From: Phyllosticta citribraziliensis
Lineage: Eukaryota
Reading direction: 5' to 3'
NCBI RefSeq assembly: GCF_038025025.1
Contig: NW_027117349.1
Coordinates: 1,240,001 to 1,304,000, forward strand
Length of the DNA stretch: 64,000 bases
Shown here: positions 1 through 64,000 of the stretch, piece by piece
How positions within the stretch are numbered: position 1 is the first letter of the stretch
Layout of the letters: every line of letters starts with the position of its first letter
Notes under the pieces: generated by a model
The model's database searches: none
What the model was told of the DNA's origin: nothing
Seen by the model: only the letters and a program-made list of their open reading frames with translations
Made by a program: the position numbers and the translations under genes

Positions 1-779
1 ATAAAGCTAAGTAAGAAGGGTATATAATAAGGTATAAGTTAAATTAGTAAGGAGTCTACTTAAAAGTATTAATTATAAAAAAATAAAGATAGCTATCTAT
101 AATATCTATATAATAAGGTCCTTTTATATTCTATTACCTAATCTACCTTAGAAATTATAATAGAAGGAAGGTAGGTACTATAAGAAGAGAGATCTTATCT
201 TAATCTTAAATTATATAGTAGTTTATTAGCTTATTAGTAATAATATACTTTTTAAAATTAACTACTTAGCTAATTCCCTACTATAGATATAGGAGGTTTT
301 ATTCTTATTTCTATTATTATATTAGTAATATATATATAGGTACTAGGATTAAATTATCTAAGTAGCTATAGCTCTTAGAGAGTTAGATAACTTTAGTATA
401 TATAGCTTATAGTTATAGCTAGTAGTTATAGTATAGGTATACCTAGTACTTAATACTAAGTAGTATTTAATATAATTATAGGTTTTTAGCTAACCTATAA
501 TATATAGCCTAGCTTCTAGTAGTAAAAGTAGTATAGCTATTAGCTATAAGTCTACTAATTAGTATAAGAGTTATTTAGGGTTTAATAGATAGTAAGTATA
601 GTTACTTCTCCCCCCTAGTACTTTAGTTTATTATAGGTAGTAAAATATAGGTTATTAAAATAAGGTATCTATATTTTATTATACTAATTTAAATACTTAT
701 TTATATACTATATAGGAAGATTATCTTATAGGTTAGTAAGAAAAAGTATATTAAGAATATTATCTAGTAGTTCCTACTA

Positions 780-2141
780 TAGTACTAGGCTAAAAGTGTT
801 TACTTAATTAGCTAATAATATAGAATATAAAATTATATACTTATATTCCCCCCCCCCCCCCTTTACTTTACTACTACTATAGCTCTATATACTCTATTAG
901 TATAAGTCTTTAGTATTTAAGAGTATTATAAGGAGCTTACTCTAATTTAAAGAGCTCTTATTATTTTATCCTACTATTCTAATAAGAAAGCCTTAGTAAT
1001 TACTTCTAAGCTTTTTATACTACTTTTAATAGTTAAATATACCTTATAAAACTCTATATCTAACTATAGTAGTATATCTAAAGTATATACTAGTTAGCTA
1101 AGGGCTATATTAGATTAAGATAAATAGGTTATTATCTAAGAAGTATAAAAAAATCTAAAGGTAATATATACCTAGCTCTATAATTTATATAGGCTAATAG
1201 TATTATCTAAAACCTACTACTATATTCTTAAATAGTATAATATTACTAATTAGAAGGTAGCTAAGTAGCCCTTCCTTATAATTATATATATAGCTATTTA
1301 ACTTACTTAGGCTAAGGTATAGTATAACTAGACTATAGTAGATTAGGCTAAATTTATCTAGTCTAATAAGTACTCTATAAAGTATAATAAGGGTAAATAA
1401 TATAAATAGGTCTTCTATATACTAGACTAGAAGTAGAAGTAGGAAATAATTAATATATATAAGAAAGAAAAGAATATATTAATTATAGTCTAAGTAGTAT
1501 TTTCTAGTACTCTTAAAAGGAGTAATCTCTTTATAATAATAAGGGATCTAGAGATAAAGAGAAAGGGCTACTCTATTAACTCCTATCTTTAAATTTTAGA
1601 TAAAATAATCCCTACTTTATAGGAACCTAGTATAACCTTTATATAGGATAATACCCCTATCTTTAAGTTAAAGAAGGTTATAAAATAGTTTAAAACTATA
1701 GGTATACCCCTTATTAATTAGCCCCTCTACTTACTAGATCTTAACCTAATTAAATACCTCTAATAGTATCTTAAAAGAGAGGTCTATTATACCTACTCTA
1801 ACCTCCTAATACTTATTAGTAGGGAAGAGTATATTAAAGAGGAGCTAAGAAAAGCTTTAAAGAAAGTCTAAAATAATTTACTATAGTAGTATTTTAATAA
1901 TATCTTAGAAAGTATACCTAGGAGAGTAGTAGTAGTAATTATAGTAGAGGGGTAGTATATAAAATATTAAACTAGTAGAAAAATTTAAAATACTTTAAAT
2001 TACTTAATAAACTAGCTATAGAACTAATTAGAGCTATTAGAAATAGCTAGGGTATTAGGTTATTAAGTAGTAGCTAGGAGGTAGTTAGTCTAGCCTAACT
2101 AGGAAAATACTAGGTAGCTAAAGACTTTTATCCTCCTACTA
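780..2141 (+). mobile_element. Tc1-family (DD34E) DNA transposon, RIP-inactivated, ~1.36 kb
   Basis: Imperfect TIRs: left tagtactaggctaaaagtgttta at 780, reverse complement of the right end tagtaggaggataaaagtcttta ending at 2141 (18/23 match). TA dinucleotides at 778-779 and 2142-2143. Transposase motifs are recoverable inside. Confidence 0.88.
879..1970 (+). pseudogene. Tc1-like transposase pseudogene (~363 codons)
   Basis: Reversing C>T/G>A changes in one frame gives ELTPIQRALII (933), IWSDECSVE (D at 1365), FMQDNAPI (D at 1647), WPPYSPDLNPIEHLW (E at 1752; 34 residues between D and E) and SMPRRV...EGWYTKY* (stop 1968-1970). Confidence 0.92.
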
Positions 2142-4877
2142 TAAGTATAAGTAGTATATATCTACTTTTACTAGTAAAATATATTAATAAACTCCCTAGC
2201 TAAGGTAAATTTACTATATTAATAAAATAGGAAACTTTATAGGATATCTACTTTAAATAATAGACCCTTAGTACTAAGTATTCTAGTAAGTTAACTCTAG
2301 ATTAAGTAAGTATAATTATCTTTACTATTTAGGTAGATTATTAAATTATATAAGATAACTATACTAAACTAGTAGACTAATATATTATCTTTAGTAGTTT
2401 TAGCTAGAGTCTATAGTAGGTAATTAAGTAAGGATAAGTAATTAAATAGCTAAAGTCTTATCTTAATAAGCTACTACTACTTATCCTAGTTACTAGTATC
2501 TTTTAATAGTAGGATATTCTTAGAGGGTATACTAAAGGTCCTTTTAGTATTAAATAGAATACTTATTTTATTAATAATACTAGTATTACTATAAGTATTA
2601 CTTATATTACTAGTATTACTAGTATTAGTAGAGAGTTTAATAGAGGATTTACTAGCTAGAGAGTTACTAGGAGGTAAGATAGGTACTTTAGTACTTATAG
2701 TAGTAGTAAAGTAGTAAGATAAGAGAGAGTTATAGAGTTAACTATAAGATATTATTACTAGTAGGCTAATAAGAGATAAGATAGTATAGTTTAATAAACT
2801 TAATACTAGAGGATTATAAATAAAGAGAGAGTAGTATTTATATAAGGGCTTATAACCTAATTAAAGTAATTATATAAACTATTAATTTAACTATCTACTA
2901 AGCTATCTATTTTATAGAAAATACTAGATAGCTTACCTTACTAGGTATTACTATCTATAAATAGACCTCTGTAATATCATAGACTAGGCGCGCTAGTTGA
3001 GCAGGTTGCCTAATTTGACACTTATAGATGAGTTCGGTCATCGTAGAAGTATGATGCGTCTCATAATTGCTGGATGGTGCTGATTGAGCAAAGATTAGAG
3101 AATACAGAGAAACACACGCATCGTGCCGGTGTGAAATGCGCACCAGCCCATCCAGACGCAGTCAGCTTGCCGGGAAGGCCAGTCAGTCGTTCATGTGGTC
3201 AGTCTGGACTTCCCTGACTGAGCTGCGTCGGCTTGTCCATTGAACGCAGGATAGAAGATTGAGGATTGAGGCGCTCTTTATACCCGCAGCTTTCAAACCA
3301 CTTACAGTCAGCTCCCCGACACATCATTCATCATATGCAGACGAATCAAACAGCTCAGACCCTGGCTTTGCGTATAATGTGAAGAAGCGTCACCTGTCAA
3401 CGCACCTTTGACACGGCGCTCATGCTTGTGATTCAATCAAGGCGGCCGCCTGGGCTGCAGGGCGGTGCGGTATAAAACCCCCTTTGTCTCCAGCTAGACT
3501 TCGATCCTCAGACCTGCCGGCTGAGTTCCGCGCATCTTATTCGCCAAGGCTGAACAAAACACACTACTTTTACACTTGTTTTCGCCGCTTCTACCATGTT
3601 ATAAAACACTCTCGTGCGGTGCGGGCAGAGCTGAATTCTTGCTCTTTTGCTGTTTCGCTTTCTCTTGGAAAGAATTTGTTCGCTGGGAGAAGCAGCGGTT
3701 GTAATGATGGCAGAAAGTGTCATTGATTGGCGATGATGGTAGTCTCTAAGATCAAGCAATGACGCTCTTCGCTGCACTCATATGCTAAAAATATGACAAA
3801 AGGAACACGGGCAGGATAAATATCCCACAGAAAGAAAGGAGTACAAAAAGTGGTAATGTCGCGAAGAGTTTGGACCACAAAGAACAGTCAGAAGATGTTG
3901 ACATGGTGGAAACGACAGACAAGTAGCTGTGTATTGACATCTTGGTCGTCACTGACAAACTGTGTCGCGTCCTGCTCTGCCTCAACAGAACCGGGCAGCG
4001 AGACGTGCTTTTATACTCACTCACGACCGAGGGTCCACGCACTGCTGCCTAGCGCGGCTGCAGCCTGTGGGTGGTGTCAAGGCACATGCCGTGGTCGTGT
4101 CAGGGGAGGCGTGCGAGCGAGGCTTGTGACCCCTGACTCCTGACTTCTGACTTCTGACTCCTGGCTGCCCGCGGTTGGGTATATAAACGGACCTCTTTCT
4201 CGCTGCTGGAGCTACAGAAAAGCTTCTCCTTTAGCCTCTCCTACCGATTTCCCTGGAAATTTGCAATGCCACTGCTTGTCGCGCTTTCGTGGAGGATTTC
4301 ACTTTGGCCGAAGGGGCCAAAGGATTTCAATTCGGCTGTAGAGGCCAAAGAAGCTCAGCACGGTGCTGCTACCAGCAAATATTTATGGTGACGGGCAGCA
4401 TAACATCAGGATGAAGGAGAGCGATGTTGATAGCTGATCGCAATGGGATCCAGGAACCCCTGAGACTTCTGGTACCATTCTGGCCAGGGACGCAGCGCCG
4501 ACCGGGGCGGAATGGGAGACACAAAGGGACCTCTTTCTTACTCATGGAGAAGCCATCCACAAGCCGACGGGCAACCACTCCCAGTTTCAGTGCTGGGGAG
4601 GTTTGACTTACTTCGCCGTCGAGTGCTGCCGGAGGGTTTGTAATTTCGACAGCCTGAGTGAGTGCGCGGCATGAGGGAGTCCAACTGCTCAGATGCGCGC
4701 CATAAGAGAATGATGGAAATTTTCGAAGAAGGGAAGGATGAACAGCGGTGTCAAATATCAATGATGCCGTTGTCATTTAATTTTGTGCTTGCTCCAAACC
4801 CTCTACTCCAAGGTAAGCAGCTTTGAGTTTGGCCCGAGTGCATCGTAACTGGACTGGCCCTCTCTCCCACGGCGTGA

Positions 4878-7800
4878 CTATTCCGAGTCCGAGGCACCGG
4901 CGTCAATCAATAGCTGCGCGATATTTTCCTTCTCTTTTGCTACACAAAATGGGCCCCCCTGCAAACCCTCAAAGTCAGCATGCTGACAATCTCTCGAACA
5001 CTTGTGTCGCGAAGCCTTCAACGCCGAACCGTATTTGCCACCCTTCAAGCTCGGATCGGCGCCCTTCTCCAGCAAGAACTTGACGGCTTGCTCGTTGCCA
5101 CCGCTTGCCGCTGCCTGGAGTGCGGAGCCAAAGAATCCCCCTTGTGCGTCCACGTCGGCGCCGTTCTCGACGAGAAATTCTGCAATTTGAATATCACTTT
5201 CCTGCGGAATGTAACGGTCGGACCACACTCTACTGCTAATTACCGCCGTCAACGCACTGCCATAAAGCCCGGCGATGTGATTGACGTCTGCACCGGCCTC
5301 TATGAGGAGCTTTGCGGCCCCCAGCGCGCCCTTTCTCGCCGCAATGTGCAAAGCCGTCCCAAGTTCTGCGGCTTCGGGGTTCGGATCAGCACCAAAGTCG
5401 AGCAGGACTTTGACTTGATCTTCGCGATCGAACTTGGCGGCCTGGTACAGCGGGGCCTGGCCTTCTGCACTCTTCGCATTTGGATCGGCGCCGTACGTGA
5501 GAAGGACAGTCAAAGGGTCCTTCAACAGGGGTCTACGAGCGTTGGAAAGGAAATGGGTGCAAATAGGACCAACGTCGGTCTTCCGGGACAAGGGCTTGAG
5601 AAGGCTTTCGAGGCGCTGCGCCTTGTGCTCCGGGGACTCGTCGTCGTTGTCGTAGGAGTATCCGTCGTCGTAGAAACCGTGATCGTCGTAGTCGTCGTCG
5701 TCTGCGAACAACAGCGCAAGCGCGGCCTCAAACACTGGAGCATCGTGATCTATCTCGCGGAGGAGGAGCTGCATGGTTTCCAGGCTCTTGGAACTGGTTG
5801 CCCCTTTTAGTGCGTTGTCGTCGACCGTGTTGAAAGCTGCCATGTCCGGATTCAGACTCAAAAAGTACTCCACAACATGTTTCTGGCCTCTACTCGCGGC
5901 AAATTTTATGGCTCCGGCATAAGTCGAAGGCTCTGGGTGTGAGACTTTGGAAATGAGATACTTCACAATGTCCAACTTTCCCGCAGATGAGACTAGCTGC
6001 AGGATTTCTCGAAACAGCGGTGAATCAGCCTGGGGGATGATGCAAAGTCGACGGTCGAGAAGCTCTATAAGCTGGAGACTTCCTTCTGCAAAAATCATGG
6101 GAACAAAGAATTGCACCTTCTCTGCCAAAGGCGTCACGTCGGCTCCGGCTTCGACCAGAACACGAAGGACTTCCAATGCATCGCCAAGCCGGAGCTTTTC
6201 TTCCTCATCCATGTTGTACGTAGACCAGAGCTTTTCTTCTTCGTCCTCGTCAGATGATCCGCTGCTCTGCTCATCCAGGCGATCGAAATGGGCGGCAATG
6301 GCACTTGTAAGAGCAGCGTCACGAGACGCTGGGCTAGTGCCCTTGGCCAGAAGAGAAGCCACAGTCGAGGCTTCCCCTTGGTACGCAGCCTCTTCCAGCA
6401 AACTCCGGCCTGAAAAGACCAACTCACCAATGTTAGGGAAGTTCTGCATAACGGTCGCCAAGAATGGAATCGAACGCCGTTTGAGGGCATTCAAAATCAA
6501 GGGGCCGAAGATGTGGGCGCCAAAGCCGACGCTAGCACCTTCAGAGATGAGCATTGAGGAAATTTCCAGGTGCTCTTTCTTAGCGCTTTTCTCGGCGGTG
6601 CGCTCAAAAGTTCCACGTCGAACATAGCCCCATGGGTCTTTGCGGAATAGCTGGCGAGCAATGGAGGCATGGCCTCGCTTACACGCCGCAAAAAGCGCGT
6701 CTGTTGGATCGGGCTCCTCGTCACGAGTGAGTCGAAGAGGAAAGAGGTCATGACGAGAATGGATGTCGGCGCCTCTTTCGAGGAGAATTTGAACGACTTC
6801 CGTCTGGCCAGAGTAACTCGCCAGTTGCAGCGGACTGCCAAATCCTCCGTCTGCTGTTTCGATTTCCGCTCCTTCGTCCAAAAGGTACTTGACCATCTCT
6901 ACATGCATAGCGGCGACTGCGTTTTGCAGAGCTGTACCTCTTTGTTCTCCTGCGGCATTGACATTGGCGCCGTGTTGAATGAGAAACTTGACGATCTTCA
7001 GATTCCCTTGGCCTGCTGCGGCCTGCAGCGCGTTTCCGTTTTTCTTTCCCGGAGCGTCGATGCGGGCTCCATTCTCCAGAAGAAAACGCACAATCCGCAA
7101 GTGCCCGGTATCAGATGCAACTTGGATGGCATTTCCATGCATGCCACCAGTGTCTTCAATGTCGGCGCCATGTTCGAGGAGAAAGCGGACGACTTCCAGG
7201 TTATCTCTTTCGCAAAACACTTGCAGACACGAGCCGAATTGGCCCCAATGCTGATCGATTGGCGCGCCTCTTTCCAGAAGCAGCGATGCGATGTCGAGGC
7301 GCGAGCCTTCGAGCGCAGCCTGCAAAGGTGTACCAAGTGTCTGGCGCTTCGCACTGATGTTGGCTCCATTGTCGAGCAGGCATATCACTGCGTCGCGGTG
7401 GCCCCAGAAAGCGGCGATTTGCAAAGCAGTGTACGTGGAGCCTGAATCGTATCTGTTATAGGTTTCGTCATCATCTGCGGCGTCAATTTTGGCGCCCATG
7501 TCGATGAACTTTTGTATTAACTGAACATTTCCGTAACGCGCAGCCAGCTCAAGAGAACCAGAGTCGCCTGGACAATCGACTTGTTCGGTGCCATCATGAA
7601 TTTTAGGCAAAGTCCTGCGCACTTCTCGGGAAGGGAGGGAGTTCTCCATCACGTAGAATCTGTGTCTCGTGTCGACGGGAGCTCCCTTTTGAAGTAGCAA
7701 GTCCACAACATCGTCATTTCTCGCGTGGATTGCGGCTTGCAAAACACTTCGAAATCGACCAACCGCCTTTATGCTGGCCTTATTCTGCAGCAGAAGTTTG

Positions 7801-10800
7801 ATCGCCTCCTGGTGTCCTGCGTAGGCTGCAGCTTGCATGGTGCTTTTGAAAAACCCACCGTGACCATCGGGGTTCGCGCCGTGCTCCAAAAGGATGGACA
7901 TGGTAGATATGTGGTTTTTGGACGCTGCTGCTTGTAAAGCATCACCGAGCTCATCATCTTGGACGTTTGGATCGGCTCCTTGATCAAGAAGCCACACCAG
8001 AACATCGTCTTTGCCGGCGATCGCGGCTGCGCGGAGGGGATAGCCGAATCTCCCTCTCGAGCCGAGACTTGCTCCTTCTTGATGGACAAGCTGCACGAGG
8101 CTCAGCTTTCCGCCTGCTATCGCAGCTTGGAGAGCGTTGCCAAAATACCCCACTTCCGCATTGATGTCTGCATATCTTGCGAGAAGTCTTTTCGACTCTT
8201 TCTCCCTGCGGCCGTGGAGCGCTACCTGCAGTGGATCGTGGTTTTCGTGTGGTGCGTAGTCGCCGAGTTTGCCTTGCAACAGGTGCTCCACCAGCTGTGC
8301 ATGGCCTTTAAAGCCAGCAAACTGCAGAGCGTCGTTGAATTCGTCCTGAGTCGAGAATCTGAAGCCGCTACGAAGGAGTGCCTCGATGATGTCTTCGTGA
8401 CCGCCGGCCAAAGAAGCCTGCAACGGATTGGCAAAGTCGCCGGGGCCAAAGTCAGTCGCCGCATGATGATCTAGCAGCAGTTTGACGATGCTGCAATGAC
8501 CAAAGAACGCGGCGGCTTTGATGGCAGATCCGAATCGCCCACAGGCGGCGGAGACGTTGCATCCCAGACCAATCAGGCCTTTGACCACATCCTCATGCCC
8601 AAAGTGAGCTGCAAGGTATAGCCCACTAGCGTCGTGTTTGTTGAGAAGCTCCAGATCCTGCAGTAGACCGCGTTCGCTCAAATTTTGGAGCACCTCAGAT
8701 AGCCCGAAACAGCTAATTGTGAACAGGGGAGAAGGAGGTGAGCTCGATAATGCATTCAGCTTCTTGGTTAGATCGCCATGCCAGCGTACTTCTTGCGATT
8801 GGAGTTTGCCATCAACACTGTCGAGCCAATCTTCAAAATGTTCCTCTTTTGTGAAAAATTCCAGCAGCATTGCTTTCAGAACGGCATCTCGATGAGGCAC
8901 TCCGACGGCTTCGCAGTGGATAGGCCAGTAGACCGTTGCGTAGTCGACCAAGAGATCCTTGGAAGGTCCATCCCAGATGTAGGCGCCCAAGCATCTTCCC
9001 GTTACAGCTGAGTGCGTCTCAGTAGAGTCGAACTCTGGAAGCGATTCAAGATATCTGAAGATGTCGATTTTGGTGAGCAGAATTGACATGGCATGGAGGA
9101 GATTCACTTACTCTCTTACTGACGTATGCGACAAGCGAAGCACGTCTGATTCAGAATCCAGGACGACGAGGCCACAACAGCAATCGAGAAGCTCGGTTGT
9201 CGAAAATGCCTCGTCGGCTCGAATGCTCCTGGAGACTGCCGCAATCAGTTCCTCGACGGAGAGAGGTCTTTGAGCGCAAAGCAGCCATTTAAGGACCAAT
9301 GTGGTGACAGTCTTGGCCGTCTGCTCCAAGGAAGTAATGCGAGCGTAAACGGCATCGAACGATTTGATCAGGCCCGCAGGGAGATGGCGCAGCGCAGCGC
9401 GTACATCTTCGTCGAGCTTTATCCGCTCGGTGTCGCGGATAGTCTCAAGTTGCAGAGTGACCCACAGGAACCTGAGACATGTAAGAACAGCGCAAGGGAG
9501 TCGCCGAAGTCTCCAGACACTGACACTTACATTCCTTGCGCTCCGGCCTCCAAAGCAGAGATGATATCGTTCTCGAGCTGGCCGAGTTTGTGAGCCTCTT
9601 TGCCCGGCTTTTGCCCCCATTCCGTGATGAAGTCTTTGGCCTTGGACTTGATGAATCTGCCGAGATCTTCGTGGTTCTGTTTCGCGGTTACGGAGATTTC
9701 CTGTGACTGGCCAAGTCGCATTTTGATGTCATCTTCCTCGCGGCTGCTCACGAGGATTTTAACAAGATCTCTAGATTTTGCAACAATCTCCTCACACGCC
9801 GACATGATCAGTCCTCGCTGCTGAGAGTCGCATTCGTCGAGTCCGTCGATAACTATTGTAGCCGGGGTTGCGGCAGTGAGTTGAAGAATGAGCTCCACAG
9901 ATTCTTCCTTCGTCAAAGGCGACGCATCAAGGCCATTCTTCTTTCCATCTTCGACCTTGTTCTTGTACTTGTTGACTGTTACTCCCGCGATTTGGCCGTC
10001 GGTCTTGGACACGGATAGCTGCTTCACGATGGCCCGCAAGATTTCTTCGCAGTTGGCTCGCTGAGGCTCTGCAGTATCTCGACAGCAGTAGAAGTACGCG
10101 ATTGGCGCAGCTTGCGGAACATACGCTCGCTGTTTCTCCAGATCTTCAATCATTACAGCCCTGAGATTGTCAGAAATTTCTTGATCATGCAGTAAACTTG
10201 ATGCAACTCACGCAAGGCGACTCTTGCCGCAACCCCCTGACCAATGTTGTGAGCATCTGTCCCCACCATTAATGATAGATCTTACATGTTCCATGAAGCC
10301 ACAGGATCTCGGAGGAGCTTGAGGACTTCCAAGATGCATATTCGGGATTTGTGAGGAGCCACTCTCCCGTATTTGGCAATATTCCTGAAATCATCGCTTC
10401 GTGATGCTTGCGGAAGTCTATGGCAGACAGCCACTTGAGAAGATCGCTCCTCTCCGATGCTGGAAGATGTCAGCGAAATACAGTCATGGATCCGTCATTG
10501 TACCTTCGAGTGCATTATGCAACCGTCCAATCTGACCTTCAATTCGAACAAAGGGGGTCTCCAAGTCCTTCAGCGCCTGCTGGAGAATCTTTTGTGTTAC
10601 TGCTTCTGGATTAGCAAATCTCGTAGCACAAGGATGAAACAGTCCATGCCTTGGAGTTCGTCAACTTTGACAGTCATCGTTCCGAAAGATGCTTTGTTGG
10701 ACTCGGTAATGGTCAAGGTTGCTGTCGTTCGTTCGGCATCGATGAGTTCTCTCTGGTACCTCACTTTCTGATCTCCTTCGGAAACGTCTTTGAGCGCATC

Positions 10801-11465
10801 TTCGAGGACTTGCCTCCTTGTTGTGTCGGCGAGAATTTTGCCTGTCTGAGTTCAGTCACATGTCACGAGATAATCACATTGTACTTACGAATAAAGCTTT
10901 TTTTGTAGTACCGCATCGCTTCGCAAAGGTAACTCAAAAGCACGCCGTAGAGCTTCGATAATTGGGTTTCGAATGATTTTTGGGCATCCGATGTCGCAGG
11001 AAGATAGAGTTTCTCCATGATCGTGCAGCGGGCGATAATGTCAGAAGCCTTTTCCAACCCTTCGATCATGGCATCAAAAGCCTCGGTACTGTTCATACAA
11101 AACTAGTAGCAGGTCAGCTTTGGTCAAGCAAAGCTTTCTCCCCACTCTCAACTCACCTGCAGCAAGAAACGGATCCCTGCCCACGGAAACGCAGCATGGA
11201 CCGGGTCAAACGACACAGCGGTGTCGACGACCGCAAGAAACGACTTGACGGACGAGATGAACTTTGCGCAAACGTCTCGAATGACAATCTCCCGGCCCTT
11301 GAAGCCTTTGGTCTTCCAACGTCGGCGCAAGCATTGATCCTGCTGCTCTTCGACTTTGGCCACAATGTCGTTCAAAATTTCTCGCTTTGAGGCGCTGCCG
11401 CAGCGAAACATGCGCTGGTCCTTTTCGCTGAGTTTTGCAATCGACTGGTCCCAAAGAGATGACAT
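4878..11465 (-). CDS. Fungal NLR-like protein: N-terminal helical domain + NACHT NTPase + winged helix + many ankyrin repeats (multi-exon)
   Basis: Approximate exons: 11465-11157, 11102-10889, 10841-10650, 10605-~10504, ~10459-10286, 10236-10212, 10160-9531, 9471-9112, 9054-4878. Motifs: DPVHAAFPWAGIRFLLQ, PNTGEWLL, Walker A LWLHGTWGCGKSRL, AYFYC, Walker B IVIDGLDEC, KILVSSR, GMFLWV, HTSVREYL, and repeated G..G.ALQAAA..G ankyrins. Start codon is tentative. Confidence 0.92.
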
Positions 11466-11960
11466 TTGGATGGGCACAGGCGCATGTCCTGTTGATGACG
11501 GGTTTCAGAGGGTGTTGGTGAGGTGGTGAGTTTTGCAGTAAAGTTGTAAAGCTGATGTGCCGCGTGGGGGGCCACGAGGCTACAGGGCTGCGAAGGAGAT
11601 TGAGAGCAGAAGTCTGTGCACACAAAGCTGCAGCTCTTGAGAATTGGGGGCGGAAACCTTTGCCCATGTGAATTTCTCTCAGCCCCATCTGCCTTATCTC
11701 TGCGCAGCTGGCAGCGATGATCGATTGAAAGACTGCTGCTTGGAATCCAGAAAGACGAACGATCACGCAGGGCAGCTCGTCTTGGAATTCGAAGTTGATT
11801 TTCCTGAAGAGTCCTGACAATACTGCTGAAAAGTGTAAGATAGAATGAAGAAAGAGGCGCAAATAACGAACCAGAAAAACCAACCTGCTTCGAAACAATC
11901 ATCTAAATCTGCATCTCCGACCGGCTCCGATCACAAACAAATCGCGCAAAGACTTGTTCC

Positions 11961-13346
11961 TCAGTCCAGTGGAGCCTCAAACCACACGCCCTCAACTCCC
12001 GCTCCCAGCCCGTCAACTCCTCGGCACCGCCCGACGACCAGTGTGCCCCGACCCTCGACGCACTCAGCTTCATAGTCGCACGTCAGCGCGTTGGTGATGA
12101 CGCTGCGGCGTGAGAGCACGAACGCGAAGCCGAAGGGCGAGAAGTCGAAGCTGTTGGCATGCCCTTCTGCCTGCTCGTCTTCCATTTCCTCCTCGGCGTC
12201 GTATTCCCCGGCGTAGTCATAATCATACGTCTCTTCGTCGTTGTCGGCGACAAGGTCCGCGATGTATTGAGTGGTGGGTTGGGGGGTCGTGGTCGTGTGG
12301 GAGAGGAGCGACAGAGCCCACAGACAGCGTTTGAAGTATGCGTGCGCGACGCGGAAATAGTTGATGGGCGAGTGCGGTGTGGTGGGGAGGTGGTAGGCGA
12401 CGAGACCGGCGAGGAAGAAGAGCAGCGGTGTCTCTGGCGGGAATGGCAGTGGCTCCTGCGGTTGAGCGAGCGGACGAGGAGCATCCGGCGGGACCCCGTG
12501 CTCTTCGTTTGCTCTTGTTTGTTTGCTCGCTTGATGGCTCCAAAATTTGCGCTTTGCAGCTCTTCCGGCCTCTGCGGTAGTTGCTGGACCTGCTGCCTCG
12601 GCGCCTTCGACAGAATCGACTTCCGGTTCTTCAGAGGTGGTAGCCTGAGGTGCTCGAATGCTCCTCTCCCGCGTCAACGTTTTCGTTCCCCTTCTCGCGC
12701 TGATTTGTGCACGATCCACAGCGCCAGAGTTGGTGACAGACCACACCGCACCTGCGCGGATGAAGCGACCCATTGTCGTGATGGAGTTGGTAACAGTCGC
12801 CGCCTTGCCAATGTGTGGCGGAGGTCTCGTGTCTCTTTCAACATTCGTCCCGCTGGCACCTGCCAACTCAGAAACAGGAGTGCCGTTTTTCTTTGATGGC
12901 GCGATCCTAGCAGCGCCAGCGCGAATGAAGTCAGCCACAGTCGTCGTCGCCGATCGCGCTCTGCCGAGTCTGTTCCGCATAGCCGCACCATCGAGCGCAT
13001 CCTCGTCTTCAACAGCGCTTGCCTTCAGGCCCATCGATGCACTAACCTCGTCAAGGGCCTCTTCGATCGCTTTAAGCGCCAGGGCGTAATCGCCCAAGTG
13101 AAAACGCACTACGCCAAGGTTCGCCCACAGTTTGGCGCGCGAGATATGCGGTGTGCTGTCAGTCGAGGTGCGGCGCAGGATCTGCGCAATGAGCAGGGCA
13201 GCCGACGTCCAGTTTAAGTGATGAAAGAGGTGGGAGGCTTGTGTCCACAGCGCAAGTGCTTCGTTGCTGCTAAGCGGTGGTAAAGGGCGAGAACGAGGTG
13301 GTGTTGCACAGACCGGCGTCGGAGGAGGATTTTTGAGGCAGGCCAT
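11961..13346 (-). CDS. Divergent TPR protein resembling the p67phox/NoxR N-terminal TPR domain, with large low-complexity insertions
   Basis: 461-aa ORF. SSNEALALWTQA...LNWTSA, AKLWANLGVVRFHLGDYALALKAIEEAL, LLFFLAGLVAYHL...AHAYFKRCL and FDFSPFGFAFVLSRRSVITN align by eye to the p67phox/NoxR TPR blocks. Confidence 0.6.
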   Translation of the reverse strand: MACLKNPPPTPVCATPPRSRPLPPLSSNEALALWTQASHLFHHLNWTSAALLIAQILRRTSTDSTPHISRAKLWANLGVVRFHLGDYALALKAIEEALDEVSASMGLKASAVEDEDALDGAAMRNRLGRARSATTTVADFIRAGAARIAPSKKNGTPVSELAGASGTNVERDTRPPPHIGKAATVTNSITTMGRFIRAGAVWSVTNSGAVDRAQISARRGTKTLTRERSIRAPQATTSEEPEVDSVEGAEAAGPATTAEAGRAAKRKFWSHQASKQTRANEEHGVPPDAPRPLAQPQEPLPFPPETPLLFFLAGLVAYHLPTTPHSPINYFRVAHAYFKRCLWALSLLSHTTTTPQPTTQYIADLVADNDEETYDYDYAGEYDAEEEMEDEQAEGHANSFDFSPFGFAFVLSRRSVITNALTCDYEAECVEGRGTLVVGRCRGVDGLGAGVEGVWFEAPLD

Positions 13347-13618
13347 GTTGGGAAGACTGTTCTTGATACGAGAATTGGTTGACTGAAGAGTCGTTGCTGC
13401 TGAAGACGGGGAGCGAGAGGTTTATATTGTGGCTTACGCAGCCTGGACTTGCAACTTTGCTGGGTGGCACGACTAGCTTTGCGACGTGGATTTCCTTTGT
13501 CGCCGCGTCCTTGTGGTGTTTGGCCACGACAGAGGGCATCTCGACGATCGTGACAACGACACGGCCTCATGACGCAAAGCAGAAGACAACAGCTGAACGA
13601 GGAGTCAGCAAGAAGACT

Positions 13619-14134
13619 TCACTCCACTTTCCTCCTTGTCACTGCCATCATTTCATATGGCGCCAACCCGCAGTCTTCGATGATTTCGACCGGCGCAAAC
13701 GCGGGAAATTTGAAGCAGTCTTGGAAGTCTTCCCAGTCGAGTCGCGGTCCAAGCCAGACCACAACCGTGACTTCTCCATCTGCATGCGCGTCGAAATATC
13801 TCTTGATGAGTCCTGGCTCTCTGGGATAAACAAAGATCCAGGCTTGTGCTGCTTTGGCTCGTGGACAAATATCCCACGTGCCACCAACTTCCCACGTGGC
13901 CTCTTCAGGGAGGTATTTGTTGATTGACGAGTTGACTTCGACACCCTCCACGTGCAGAGCAGGGTCGTGTGCTTGAAGTTGAGCCTCGAAAAAACCGGAG
14001 CCGCTACCAATGGAGAGCGCTAGACAACCGTGAGCAGGAAGGAGCACGTCTAATTTTGACAGAAACGTGGCGGAAAGGCTCAGACAGCAGTCGGGATGAT
14101 GCCTTGGTGTTGAAGACAACATTGGGAGAGCCAT
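13619..14134 (-). CDS. Small SAM-dependent methyltransferase-like protein
   Basis: 171-aa ATG ORF with motif-I-like LSIGSGSGFFEAQL, then VEGVEV and WIFVYP. Confidence 0.7.
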   Translation of the reverse strand: MALPMLSSTPRHHPDCCLSLSATFLSKLDVLLPAHGCLALSIGSGSGFFEAQLQAHDPALHVEGVEVNSSINKYLPEEATWEVGGTWDICPRAKAAQAWIFVYPREPGLIKRYFDAHADGEVTVVVWLGPRLDWEDFQDCFKFPAFAPVEIIEDCGLAPYEMMAVTRRKVE

Positions 14135-15385
14135 GCTGCTTTGGTATCGTTGTGGCGTAACAAGCTATTGCGGCTTGGTCCGAATAGTGCCTTGTCCCGG
14201 CGCTAAAGGCTTGGACTTCGCCAGAAAATGATTTGAGATGACTGTGGTCTAGGCAAGTAATGAAGACAAGTGTTGGTGGATTTCCAAATAAGAATGCGTT
14301 GATTGGTTGGGTGTATTGGAAGAGGAGATGACGTTGAAAGAAAATTCGAATTGGTGTCACGTGAGTATGACCTTGAAAATCAAATCTGTCTGCGCGTGCC
14401 GCCGAGTGAATTGTCAGCTTACCAGGACGACAAGAATGTCTTCGTTTCGTGAAGATGACAAGCTGCAGCCCTCGGGCGTGTCCGCGGAGTCAGAGATTAG
14501 AAGCCACAACTTAGGCTCAAGGAACCAAAAAAGAAGACGTAGGAACGCTTTTAAAGCCCGCGGCGTCGCGCCTGATAATCAGCCAATAAAGCCGTCATGC
14601 GTACGGATTGGTATGGCATATACGGTTCAGCCGTTGACTCGGCTCTCAGCTTATTGTCCAACGAGTTGGAGTTGAATAAGCGAGAAGCAGCGTTGGAACA
14701 GTCCGCCAAGTATCGAATGAACCACGGGACTCGGGTCAGACAACCGGATGCTTCCCGAGGCAGATCCTATCGTCAAATCATCAATAAATGGAAGAATCAG
14801 AGATGGCAGTGTGGGGGACAAGTCGGCTTGGCAAGACCAGCGGTGGGCGAGGTTCGCTTAATCTCATGCTCGGTCCAAATCCATGGCATTGAAAGGAATG
14901 GACTCGTAACGCACACAGGATCTGTCGATGCGGTAAGAGGCCATGTTTTTCTGCTAGGTCGAGGTTCTTGCGGGTTGTTGACTGCGACGGGCGCGGAGCA
15001 GATATATGGAAACGGAAAAGCGAAGACGCCGCGAGGAGGCACAGGCTCGTAAAGGAGCGAATATCTAGAAGGTCGAGGTCGTGGGCAAGCGTGGTGCCAG
15101 TGGATCAGGTTGAGGCGGTGGGCGGCGGACGGCGGTAGACGGCGGTCCCGGGGTGGTTATTTTTAGGTTGAGAGGATCGGCTAGCCTAACCGCTTTGGGC
15201 AGGGCCGCTGACAGCGTCGTCAGATCGGCCGGGCCTCGCAGACGCAAATGCATCGACACTCCGACCACCACTCGTCCTCTACTCCTCCATACACCAAGGC
15301 TGACATACCCAGTCCGCACGCCCTCGTACCCGCACAGCCGTCGCCATGCCATCTCATCCCATGTGCGCCTGCCTCCGCCGCCCGC

Positions 15386-15387
<2 letters not shown>

Positions 15388-15420
<33 letters not shown>
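15388..15420. repeat. (GCC)11 microsatellite
   Basis: Read directly from the sequence. Confidence 0.95.
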
Positions 15421-16001
15421 TCCGCCGAGCGAGCTGGCGATTCTGGCCCGCAAACAGCGGTATAGCCTCACGTTGGTTGCATCCTGTCACCTTGTTTATG
15501 TTGCCAGCCAACGCATCCAACAAGCAAAAATAGTCCCAATTCGTCGTCGTAGTGCTTCTCTTTGTGCACCTGGGCCAACCTCAGCCCTACTTTCAAGCCA
15601 CTTCCTCGCCATGCCCCAAATCCTTCCGCTTCTAGTCAACTGGGCTTGCAATACTTATGGACTAGCCATCACTCCTTTTAGCGTGGCTTTGGTCCTCTCC
15701 GCACTCTGTACCACTCGCCTATCCGCCCCTGACTGATCTTCTGTCATTACCCGTACATTCGGCAAACTTCTTTGCCTGCTCCACCTTCTTTGACGATTCG
15801 GTTGTCACGGGATACTGTGCGTGCTTTCACAACTGCTTGATCGGCGTCCAGCATCATTTGCGCTCCCTCGACATGCAACCTTGCTCCGCTGCCACGCCCG
15901 CACCCTATCCGCTCTTGCCTACACCCGAATATATCAGCTATTCCGCCCAGCTGATGCTCCACTCTCCCGTGCTCCTTGCCCATGTCGGGTCTTCTGCCCG
16001 A

Positions 16002-16895
16002 ATGGACTATCCTCAACTTAATACTACCTCCGCCCGAGCTCAGACTCCATCCACTGCATCGATACCCTACCCTTCTGGCACCCGAGCAGGACCTCCTCTT
16101 ACTTTAAACGTCCCCCACGGAGAAAGAAGAAGAAGACCCGGCTTTCTACCATCTCCCCAAACTGTCTCGCAACGCTCCATCTCGCTTGACAAACCTCTTC
16201 CAGCCATTCCTCGCTCGGCCCCTCCAACACAGACCTCTTATTCACGAACTCCATCAAGCAACGCTTCCATGTCAAGCGGTCGAGACTGGCGACCTTCACC
16301 TTTGAGGGTGCCTAGTAGGCCTGGCACCTCCGCTATTCCCGCACACGATACTCCGCCTTCACAGCCCGCAGACGACTCTCGAAGACCAAGCCAGGCGGAA
16401 TCAGCAAAGAGTCCTCCACACACTTATGCTGGCGCACCTTGGGCAGACTCTCCCCCACGTGCGAACCGCGGACGAGATAGCCAAGGCAGAGCCCGAAGTC
16501 AAAGCGAAACCTTCGAGGATCTCAATGAACTCCACCAATTTGCCGAAGCAACTTCTGGCTTTGAGCCATTTTCGCCGTTGCGCGGACCTCAGCATCCTAC
16601 AAACTCGGTCTACAGCGAGCACCATGGTCCACGCATTTCGTCACAGCCCTCCTTGCCCACCTATGAGCAGGTGGACCCTCCCAACAGGAGCCTGACTTCT
16701 TCCCAAGCCCTGGCAGAGGCTCTGGCCGAAATCGAAGCCGAAGAGCGACTCCGCGCAGAACGAGGCGACGAGCTACCTGATTACGCACAAAGCCAGTGGG
16801 AAGCACAAAGCAAAGCTAGGAGGGCTGCCGCGCAGCGCGCAGCTGAGCTGGAGAGACAGTGGGTTGAGGCGAGAATGAGGCGACCAAGCCAATGA
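16002..16895 (+). CDS. Pro/Ser-rich hypothetical protein with PY-like motifs and a C-terminal helix
   Basis: Part of ORF 15837-16895; likely ATG at 16002 (MDYPQ). Contains LDKPLP, LPTYE and DELPDYAQSQ...AAQRAAELERQW. Confidence 0.7.
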   Translation: MDYPQLNTTSARAQTPSTASIPYPSGTRAGPPLTLNVPHGERRRRPGFLPSPQTVSQRSISLDKPLPAIPRSAPPTQTSYSRTPSSNASMSSGRDWRPSPLRVPSRPGTSAIPAHDTPPSQPADDSRRPSQAESAKSPPHTYAGAPWADSPPRANRGRDSQGRARSQSETFEDLNELHQFAEATSGFEPFSPLRGPQHPTNSVYSEHHGPRISSQPSLPTYEQVDPPNRSLTSSQALAEALAEIEAEERLRAERGDELPDYAQSQWEAQSKARRAAAQRAAELERQWVEARMRRPSQ

Positions 16896-19800
16896 GGATC
16901 TATTTACAGCACGGCGTTCTGGGGATACTGCATACCAAAAGCATTTTGGTGTTTGAGATGCATTTGAGCATCAGGCATTCGCTTCCGGGATCATGGGCGA
17001 CTCTTGTTTTGTATTTTCGCATAGCATTTCGGCGCCGTATACCCTCACTCTCGTTTTTAGAATCATATCACATGCAATTCTTTGCAAGGGCACAATTTTC
17101 TTCTTCCAGTTCTCGACCGTTGTACAACCAACAACCACTCCCGTCATGCGGCGTAACCAGTGCGCACCCTGCCTTCGACACCCCGGCTCCAGCCCTACGC
17201 CCTGGTCAGTTAGGCGAGACTCGAATCTAAAAGAAGGAGAACACGTTTGCTGCCGCCACCAAGAACTGCACCACGCGTGCCCTCGCATAATGCCTTGCTG
17301 CTTCGTTACTTCCTTGGTCTATCTTTGCCACGAGATGGTACGAGGCAGCTTACGCCACACACCTCACCAGCAGCGCTCGACGCCATTCCCGGTTTTGCCA
17401 TCGTCGAGCAGCCCCTCAAACCTCCAAGCGAGACGGATCCCTGCACCAAAACAAAACCACAAGTCTCAACACCAAGTCTGACGGAAAAAACAGGCAGCTG
17501 CTCTGGAACTCTGGTTTTCGTTAGTGCAATGGAACGTGGTATTCCTGACGCTTGGCCGCAGAGACTTGCGACCGTCCAGATGCCGAAGGCCGGAGAAGCC
17601 TCCACGATACGCAAAATGCTCGTCAACGCTGCAACCGCCCCACGGCCACAACCAGCTCCTAAGCCAAAAAGGTCAGGGATGACTGGCTGGTTGGAGAAAA
17701 AAGAACATTGTTCCCACATGCCGTCCTTGCCTTACTCGCATGAACCCCACGACTCTCCGCTGTCCAGCAAGGTGCCCCTTGTACGACCCTGGATTCCACC
17801 GCATCATGGCTGCACCTCACCACTCTTTGCATCTTCACGACACAGCTTGGACAAATCGCCACCTCTTTTCTCTCGCATTCTGCATATTTGCCATCAGCCA
17901 CGAGCATCTCACCGCCACGCATGCATGCTCCCGCTTCGCATCCCGCGTCGCATTCACAAACGTCTGTAACGCAGTCGACCCAGTGAGACAGCATACGCCC
18001 GTACACACAACCACAACACCACCAACACACGGACCTAGGCCCGGGCCTACCCACCCTGTGAAGACCTGGCCCGCGTGCGGCTCGGCCGCCACTCCCGGCT
18101 CCGGCTGTGGCACCTGCGTGCCCTGGCCCCCAAATCCCCAGAGCACTGGACATACCTTATCCAGGGCTCCGAGAAAAACTCTCACGATGGTCCCGTCTGC
18201 AACTCCTACCTGACCGGATGCAGGGATGTCATCTTGGGCTTCCAGAGGCAACGGACAACACGGCAAACCCACGGATGACAAGTTCGGCTTCGGCATTTTG
18301 TTCAAGCGCACACCGCCGCCACCACCACCGGCAAACCCTCAGGCATACTGATTGCTTACTTTGGACGCTAGAAGGTCTTGCTTCACCTTATCACTTGCGC
18401 TCATCTGGCTTCCCGACCGTACTTCTCACCCCCTTCTCGCGTTCGGATTCGGATCTCGCATCCCCCTCTCCTCGTCTCCTCCTTTTCTCCCTCAAGTTTC
18501 TTTTCCCCTTGTGCGACACGGCCGCCACTTTTGTGCCCAAATCCGCAGATCGCGTGGTCGCCGCCGCCGCCGCTGCGGCTCCATTCAATGACGATGTCGT
18601 GAGCCACACCAAGTGCCCGCACGCTGCGGAGCTGCCCACTGAGCGCCGGCGCCCTGCATGGGTTTGGACGATATGGATGCCATGAAGTGGACTGCCAATC
18701 CCGACACAATTCTTCTCCGACCCGGTCGCGGTCCCGTTCCCCGGTTGTGGTGCATGCATGCAGTTCGCTTGAAGGATTTGCCCGCGTGGTGCGGATACTA
18801 AAAATAGGGTCTGACGTACCTGGGGACCTGCGCGGTGAAGACTGTCATGTGGACTGTGCTTTTGGATGTATGTTTGGAATTTACCGTGAGAATATGGAAG
18901 CAAGAGGAGAATCAGCTTCGAATGTTGGCGGAGGTCAGCAGTCTCAGTGCACACTGTCGCGACACACGGAGCACCACAAACTTATGGGGTATGAAAATGC
19001 TTCATCAGTCTATCTCAATCGGTCGGAGGAAGATGAATACCTCTATCCGTCTCTGCACTTGGACACGCCGATCAGTCTTCTTTCTCTTCGCCTCTTACTA
19101 GGGGTAGGCTTTTCACAACCCATCGGATGCTGAGACCGGCAAGTGGAAGCCAAAAGCGAGCCTTGACCAGCAAGACACTCGCATGAAATTTTGAGCCGGC
19201 AGGGTGATCATGACCGAATCGACGAAGGGGCGAAAAATGCCCTGGACCATCCAGTGGCCAAACAACAGCGAAAATTTTGAAGTATCGTGGAGAACTCTCG
19301 GGGAACACACCAAGGAAGCGGTGTCTCAACGACGACGCTCGCGCTCTCATGGCCCGACGCTTTGTAATGCCAGGGAACATGGCGAACGTTGCCACAAAAA
19401 CTGAAACCTAAGCACTGGGCTGGTTGCAAACGGTGATCCCGAATCCCAATCTAGGATTGCAACATGCAATTTCGCAAATTCCCATGGTCAAGCAGATTAT
19501 CCCCGTCAATGTCCATCCGACCAGCCGTTCGCCCGCAAAGCCTACCTCTCCACCAGCTGCCCTGTGCCGCGCGATCAGCACCCTCCCATCACTACTTGAG
19601 AACTGAAGTTCTCCACATGGAGGCCCCTTACAACGGGTGCACAAACCGGCCGCACTCGACGGCAAAGACGGAAGCTTTGTAATGCCATGGTTGTACGGCT
19701 TACTCCAAGTGGCAGTTCCACATGCCCCAAGATCCATAGTCGCCTAGGGCAGAGATTGGACCGCGATCTTGCTAAAGAAAGAATCTGGCATTTTGTACTG

Positions 19801-21915
19801 CTTGTCCAATGGGAAAGGAGTCAGTACGACACAGAGAAAAGGGTATTGCGAGACAAGACGAGTCGTGGCTCTGGCCGTAGATGCCGATCCAAGACGAGCC
19901 TGGCTGACATCTGTCGCCGTCGCTTCTGTCTACTGTCTACGTGGGACTTACAACAGGAATCTGTCGAAAATTAGAGCGAGAGGGGCGTCATATCCATGTC
20001 CAGAACTTTGCGTCCGCCATGTTTTCTTGAAAGCGACGGCACATTGCGCATCCATCGCGGCGATTGGGATTTTTCTGGTATGCCCCGACGCCTTTGTTGT
20101 CTATGTTTAGACAGCAACAACAGACGGGCGCCCTTCTTTGTTATTTTTGTGTTGACACGTCCCTGGGACGACACAATGCCCTTGGCAATGCTTTCATCGG
20201 GGCACATGGGAGCATCGACGTGGCAAAATGGCCATGGAGTCAGTGACGACGGCAAAGTTTTGGTGATCACAGCTGGGGGGTACACAGAACCGTAACGGCA
20301 ACGACAAGAAAACATCACGCGCCCAACAGGAGTAAATGAGCAGTCAAACGTTCTGGGGCTACGAGCACACCGACCACTCAGGCCTCCCCCAGTGATTGCA
20401 ATCGAAAGCATTCAACCACCAGGTCAAAGAGCCTGCAGTACCGTGTGCCACCACTTTCTGCGCAAATCCTGCGCCGCACAGCGCATTTCTGGAAACATCC
20501 ACGTTGAGCCACGCGCGGCCCCTTTGAGCTCTGGGCGCGTCTCGATGGAGCGTCAAAGGATTGGAAGGATTCCTTTTTTTCGTCTTGATTGCTGCAAGAG
20601 GCACGAGCGGAAGCACAAAGAATCCCTCCCCTCCTTTTTGCATTGCTCGCATTCATGGAGTTGGTTACTCGGCACTCGGAGCAATTCGGTGTATCAGGGC
20701 AGATCAAGGAAAAGCAGCATTCCCATCCTTCGTCATCAGTCTCTCTGCAGGGCATGATCCTCCTGCTCTCATCACAGTATTGCTGACGGAAGCTCACGTC
20801 TGGTCCGGTCGTGTTACGTCAGCTCGGTGGGAGTTATTTCTGCGGCGGTCACCGGTCTCTCGCTGAGAAGACCTGACGACAGAAATTGTTCCAGTGTCAA
20901 ATTTGGAGTCGGTGAACTCGGGTCCCGAGATTGATTGAGTGTACTGTAGATGCGACGCGCGCCATGCCCCGGGGCTGTGAGCTGTCTTTGGGAGCGCGCA
21001 GTGTTGGCATTTTGGCCTTCTGGCTGGCCAAGCAACTCGGGCTGCACGCTGACCGTGGGAAGTGTTTGCGACGCAGCAATGCCATTGACTGAGAAGAGTC
21101 CTACAGCGATTATCTCTGCCCGGAACAAATCATGCGCGCAGGAGAGCACATCGAGAACTGCACTCTGTGGAGGTTGGATGCAAAGTACTGGGGTCAGGAG
21201 AAACATTTTTAGCCCGCAACGCTGCAGTGCAGTGGAAAACCATCGCTGGTTGACGGCGATGCGGTAAAGATTGTCACTCATGGCCGCCGTGACAAGCCTG
21301 AACAGAGTTCATGCGCCGCGACTCCGGAGGTCCACTGCCCACGCTGCGTCGATCTCGAGGAAAGTCTCCCAGGCCTTGAACAAACATCGGCGACCCCGAG
21401 CGGGTCTCCGGGACAGTCGCTCTCGATGGTGCGATTCACTCTTTGGGAGGGATCGAGAGCCCCTGAATGGTCTCTGTTGGCTGCAAATCCGGCGGTTCCG
21501 AGCCTGAAACCTCGTGCAGAACCCGCAAAGACCCATATTTCGAACGTCAACATTGCAAAGGGGCATCGAAGGAGAAATGCTTTGGAATTCCACACCGATG
21601 ACCCAAACGGATGGAATTAGAAACCTCACGGCTCATCACTTTTAGATCAACAACAGTTTTGGCACTCGGTTAGACGCGATTGAAGAAAGAAAATAGGAAG
21701 TGGAGATTGCGAAAGACTTGCATGCTATGAAACAGGAAACTTACCTCATTCAGGACCTACCTGTGGCGCTTGAAGGATTCACGACCGAAATGGCGGTGAC
21801 AGAAATCTTCCTAACGGGCCGGCCGTCGTTGAGATGCCCACGACTAACCTACCAATCCAAAAATAGAAGCAGAAAAATCGCGCCCTGGATTTGTTGCTCT
21901 CCATCAACGAGTCTC

Positions 21916-23070
21916 TCAGCCGGACCTGCGGCAAAGTCGTTTGCTCTGCGGAACTGCAAGACTTTCCTCCTCGACTTTGTCGTTGCAGTCGTGGTCGTCG
22001 TCAGAGTCCTCCTCTAGGTCGCACAATGCCGTAAATGGCCTTTTGGATCCCATCGCCCTGCTATTATGTACCAGCGACACCTTCTTCCGCGACCTCTCCC
22101 AGAATACCAGATCATCTTGGACGACGCAAAGCAGCGACTCTCCACTCCAAGTCTCCTCGCGAAACCAGCCCGCGATCCAGTCTATGGGTACGAGCTGCCT
22201 GTAGTACCCGCCGGCCTGTTTCTTACCGACTTCCTCTGCCCACGTATTCCATACCAGATGGCCAGGCGGACAAAGCTTCTGATCGCACGCCAGAATGACG
22301 CCGCCAAACGCCTCCGACTCCCAACTCCAGCCCAACTCGCAGTCGGGGTCATCGATATGGAACCACTCTTCCGGCTGCAGAAAGCCCCGCCGCATGGCGG
22401 CGAAGCAGTGCGTCAGCTCGTGCACAATGGTGGCTGCAAAGGAGAACGAGAACCTCAGTTGCTCCTCCAGGGATGCGTCGACGAAACCCTCTTCGGCAAA
22501 GTACCGATACTGGTCGTGCAAAAAGACCTGGCAGGCGTTGCGCGGTCCCGACGCGGCGAATAGAGGATGCAGGGGCTGCGGCTCGTGGTCGTTGAGGAGG
22601 GTGGTTCGCGCGTATGAGAAGTCGCCTTTGCCGGTCCAAACGTCAAATGTCCAAAGAACGAGCGTTGACAAGCTATCGATTGCGTCGCTGGTAAGTTGCT
22701 CCTGTCTCTCAGTATAGTTTCCGGTCTTCTCGAGATAATTCTCCGCCTCGCCTTTTCTGTTCTTTTGCTTCAAGACCCGTTTTCCGTACCCTACGTGCAC
22801 CCACCAATGGAGGAGATGTTTTGCCTTCAAAAGGCGGCTGGCAAGACGCAACCCTAGATTGAGGTTACGGTAAGCCTTCTTCGAAAGCATGGGAAAGTTC
22901 TTGTGCTTAAATACGGGGTGGATCTCTCCAGAGAGATTCGGCAAGAGATGGGGGCTGACCTTTACAAGGCCTCGGAGGGAGGGATCGTTCCTGATGGCTT
23001 CTTTGACGAGTCCGGGAATGGGCCAGGGCCTTTGCGCTTTCTGGTTTGCGTCCAAGCATGATCGATCCAT
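21916..23070 (-). CDS. Hypothetical zincin-like metalloprotein (HExxH)
   Basis: 384-aa ATG ORF. ATIVHELTHCF is followed ~20 aa later by ELGWSWESEAFGG (candidate third ligand Glu). No evident signal peptide. Confidence 0.75.
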   Translation of the reverse strand: MDRSCLDANQKAQRPWPIPGLVKEAIRNDPSLRGLVKVSPHLLPNLSGEIHPVFKHKNFPMLSKKAYRNLNLGLRLASRLLKAKHLLHWWVHVGYGKRVLKQKNRKGEAENYLEKTGNYTERQEQLTSDAIDSLSTLVLWTFDVWTGKGDFSYARTTLLNDHEPQPLHPLFAASGPRNACQVFLHDQYRYFAEEGFVDASLEEQLRFSFSFAATIVHELTHCFAAMRRGFLQPEEWFHIDDPDCELGWSWESEAFGGVILACDQKLCPPGHLVWNTWAEEVGKKQAGGYYRQLVPIDWIAGWFREETWSGESLLCVVQDDLVFWERSRKKVSLVHNSRAMGSKRPFTALCDLEEDSDDDHDCNDKVEEESLAVPQSKRLCRRSG

Positions 23071-24011
23071 TTTGTCGACTTACCTCACAGGACCTGCCTG
23101 TAGCTGTGTTGTGGATGGAGCGAAGTGAAGGCGAAAAAAGTTGACAAAGAGAGAAATATGCAAGCGATGGACAAGCGCCTGGCTCGGTGAGTTTTGCCTT
23201 CTGTAAAGACAAGGCACTGCCGCGTTGATATACGTCAAGGGTTTGAGAGTCCCTTTGTCCGCATTGTTCATGATGTTTCTGCATTGTTCAAAGCTCTCAA
23301 AGGACGAGCAACAAAGGATGGAAGGCTGAAAAAATTGTCGGTGTCAAAGAAGAACAATGTCCCCTCGGAATCTTGTGAGTTGAGCGCTGAAACTGGTAGT
23401 CCTTAGCTCCAATATCGGCGTCGAAGAGTGGCAAAGAAGACCGTTGGTAGCCCCTCTGGTAGGTTGACTTCCAATTCTTTACAAATCGGACCTCGAAGAA
23501 CTTCCTGTCGTCGATTGAGCATCTTCTGGTCAAGATTGCAGCGCCGCCGGCCAAGGCCGTCTCGATATCGTCGCTTGTCCCAAGGAGAGTGTTTTGCAAA
23601 TTCCGCATTGCGCCGTCGGTATCGAAATGTCCAGGAAGACGCGTTAGCAAAAGACACAGTCGATTGGACCAGTATATTGTGGATAGGACGGTGTCGCTAT
23701 GCAATCTCCAGACAGAGAACAATGGATTGGTGTTCCTTTGTCGTGTCACGGCGTCTCCCTCTCAGGAACAGCGCGGAAGCTTTGGCCTCCTGTTAAGCGA
23801 GATCCGGGACCTCCTCCGTCCTCCTCCTCCCGGAACCTCAACCAAGACTCTCCGCTCCGCACCTCCTCGTCTGACCCGGTACACTATGTCCACTGCCTGC
23901 CAACGCATCGCCCTGCTGATTTTTGGCACGCAATTGGCTCAAGCCTGACAGACTTATCGTGGCTGTCGCCGCTGGCCCTGCTGGTGCTGCTGGCGCCATT
24001 GACTGACTGTC

Positions 24012-24101
24012 TGGGCTCTTCGCCTTTGCCGACGGCAGCGTCAGAAATGGTTGGATGGGCTCTTCGCCTTCTTAGCCGACGGCAACATCAGAAATGGTTG
24101 G
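24012..24101. repeat. Two-copy tandem duplication (43 and 46 nt)
   Basis: tgggctcttcgcctt(t/ctta)gccgacggca(gcg/aca)tcagaaatggttgg at 24012-24054 and 24056-24101. Confidence 0.9.
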
Positions 24102-24675
24102 CTGAGCACACTTGGCCCCTTCCGAGCCCGCCTGTTATCAACAACAGTGGGAGTTTTGCTTATGCCACCGACTACTCCTCCGCTGATTGGCTTTTTCAGA
24201 AGCCGAGCGAGGCTTTGTGTCATTCAGATCAAGTGGAGAGAGAGCCTTGTCCATCAAGTGAGGCAGGAAGAGAACTGTGTGTCGTTGAGAGCAGTCTGCA
24301 CTTGACCTGCGGCATAGTGTCGTATGTCGTGGTTTCATGAAGACAACGCGGCAGCACCATCGACTTCATAGACTGCTCGGGCGGGCACTGGTGAATGAGA
24401 GACATCGAACGAGAGGGTGAGGGGGATGCGGCTACATTCGTAATATGCCCGCGCACGAGGCTGCGTTTCGTGTCCTGCCTGCGCCCACCTCCCCCTCCAT
24501 TGCTTTTGCTTGACCAATCCGCCACAAAACTCCAGCTAGTACTTTTTGCTCATTTTGAGTCCTCCTGTGTTCCAATACCTCCTCTTTGTCTGCTTGCTGA
24601 TCAGGGAGAGGACCACAAGCTCGAAACTTGACCATCCATCTGAATCCGCCCGACCAGTTTGATACTGCTGCGGAA

Positions 24676-25607
24676 ATGTCGTTATCACCCACCGCCATAC
24701 ACCACCCTCTCCCTTCGCAATCATACCCCTCGAACACCACGGCTTCTCATCAAGTTCATGAGAATGAACACACGATCCTTGACGACGAAGGAAGCGGACA
24801 AGCAGATGAAGACGATGCCTCGATGGCTGCTGAGGGTCAAATCCGGCTCGCTCCCCCTTCTGAGCACAGCGAACCTGAGGATGACGTGCCATTCTCCGCG
24901 GAAGACTTCAAGAGAAAGCTCAATGTGATTGCGACCGACCGCAATGGAAACGAGCACCTCGTTCCAGCCGTTGGTTTGTACGACTCGGGCAGTGAATCTA
25001 TCAACATCATCAGCAGCCAACTGGCCAGGAGACTGAACATTGAGCCTGAAAAACCAACCTGTCCGCCTCGGGGTTTGGGCAGAATCTCATCAAAGCTCAA
25101 GATGGGAAAAGGCAAGGTGATCGAAGATGTCCGTAGCGTAGACGGTGCTCGTGTCCGTCACCAGCAGAGCCCAGTCTTCGTGCAGTGGCAATGTCTCGAC
25201 TCCAGTCCCCGCCTGCACCAGCATCTTTTCTTCGATCCCAAGACATATCGCACCAAGCACATTGTCGTCGAAAATGCTGCAGCGGATCTCATCTTCTCAC
25301 GCCGCACTTGGCTCGAAGAAAAATTGACAGAGCCGTCTGTCTGCATGGTCCAACGGATGATCGGCGAAAAATCTAAGCCGAGTACAGGTATGTCCGCTCT
25401 ACAACATACGCCCAGGCTGGGTTTCTCTTGCTAATATGGACCGTCGCAGATCAACAGGGTGCGCAAAAAGATCGGGATGAAAGGGCCAGGGTCATGAAGA
25501 AGCGGAACGAAGAAATGGAAAAAAGGGTCAAGAGCCAGGGGCTCCAACCGAAAAGCGGACAGTCCACAAGCAACGGCAGTCAAGGTGGATCTTCAGCTGC
25601 ACCTTGA
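24676..25607 (+). CDS. Stand-alone retropepsin-like aspartic protease 1 (DSG)
   Basis: Exons 24676-25387 and 25450-25607 (GTATGT...GCTAAT...CAG). Acidic disordered N-terminus, GLYDSGSESINIISSQLA, flap-like VRSVDG, HIVVENAAADLIFS, then a charged helical tail. Confidence 0.8.
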
Positions 25608-27665
25608 AACTTCCGTTCAGTTGTCAAGTGTTTAGGAATCCCTTTGTCCGTATCCTTCGTGACGTTTTTCCATTGTTCAAAGACCTGTCAAGGGACAGGC
25701 GACGAAGGCTGCCGTCAACCGTGGACAAATGGCTCAGGAATTGAAGAGGGTCGATGTACCAGATCTTCAGAGTAAGTTTGTTGCGATTTGAACCGCAGAA
25801 ACTCTTTCTCCTTATGGCCATAGTCCCCAAGAGCGCATCTTTGAAAGTACCGGAGCCGATATTCAGTGCTCTGCAGATGGGACTCAATGGCTTTGTTTAG
25901 TCAAAAGTGCCTGCTTCAAGTTGAGATCTCTTCTGCTCATTGTTTGAAGTGATCGATTTCCCGGCGGTGCCCGTCGACTCAAGGCGAATTCAAGTCTTTT
26001 GTGTTGAAAGCATCACGTTGTTGAAGAAATTCGTGGGGATCCAGCTCGGTGATAAGCGGATAAGGGCGACGCACGATATTGTCTTCAGGCTCTCATCACG
26101 GGAACGGAGGACAGGGTCAGGCTGCATGGTCCGGGGCCAATCAATGCGCGGAGGACCTGACAGCCTGCGTAGTCCGTCCTCGCCACTCTCCGGGCCATTC
26201 CATCTCGTTTGCTACGTGTTAACGGGCAGGCAAGTGACGGGGCTGATTGCCCTTCGCTGAGCTGTCAACGAATGAGTGGTTCCCGCCAGCGACTCCTCGT
26301 TCGAGTATTCTCTTGGTCAAGCCAAAAGCCTCTCGCCACCGCTAAGCGCCGGCGGCGCCCTCGTACACTGTCAGATAGCTGGGTTTGTTCCTCAACACCT
26401 AGTATTTCTATGCTAGCTATCACGAACATGCGCTGACGTCATGAAGATACAAATGGACAATCCAATGCTTGTACTTGCTAGGAGCTTGCCAGCAGCAGCA
26501 AAGCTGAGCACGATATTCAGAGTCACTTCCGCGAACTCTTTCTATACTGCTGGGGCCTCGACTGGATGTGCGTCGGCCGCCATGCGCAATTCCATAAATG
26601 CTCAGCCACCGTCCCAGGCCGGCGCGATATGTGAGGTCATTGATGAGATCCAAAGCTGCGAGGTCCCTTGGAAATGCAAAAGCGACGGGTCATTGAGCCG
26701 CCCTGCAACCTGACTGAGAGGATACGGTGTGGCCTACAGTCTCCTCAACCTCAACTGGACAAGGTCTAGACTCCGGAAAATGGACCATCTGCACACTTCT
26801 TAATCGTCAAGAAGAACCTGTGACGGATGCAGGACGGGGAGGCTGACGCCCGGTTGGCCAATACCATCTGCCCTGTCCGGTTTTCTGCACCGCCTCGCCT
26901 CTACGCCTCCAGACTGGCCAGTCTGATATGCATTGGCCTACCCTGCTCCGCTTGCCGTATGTCCTCACCACCGGCGCCGCCTTTGTTCTTCGACTGCTCG
27001 TCATCCACCTACACCCGCCGACCCTCGGGGTCTCTCCGCCAGAGACCAACTCCTCGACCTTTTTCTCTCCCCTCCCACCTCCTTGCTCGGTCCTCCCTCT
27101 TTGCCTTGCCTTGCCTTCCTATCCTTTGAATAAGAGTCAGCGCACTCGTTCAAGCAACGTTTCTGCAGCCTCGACAGTCCGTCAAGCTTTGTGTCCATCG
27201 CCCTGAACTGTTCCTGGGCGCCCCTCCTGTCTCGACAAGATTGAGAAGGGCGTCCATCTTCGTCCACATAGAAGCGTTGTATTCGTCACTCCTCGACTTG
27301 GTAACACGGTCAAAGGCTCGCGGTACGTTCTTATAGCTGCGGCGTCCCTGCAGCGTCATATCCTCCACAACCAGGTCACCAAAAGCTGATATGCAAGTCC
27401 GAGGTAGAGATCCACCAGCGCAGTACACTGTCTGCCTCCCTTCCACACCAAGGCTCGTCCTCCTCGGAACATTCGCAGGTACTCTCTTCCCATTCTCAGC
27501 ACCCCGGAGCGTATGTATTCTCGCTCTGCTCCTCGCTACCTGGCGATAGCCTCGCCTAAAACGTTTCTCAGTCTTGCCGGTTAGGTTGCGAAGCAGATCG
27601 ACCTTGTGCTAATAAGACTGAGCTTCTAGAAAGCACAATAGACGACTCTACGAAATTCCTCCACC

Positions 27666-28622
27666 ATGAATGCTTGCAACAACCCACCAAACCCCGCTGC
27701 CCCACCTCATGATGATGGTTGCCTTGGAAGTCAGGCTTCCTCCGCCCCGGCCATTCCATCAACACCCACCTACCCTCCAGACTCGACGGCTCCACAAATT
27801 GAAAGTAGTCTTTTGGTGTTGGACCATCTCGGGAACGGTCCTCCAGGCTTAGGGGATGTGACCCTGCACACTGTTTTAGCTGGTGCGCAGGGTGACTCTT
27901 CAGGACCTGGCAGCGCCGACGCTGTTGTCTCGACACAGGGATCGAGGCTCCCAACAGAAGATTACCGTAGACCCATCCTTGTGGTCAAAAAAGATGGCAA
28001 TGGCAACGAGGATTTGAAACTATTCTTCGCTCTTTTTGATACGGGATCGAGTGACGTCAACCTCATCAGCGCCAAACTTGTCAAATATCTGGAGCTTGAG
28101 ATGCGTGACCGTTCTCGTTGGTCTCGGATCTTGGACGTACTCTTCCCCTGGAGAAAGAAGTCTCAACTGTGCAACACAGACGGAACATCTATCCATCAAG
28201 AGGGCAAGGTGAAGATACGCTGGTATTGCCGCGACCAGACGGTGTATGACAAACAAGCCCTTTGGTTCACCCCGGGGTTCTACGTCACCGAACACTTTGT
28301 CGTCGAAAATGCCACGGCCGATGTGCTCCTCTCGCTCTCTACGTGGGATGAGCTCGGCCTGAGGGACCGCCCCATCTCCATGATCACGAGGAAGCCTCAG
28401 CCTGACATGAGTACGTTCGCCGTGCAGTGAATGTGGGTTGATTCAAGACTGACGACTGTCACAGGCAAAGGAAATCTCCAAAAGGTCGCGGCTGACAAGG
28501 CCATGCAGACTGAAACACGGATTGGGAAGAAGTCCAAGATTGCCGCCGCAACGATGGAGGCATACAGGGCAAAGAAGGCAGCTAAGTACTCCTCCTCTTC
28601 TTCAAACGGCAATGGGGCTTGA
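27666..28622 (+). CDS. Stand-alone retropepsin-like aspartic protease 2 (DTG), paralog of 24676-25607
   Basis: CCACCATG start. Exons 27666-28410 and 28465-28622 (GTACGT...CTGAC...CAG). ALFDTGSSDVNLISAKLV, CNTDG, GKVKIRW and HFVVENATADVLLS. Same phase-1 intron position as paralog 1. Confidence 0.82.
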
Positions 28623-29443
28623 TCCTGCGAATTTCCGCCCGTGGAAAGGCCTGTCCGCAAAGAGCTGCTGTCAGTTATTGGTGGTACCGGTAGAAGTCCC
28701 CATCGACGAGTTTCTTTCCTTTCTGCTATCTGAGGAGAAGTACCTTCGACAAGGTGGCTGATGTTACTGTGATAGCATCTGATGCCACCGAGAGGATGGA
28801 AAATGGTGCTGTGCTCTTTCAAAGTTCCAATGTTCTTACTTAACAAAGTCTTTGTGTGTTAAATTTGGGAGCGAGACGTAATTAGTGAAGCACGCAAGTC
28901 TGTTATTTGTTAGCTTCATGGCTAGATTTACTTTGTTTTCTTGCTTACCTGGAATTCGAATGCGTCTTCTCTTCCTATCCAGCACCGTCGATCCTTCATG
29001 AGGACAAAGATGCAGACTGTCGTAAGTTTTCCCAAACGTGATCTGAGACTGTGGTGAGGGCGATGCAGGGTATGTGTAAAGAATCTTTGGGGAGACTGAC
29101 CTTTTAGTAGATCGGTGATGGAAAGAATGCCTTCTTCCAGGCTTCCATCCTACCCAGCTGCCTAGATGAGGCGAGTGTGTCTTGTGGCTCACATGTAGGA
29201 GTCATACGGCAAAGGCTTGACTCGACACGTGAGATCATCTGCCTCTCGATACGACAGCAAGTGGTGAGACTGACTTTGCCGCAAGTTTTCGCCAGAGAAC
29301 ATGGAACTCAATCACGAGTCGCAAATTTCAGACGTGTTGTGGTCATTCTAGTCCTCGATCAGTAAATGCTATCAAATATACCGTGTATCTGAACAGTTGT
29401 ATAATTACAGCGTACATTAAGAGTGATTGTTTGGTCCAACAGG

Positions 29444-30013
29444 TCATGCTCGTCCTGGAGCTCGCACCCTGAACCCCTTCTCATATCCAGAGATCATACG
29501 AACAGGCTGTGACGCAGGAGTAGAATAGCACCTCGAGTCGATGAGTCCATAGTCTAATGCAGCTCTTCTCCCGAGGACTATGTCGAATCGTGGGTTTCCC
29601 TGTTGCACGACCAGGAAGCGTGTGCGGAAAGTCGGTCGTGACTTGATGAGTCCCCAATCGAGGTCGACGTATCCTTTGGTTCTGATCTTTCGACCGTAGA
29701 AGTCGATGTCGCTCTCATATTCTTGAATCTCTAGGCCCAAAAGCTCTACAACAACGGGCATGGATATGAGACTTGCATCCAAGTCGAGAGGAGGACACCA
29801 TAGCGTGAGGACTGTTGATGTTCTCCGTCCGCTTTCGAGTGTGAGGAAGATCCATACGGTCTGCTGCTCAGATTTCAACTATTGATCCAACCTTGATGTC
29901 AGCCCTGGAAAAGAAATAGAAAGATGGGAGACAAAGTAGAGGGATACAACATTTATATTTCGTTCGTGACGGCTGCTAGACAATTTAAGGCCTTTTAGGA
30001 ACTTGGAGCACAT
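29444..30013 (-). CDS. Retropepsin-fold protein lacking the canonical D[TS]G motif (putative pseudo-protease)
   Basis: Probable exons 30013-29948 and 29878-29444 (GTATCC...CTGAC...TAG, phase 0). SLISMPVVVELLGL, IRTKGYVDLDW, TRFLVV and FDIVLG match the retropepsin pattern. LDLDAS occupies the catalytic position. Confidence 0.6.
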
Positions 30014-32006
30014 TACTTCCACCGTTGTGCTGCGTTGGAAGTAAATCAACGATGGGAGGGAGGACCGATTATATCGCAGATCGCAGAAGCTGAGACCCGG
30101 GAGGCCTCCCATAAAAGCGACGAAGAATGAGGCTCTGCGTGCACTCGTGCGCTGCTGATCAATATGCCGAGTGGCATAGCCAGCCGGCCAGGTTCGCATC
30201 CGAGGCGGCAGGGCGCCAGGCAATGAGCCTCTAAGACGAGCCTCGAGGCCCAGTTGGTATCCAAGAAAAGGTAGACGCAGTGGCTTTCGCCGTCATCCAA
30301 TCACTTGGACCCCAATCACAGGTATTCGCTGGAACTGTAACATGCAGTCTGGACAACCCTGTCGTGTACCAACTGTGGAATGGCATTGAGCCCCGTAGCT
30401 TCCGAGAATTGGTTGGGGGCTTTGCTGCCAGAAACGCATATCATCTGGCGGTTAGCATCATTTGCCCCAAGATCGCCGGGATTACGAATCTGAACAACAG
30501 CCCGTGGCTGAGCATGGGCTCCTGTCGCCGGTCAGAAGCTCGTTTCCAAATGGCACAGCATGCATAGAAGTGGCACCAAATATCAAGTCGCTAGGATACA
30601 CCGGTATGCTGCCGGTTGATGAGAAGCTTGATGAAAAACGACCCTTGTAAGCCCCTGTACGCGCTGAACGTTCTTCAAATTGGAGTTGTACGAAGATTCC
30701 GCTGCATGGGTATCCCAAAGTCTCATTCCTCACATAGAAAAAAGTTCGAATTCGAGGCCGTTGAGCCTGCGTCGTTCGAGGTCATTTTCAGCCCCTTCAT
30801 TTTCAGAGTCCGCATGTCGAACTAGCCTCATCAATGCTGGCCAGCGGTTGTTACCGAACTTCGGGTGTCAATGCCCAAAAACGGGAAATGCGCCTGGGGG
30901 CAAGGCTGATCGATCCGTGAGGTACGGCTGACCTGGCAGTGCATGCATTCCCCGTGCTAGGCGAGTCTTTCGAATGATGATTCGTTGGATCCGACAGCAG
31001 ACGCTCGAGGTGGAGGGTGGGCCCCACGTGCGATTCGTTGGCTTTCAGCCCCCGCTACGCTGTTTTGCCACGAACGCCCGCAAATAGCCCTATCCACACC
31101 ATCTCCATTCTGATGGTCAGATGTGACGTCTGCAGGTGAGCAAACTAGACTTACATGGTGCCAACTCCGCGTTCCCGGTAAATTCTTGCTCAGATATCAT
31201 GTTTGGAGACGGTCGTTCGTCCGGCTCTTGAAGTGACAGTGTTTTGGAAGCTAGGGGGGGACTTCGGTTGGATTCAGGAGACTGGATGGAACAGCCGCGG
31301 AGACATCATTTGCGCAAGTCAGGCTGAGCTTGATCCCAGCAAACCGGAGCACGCAGAATTCGAGCCTGGTAGCGCTGACGGAGGTTGGAGGCGTCAGCAG
31401 GCGCAGTCCTATGCACAGTTATCACCCGCGTATGATGGCAGACCACTTAAGTGGGTGACGTACTCGCATTTCGGCCTCGCCATTTCGAGTGGATGTAACG
31501 TGGCCATTTCTTGTCGACGAACTCTGATATTCCTCAAATGATGTATGTCTGCGAGTATCAAGAGAAGCGATGCCTGAGGTGGCTGAAATCGCAGGTAGAG
31601 ATTTGCACAGAATGTCTTGTGCGAAACAGATGATGGAGACTGAATATTCCATCATTTCCGCGATATCATCGACTCGTTACCAGGCTAAGAAAGACGTCCT
31701 GAGCGGGGAAAATCTGACCCGGAGGCATCGTCTGTTTGTGCATCATGCGCAGTGCTGATGGAAGCATTCTGCATTTTGAATGCCGAACAGTTCGGAGCAG
31801 AGCCTCAGCCTGATACCCAACTGCTCCATTTCCTTTTGACCATGTCTTATTTAGTCGCGGGGGTATCGGCGTCGAATTGGAGAAGGAAGCCTTCATTTCG
31901 CGTTCGAGATAGCAAACTAACTGGGCGCTCTTCTTTCCCGAAAGTGGAGAACACATCTTCGTGGCATGCATTGAGCCTGTGACGGAAACCCTGGACACGT
32001 CGAATC

Positions 32007-32986
32007 ATGAGCACTGCGGCATCAACCACCGCGGCCTCAACCACGCCATCCAATGATCTTCCTGCAGGCTACCCGAGGCTGGCAGCAAGAATGGGCCTCC
32101 AGCCCGAACTCGCAATATTCAGGAGATTCGGGTTTCTAAACAAGTTGAACATCTTGTGCTTGCAAGCCGAGTTAGCCGCAATCGAAGAAGACCTCAAGCT
32201 TCTACTCTGCACTCAGAGTCAAGTCTCTTCTGAAAGCCTTCTGCGGGATTGGGGTACCGCGAGAAAATCAGCCGACGAGAGAGAGGATGACGGTCGAGAT
32301 CCACGGCTGAATTTGATCCTTGCTGCTGGAGAAAAACTTGAAAAGTACAGTGAGTCTGCCTGAAACCGGTTTGAGCTTGGGTCAGACTTACAAGTTGTGT
32401 CGCTACAGATGCTGCAGTTGTCCAACAGTCCAGAATGCTTGCTATGGATCCACCGAAAAAAAATGATTTGGATTACATCCAAAGGTTCATAGGAGACGAG
32501 AGCCAAATGGGCTTCCCACATCCTTTCTCGGGAGCAGATTCAGAAATATGGGGTTCAATAGAAAGCCCCAAAGGTCACGCCAATGATATCATAACCCCAT
32601 ATCCTTATCGCCAAAAGGATATGTTCTCGAAACTAGTAAAGAAGAAGTTTTTCGACTTTGGCTTCGATAGGGTCTGGCGGAGTTGCAAGATCGGCGATCT
32701 CGAATTTTGGGACGAGAAGGTCATCGACCGAATGACGTCTATGGTAAGCACGGCGCTTGCGTCGATTCTTCCTATTATTTCCATCATCATTCTTTACTAC
32801 GTCGAATCGATGGAGGCCAAGTTCGGAATTATGGCGGTATTCAATATCCTTATATCCGTATGTCTCGGTCTTCTCACTCACGCCAAAAGAAGCGAGATAT
32901 TTGCGGTGACGGCGGCATTCTCCGCCATACAGGTCGTGTTTGTGCAGGCAGGAGATGCGACACAGGCAAATCCAGCGGGGTCATGA
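32007..32986 (+). CDS. DUF6594-family protein with three C-terminal hydrophobic segments
   Basis: Exons 32007-32349 and 32409-32986. GYPRLAARM...IFRRFGFLNKLNILCLQAEL, LEKYNAAV, and C-terminal hydrophobic segments ending RSEIFAVTAAFSAIQVVFV. Confidence 0.88.
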
Positions 32987-34368
32987 CGACATGCCTGGTG
33001 ATGAAACTGAGAGCTCCAGATACGTTCCCCTTCCTCATTCTTTAGGTTCTTGTTTTCTTTTCTCCGTCCACAACCAACGTCCACAACCGACAAGCCATGG
33101 GGAAAGTCTCGAGAGATAGAGATAGAAAGAATTCCAACTCTTTTTAACCTATTACTCCCCTCCGATAGTGATTCCTATGTCGTCCGGGCAGGCCCAGAGA
33201 AGAAACAGCAGGCAATGCTTCAAGAACCCCGAAGACTCGAAGACTCGAACTCGAACTCAGGTGGGAAAGGACGAAGACCGAGACTGGACAGGAAAAAACG
33301 GAAGTGAAGAAAAAGAAGCTGTCGAGGAGCCAAGGGGAAGAAGCATGATCGTGCCGCATCGTCGGGCAAGAACGCGTCAAGCTCGAGCGGACAGAGAACC
33401 ACCCAAGTCCACCCCAGAACTGACGGGTTGAACTGGATTCAACCCACCTCACCATTCTCTGGTCTTGCTTGATAAGAGGTAACACCTGGTCGAGATCATT
33501 ACGCCACATTTGCATACGCCAATGTCGCTGAATGGTGGGCGACGGTCAGAGTCAGACAAAGGACCCGAAACTTCCAAGATCGAAGGGTCTAGGGACTGTC
33601 GCCAGCAGCGTCACGGCCCGTCCCGCCTAGACTGCATGTTCCACCCGCATTCTGAGGCATCCAAATTGCTGGATGAGGCTCCGTTTCATGCACCTGCCTG
33701 CCAGTGGCGTTGTGGCGCAACGAATCGATTGTCCCAACTAGCGTCAGTCGCGTCCTCGGAGGGGTCCTCTTGGAAAGAATCCAGCTGCGCGGATAGCAAA
33801 TGAGCATGTCAGTCTTGGTGATGATTGGATCAGCGAAGCAGGCCTTCCACCAGCCCGGGCGTCGGCTTTGAACAGCACAAAGTTGTTTGCATCGTTGTCG
33901 AGCCCTGTCGGGTCGATGGGCGGACACAGCATAAATGGGAGGAATAAGGACCAAAATGAAGACGAAGCCCGAGAGGAAGTAAGGTCGTCCTTGATGAGAA
34001 GGTGTTGTAAAGGTGAATGGTGATGACGATTGACCTTGGTGTTGAGAAAGGCGGGCCTATCAAAGGACGTCGATTTTGATTGGCCGGTCGGCTACTCTGC
34101 GAGCGAGCTATCGCGTCATGCGCCTACCGAGCACCCCTGCAACCGGACCAGCCTCATGTCCTACGCCGACCACCAGACGACTTGCTCAGGTCACAACTCA
34201 CGCGCTCCTGCAGTGCATCTTACCCCTTGGAGGAGCTTGACATAGCTCTCATCTGGATCCATCTCTTCACGTCTCCAACGCTTTGCTCGCACGGATTCTC
34301 CAAGTCCCCGCATCTTCAACACCACCGAAAGCGGCTGCCCGGACGCGAAGCCGACCTAATCGCCCATC

Positions 34369-35973
34369 ATGGCCTCCAAGGCCGTCGTACCGTTCCTGGT
34401 CAGCATGATGCTGCTGACCGGCGTCTGCAACACCCTCTTGACAAAGTTCCAGGTACAACTTGCATTGTTCACTCTCCATCCGCCGCGGCACCGCTGATAC
34501 GGGCACCATCTGCCAACAGGACCAACAATGCGTGCGCAACTGCGACTCCAAGCACCCAGAATACTTCGAGCAGCCCGTGATCCAGACGCTCCAGATGTTC
34601 ATCGGCGAGATGGGCTGCTGGCTCGTCGTCGGCGGCTTCGCGCTCTACCAGAGCTACTTTGCCAAACGGCGCGCCGCCGAGTCGGGCGGCTACGAGCCAG
34701 TGCCGCGATCGTCCGTCGACAACAACGATAACGAAGGGCCCGGGACTGCAGAGACGGAGGCCGAAGAGACGCCTGACAGCGGAAGCACCGAAGTTGAGGA
34801 AGGAGAGGTTGCGAACCCGCTGAAGCTGGTGCCCTCGCATGCCAGCGACGGACACAACCGCGTCCCGCTCACTGGCTGGAAGGTCACGTACCTGGCGCTG
34901 CCGGCCGTGTGCGACATTGCGGGCACGACGCTGATGAACGTTGGACTGCTCTTCGTTGCTGCGTCCATCTACCAAATGACTCGCGGCGCGCTGGTGCTTT
35001 TCGTCGGCCTGTTCTCCGTCCTCTTCCTCAAACGGTACCTGCGGCTCTACAAGTGGGCCGCGCTGGTCATTGTCGTGCTAGGTGTGATGCTCGTTGGACT
35101 CGCAGGTGCAATTTCAAAGGACGACAAAGCATCCCACGGCTCCAGCGTCGACGCTGGTGCCGCCGGACACATGTCGCCGCAGACGCCCATGGGCGGGAAC
35201 AAGTACGCCCTGTCGGGATCCATTCTGGTGCGGAGCCTGCAAAACGTCATGGGCACAGGCGAGGAGGAACCAATTGCGGCGCCCCTGGCCGTACGCACAA
35301 TCATTGGCGTGCTGCTAATTGCCGGCGCGCAAATCTTCACGGCGACGCAATTCGTGCTCGAGGAGAGCATCATGGAGAACTACGAGCTGGAGCCGCTCAA
35401 GGTGGTCGGATGGGAGGGCATCTTCGGCTTCTCCGTCACCGTCCTTTGCATGGTGATCCTGCACTTTGCAGTCGGCCAGACGCCCGCGGGGCGTTACGGC
35501 TACTTTGACGCAAAGGAGGGACTGCGCGAGATCACGCACTTCCCCGCCGTCGCCATCAGCAGCATCCTCATCATGATAAGCATTGGGTAAGACCACATCC
35601 TCCCACCAAACCCCCAACACATCTCAAACCTGCCCAACTCAGCTGCTAACGCACAACCACCAGCGGCTTCAACTTCTTCGGCCTCTCCGTCACGCGCACC
35701 GTCAGCGCCACCTCCCGCGCCACCATCGACACGTGCCGCACGCTGTTCATCTGGATCGTCTCGCTGGGCCTGGGCTGGGAGACGTTCAAGTGGCTGCAGG
35801 TCGCCGGCTTCGCCCTGCTCGTCTACGGCACCTTCCTCTTCAACGACATTGTCCGGCCCCCGCTGCAGGCCTGGCTCGACTGGCGCGGCAAGGATGGCAA
35901 GGGCAAGGACAGGCGCGGCTCCGTTGGTGGTGTTGATGAGTTGCTTCCGGAGGGCCCAATTGAGCATGTGTAG
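34369..35973 (+). CDS. SLC35F6-like DMT/nucleotide-sugar transporter family membrane protein
   Basis: Exons 34369-34452, 34520-35586 and 35664-35973. FEQPVIQTLQMFIGEMGC, LPAVCDIAGTTL, SIYQMTRG, VGWEGIFG, FNFFGLSVTRTVSATSRATIDTCRT. Confidence 0.92.
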
Positions 35974-37174
35974 GTTGAGGGATGCGGTCACCGTACAGCT
36001 TCCTGAGGAGGCGAATCAAACGATGGCAGCACAGCGGCCCTTACGCACGTATCCATCCATGGACGGGCGGACGATTGGCACATCACCATTTCATTTCCTT
36101 CACGGCGTTCTTTTTCCTTTCCTTCCCATTTTCCTTTTGGCTCAGGCAAGGCACCTCAGACCGGCGTTTTTGGTAATCACCTCATGATATGACAGGGCAA
36201 GCAAGTTCAGTTCAGTTCAGTTCAGCTTGGGTACTTCAACAGGAATGGCAGAGTTGGTTGGATATGTAGGGTAGGATAAGGAAGGTGTGTAGACAAGGAC
36301 CGGCGCATGTAGCTATGTAGGCAGGCAGACATCACAACGACAAATGGCACGGCATGGCATGAGATCAAGAAAGACAGACAACCTGAGCACATCGAGATGC
36401 TTCTTGCTATGAAAGTAAAGGTAGGTAAGAAAGTAAGGTAGGTACCTTGGTGCCAGCCTGTTGGAATCTACGCTCCAAACGGGCAAAGAGAGGCTGAGAT
36501 ATAGAGAGATAAACATGTAGGAGACATCCCCTCCAGCTGTCAGATGTACGTGTAAGGCGCACGCAGCCAGCCAGCCGGTCAGACAGAAAGACAGACAGAC
36601 CACCAGCCCACCAGCCCGCAGGCCTTGACCACTATTCCTCCCTCCCTGTCCTGTCTCGTTCCAACCATCGAGTCATCCATCATCCATTCATTCAAAACCC
36701 AACCCATTGAAACTCCATCCCGAAAACTCCATTGACCAGAGAAAAAGAGACCGCCGCCACCGCTGACCGCTGGCTCATCCAAGACAAGAAGAAAAGCAAG
36801 TAAATAATTGAACGCCTGAAACACTTTTGCCGTGGTAATCTGTACCCGTTCATCGAACACCATGACGACGACCATCCATCGCCGGCTACCTGAAGACGAA
36901 GACCGTAGTCAACCCGTCGAAAAAGATTAAGGTAGAAGAAGGAAAAGAAACACGGGTAGGGTAGAGTCCACGTAGGGTGCGCAGACGCAAAAGCGCCATC
37001 CTCAAGACCGGTCGATCGATTGGGAAAATGAGAGAAGGACGACAAGGCGTGCGCCCTTCGACCTAATTCAGGTGCGCGAAATGCGCGTCGCCGTGCGCAA
37101 ACCTGTTGAGGGCCTGGCCGCCAATGTCGCCCAAGACGGAAGAGCCATCCGCAGTCCTCGCGGCGGCGGCAGCG

Positions 37175-40100
37175 TCAGCGCTGGGCCGGCTTCCAAGTCG
37201 GCTTGCCGGCGGTGGTGGTGTCGGCGTCGACGGCGTTTTCTTTGTTTTCGTTTTGCGCCGCGAGGAGCTCTTCGGCGAGCGTGCGGCCCAGGGGGTGCTG
37301 CTCAGCAGCCTGCGCCTCGTTGGTATTGGCATTCTCCTGCTTGACGGTCGAGTGTTCGTCGTCTGGTTCATTCTCGCCGGCCCCTTCGTCTTTGACGGCG
37401 TCTGCACCCTCGTCTTCTTCTGCGTCGGCATCCTCAGCCTGCGCGGCCATTTCGTCGGGGTCTTCTTCGCCTTCGAGGACGCGCTCAAAGACTTCTTCGG
37501 CAGTCTTCACAATGGCTTCCACGTCGGCCCGCAGCTTCTTCTCCGCTGGCGACAGTTCGACTTCTGCGGCTCCGAGGTTGCCAACGGCCGAGTTGTAGTC
37601 GCGGTAGGCAGTCTGATAGATCTGGGTGGTCTGCTCCGCCAGCTGTCGCTGAACCTCGTCGCACATCTTGTTCAGTTGATCCCTGACTTGCTCGCACGCG
37701 TCGCGGAACATTCGCTGCTGATTCTGCAAGACATGGTTTGTGACGTATGACTTCATGCGCGCATAAGATCCTTGACCACGCTCGTCGGTCGCCACCTGGT
37801 ACGCGTGTTCCATGGCCGCAGCGACGACCGGAACGAATTCTCGGTTCACTTCTTTCTGGCGAGTATTGACCAATTCGACGATGGCCGACACCAGGCCGTT
37901 GAGGAAACCGTCGTGATTGCGCAGTTGGTTGTCGAGTTGGTTGAGTCGAGCCATGCTGACGCCGACTCAACGCGCGCGCTGCACAACCGCATTGTGGAAG
38001 GAATGCAGCACCTTCAAGGCATTCGCTTTGAAATTCCTGACGTCGGTCGGCAGGCGTCGCTGAAACGCCCTCTCCCAGCCTGTAGCAATCTCCTTGAGAA
38101 TAGGAGCAGTCCTGGGTCTATCAGAGGTAAATCCTAGAAATTGGGCGAGAACGCGAAAAGGGGCACTTACAATTCAGCATTAAAGTCACGTGGCCCAGAG
38201 GCCCCATTGTAGACACCCTGCCTTCTGACAGTGGCTTTGTACGTGGACCAGTAGAGACCGCCCATGCTGCGATGAGCGCCCCAGCCAGATGCAGTGGGGT
38301 GCGCTGCCTCGCAAGCCTTTGGGACCAGCTTGTCGTAGTTCGCATAGACGTGCTCCGTGAGCGTTGCGGCCATCCCATGGAGATTCTCGTGCACGACCTT
38401 TTGGATACACTTTCCGAGTTCCTCAAGTTTCTGCTTAAGAAACGTTTGTTCTTGGCGTCTTTGGTCGGCAGATATGAGGGAACTTGGTCCATCGTTCGTT
38501 GCCCAGAGGCTCATCGACGTCAAGAACTGGTTCAGGCTATTGAGGAATCGACGGGCGCAAGCAATGCGTCCAGCTTCGGTCAGCTGCTTGCAGTGCGCCT
38601 GCAACTTGGGCACCTCAGTCTCAGAGACGTCTTTGAAACCAGGAACGGCCTTGTCCCTCCTGAGTCGGCCGCAGAGCTTTTGGTACGCCCGGCTGGATAC
38701 GCAAAAGACAGGTAGAGACCGTGCCACCTCGTCATAATCGCGCAGGTCGACCTCGGGATCGAATTCATCCTCATTCTCTTCCTCAGCCGTTTCTTGGTCC
38801 AGCTCGCGGATGCCGGCCGCAAAGTCTTGTGCTATGGCGCCTCGACTGTAGTCATTCCTGCCATTGATGCAAAGCCGGCTGATGTGGTCATCAATCGAGG
38901 CCTCTTTCTCCCTCAGCGTCTTGATGTCTTTCCGAATATCCTTCATCTTCTCGTCAATCGAAGCCCGTTCGGCCTTGGCCTCTTTTTTCATGTTCTTAAG
39001 CTCTTGAATCTTGTCCTGGATCTGTTGCTCCGTGAGGGGCTCGCGGTCGTCTGGAACTTCATCCTCAGGCTCGCTTTGGTGGGCATCCGAATCGGCCTCG
39101 GCCCTGCGTTTCTTTCGTGACTGCTTTTTCGGTGACTTTGAGCGCTTCCTCTTTTTGCCAGAGTTCTCTGTTGGTGCGTAGACAATTTTGCCATCAGCGC
39201 AGTCTTCGAGCAGGTTGTCCCAGACATCAATCTTTTCGTCGCAGTCTTCAACCGCCTCCATGTAGACCTGCTTAGAGTCTTTGCACTCTTCAATCTCATT
39301 CTGCAGCTTTCGAACCTTGCTGCGGAGGTCATCCAGCTCTGACCACATGCCCGAAACAGTCTCGTCAAGATTCAAGCCGCTGACAGCCTCGACGAGTGAA
39401 ATATCGTCCGTCTTGGAGCAAATGAAGGTGACGTTGTTGTATGTCCCGTCGAGCTTAAGCTGTCTCTTGAAAGTGTCTCCAAGCAGCTTTTTGGCGGCCT
39501 TGTCGTCGACGGCTCGTGTGATTGGTGCCACAATCCACAGACCACTGCATTGCTTCATGTAGCCCTCGGCAACGGCAGCACGCGCAGCGTTGGAGTCTTG
39601 GACACCAGGAAGATCAACAACGACGGCGCCGGTTGACAGAGCATCCGCCTTCGTGTAGATCTTGACGACCTTGATGAGGGGCCAATATTCCATGCGCTTC
39701 TTCTCCTTGCTGTCCTTCTGTTTCTCCTGAGAATCCACAAAGTATTGCAAGCGTTTGTAGAAATCACCAGGATTCGACTCGTTGATTCGCTTTGTCGTGC
39801 CAAGCAACCCCTGGACTTCTCGGGCGAGACTCTCGGGACTCGCTTCGGCAATCATTTCTTTCGTCTTTTGCGGATACACGGCCTTGATTTTGGCCCATGC
39901 AACGCCAGCTGGTTCCAAGTCAGCAGGACATTGGCAAGGCAGCATCATGTCAAACTCACCTTCGTGTTCAGAATTGGTACATTCCTTCGACACTTTCCCA
40001 CTCCCGTCGAGTAAATCGCTGTAGAGAACTTGCAGCTCTTTCAGCCAGTCCTCGAGCTTGACGAACTCGATTTCTGCCCTGTACCTGCTGTAATCATCAT

Positions 40101-41648
40101 TGCTTTCGTTCCAAGACAATTCCGTCACGACGGCCGTGCAAGCACGCATGCAGTTCGTTGGGACCAGACGTTCCTCGTCAAGCATGGCATTGATGACACT
40201 GCTCTTGCCAGCTCCGGTGTTGCCCACAACACCCAGGATGGTCCTGTTCTTCACGTTCTGGCTCTTCAAGTCGTGAATGGATTTCAGCCATTCTTGCGCG
40301 TCTTGGTCTTGTTGCTGACATGCTTGAAGCGGCTGCTCGATCTTCTCAAGCAGTTTCAGAGCTTGCTTAACGCCAGCTTCCAGACACTCGATTTCATTCT
40401 CTGCCATGAGAGTCTCGAGCGACTGGTTCTGGGTTCGAGCTTCAGCCTTGACCGTTTGAGCGGCTGGGGCGTGAGCCGGAGTGTGATGGGTGTTCAAACC
40501 CGGCTGATGGGCATGATTGGGCATGGGCGCATATTGTTGATGAGGTTTTGCGGGAGGGTCACCAGGGTGACGACTACCACTGGGCCCAGACGTAGGGCCA
40601 CCTAGAGTGCTTCCATAAATGAGTGCAGGGAAGTTGTGGGCATTCGCCGGGGTCCCAGGAAAACCAGAGGCCGGTTGAGACGTCGGGACCTGCCTGTACG
40701 GCGATTGGATTGAGGTGTGTTGAGCGACCGGCTGCACAGGCTTAGCAGCAGTGTATGGTGATTTCTGTGTCGGGGGCTGCCTGTACGGGGAGTGAGTTTG
40801 AGCATGTTGGGCAATCAGCTGCGCAGACGGAGCAGCAGTGAGTGAAGATTGCGGAGTAGGCATTGACGACGAAGATGTCTGCGTCGGAGTAGGCGTTCTG
40901 GACAACCAAGAAATTGGGGAACCCGTCCGGGTTGGATATTGAGGGTGTCGTTCAAGGCCACCTGTGCCCGTAAACATGCCGTTTTGTTTTGGCAAAGACG
41001 GAGAAGGGCGTGCTGAAGTGGGCAATGATGATTGAAGCGAAGATGCTGGTGAAGTGCCGACGCTCAACGCATGCCTGGTTTGCACTGCTTGGAAGCCTGA
41101 GTGCGCTGGGTCGACTCTCGAATTGGTTGCGGACCCATTCATCGCATGGCCGACAGGCCCGGGTGCAGCTGTTGGAGCGGCTGCGCCGGAAGAAGCGCCG
41201 TCGGTCGTAGGCTCGTTATCTACCATCAAAACAACCATGTTGTCATGACTGCCCTGTCAGCATTGATGCTACGTAGACGCGTGAGAGCAGGGACTCACTA
41301 GAAGTCAAGGTCGGAGGCCCTCGCACTCCTCTCAATCACCTTTGCACCCACCACGAAGCGGGGAGTCGGCTCATGGTCTCGTTTGCCTTTGTAAGCCGTT
41401 TGGAACTTGGCAATCGAATTTTTCTGATGATATCTCTCAGTCTAATGGAGCTCGATGTGGTGTAGAATCATTACCGGCTTGGATTTGACCCAGAGAAAGT
41501 CACTTTTGTCCAGCGGTTCACTCAAGTCGGCATCGCTGAAGAGGATTGCAACCACAATCCTGTCCGGGGCGATATCGACGCAATCCTCTGGTATGACTTG
41601 CTTTGCAGCATTTCGAACGTGCAAGTATTGGGGCTCTGACACGGTCAT
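37175..41648 (-). CDS. SLIP-GC/dynamin-like GTPase with N-terminal ubiquitin/SUMO-like domain; one internal in-frame TGA (possible pseudogene or error)
   Basis: Exons 41648-41475, 41423-41299, 41248-39960, 39908-38171 and 38111-37175. G1 GNTGAGKSS, G2 RACTAV, G3 VDLPG, G4 CSKTDD, acidic/basic coiled-coil insert with NLS-like KKRKR, and C-terminal YWSTYKATVRRQG...DFNAEL. TGA at 37969-37967. Confidence 0.85.
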
Positions 41649-41900
41649 GGCGCAGGGTGTTGCAGAGCTTTGGGGGCCGACGGCGGATGACGCAAGCAAG
41701 CGTGGACAGCGCGAGCGAGGGTGGGCTGAGGTAGCAAAATCACCTCCCGCAGCGACAAAGAAGTCGATTGGAGATGGCTGTCGACAATGACTGGTCCCAA
41801 TGACCCTGCAGGGCCGTTTGTGGAGGAAACAAAGGCGGTTGCAAATTAGGAACCGAAGAGGTGGAGGTGCGGAGCCGTCATTATTGGGACGCGTCGCGCG

Positions 41901-41937
41901 ACGGGAAACGGGAAACGGGAAACGGGAAACGGGAAAC
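41901..41937. repeat. (ACGGGAA)5 tandem repeat upstream of the GTPase gene
   Basis: Read directly; ~250 bp 5' of ATG 41648. Confidence 0.9.
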
Positions 41938-42572
41938 ACACGCGAGGCACGGGCACTCTCGGAAAGCTAGGCTGAAATGAGGCAGCTCATACAAGCTGGT
42001 ACACAACTCCAGAAGCCACCCAATGAAGTGACTGGAAGGCTTCAGTTCTGAGACACCGAAGTCGGTCCAAGAGTTGTGGTTGGAGAGTATAAAACAGAGC
42101 GTATTTGCTTGCCTTTTGGGTTAGCCTCAAACCTCAACCAAACATCCCTGTGTTTATCGGCAACCGAAAAAAGACGCTACCGGAGCACCCATCACGCAAC
42201 GAGAAAATCCAGAGCTGAGTGAGCGCTGTATTCGACGATGGGTTTCTACTCTAGTTTGCTTCAGCAGCACCAAGGTCTAGAATCTACCAAGTTGCATTTA
42301 GCAGCAGCTGTGCCATGCGCCACCAGGACCAAAGCGGCATCTGTAGTGGACAAGTTTGGATCTAGCTACGTCAAGCATCTCTGCGAAGGATGTACTAGCA
42401 TCTGCCCATGATGCACTCCTCTTCTCCTGTGCCTCGACAACGTCATGGAGGTAGGTTAGTGGAATGTTGTCCCTTTTAATGGCCTGTGAGTATCCCTCTT
42501 GTCGGCAAACATCTCTATACTCAGCATTCTCCAGCTTCAAACATCATCCATCCATCCATCCATCCATCCATC

Positions 42573-42848
42573 ATGAGCCCTTCATCAAACTATTACTCTC
42601 AGCGCAGCAATCCCACGCAGCTTGGGGATCCTGTGTCGCTCAAGGCAGAAACATCAAACACCAACCACTACCTCGGGGCCCGAAGCACCTGGACACCGAA
42701 TCGGACGACGCCAAGCAAGTTGAACAGGACGATGCTGGGGGACCCAGTCTCTCTGAAAGCTGAAAAGGGCAACCACAGAGACCCTGTGGATCACGACAAC
42801 GGCCCGTCTGGGACTCCGGGGGCTAGCCAGCGCATGTCAAGGCTGTGA
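42573..42848 (+). CDS. Small hydrophilic protein with two LGDPVSLKAE repeats and C-terminal PTS1 (SRL)
   Basis: ATG follows a (CATC)n leader. The 10-aa motif is repeated exactly with synonymous codon changes. Ends in MSRL*. Confidence 0.75.
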   Translation: MSPSSNYYSQRSNPTQLGDPVSLKAETSNTNHYLGARSTWTPNRTTPSKLNRTMLGDPVSLKAEKGNHRDPVDHDNGPSGTPGASQRMSRL

Positions 42849-43750
42849 AACGGACAAAGAACGGGACACATGGCACCGTTCCAGTTCCTCCTGGGCGCGG
42901 GTCGATCTGTAAATTAGTTCAACAACGGAGCAATATCGATATACGTCTTGCAGCTTCATAAACAATTTTCGTTTGCGTGTGTTGGTTTCATCGTGAACGA
43001 AGGTCTGCCTGGGGACGCCAGGCAGCAGCGTTCGTCCGTTTCGCATCGACTTTGCCGTATTCGTACAATGGAAAGCGAAGGCAAGGCGGGCGGACAGACG
43101 CACGGCAAGCCGAGTGCGATGCGGGCCATCAGGCGCAGCGTGCCCGAAGTCTGGATGAAGGCTGTGGAAAAGGACCGTGGCTCTGTTCGGCCGAATGGCG
43201 ACGGAAGAAGGACGAGGCAGCAAGCGACGGCGAAGAGGGAGAGCTGATCTTGATAAGTGCACTGGTAAGCGGATTATTGAAACAGGCAGCGCGTGCGACG
43301 TCTTTCATCATGGCCACGCACCAGCAGGGGTCCGGGCGCAACAAGCAGGCAGGGCAGTGACGTAGCCCTACACAGCTGTGCCTGCCCCAGGGACTCCCAT
43401 GCCTCACCTGCACCTCATGCACCGCGAACCTCTGCACTGTCCCTCCTCCTGTCGCCCACTCCTCCGCCTGGTGACAACTTGTCGTCTATTGCCAAAGATC
43501 TTTACCACTGCTTGCGCTCGCTGTGGCATTGTCCTACTGTCATGCTCGCCGCTTCGCACGACTAAACGCCCGTCGCGCCATCGTTCCCTCTATCCGACCA
43601 AGATCGGAGCTTACGGACGGAGTCTCACACCTCCTCGACCGACACCAACTGCTCCGGCTATCATAGCTATCCTCCCTTCTCTCGGCGACCTCTACACTCG
43701 CTGTCTACTCTCATTCCCACCCCGAATCTCCCCCAATTCGCCGCCTCACC

Positions 43751-45789
43751 ATGGCGACTCTCCACGACGCTCTGAAATGTCTCCGCCCCAAAGACTTTGC
43801 CGACGTCCCCCTGGAAGACTTGGGCACCTGGATGTCCGACGTCTTTGCCAACTGCGAGGTGGCAGTCAACTCGGTACCTCATCCTCCGGGCGGCACCGAC
43901 TTTGCACTTTCAAAGCGCAGTCGCAATGACGCCAATGGCGCAACATGCGCTGCCGAAATGACAGTCTCCGAGGCACGACCTCCGCCGATTGACCCCTCAC
44001 ACGAGGAGTTGAAAAAGTCCTGGGGCAAGCCAGTCAAGACCAGCGACAATGGCTTAGCAGTTTCCGTATACAAGATGTCAGGCGCGGACAAGAATGGGTC
44101 CTGGTTTGCTCGAAAAAGCATCCACGAGGGCTTGGGCTTCACCAAGTGGAAAAAGGCATTGCAGCGTGAGTTTGCTGAGAGCTTGGCCGTTGAAGGCGGA
44201 CCTGGAAGTGGCTGTGTCAGAGGCATTGGTGGAGATAGGAGACTGGAGCAGCGCACAGTCGAAGGGGTTGGGCAGATGGAAGGTACGTTTCCGCTGACAC
44301 TATGGGGGTATTCCGCTGACAATCTTCCGCAGTCCTCCAGCTTTCAGCCCAGTTCCCCGGTCCCACAGCCCCCCGCGAGTTCATTACTCTCCTCCTGACC
44401 TCAGACGATGCCCTCACGGAAAAGTCCAAGCCCCATATAACACCCTTAGATGATGCATTAGACCAAGTGCCACGGCACTACATGGTGGTCTCGATACCCA
44501 CCGAACACCCCGATGCCCCTCCCAGAGACAAGGAAGGCCTTGTGAAAGGACAGTACGAGTCGATTGAGATGATTCGAGAGATACCCCTGACTCCATCAAA
44601 GTCCAAAAACAGCCAGTCCACCGACAGACGAGACAGCGCCAGTGAAGAAGACCCCGAGACAAATCCTGTGGAATGGATCATGATCACCAGAAGCGACCCC
44701 GGAGGCGGCATTCCACGCTTCATGGTCGACCGCGGCACTCCAGGCAGTATCGTTGCCGATACCAAAAAGTTTCTAGATTGGGCATGCGCAAGAGACCACG
44801 TCCCAGATCCTGAAGAAGGCATTGATCCAGATGAGGTTCAGGCACTGACGACTGGCAAACCGGTTGACAAGGCGGAAATATACGATGCCGCGGCTGGCAA
44901 TGGCCACGGTGCTGGTGTCCCAGCAAGCATACAGGTGGCCGACCACTCAAAAAGCGCGCCTCACACACGTACAGTTTCGACTCAGAGCACTACGGAAAGC
45001 TCAAAGTCTGCTGGCCTTGTTTCCAACTTTACTTCTGTTCTCGAGAACGGCATCCAAAGCTACGCACCACAATCCGTGGCCTCGTACCTTCAACCCTCTC
45101 CGCAGCCCGAGTCACCGGCATCCACAGAGTCGACCGAGAGCGATACTGAGAGCCTCCACAGCTTCACTTCTGCACAGCAATGGACCACAGCCACCGAACA
45201 CGGCTCCAAGAAAGCGCCATCGGACCGTCTGGGCCCCGACACGGCAAACAATAGTTCCGAATCACTCGGCGCGAGCAGCAGCACAGGCGCCAAGTCGGCA
45301 ACACCATCGTCCCAGCAAACGCCATACGAGAAGGAGCTCGCCAAGCTCGACGCCAAACGCACTGCGCTGGAGACTAGATTGCGCCGCCAACGCGAAAAGG
45401 AGGCGTCGCGCACCGAAGCCAACTCTGCGCGCGAGGAGCGCGAGAAACGCAAGGCACAGGAGAAGTACGAGAAGGAAGTCGCCAAGCTCGAAGCTAAGCG
45501 CGAGAAGGAAGAGAAGAAGATGGAAGAGCGCCGGCGCAAGGACGAGGGCAAGCGCGAGGCGGACCGGTTCCGGCGCGACCGCGACGAGTGGAAAGGCCGC
45601 GCCGAAGTGGCCGAGACGGAAGTCAAGCTGCTCAAGGAGCAAGTCAAGGACCTGCAAAAGGAAAACACAACCCTCGTCCAGGCCATGGGGCGCAGCGAAG
45701 AGGGGAGAGCCGTACTGAAGGCCGTCGCGGACGAGATTGGCGCCGTGGGCAGCGACGCCGGCAGCGCGAAGAGCAGGGCGAGTCGGTAG
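43751..45789 (+). CDS. DUF3074 (START-like) domain protein with coiled-coil C-terminus
   Basis: Exons 43751-44282 and 44333-45789. WFARKSIH, QLSAQFPGPTAPREF, GQYESIEMIRE, NPVEWIMITRSDPGGGIPRF, IVADTKKFLDW. Confidence 0.9.
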
Positions 45790-46703
45790 ATTCGATCCTG
45801 GCATCGCTTCTTTCTGTTGCTTAGTCTGCTGCTTTGTGCCCTGGGTGCCTTTTTTTCGCTGGCGTTTCTTTGCTTCTTGTTTGAGCTTGCGCGGCGGATG
45901 GAGCATGATTCCCTTGTTGTTTTCACGAAGCAAGCAAGCAATCACGCACGTACGCACAACACCAGTAGCTGTGGCTTTTATGTAGCACTTTCATGGCGTC
46001 AGTCGGTTGGTCGGTTGGTCGGTCGTGCGAATCTGTCATACACACACATTCTTTGTCATTTTTTCCAAGAGGCGAAAGGACGGGCGTACGTATGTAGATC
46101 TTCCCCTTTCTCACTGTTGCAGCAGCAGTGCAAGATGAGGCAAGGCAAGGCGGCATGAGGAAGTATTCCTTTGATGTTTTGTCGTATAGTCTAGACTGCA
46201 AAGATGAGACGAGACTGCGGTGGTAGTGGATGTGGTATTGTTGCGGTGGCTTGCAGCCGTATTGTACAGAGCGGACAGCAAAGGTGCCGCGGCTGTAGCG
46301 TTAGCACTGCAATCGACAGATAAATTCAGGCATCTTTTAGTGACTAACGTCGTCATTGGTGTTTAACGCTGCTGCTCTTCATCCTCTCGCTCTCCCGAAT
46401 ATAGACTTACATCAGTCAGTCTCCACTCACAGACAGCTTGAGCTAGACAGACAAACAACCCGCGCCGCCAGTGACGGTGGTCCAGACGTCTGCCCCAAGT
46501 AACAGTGATGCGAGTCTGTGCATCCATTGCATGAGATGCGCGAGAGTGAGTGGTTGTTGAATTCCATTCTATGCATGAGGGGCAGGGCAGGGCGTTTTAT
46601 ACGCCGTCGGTCGGTCGTCTGTCTGCCTACGGCTGCGTTGGCTATGCTGGCTGGCTGGCTGTGGTCATAGGAGGGGGTAGACAGTCATGGGAGGGAGGGG
46701 AGG

Positions 46704-46704
46704 G

Positions 46705-46738
<34 letters not shown>

Positions 46739-46908
46739 GGGAGGGAGAGGTCTTGCACGCGCTCCTCCTCCTCCTCCGCAAATCTGCCTGCCTGCCTACA
46801 TACCTGCCTGCCTACCTAATCATCCACGGGTCAGTGGGTGGAGGTCCCGCGTGAACCCTCCCTGCGCGTGACAGTCCAGCACTGCACTGCACTGCACTGC
46901 ACTGCACT
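46704..46908. repeat. Microsatellite cluster: (GTCAGGA)n, (CCT)n, (TGCC)n, (GCACT)6
   Basis: Read directly, in the intergenic region between convergent genes. Confidence 0.85.
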
Positions 46909-47569
46909 ACCGGGCGCAAACTACATGTACCCATGTGGTGACTGTGCCATTTCATGAACGGCTGCGTACATGTGTGATGAAAGGGGTTATTATCTATTTA
47001 ATAAGTTGTTAGGCTTAATCACTGGTTATTGCAGCAGTGCGTCATCATCATCATATCATCATCATTGCTACCCTACACCTGTAAAGCCTTAAGCTCCTCT
47101 ACCCCTAGTCCTACTACTCCCTTCCTCCCCTGTCCCCTTTCCCTTTCCCTATCTCTTCCATATTCTTCCCTCTTCATCACTTCATAAACGTCATTTCATT
47201 GACCACGTGAGATAAACCGCCCGGCCCAACGCATGTCAAGTTCACCTCGCTCGCCTCTTCTCTTCTCTTTTCTCCTAGCCTCGCCTCCTTTCCCTAAGCA
47301 TCTCTCATCTCATCTCATCTCATCGACGGACGGACGGACAGACGCCAATGCCCGGTAGTAGTAAGGTAGTAGTAGCAGTAGAAAGTGTAATCTGATCTGA
47401 CCTGATCCGATCCGATCAAAAGGATAAGAAGAAGAAGAAGAGACGTGTTCCCTCATCCCATCGCCTCACTCCTCACCCCACACTCCCTCGTCGCCTCGCT
47501 TCCCACAGAAGCCAGCCGGTCAGCCAGCCTTTACTCAACCCACCGCTCTTACTCTCGGTCTCGCTCGCT

Positions 47570-49873
47570 CTAATTAACAGTCATACGCTTAACAAGCGGC
47601 GGCCGCGGAATGTGCACATTGGGAAAGGGATACGCATCGCGCTCCCTCTCGGCAAAGCGATCGCCCATCATGCGCGCCTTGGCCTCCCCACCAGCGGTGT
47701 ACGACATGTGCTGGTGCGTCACGCTGGGATGCGTGATCGGGCCCGGCCGGGGAATCTGGCCTCGTTTACCGCCGCCGCCGCCGCCGCCGCCCGCTGTCGC
47801 TGCTGCTGCTGCCGTTGCCGTGGCGGCGGCGTTGTTGGTCGACGATGAGAACCCGCTGCGTAGGCGCGGGCCGAAGATCACGTCGTCGAGCGTGTAGCCA
47901 GCGCCGTCTGCTGCGCGAGCGGCGCCGCGTGATGTGGGAGGGGGTGCGGCGGCGGCGGCCGGTCTGCCCGCTTGTTTGGGTATGGATGGCGGTGGCGACG
48001 TTTCCCAGAGCGAGCCGCGGCGGTGGTGGTGGTGCGGATGCGGATGGTGTTGCTGATGCTCAGCTGCATCGTGGTACGGGTGGTCGACCGGTGAGGCCGG
48101 GGCGCGGTCACGGTCACGGTCACGGCCGCGCGACTCGCGCTGCTGCTGCTGCTCCGGATACTCCCGCTCCGGCGAGTGCGTCATTGGTATCGGGCCGGCC
48201 GACGACATGTGCCTGGACGAGGCTCCCGCCGTGGGTCGACCGCGACGATGGCTTTCCCGGGGCGGATCCGGGTCTGCAGCGAAGCTGCGGTGGTGCGTGT
48301 GGGTGGCCGGACGGCGGCTGGCGCGCGTGCTGGTTGGAGTGGGTCGATCTTCTTCCCGCGACGACCTCATTCGTTCCTGGCTGCTGCTACTTCGTCGGCG
48401 AGGGGCGTCGTCGTCGGTGGGCTCGACCACGACCGTGTGGTAGCTCACGTTGTCGCCGAGGGGCACCCCGCCGTCCTCTGAGTAATGGTAAGAGTGGGAC
48501 TTGGTGTGCCAGTGTTCCCGCTCCGGTGGCGTGGGCGTCGAGGGGGTGCTGGGCGAGGAGTAGCCCGAGTCCAAGGGCATGTCGCGGGGTTTTGACGAAT
48601 TGGCGGCCGGTCTCTCGTATGCGTGGTCGTGGGATTTTGTTGGGAGCGTCTCGGAGCGGCGCATTGGACGCGGTGCTTCTCTGCGGTCGTACGAATCCAT
48701 GGTTGCAGACCGTTCGAGGTTCACCTTGGGGGAGGAGTACTTGGACGGCATCGTGTCGGCCTTTTCGAGGGGTGGTCGGCGTCGAGGGTCCTCGGGACTC
48801 GAGCGCCGTTCATAGATATCAGGCATTTTTTCTCGGCGGGCAGAGCCGTGGCGCATGCCCGCCAATATCCTATCCTTTTGCGACTTGTCTGATGATCGTC
48901 TCGAGACGCTGGGACGCACTTTTTCGTAAGACTTCTTGGATGGTCGAGCGTCGTCCGACGACGAGGTGCCGCCGCGCGGGGTGCGCGAGCTGCGAATGTA
49001 CTCCATGGCTTCTTCCACTTTGGGCGTCACGTAGGGGTCGTCCCGATGCATCTTGGATGGCCTGCGAGGGGGGCCATCGCGGCGCCTCTGCTCATCTCGG
49101 TGGCGTTCCGCCTCTGCCGCACGACGCTCCGCCTCTGCCACCCGCTTGTACTCGTCTTCTTCGCGGCGCCTCTCCTCCTCTTCGTATCGCTGCGCCTCAC
49201 TCCTGTGCCACCTCCTGCGGTCCTCGTAGCGATCAGAGTCTTCTGCGTCCTCGTTGACGCGGGAAAACTTGTCCTCTGTCCCCCTCTTCTTTTCCTGTGA
49301 ACGCGTCTTGGAATTTTGGGACCTCTCGTACTTGGTCGAGCTAGAACCAAAGCTGAAGACGCGGATGCGTTCACGGCGGCGGTCGGGAGAGGGCCCGCGA
49401 GAATAGCTAAAGGAGACCTTGGTGGCGCGTCTTGCGGGTCGCGTCCTTGCGTCGTCGTAGTGGCGCTCGTCGGAATCGTAGGTAGCACGCGTCTTTGGCT
49501 CGGGTCTGGTGGAAGTCTTTGTTTCTCGCGCAGAGTAGGCTCCGCGCGGAGTCCTCACGTCGTATGCGGCGGCGCGCGGCGAGTCCTTTGCCGGCTCGGA
49601 AGAGCGCATGCCCCGTTCGAGGGCCTCTCTTCGCAGCTCAGCCAGCCGGACCTGTGCATTGTAGCGTTCGCGTCTGTCCTGGTCGGCGAGAATCTCGTAG
49701 GCCTGCTGGATGCGGTGGAATTCGTCGGCCTTTTGGGCTTTTTCGGCGTCGGGAAACTTGTCGGGATGGCTCTTGAGGGCGAGCTTGCGGTATGCAGTTT
49801 TGATGGAGGCGGCAGTGGCGTCTCTGGACACGCCGAGGGCGGCATAGGGATCCGGCGGTAACGGAGATCCCAT
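47570..49873 (-). CDS. DnaJ (J-domain) protein with long Arg/Ser/Pro-rich tail
   Basis: DPYAALGV...[16 protein letters not shown]...[13 protein letters not shown]...RERYN. Intact HPD motif. Confidence 0.92.
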
Positions 49874-50789
49874 GGCGGTGGTTGTGGTGGGTTGTTAGGA
49901 GAGGGCGAGGGTGGTGTGCATGTGCAGCGGCGGAGGAGAGGTGGCTGGGGAAAAGGTTGGAGAAGGGTGAGGTTGGGCTAGCGTGGGACGGAGGAGAGGA
50001 TGAATTGGCAGAAAAAAGGTTGAGCGGGTTGTCTTTTGGTTGTCGAGGCCGGACGTGGACCGGGGGCTGACGATGGTATGGTGGAGAGAGGATGGCGGTT
50101 GAGCGGAGATGCCCTGAGGTGAGGTGCCCTGACGCGTGCAGTGCAGCGCTGGCTCTGGGTCTGGTGGGTCGACTGGATCTTTAGGAGACGAATTGGCGGG
50201 CAGCGAGTGGGAGGCGCAGGAGGGCGAGGAGAGCTGAGGAATGCAAAGGCTGACGAGCAGCCTGTTTGGGTTTGGCCATGGGTGGAGGGATGATGCCGTG
50301 GGTGATGGGTGATGGGTGATGGGGTCCGTCGGGACAAGGCCCGCGGCCGGGGGGCGTAGCGGTGAGGGCAGGGTACTAGCCAACCTAACGGCCTTTTGCG
50401 CGGCCTGCCTCTCCCTTGGTGTGACGACCGCCGGCGCTTCCCAACTTCGATTATCCCTCACCCTCACCCTCACCCTCTCCGTCGCCTGCGTGCTGATTCG
50501 ACCTGCGTTCCGTTCCGCATCAGCCTGCCAACTAACCCATGTCCCCCGACGCCAATCGCCGAAATCCTGCCCTCAAGACGCCTCAAGAGGGGTGGCAGGC
50601 CCATGTTGCAGCCGCACAGCTTGACCGTGCTCTGTACCTCTGTACCACGCCCATAATATTGATCACTTGATTGTCGTTGTTGCCATCACCACTGCGCAAT
50701 CTAGAAGCATTCCAGACGCGTCCAGAGTATGCTCTGCCATTCTGCGCCGCCTACTTTACTCGACCCGTCAGCATCCTCGAGCTTATGCC

Positions 50790-51577
50790 ATGCCCCTCTC
50801 AGGTACGCACGCCCCCGCGCATCTCAACACCAATCCTTCTAAACACCACCAGGAGCCGTGGCAGTGACGCTGCCCGAGGACGGGCCTCAGGGCACCTACA
50901 AATGCCAGGTCGACCACGGGTCCGCCCTCTACACCATCACCTGGTCCGGGACTACCGCGTGCCCGGATCTCTCCAACTTCCCCTCGAGCCTTGACACCAA
51001 ATTTCAAGTCTCGCCCGTCAACCAGAGCCCCGAGATGGCGCTGCTCTGGCAGCGCTCAACCGCCGTCACTCATGGTGCTTTTGCTCACATTAGGCGTTCC
51101 AACGCCCGCCCGCTGCCCCCTCTGCCCATGGTCAAGCTGGCCCAACACGACAACGCCGACGCCGTGGCCGTCATCCAACACGACTATCGCATCCTTTGCG
51201 AGCTGGCAAGTGTAGATCCCGCCCTGCCTATCCCGAGCGTATCAAAAGATCCGATTCGCGATCGGGGCGTCATCGTTGGATATCGGATGGAAGAATTACA
51301 CAGGATGCCCTACCACTTGTCCAAGTTTCCGCATTTACTCGCCCGCGTCAAACACGCCGTCCAGCGCCTGCACCATGCCGGATTCTCGCACGGAGACCTG
51401 TCTCCCAGCAACGTCATGCAGGACAGCCTGGGTCGCGTCGTATTGATTGATTTTGGCTGCAGCGGCCGCCTGGGCGAGGCAGTGCCGCCGTGCATCCCCT
51501 ATTGGGTCTATCCACGCGATAGAATTACCAAAGACGAAGATGTAGCCAGGTTGAGGAGGAATCTTGATTTGCCTTAG
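50790..51577 (+). CDS. Small atypical protein kinase-like protein
   Basis: Probable exons 50790-50802 and 50853-51577. MVKLA, YRMEEL, LHHAGFSHGDLSPSNVM, VVLIDFG. C-lobe is truncated. Confidence 0.8.
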
Positions 51578-51770
51578 GTGATGCTGATGGATTCGTTGCA
51601 GGTGAGCGACAAGCGAGCGCAGCGCCTACCTACGTGTGCTGTACTGATTGCCCCGGCGCTTCACTTTATCCTGTAATTCATGCACCATGATGATGTCGAC
51701 GACGATGCTTGCCATTGCCGGCCAGCCCTGCTGCGTGCATGATGAAAGAGGTACCCCCTCGAGGTAACCA

Positions 51771-52971
51771 TCAAACCGAATCGGCTTCGGGTAGATCAAT
51801 GTCGACGACAATCGGCTTGTTGAAGCGCTTCGGTCCGCGGCCGTAGCTCTGCGCCATGATGGCAGCGTTGATGACGCAAGTCTCCCGCCTGCCCATTCTG
51901 CCGTTCAAAGCTGCGCTGTGCCAGCTGTCCAGTCGCGACGTGACAGCAGGGCTATCAGACTGAGACGTCGCATTCTCACTCAGGACTGCATGCTGGGGCG
52001 CTTCAAGCCCCTTCTTGCTGAGGCTGCGCTTGAGCGATGGCGAAAAGACGTTTGCATAGGCCAAATCGACTGCATTCGGGGCTGCTGATGTCGAAGCGGA
52101 GAACGAGACGCTGTTGGACACGACAGTCTGTGAGCGGGCCAGGTCGTTGTCGAGCGGGTTGCCGCCCCTCGCGCTCAGGTCGACCAGCGACAGTTTGCTG
52201 GTTCCCGCCCCCGGGTCCGCCCAGACGTGGGTGCGGTCCTCCAATGGATACGAGCAAGAGAACATGGGCTGGCCGATCTTCCAGCGCACCCGCTCGGCGC
52301 CTCGGCCCTCGTGCCTGTGGCCGCAGACGTGCATGCAAGGACGGATGCGCCAGAGAGCCTCCCGGAGGGCCTTGCAGCCGTCGGCATGGCCAGTCGCGTT
52401 GGCATCGCAGTGGTGCTGTGGAGGAGCGTGCGTCACCAGGACGTCTGTATCCAGCGGAACGTCGTTCCATATTGCAGCGGCGGCGTCGCGCGGGTACTGA
52501 AAGGCCCAGGTGGCGCCGCAGTAGGGCGAATAGGGGCTGCCAAAGACGGAAAACGTGGTACCATTCTGCAGGGCGACGGTTCGCGACTCATGTGCCAGGT
52601 AGGTGATGGAGGGGCTTGTCCTCAGCAGGGCGAGGCAGTCTTGGGCGTTTTGCGGGAGCTGGTTGTGGAAGTGAGGGCCGTGGTCGGCGTAGAAGGGCTC
52701 GTCCAATGTGACGTCGTGATTGCCTGCCGAGTTAGCAGGCCTGCAGACATGGCTTGATGACGGCGCAGAGGCGAGTACCCGCGACCACAATCTTGACCTC
52801 GAACGGGGCCTTTTCGAGCCAATCGACCGTCTTGCGCAGCTCCGAGTGGCTGCCCGTGTTTGAGAGGTCGCCTGCGTGGATGAGCACGTCGCCGGCCGGC
52901 AGCTTGGGCGTCTGGTTATGCGTGTCTGATATGAGGACGAAACGCGTTCGCCGACGGGTGGGCTGAGACAT
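51771..52971 (-). CDS. Calcineurin-like metallophosphoesterase (MPPED/239FB-like)
   Basis: Exons 52971-52779 and 52723-51771. ISDTH, HAGDLS, AGNHD (across the intron), VTHAPP, VCGHRHEGRG. Confidence 0.92.
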
Positions 52972-53492
52972 GGGTGGATGGCGAGTGGTTGGCCAAGCTC
53001 GTCGTGTGTTGATGCACGATCTTCGAGGGTCAGGACAGGACCTGAACAGAGCAGAGCAGAGCAGAGCCAGAGCAGACGCCCACTGGCGGCCAGAGCGACT
53101 CCCCGCCCTTTCGTCGTTTGTTTCCCCGCGCCGACGACCAACGTCAAGCCATCGACATATAACAGCACCTGACCTCGGAAAAGCAATTGCAAAAGAAAAC
53201 ACCCCCTACTGCGGCCGGAAAATCAGCTTTACGACCCACCCGACCCACTGCCCTCGTCCGTCACGGCGTCACCTCATGGAATCCAGTTTGCGGGGCAGGG
53301 CACGCACAACCAAAGTCGACTCGACTGGACTGGACTCGACTGGACGCCAATTGCGGGGAATCCGCAGAAAAACGACGGATATCTCGTCAGCATCATGGAC
53401 GGAAAACAGCCCCATCTCCGACCTCGGCCACCAGTGACATTGTTTTGAAGCCCCCCCTCGCCTGCTTCTTCGTCACAATTTGAACCCCCATC

Positions 53493-55062
53493 ATGGCGCC
53501 CATCAACAAGATTGAGTACTTTCGCGTCGCCCCGCGCTGGCTGTTTGTCAAAGTCACCGACGCCGACGCCAAACATGGCTGGGGCGAGGCTACGCTCGAG
53601 GGTCACACCGAGGCCGTCGAGGGCACGCTCAACGAGTTTGCCTCGCGTCTGATTGGCTTCGAGGCCGACGACATTGAGCACATATGGCAGTACATATGGC
53701 GCCTTGGTACACCCACCCACCCACCCACCTCCAATCCTCCCGCCCAGACATGCATACACTGCTCATCAGCTGACTGGCATATGATCCAGGGTTCTACAGA
53801 GGCGGGCCAGTCTTCATGTCGGCGCTGGCGGGCATCGACATTGCGCTCTGGGACCTCAAGGGCCGGCGGGCGCAGCTGCCCATCCACCAGCTGCTGGGCG
53901 GCAAGGTGCGCAACAAGGTGGCCGTGTACGCGTGGATTGGCGGCAACCGGCCGGGCGACGTCGAGGGCGCGGCGCGGGCGCGGCAGGCCCAAGGTTTCAA
54001 GGCCGTCAAGATGAACGCCACCGAGGACGTGGGCTGGCTCGACTCGCCGCGCGCGCTCGAGTCGGCCGTCGACCGCTTGAAGGCCGTCCGCGCCCTGGGC
54101 ATGGACGCCGCCCTCGACTTCCACGGCCGCCTGCACAAGCCCATGGCCAAGCAGCTCGCAAAGGCCCTCGAGCCCCATCACCCGCTGTTCATCGAGGAGC
54201 CCCTGCTGTCCGAGCATCCCGAGGCCATCAAGCAGCTCGCAGACCTCACCACGTGCCCCGTCGCCCTGGGCGAGCGCCTGTATAGCCGCTGGGATGTCAA
54301 GCGTTATCTGCAAGGTATGTGCGTCCCGCCGCCCGTGCGTGCGTGTGTGCCGTCCCGTCCGTCGTGCCCGGGGCCATCCGTCCGTCAACCGCTGCTGCTC
54401 AGCATGAGTAGTTAGCGCAAGCACAGAAGTAGGGTGGACGTTCGCTGGCTCCCCGCGTCCCCGCGTCCCCGGCTTCGTTCCCGAGAGTCTAAAAACGCAG
54501 GGAAAAACTCTGTCTAGATGAACTGGCCTGACCACTCCCACTCCACTATCAGATGCGTCAGTTGACATACTGCAACCCGACGTCGCCCACTGCGGCGGCA
54601 TCTCAGAAATGCGCAAAATCGCCGCCATGGCCGAAGCCTATGATGGTACGAACATCACCACCACCACCTCCTTCTCTCCCCCTCTCCTTTCCCTTTAACC
54701 CATCCACTACTAACACACCAACAGTAGCCCTAGCCCCGCACTGCCCCCTCGGCCCCATCGCCCTCGCCGCGTGCCTGCAAATCGGCCTGTGCATCCCGAA
54801 CCACGTGATCCAAGAGATGTCGCAAGGGATCCACTACAACACGGAATCCGGCGACGGCAGCGTCGACATCCACTCGTACGTCGCCGACGCGCGCGTCTTC
54901 GACGTCCGGGACGGCTACGTGGATGCGCTGACGGGACCGGGGCTGGGGATCGAGGTCGACGAGGCGAGGGTGCGCGAGGCGGCGAGGAAGGAGGCGCAGG
55001 GGGGGAAGCCGTGGGCGAGTGGCGAGTTTTGGGGTGAGGATGGGGGCGTGAGGGAGTGGTAG
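53493..55062 (+). CDS. dgoD: D-galactonate dehydratase (enolase superfamily, DgoD-like)
   Basis: Exons 53493-53706, 53790-54314, 54553-54645 and 54725-55062. [80 protein letters not shown]. Confidence 0.93.
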
Positions 55063-55404
55063 TCGTGGTAGGTCATAAGTCCATGTAGGCATGGTATAGA
55101 TGAATAGACAGGAAAAACCGAGTGAGCAAAGCCGCAAAGCCCCAGAGCCCCAGAGCCCCAGAGCCCCAGAGCAAGTGAGTCCTCGAAGTGAAGTGAACAA
55201 ATCGAGGCAGACTCCATTCCAACTCATCGCAACTCGTGAACCCAACCAAGTCTATTGCAATTCCAATTCCAATTCAAACTCCAATTCACCCACCGCAGCC
55301 AAAACAACCGCCACAACCAAGAGAGACAACCACCCGCTCAATCAAGCAACCAAAAACCCAAACCCCCCTTTCCCTTTCCCATTCCCCCTCCTCTTACCCA
55401 AACC

Positions 55405-55405
<1 letters not shown>

Positions 55406-55437
<32 letters not shown>
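55406..55437. repeat. C32 homopolymer
   Basis: Read directly; lies between convergent 3' ends. Confidence 0.9.
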
Positions 55438-55482
55438 TTCCCCTTACCCAAACCCCTCCCCTCATCCAAAACCCTCAATCCC

Positions 55483-58400
55483 TCAAATCCACGCACCCCC
55501 TCCCCCAGCCCCAGTAGCACCGCCACCATGATCCCTCAACCTCTCCCGATCGACCCTCCTCCTCCTCTCCTTCTCGCGCTCCTTCTCCCTCTCCTCGCGA
55601 TCCCCCAGCAACCAATCGATGCCGCGCTCTCCCCAGGCTTTGGCTTTGGCCGCCGCGCCGCCGCCGGCCGCCGCCAGGCCGGCTCCGGCTCCGGCTGCGC
55701 TGGCGATGGTGAAGGAGAAGACGTTGCCTGAGCTGCCGTTGCCGTTGTTGGTGTTGGTGTTGTGGTGGGTGTGTGCGGCAGAGGACGACGGACCAGCAGC
55801 GGAGGCGCTGGCGCTCTTGCCTATGGGCGTGGCGCTGTGGTGGTGAGGCGCGGGGTGCACGTGCGAGGAGCGGGTTAGGAGGTGATGGTGATGATTGGGA
55901 GCGGGGTGGTGGTGCTGACCGTGGTTGTACGAGGAAGACGTGCCAGGCACGGGGAAGCGCCACAGCGGGCGCTCAGCAAAGGGGCGCGCCTTGAAGAACG
56001 AAGGAGGCTGCAAGCCGTGCCCGTGTCCGTGACCATGTCCATGCCCATGACCGTGAGCGGGCGCCATCGACGAACCATGGCTGCCGTGCTGATGAGACTG
56101 CGGAGGAGCAGGCACAGGGAGATGGTGAGGCTGCGAGTAATGCGGCGGCGGCGGTGGCGGCGGCAGCGGGAGGTCGTTTGCATTGTGGCCACTGCCACCA
56201 CTCTCCTGAGCATTCGACGACGACGCCGATCCGTGGTGGGCATGATGCGGCGCCGCCGAGGTATGAGCATTCGTCGCGTCGCGCAGACCCGGACCAACGC
56301 CCAACGTCTCGCGGCTCGCGCTCGCATTCAACTTGACACGGCCACTACCAGCGCTGCCGTTGCGCGAGCGACTCCTGGCGTGGCCGCGATGTGGACCACC
56401 AGAAGCACCCGCACCAGCACCGCCATGGCCCAGCTCAGCGCTGCGGAACCCCACGAGTGGGAAATGCGAAATGCCACCAGACGCGTTGACAGCGAGGCCG
56501 AGCGGGGGCACCGTAGGCCGCGATTCACTGCCGCCAGCATCGCTTCCCTTCCCCTTGCCCGCGTCGACGGATCCACCGCATTCGCTGCCGCCGCCGCCTG
56601 CGTACGATCCGTTGGAGCCAGAGCGCGAGTGTCCGCCGTGGCTCAGCGAACGCTGCAGGCCCAGTCCGATGCGTGGGTGCGGATTCGAGGGGTCTCCTGC
56701 GCCGCCGTTGCTCCCGCCCTGGCTCGACTGGCTGCGCGTCGTTTCGTTCGACTTGACATGCCGCAGGCGCCGACGCATGCTTTCCAAGCTCTCGGTCTGC
56801 TCGAGCACGATCCGTGGGTTGCGAGCGCCGCCGACACGAGTGTTGGTCGGGTTGGGCGGCGTGAAAAAGGCCGCAGGGTTGGTTTGTGGGTTGGGAAGTG
56901 TTGCAGTGGACATGGCGGGTCCGACTTGCTGGTTGGGATAGCTAGGGTGCAGTTGATGTGAAGAAGGGAGGTCGTTTTCGCTGCTCGACATGCCCGCATT
57001 TGCGCCGTGAATCAAGGCAGTATACTCGCTGGCGTACGCTGCCGGATTACCACTGTAACCATATCCATAACCGTATCCCAAGCCCAACGAACTGTTTAGA
57101 CTGTTGTTGTCCGGCTTGGGTTTGTGGCCGTTGACGCTCTTGCTGGAAGGCCGCGATATGCCACCAGCGGCAGACTGGACCCGTCGGATGACTCGCTCCT
57201 TGCCGCCGTTCGAATTCGTTTGCACTCCAATCTTGTACTTGCGAGGAGATTGCTCGAGAATCTGCTCGATTTCGCGCAAGTCTTCCATTTCTTTGCGCAT
57301 GCGGTCCAAGCTCTGCATCCGCGGAGCGGCAAAAGCGCGTCCCTGGACAGATATGGAAGGGCGACGTGACGGCCCTCTGCTGGAAGAACGACGGCCTCTC
57401 TCCCCCACAGCGCCGCCACGCTTCTCCTCGATTGCAGCTGCAACTTGGGCCACCGAGTTTGGGACGACGTCGAGGGAGTTCTGAGCACGTCAGTCGTGGC
57501 CTTTTCGCCTGCCAGGTATTCACCTACCATGTGAATCAAGACGATGGGAAGCTGCACAGTGACAAGTTTGCTGACACGCGTCAGCATTCCGTCACTATAC
57601 TGGGAAAGGCTTCCTACGAATGCGTGCTGCTCACAGCAATATTGAGAAAGTACCGCACTTCAAAGAATTTGCCTGCCACATGTCAGACACGTCTCCAAAT
57701 ATGGCCTCCTTGGTACCTACCGCATTTGACGGTTGCATGTCCGCGTGGGAGCTCCAAGCCGCAAGTCCGCATGTCCGTGGAATGAGGTGCCACACCAGAC
57801 CAGCCGTGATTCCCAGGCTTGATGGTCGTCTTGTTGAGCACGGTCCGCTCATTGCTGTCGAAGATGCGTGCCTGGCTCGCTGACTTCTCCCTGGTCGATG
57901 CTGCCGTCTATCACCTGTAAGCTTGTGATTGCGTAAAGTCGTTGTGAACGTACGTGGTTATAACACAAAATGTCTCGTTCTAGGTTCAGTTCGAGCTTCT
58001 TGATCCTCTTTCGCGTGTTGTTGACAATGTGGACATCGACAAAGATGGTGGTTCCGCTGACCCAGACCTGACGATGAAGTCCGGCCGTGACTCTGACAAC
58101 CTCGAGTGCGGTGCCTTTTGGTCTTGTGTACTCGTCGGACGCGGTCAGAGGGCTTGGCAACGACATCAATGCCTTTTCAGCTGCTCAATGTCAGTCGTGC
58201 CTAGTGCGAGGTTTGGGCAACTCACGATCATACACGGACAAGACCGATACATCTTGCGATGATCGAACCAGGTACTGTGTCCCCTTGTCTCGTATGAGTA
58301 GCGTCGCACAAAGCACGTACCGAATCTGGGCGAGTTTGGACTGGAAAGGCGGCGGTCCCACGTCAAGTGGCATGCTTAAGCTGAATGGTATTGTTGTAAT

Positions 58401-59611
58401 GGACGGCTTCATAAGCCAAAAAGGATCAGTCGGGGAGCACTGCTTCTGAGACTCGACCATGTTCAGAGGCGGTGGATTGTCGGGATCAATCAGCTCAGTC
58501 GCCAGATTGAGAAAGATGTCTCTTTTGCCAGTGCACATCTCTTCGGCCCCGAGAAGGTCGATTGATATGCGGGAAATGTAGAGAGCCCTCTTGTGCCGGG
58601 TCCTATCAACATCCTCGACGGTGACCTTCACATTGCCTTCGAGACTTCCTCCGCCAACAAACAGGGGCGCGCCAATTTGGAGCTCGACGGCTACTCGCGG
58701 ATGCCGATGCGTTGGAAATTCGAGTATTTCACCGGACGAAACTCTTCCAAAGGTTCTAGAGGGAATCGTCTGCACCACATCTGAAGAGAGAGGATCGTAG
58801 CGCAAGGCATATTCTCGAACCGGTGATCGTGACTGCCCTCGATTAGGGATGGTGAAGCCCAAGCCGCGCGGTGGGGCAGGCGGAGGTCCCAACGACGACA
58901 CGCGGGGTAAGGATACTGCTCGTCTCCCACGGTTGCGTGAAGATGACCTGTGAGGCACGCTTCCAATGGGGATGCTGTAGATACTGGAATGATCGCTAAC
59001 GGGAGTCCTGACAGGAGTGGAATGGCGACCTCGCCGTTCGTGGTAGCTGTCCGCCGGGGAAGGTGCGGATTTGAGCGATGTTTTCCTAGTAAGAGAGCCT
59101 TTTCTGGACAAGAGGGAACCTTTTCTCGAAAGGGAGCATTTGCGGCGTAGATCGGTAGTGGCAGATTTAGGGGTATCGGGCAGCGGTTTGGAATGGGTCA
59201 ACTCAGCCAAACTCGGCTCAGTGATTTCGCGGATATCAGACAGCGGACGCGCAGCCGTCGACCATGGCGTGACTCCCGACATTGACCAAGGAGGTGCTTG
59301 GTTCATTTGTCTCGGGTGGCTTTGCTGCTTCGACGGTTCCTTGGCGGACGGGCGTTTGGTACCTGCATTAAGCGCGGATCGGGGCACGTTTTCAAACGAG
59401 GGTCTCGATGAAGGATTTCGAGGTTGAGGGCGTGTATCAGGCGGTGTTTGTTCGTATTCTATCGCTCGTCAGTTTTGGTTCTTCGCGGCGCAGATGTCAG
59501 TATACCATGGGCCTTAGGAGTATGCGCCGGTGGAGCAGGAACGTCGTAGATTATCGGAGGAATGAGAGGATTCAGTCGCAGTGGGACGTGGTGGTCAGAG
59601 GTCTTCGGCAT
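55483..59611 (-). CDS. Arrestin-domain protein (multi-exon) with long disordered termini
   Basis: Spliced reading: HPRVAVELQIGAPLFVGGG, LDVGPPPF, YD|PEKALMSLPSPL, AGLHRQVWVSG, CYNH|TAAST...QARIF, TVKC|GKFFEVRYFL, VQLPIVLIHM|NSLDVVPNSVAQVAAAIEEKR. Start at 59611 is tentative and depends on a 47-nt intron at ~59505-59459. Confidence 0.85.
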
Positions 59612-61789
59612 TGAGGAAGTGTACAGGATGCATGGCACGCGCTCAAAAGCTATGCATCATAGTCGTGGTCCGCAAGTCGAACCAAGCTGCAAGGTCGAAT
59701 AGGTGATGTGAAGATGTATCCCGGGTGCGTGCAAGATTCATGGAGGTTCCGGTGCGTCGTTCCTGCCGCGTGGTCGGCTGCTAGGGAGATCGGAAGTGCT
59801 CAGTCGTTCTTTCCACGATTGTCCAGATGGTGTTCCACGCATCAAAGTTGGTACGTCCAGGAGCGGGTTCCGGCCTCGAGCAAAAGGTCGCTGTTGGTTC
59901 ATGTCGGCACCGCGTAGTCTCGCCATCACAATTTGCAAACATTGAGTTGTGCGACAATTCTGGGCCAAGTTGAATTTGAATTTCTTTGCTGATGCCCTAT
60001 TCATCCGGCTCCTTGCAACAGGTTGAGCAAGTGTGGTGCTGTTTGAATCGTCTATTGACGTTTTTGTCGTCAACTCCCTCATGCCGCAAGACGCCGTGAT
60101 TGCGGCCAAGTTAAATCACGTTGTTCGAATAGGAAAAAAGATCCAGAGAGAAATTGACACCTACAGCAGTCATTGCAGCATTGTCGTGATATCAGGCGGC
60201 CAAAATTGAAATTCTCCAAGTGACGAGGTGGCTGTACGAGCATCTTGCCACATTGAGGAGACGCAGTTTAATGAGGCAACCCGCTCGGGAAGGCTGGCCG
60301 AGCGAAGACGGCATGTTGGTGATGGAACCGAGGACTGCACCTGGCGCGGTGGTTCTACCGGAAGTCAAGGGCGCATGGTGGGCGGTTGAAGTGGTCGAGA
60401 TGGGAGCGTGATCAAGTCACTTGAGGTCATGCCGTGGTCCTTTTAATTGACGGATCCGGGGAATTCGGAAGGGCGAGTGGTGGAGCGGTGGTCTGGAGGC
60501 GTTGGTGAGCAGTCACGATGGAAGGGAGACGGGAGCGAGAACAGGTGACCGGACATGCGACCCGGACTGGCGACAACGTGTCATGGCTGGCACCTCAGGG
60601 CGGAGGCGGAGGGGAGGCGGAGGTGGAGGAGGCGGCGGCGTCGGCTGGCGTGAGGCGTCACAGCGTCATGGGCGGCGGAGAAAGCCAGGGCAGGCACAGG
60701 GGTGCGAGGAGAGGAGAATGCCGGCGACGTTGGAGCTGGATGGAGCTGGATGGATGGACAGCTGGGTGTCGAGCCTGGTGAGGAGCGCAGTCGGCGAGCT
60801 AAGGAGCGGATGATGAGCTGGTGGTTGGCTGTGGCCGTGGCAAGGCAGGGCAGGGCAGGGCTGAGAGGTGTGCTGATGAAGCTGGAGTCAAGGTGAGCCG
60901 GGCCAAGAGCGGCTCCGAGGAGAAACGGCGCGCCGGCCAGACGCGCCTTACCACACGCGGCCCAAGACGACGATGCGGGGCAGTCGACGGCGAATCGACG
61001 CGACCCGGCGCCAGTGCCAGCGCCAGCAGCTGTCGAGCAAGACGAAATGACGAGCAGTTGAATATGACAGGCGACAATTGACGCCGCAGTGACAGTGGCA
61101 GCTGCGGTGGGTGGTGCGAAGGCGATGCTTGCTGTCAGTATAAGCAGCATCCATGGTTGCGGTGGCGTCGGTAGCCAAAGTCTATCTGGCCCTGAATGGC
61201 GGTGCCAGCCCAGCGCCAGCCGGGGGGAGCCATGGGCCCTCTGATGCTGGTACTCGTAAACAGGTCGAGGTCAAGTCGAAGCACACAGACAGACAGACAG
61301 ACAGACAGGCACGAGGTGAACAGACAGCCTAGCCTGTTGATGCTGAGGCCAGGCTATATCGCCCCTCGCCCACACCTGACGACGACGACGACGACATCAT
61401 CATTCGGCCCCCTCGACAGGAACAGGAACACCAGCCAGCGGCCAGCCAGGGAAAAAATTCTCGTCGCCTTGTGCAGTCAACCCTCACGCTCCGATCGCGG
61501 CCCGGCACGGCGCCCTGGCCGCTGCTCGAAATTCAAATCCCCCCCGTCTCCGACTGCTCTCCAGAGGCCCCGTTTCCATTACCCAACGTCTTACCTCACG
61601 CCAACTTTGTCCACCCTCCACGTCCGCTCAGTATCTCAGTTCCCATTATCAACACTATCAGTTCCCTATCGCCCGCCTGCGCTGCGACTACCCGCGCGCG
61701 CCCCGGATCGCCCGAAACACGTCCCTCGCGTCAGGTTAGGTCCGTCAGACGTCAGTCTGTAGCGTCCATACCCTGCCCGTACCCCCGCC

Positions 61790-63401
61790 ATGGGCGATAA
61801 CGACCTCCAAGCCCACCACTCGACTGCCAGAGATAGAGATACCAACGCGAACGAGCCCTCCAGGGATGGCTCCGTTAGCTCCATCCAAACCTCTCCCGAG
61901 CCCGATCCCGAGCCTTATACCGCTCAGGATCACCCGCCCCAGCAGCAGCAAAAGCGCAAGGGCGGCCGCAAGCCTGTGAGCAAACCACTTCCCCATACCT
62001 ACCAAGCCAAACCTAGACACCACACTATCAATTTGCTTGCCCGTCTGCCTGCCTGCCTGCCTGCCTGCCCACATCATGCTTCGCCCCCCAATGCCGTGTC
62101 TACAACCCCCACTAACCACTAAGCGCCGCAAGATCTATGCCACCTCGGAGGAGCGCAAGCAGCGGAACCGGCAGGCCCAAGCCGCCTTCCGCGAGCGTCG
62201 CACCGAGTACATCAAGCAGTTGGAGAGTACCATCAAGCACCACGAGGAGACCCTGCAGACCTTGCAGCAGAATCACCGTAGCGCCGCTGATGAATGTCTT
62301 ATGCTGAGATATAAGAACTCTCTGCTCGAGCGCATCCTGCTGGAAAAAGGTATCATCGCCACCCATCCATTCACGTCTGCTCTTCTAACCGACCGCTTCC
62401 TCCCAGGCATTGACGTCCAGGCTGAGCTCCGCGCAAAGACGGGCAGCCCGCATCTGGGGCCTACCCGCATGCCTCCTCCAGCAGGATCTGCAGTGCAGCA
62501 GCCGCCGCCAATGCAAAGGGCCATAATGAATAGGCACCATCAGGCGCGGCGCTCATTTGCAGCCATGCCCCAAAAGGTCGACGTTGATGCCGCTGTCCAA
62601 AACCATTCACCGCAGTCCCAACCTACTCCTGCTTCACACATGTCCTCTCCGTCCACCACGGCAACAAAGTCCCCAAACTTTGTGCCGTCGGTGTCTCCCA
62701 ACGTGGGCCCAGTGTCTCAGCCTCAAGCGCAGCAACAACAGCAACAGCAACAACAACAACAGCAGCAGCAGATCAGACCGCAACCGCCCCGTCAGCAGTA
62801 CAACCCCCTGCCGCCGCCGCGACCCTCGGCAAACACGCAGTTCAACGCCTCCAATGGCGTTCCCAACGCCTCGCCCGTCAACACTCCGGCAGGGGGCAAC
62901 CCCATGGCGGGCAGCGCCAATGGCGCGTCCAACTATTACCCATCGCCATTCCAGAGCCATATGGACCAGCTCGGCAAGTTGACCCCTCCCCCAAACGTAT
63001 GCTTAGGCATAGGACTCTGTTCATCCTAGAGTGACTCCGTGAGTACAGAACAGGAATATGATGCGCAAAACGACATGATCGACGACCGAGACCCGAGCGA
63101 ACATTCGGCCGGCACCGCCGCATATCCACAACCGTTCCCACCGCAGCACATGCGCTCGCAATCGACGCCACAGCTCCAGGCCCAGGGCTCTGGCCAGCTT
63201 GTGCCGCAGCAGTACACGCCGGGCCAAGACCAGTACACGTCGCCTGCAGCCCTGCAGCCCGCAGATGCACACAGCGGCTACGCCATGTCCGGCAACATGA
63301 ACCAAGGATTCGACCCATACGACCCCATTCTGGACGCCGACCCATTCGGCCTGTCGGCCAGCATGCACTTCCCAACCCAATTCTCCTACCAGACTGGCTG
63401 A
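61790..63401 (+). CDS. bZIP transcription factor (AP-1/Yap-like basic region) with polyQ
   Basis: Exons 61790-61975, 62133-62349, 62407-62973 and 63049-63401. KRKGGRKP|IYATSEERKQRNRQAQAAFRERRTEYIKQLE followed by a leucine zipper. The last intron is GC-AG. Confidence 0.92.
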
Positions 63402-64000
63402 AGGGAGCACGACACCACCATGTGCGTCATCGGCGGCACAAGCGTCGAGTTGGAGGCATTTTTGGATCTTTCGTCACCTTTTTTCAGCGGGCGTTGACTG
63501 GCATGGAAAGGGAAAAACGGAGGCAAGGAATGGACAGAGGAAGAAAAGCAGGAAAAAAGGCAAGAAAAGGGGAGGACAAGTTCAAAGCCAGCAGCAGCAT
63601 ATCCGTGTCTTTGTCATGCGACATGGCAGCGCAGTAGCCTGTCGCAGCAGCCGTCGTCACAAAAGTGAGGCTGCGACGCTCCGGCCTTGTGCCGTTCTAG
63701 GTACATGTAGCTTTGTCTATTGAGAGACAAAAAAAAAATACCAATTCGCCAAAGTTGCCGGGCAGCCTTTGCGCGCCTGGCGGGGGAGGCGACAAAACCA
63801 ACTTGGAAACCACGAGTCGTGATAGTCGCGATGCGACCTGACGGATGAATTGCTGGCGATAGGCGTGCCAGAGGTGTGAAACGCGTGCTGGCGGGCGGAT
63901 TGTGAGTGGACAGCCAGCGCTGGAGCTGGAGAGGGCGTCCTCGTCTTGTTCCGCTCCGCGCCCGCTCGCTTACATGGCCAGGCTTGGCATAACCACAATG

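What the first reader, a model, noticed from the sequence alone, without database searches (positions are those of the whole stretch)
24676..28622. Tandem, intron-bearing, stand-alone retropepsin paralogs (domesticated retroviral-type proteases)
Seen: both have a disordered N-terminal region (~75-95 aa), then D.NGNE.L, L[YF]D[ST]GS...N.IS..L, DG, W.C.D, F.P..Y.T.H.VVENA.AD...S..TW.E..L. A phase-1 intron sits at the same place and leads to a Lys/Arg/Ala-rich helical tail with SNG near the end. No gag, RT, integrase or LTR is nearby and there is no RIP signature, so they read as host genes. Both have Ser where retropepsins usually have Gly in the D-h-h-G motif. Known: retropepsins act as dimers with one Asp per monomer; DDI1 and ASPRV1 are domesticated examples. 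Inference: an old duplication of an uncharacterised family, possibly a heterodimer with a pro-segment and a dimerisation tail.
Basis: partly seen in the sequence, partly recalled or inferred. Interest (0 to 1): 0.75.

Follow-up and report, generated by a model that had tools for sequence, protein, structure and literature searches.

The report
Fungal retropepsin–DUF6594 gene cassette
The two retrovirus-type protease genes are real host genes, but they belong to a larger cassette, with a third crippled protease-like gene and a membrane protein of unknown function, that recurs in many fungi and in some varies the way self/non-self recognition genes do.

Summary
Observation confirmed: two spliced, intact, non-transposon retropepsin-fold genes (A, B; about 36% identical over the domain) in a Phyllosticta genome. 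They are not stand-alone. Next to them lie a third, Asp-less retropepsin-like gene (C) and, head-to-head with C, a three-helix DUF6594 membrane-protein gene. The same layout recurs on another contig. Relatives of A/B share a contig or neighbouring accession with DUF6594 in 10 of 20 clusters looked up. In metagenome DUF6594 loci, 40 retropepsin ORFs lie within 4 kb and 2 farther out. At one locus in another fungus, seven contigs with 91-100% identical flanks carry two deep cassette haplogroups (A/B-type 25-31%, C-type 39-40%, DUF6594 67-70% identical), as at allorecognition loci. Best reading (0.45): a protease-gated membrane-effector cassette for non-self recognition, with A/B as variable trigger and C as matched inhibitor. 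Cleavage, binding and cell death are untested. Many relatives lack the full catalytic motif, and no polymorphism was seen at this very locus. No paper in the library names DUF6594.

The parts
24676..25387 (+). Gene A exon 1: 76-aa low-complexity N-terminus and retropepsin domain; catalytic Asp103 (codon 24982-24984) in D-S-G
   Evidence: Pfam Asp_protease_2 only sub-threshold, E 0.15
25388..25449 (+). Gene A phase-1 intron, GT..AG, 62 nt
   Evidence: joined in 3 of 4 runs laid
25450..25607 (+). Gene A exon 2: Lys/Arg/Glu-rich tail and stop
   Evidence: same tail in P0003 and P0030
27666..28410 (+). Gene B exon 1: 97-aa N-terminus and retropepsin domain; catalytic Asp125 (codon 28038-28040) in D-T-G
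   Evidence: Pfam Asp_protease_2 E 0.0098, sub-threshold
28113..28166 (+). Basic amphipathic helix inserted before the flap of B (similar in A and in most close relatives); candidate membrane-surface anchor (inferred)
   Evidence: helix 54-62 of the model; hydrophobic moment at or above the 94th percentile of each protein and net charge +3 to +12 in 14 of 14 proteins examined
28411..28464 (+). Gene B phase-1 intron, GT..AG, 54 nt
   Evidence: joined in 1 of 4 runs; orthologue models agree
28465..28622 (+). Gene B exon 2: Lys/Arg/Ala-rich tail and stop
29444..29878 (-). Gene C exon 2: small retropepsin-like domain without D[TS]G (Pro in the catalytic column), second motif D-I-V-L-G-R intact; no charged tail
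   Evidence: C-family vs A/B-family profiles, hhalign probability 98.6, E 1.4e-15; Atlas features 0.92 with aspartyl-protease clusters
29879..29950 (-). Gene C intron, 72 nt, GT..AG on the minus strand
   Evidence: joined in 3 of 4 runs, and a variant joint in the fourth
29951..30013 (-). Gene C exon 1 from the likely ATG at 30013 (165-aa protein)
   Evidence: frame-breaking indels in a relative lie upstream of 30013
28520..29443 (-). Multi-intron 3' untranslated region of C, running antisense up to the end of B; left limit approximate
   Evidence: minus-strand joints at 28650-28743, 28900-28948, 29043-29100, 29216-29274, 29348-29415
32007..32986 (+). DUF6594 (PF20237) gene, head-to-head with C; two exons (donor at 32350, predicted); three hydrophobic helices at the C-terminus
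   Evidence: Pfam E 7.7e-16 and 4e-28; hydropathy peaks at 234, 262 and 287 of P0046; outside the stretch laid with reads

Best explanation
A and B are the variable protease components of a fungal cassette of three gene types: tailed retropepsin(s), a small degenerate retropepsin (C) and a DUF6594 membrane protein. SHOWN: the genes, their splicing, the fold of B, the conserved linkage, and deep cassette haplogroups in another fungus. INFERRED mechanism: A or B dimerises as retropepsins do, sits on a membrane through its basic amphipathic helix, and can clip the cytosolic N-terminal helical part of DUF6594, switching the three-helix membrane domain on. C is placed head-to-head with DUF6594 and pairs with the matched A/B-type monomer into an incomplete active site, which keeps the cassette off in self. 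When hyphae with different haplotypes fuse, an unmatched protease meets DUF6594 and the cell is damaged or walled off (heterokaryon-incompatibility-like). Step odds: functional unit 0.9; role in non-self recognition or defence 0.6; cleavage as the switch at this locus 0.55.
For: Same layout on contig C11: the tailed ORF scores E 1.3e-13 to the A/B profile, the small ORF is 39% identical to C, and DUF6594 lies beyond. 10 of 20 A/B-family clusters looked up share a contig length or a nearby accession with a DUF6594 protein, e.g. KAK8246260/61, KAK8225373/74/76, BFW01_g11796/11798, BOTSDO02499/02500/02502. In 80 metagenome DUF6594 loci, profiles built without them find 40 ORFs within 4 kb (410,667 nt) against 2 farther out (222,738 nt); 9 of 15 long-flank clusters. 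With second-round profiles, which are circular, 11 of 15, and 8 of 15 have both a head-to-head C-type and an A/B-type gene. Haplogroups at one locus (7 contigs): flanks 91-100% identical, reaching 97-100% away from the cassette in some pairs. Between groups DUF6594 is 67-70%, C-type 39-40% and A/B-type 25-31% identical; within groups A/B-type is the most variable part (47-100%, against 87-100% for C and 88-100% for DUF6594). One P. capitalensis DUF6594 groups with this genome's rather than with the other P. capitalensis one (98/92). A and B keep D[TS]G, as do 21 of 24 close rows; Asp in 40 of 41 rows. Precedent: about 80% of fungal gasdermins have a protease gene within 10 kb and HET-Q1 is activated by cleavage (PMC8851545, passages); divergent allelic groups mark het loci (PMC4540973, abstract).
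Against: No cleavage, binding or toxicity is shown. D[TS]G is present in only 4 of 17 rows taken from loci, and the C11 tailed gene has N-P-E, so cutting cannot be universal. C-type genes keep the Asp in 16 of 17 metagenome rows, which fits a working half-site as well as an inhibitor. At this locus no second haplotype was seen: the listed pieces of two runs of the same organism show no other letters, and a relative carries A and B colinearly. The haplogroup contigs are metagenomic and could be sister species or paralogues; the two P. capitalensis sets are not shown to be allelic. The scan pattern was drawn from the cassette-linked DUF6594 subclade and only 80 of 219 relatives were kept. 4 of 6 DUF6594 loci of this genome have no retropepsin nearby. 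Six loci carry a Cys-rich head-to-head partner and no retropepsin. DUF6594 vs A/B-type distances correlate weakly (Mantel 0.34, p 0.058, n 10).
Confidence: 0.45

Rival explanations
1. Same cassette and same recognition role, but no cutting: A/B-type and C-type retropepsin folds form a lock-and-key heterodimer or peptide-binding cleft that holds DUF6594 shut, and an allele mismatch releases it.
For: 13 of 17 locus rows lack D[TS]G; the C11 cassette is intact although neither gene has the motif; D-T-G in only 1 of 19 C rows. C and A/B-type distances correlate (Mantel 0.45, p 0.006). A non-protease Cys-rich partner replaces the retropepsins in one DUF6594 clade that shows the same haplotype pattern.
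Against: Asp is kept in 40 of 41 A/B-type rows, and the full motif in A, B and 21 of 24 close rows. A caspase-like ORF lies by the C1 DUF6594 (weak hit, E 0.0057), which suggests proteolysis is the common theme.
Confidence: 0.22
2. Poison-antidote (selfish or meiotic-drive-like) cassette: DUF6594 is the poison, the head-to-head gene C its antidote, and A/B process or remove one of them.
For: The C-DUF6594 head-to-head pair is the steadiest link (Mantel 0.61, p 0.006). The cassette sits among different housekeeping genes in different genomes. Haplotypes replace each other as blocks.
Against: No transposon traces or RIP around it. The fastest-varying part is the A/B type, not the supposed poison-antidote pair. 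No meiotic data.
Confidence: 0.12
3. Regulated processing for signalling or housekeeping, like DDI2 cutting NRF1: the proteases mature or release a piece of the membrane protein with no role in non-self recognition.
For: Nearest solved fold is the Ddi1 protease domain. DDI2 cleaves NRF1 (PMC7369636, abstract). The genes are transcribed and spliced.
Against: No UBL or UBA domain; the true Ddi1 lies on another contig. Deep haplogroups between near-identical flanks are not expected of housekeeping genes.
Confidence: 0.12
4. One reading: A and B are free-standing domesticated proteases that act as an A:B heterodimer with pro-segments, unrelated to their neighbours.
For: The duplication is old and tandem copies recur (P. 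capitalensis, B. dothidea, L056). Both keep D[TS]G.
Against: Linkage to C-type and DUF6594 genes across many fungi. Most loci have a single A/B-type gene. N-termini are not conserved.
Confidence: 0.06
5. Remnant of an LTR retrotransposon protease with no present function.
For: Retropepsin fold; a RIP-decayed reverse transcriptase lies about 28 kb away.
Against: Intact spliced genes, a conserved intron, 95-97% domain identity to orthologues with more change in the termini, negative RIP index, no LTR-length repeat.
Confidence: 0.02

Closest known systems
Fungal gasdermin-protease clusters (het-Q1/het-Q2 of Podospora anserina; PMC8851545, passages seen)
   Same: A membrane-acting protein gene clustered within 10 kb of a protease gene; the protease class is exchangeable; a link to allorecognition.
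   Different: The effector here is DUF6594 (three predicted C-terminal helices), not a gasdermin. The protease is a clan AA aspartic fold, not S8 or CHAT. A third, degenerate protease-fold gene takes part. Cleavage and cell death are shown there and only inferred here.
Ddi1/DDI2 retroviral-protease-like domain (PMC7369636, abstract seen)
   Same: Best structural match (Z 10.4, rmsd 2.6, 96 aligned, 17% identity); single-domain host retropepsin.
   Different: No UBL or UBA; a basic amphipathic insertion and a charged tail; Ser in the second motif; the genome's Ddi1 is a separate gene.
Ty1/Copia (MEROPS A11) and retroviral (A2) proteases (PMC2642776, passages seen)
   Same: D[TS]G motif and fold; the ILS-type second motif is the Copia norm.
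   Different: No gag, reverse transcriptase, integrase or LTR; conserved intron; no sequence evidence of descent from Copia, since relatives outside Botryosphaeriales keep Gly (17 of 17 locus rows).
het/allorecognition loci with divergent haplogroups (Neurospora het-e; PMC4540973, abstract seen)
   Same: Deep allelic groups between near-identical flanks, with a sign of recombination (L059 and L060 have identical cassettes but left flanks of 94-96%).
   Different: No HET domain hit in any cassette gene; the pattern was seen in another fungus's metagenome contigs, not at this locus; no incompatibility test.

Membership tests
Clan AA single-domain aspartic peptidases (retropepsins): genes A and B | D-[TS]-G catalytic motif | tested here: met
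   DSG in A, DTG in B
Clan AA single-domain aspartic peptidases (retropepsins): genes A and B | Retropepsin fold | tested here: met
   B model pLDDT 86; all listed Foldseek rows are retropepsins; the six VIA matches at Z 8 or more are all retropepsins. A was not modelled (36% to B).
Clan AA single-domain aspartic peptidases (retropepsins): genes A and B | Hydrophobic-hydrophobic-Gly psi-loop motif (PMC11313796, passages) | tested here: inconclusive
   Ser, not Gly; ILS is a known variant in Ty1/Copia proteases; 23 of 41 family rows have Gly
Clan AA single-domain aspartic peptidases (retropepsins): genes A and B | Dimer with one Asp from each chain | not testable with these tools
Clan AA single-domain aspartic peptidases (retropepsins): genes A and B | Proteolytic activity | not testable with these tools
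   Needs an assay
Clan AA single-domain aspartic peptidases (retropepsins): gene C | D-[TS]-G catalytic motif | tested here: not met
   Pro in the catalytic column
Clan AA single-domain aspartic peptidases (retropepsins): gene C | Retropepsin fold | tested here: inconclusive
   Model pLDDT 57; Foldseek unclear; VIA top three are retroviral proteases, Z 6.0 (rmsd 3.5, 107 aligned) to 5.4; profile homology to the A/B family is clear
Ddi1/DDI2 | UBL and UBA domains around the protease domain | tested here: not met
   No such Pfam hit in exon 1 of A or B; the orthologue is at G000:C4:1237605
LTR retrotransposon polyprotein | gag, RT, integrase and LTRs around the protease | tested here: not met
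   No RT in the window, 0 of 78 matches; no long direct repeat; spliced genes. gag and integrase profiles were not searched separately.
Gasdermin-protease cluster | Effector is a gasdermin | tested here: not met
   Pfam gives DUF6594 and no gasdermin family; no PDB sequence match; fold not predicted
Gasdermin-protease cluster | Protease gene within 10 kb of the membrane effector | tested here: met
   B ends 3.4 kb and A ends 6.4 kb from the DUF6594 start; recurring linkage
Gasdermin-protease cluster | Cleavage releases a cytotoxic fragment | not testable with these tools
   Needs co-expression
het/allorecognition locus | Deeply diverged haplogroups at one locus | tested here: inconclusive
   Met for homologous cassettes in metagenome contigs; not seen at this locus in the two runs of the same organism
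het/allorecognition locus | Cell death or growth arrest on co-expression of unlike alleles | not testable with these tools
   Needs heterokaryon tests

The most novel reading that the evidence does not exclude
DUF6594 is a widespread, so far unstudied fungal cell-death or cell-sealing membrane effector that is controlled by exchangeable neighbours. In this branch the control is a heteromeric retropepsin switch: a fast-varying tailed aspartic protease and a matched pseudo-protease subunit encode self identity, and a mismatch activates the effector. I found no report of an aspartic-protease-gated allorecognition system in the searches made.
Probability: 0.35. Interest if true: 0.9.

Novelty: new variant of a known kind. 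Interest (0 to 1): 0.74.

Why it matters
If right, it gives a function to an orphan fungal family (DUF6594: 0 papers) and adds a new effector and a third protease class to fungal regulated cell death, beside gasdermins with S8 or CHAT proteases. It names candidate vegetative-incompatibility loci in Botryosphaeriales, a group with many plant pathogens and endophytes; such loci limit the spread of mycoviruses (recalled). The parts are small and can be tested directly in yeast. A natural retropepsin/pseudo-retropepsin pair would also be a living model of the step from homodimeric retropepsins to two-lobed pepsins.

Tried and rejected
Pfam and NCBIfam do not name A, B or C above threshold. PDB sequence searches gave nothing relevant. 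Word-index homologue searches found only 2 close orthologues each; the HMMER library search found 27. The structure of C stayed low-confidence. Contig depth over C is far above that over A and B, but contig depth cannot rank genes, so it is not used. No run was on record as RNA; I rely on the GT..AG joints only. The upstream HExxH-bearing ORF (21919-23079) has no match in the 80 loci and was dropped from the cassette. Conserved SNG and pro-segment were rejected. NLR or HET context: ankyrin genes lie near 3 of the metagenome cassette loci scanned (L040, L045, L094) and an NPHP3_N/ankyrin gene lies about 14.5 kb from A; no HET domain was hit and there is no background rate, so this is not used. 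Reading tail exons across the intron gave charged tails in 5 of 8 loci tried and unclear frames in 3. In one search one wrong ORF entered the C profile; it was replaced. Paper searches: DUF6594, PF20237 and DUF6590 gave 0 papers; one search gave 0; searches listed nothing on this cassette; supplied background. Most subscription papers are not in the library, and no supplementary files were read; DUF6594 may appear in supplementary tables.
Full report
1. Observation. A runs from ATG 24676 over a 62-nt phase-1 intron (25388-25449) to 25607 (289 aa). B runs from ATG 27666 over a 54-nt phase-1 intron (28411-28464) to 28622 (300 aa). They align at 29% over 217 aa (E 3e-27) and about 36% over the domain. 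In the own genome (31.35 Mb, 22 contigs) each finds only itself and the other. The nearest named proteins are hypothetical proteins of Phyllosticta citrichinensis and P. citribraziliensis (88-92%). Contigs of four runs were laid on 23900-30900: the A intron is joined in 3 of 4 and the B intron in 1 of 4, with unspliced contigs in two others. None of the 12 indels listed for a related organism falls in the coding parts of A, B or C (13 more were not shown). The RIP index is negative over all cassette parts and +1.48 over the AT-rich block at the window start. None of 78 reverse-transcriptase matches lies in the window, and no LTR-length repeat was found.

2. The proteins. B's domain, modelled with 24 rows, has pLDDT 86. 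All listed Foldseek rows are retropepsins, and the wide search ranks Ddi1 first (Z 10.4, rmsd 2.6, 96 aligned), then retroviral and foamy-virus proteases. Pfam matches stay below threshold. The genome's real Ddi1 is a separate gene. A has D-S-G and B has D-T-G. The Ser in the second motif recurs in 11 of 24 close rows and is absent from 17 of 17 rows taken from loci; Ty1/Copia proteases usually have ILS there (PMC2642776, passage), so it does not mark a dead enzyme. Close relatives carry a basic amphipathic insertion before the flap (14 of 14 examined); some family members lack it. The library search gave 27 proteins. I looked up 20; the named ones come from Phyllosticta, Diplodia, Lasiodiplodia, Botryosphaeria and Zopfia. 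A-type and B-type both occur in one P. capitalensis assembly, so the duplication is old. A phase-1 donor lies 25-37 codons after the second motif in 16 of 20 rows; 4 rows had no donor matching my pattern. This points to an old host family; descent from a retroelement is neither shown nor excluded.

3. On the minus strand, converging on B, lies gene C (ATG 30013, intron 29879-29950, stop at 29444; 165 aa). Its intron is joined in 3 of 4 runs and its multi-intron 3' end runs antisense into the end of B. Its family is homologous to the A/B family (hhalign 98.6%, E 1.4e-15), but C has Pro in the catalytic column. Its own model is poor (pLDDT 57), with retroviral proteases on top only at Z 5.4-6.0. 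Head-to-head with C lies a DUF6594 gene (32007-32986) with three hydrophobic peaks near the C-terminus. Contig C11 repeats the order: a tailed A/B-like ORF, a small C-like ORF and DUF6594; neither retropepsin-like gene there has D[TS]G. The other 4 of 6 DUF6594 loci of the genome have no retropepsin in the 30 kb fetched around each; one has a weak caspase-like neighbour.

4. Conservation of the linkage. A profile of the two cassette DUF6594 exons gave 83 proteins; I looked up 10. Of the 20 A/B-family clusters looked up, 10 share an exact contig length or a nearby accession with a DUF6594 protein: contigs of 34,727, 28,086, 11,415 and 5,939 nt; KAK8246260/61; KAK8225373/74/76; BFW01_g11796/11798; BOTSDO02499/02500/02502; and SLS58_004588/004597, the weakest. 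Four lie on contigs under 2.2 kb and six show no match. A metagenome scan with one pattern from this DUF6594 subclade found 219 relatives and kept 80 loci, 52 clusters at 80% identity. Profiles built without these loci found 40 retropepsin ORFs within 4 kb of DUF6594 (410,667 nt) and 2 farther out (222,738 nt), in 29 of 80 loci, 16 of 52 clusters and 9 of 15 clusters with long flanks. Second-round profiles, which are circular, give 40 of 80 loci and 11 of 15 clusters, 8 of 15 with both gene types; reversed ORFs and non-cassette own DNA gave no hit. The usual order there is C-type head-to-head upstream and A/B-type convergent downstream; Phyllosticta has the A/B-type beyond C. Some loci have a single head-to-head retropepsin, and six, forming one clade, have a small Cys-rich gene instead. 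Across 10 trio loci, distances correlate for DUF6594-C (0.61, p 0.006) and C-A/B (0.45, p 0.006) and weakly for DUF6594-A/B (0.34, p 0.058); linkage alone can give this.

5. Haplotypes. Seven metagenome contigs (L046, L058, L059, L060, L062, L064, L069) share flanks. The left flank gene is 91.6-96.2% identical and the right flank 91.1-100% (six contigs in each comparison), reaching 97-100% away from the cassette in some pairs. Between the flanks, about 7 kb are unalignable between two groups apart from short stretches at about 70%, mainly over DUF6594. Between groups, protein identity is 67-70% for DUF6594, 39-40% for C-type and 25-31% for A/B-type; within groups 88-100%, 87-100% and 47-100%. 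L059 and L060 have identical cassettes but left flanks of 94-96%. The Cys-partner locus shows the same pattern (flank 93.5-100%, DUF6594 groups 59-64%). Two other locus pairs (L033/L036, L045/L049) show no such drop. In P. capitalensis two assemblies hold DUF6594 proteins only 54% alike (157 of 289), and one groups with this genome's (98/92); whether they are alleles is not shown. At the window's own locus, the listed pieces of two runs of the same organism show no other letters. The metagenome contigs could be sister species or paralogues.

6. Mechanism. The unit is the cassette (0.9). Deep haplogroups with the protease-fold gene as the most variable part are what het loci show (PMC4540973, abstract; PMC10197012, passages), so non-self recognition or defence is the likeliest role (0.6). 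For this locus I favour cleavage, because A, B and 21 of 24 close rows keep D[TS]G and the Asp is kept in 40 of 41 rows, and because protease-effector clusters are the rule for fungal gasdermins (PMC8851545, passages). Dimerisation with one Asp per chain and the role of the D- and G-loops follow from the family (PMC11313796, passages). Membrane binding by the insertion, cutting of the DUF6594 N-terminus and inhibition by C are inference; trans-dominant inhibition by Asp-less subunits of HIV protease is recalled, not looked up. Against a universal cut: D[TS]G in only 4 of 17 locus rows, the motif-less C11 cassette, and the Cys-rich partners. The binding-only, poison-antidote and DDI2-like rivals remain open.

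7. Novelty. The library holds no paper with DUF6594, PF20237 or DUF6590, and the other searches listed nothing on this cassette; subscription papers and supplements were not covered. A review of fungal immunity has no occurrence of 'aspart' or 'DUF'. Earlier notes of this scan describe DUF6594 beside retropepsins, retropepsin fusions or caspase-like proteases on other DNA and once in this genome; I had the cassette reading before I opened them. A and B are new members of clan AA by motif and fold. The cassette works like, but is not, a gasdermin-protease cluster. Verdict: new variant of a known kind, interest 0.74.

Noticed in passing
G000:C11:1307137-1311295 (L006, L009): Second complete cassette in this genome with open frames, although neither retropepsin-like gene has D[TS]G.
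   Followed up: partly
window 21919-23079, minus strand: 387-aa ORF with an HExxH (zincin-like) motif and no Pfam or NCBIfam hit above threshold, 1.6 kb upstream of A; no match in the 80 metagenome loci.
   Followed up: partly
window 23234-23320 and 25623-25711: 89-nt, 78% identical copy of the 3' untranslated region of A, 2.39 kb upstream (E 7e-13); perhaps the trace of a further tandem copy.
   Followed up: partly
window 28520-29443: The 3' untranslated region of gene C has at least five introns with alternative joints and overlaps the 3' end of B in antisense.
   Followed up: no
window 26382-27629: Three plus-strand GT..AG joints upstream of the B start in one run (long spliced leader); contigs run continuously from A into this region.
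   Followed up: no
L047, L063, L065, L074, L079, L084 (about 1.3-2 kb upstream of DUF6594, minus strand): Small Cys-rich, zinc-finger-like ORFs head-to-head with one clade of DUF6594 in place of a retropepsin; this locus also has divergent haplotypes between 93-94% identical flanks.
   Followed up: partly
L047:6859-7419, L079:5522-6082, L063:1407-2033: A second DUF6594 gene about 3-4 kb from the first in these loci; L040 and L056 are two cassettes on one 45-kb contig.
   Followed up: no
L024:4985-6010 (G000:C1): Caspase-like ORF about 2 kb from another DUF6594 gene of this genome (weak NCBIfam hit, E 0.0057).
   Followed up: partly
window 4881-10207, minus strand: NPHP3_N plus long ankyrin-repeat gene (NLR-like) beside the RIP-marked AT-rich block at 1-3600, about 14.5 kb from A.
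   Followed up: no
window 24024-24107: Two 37-nt copies 47 nt apart upstream of A; a related organism lacks 61 nt here.
   Followed up: no
whole genome: 76 of 78 reverse-transcriptase matches carry in-frame TAA or TAG stops, consistent with strong RIP.
   Followed up: no
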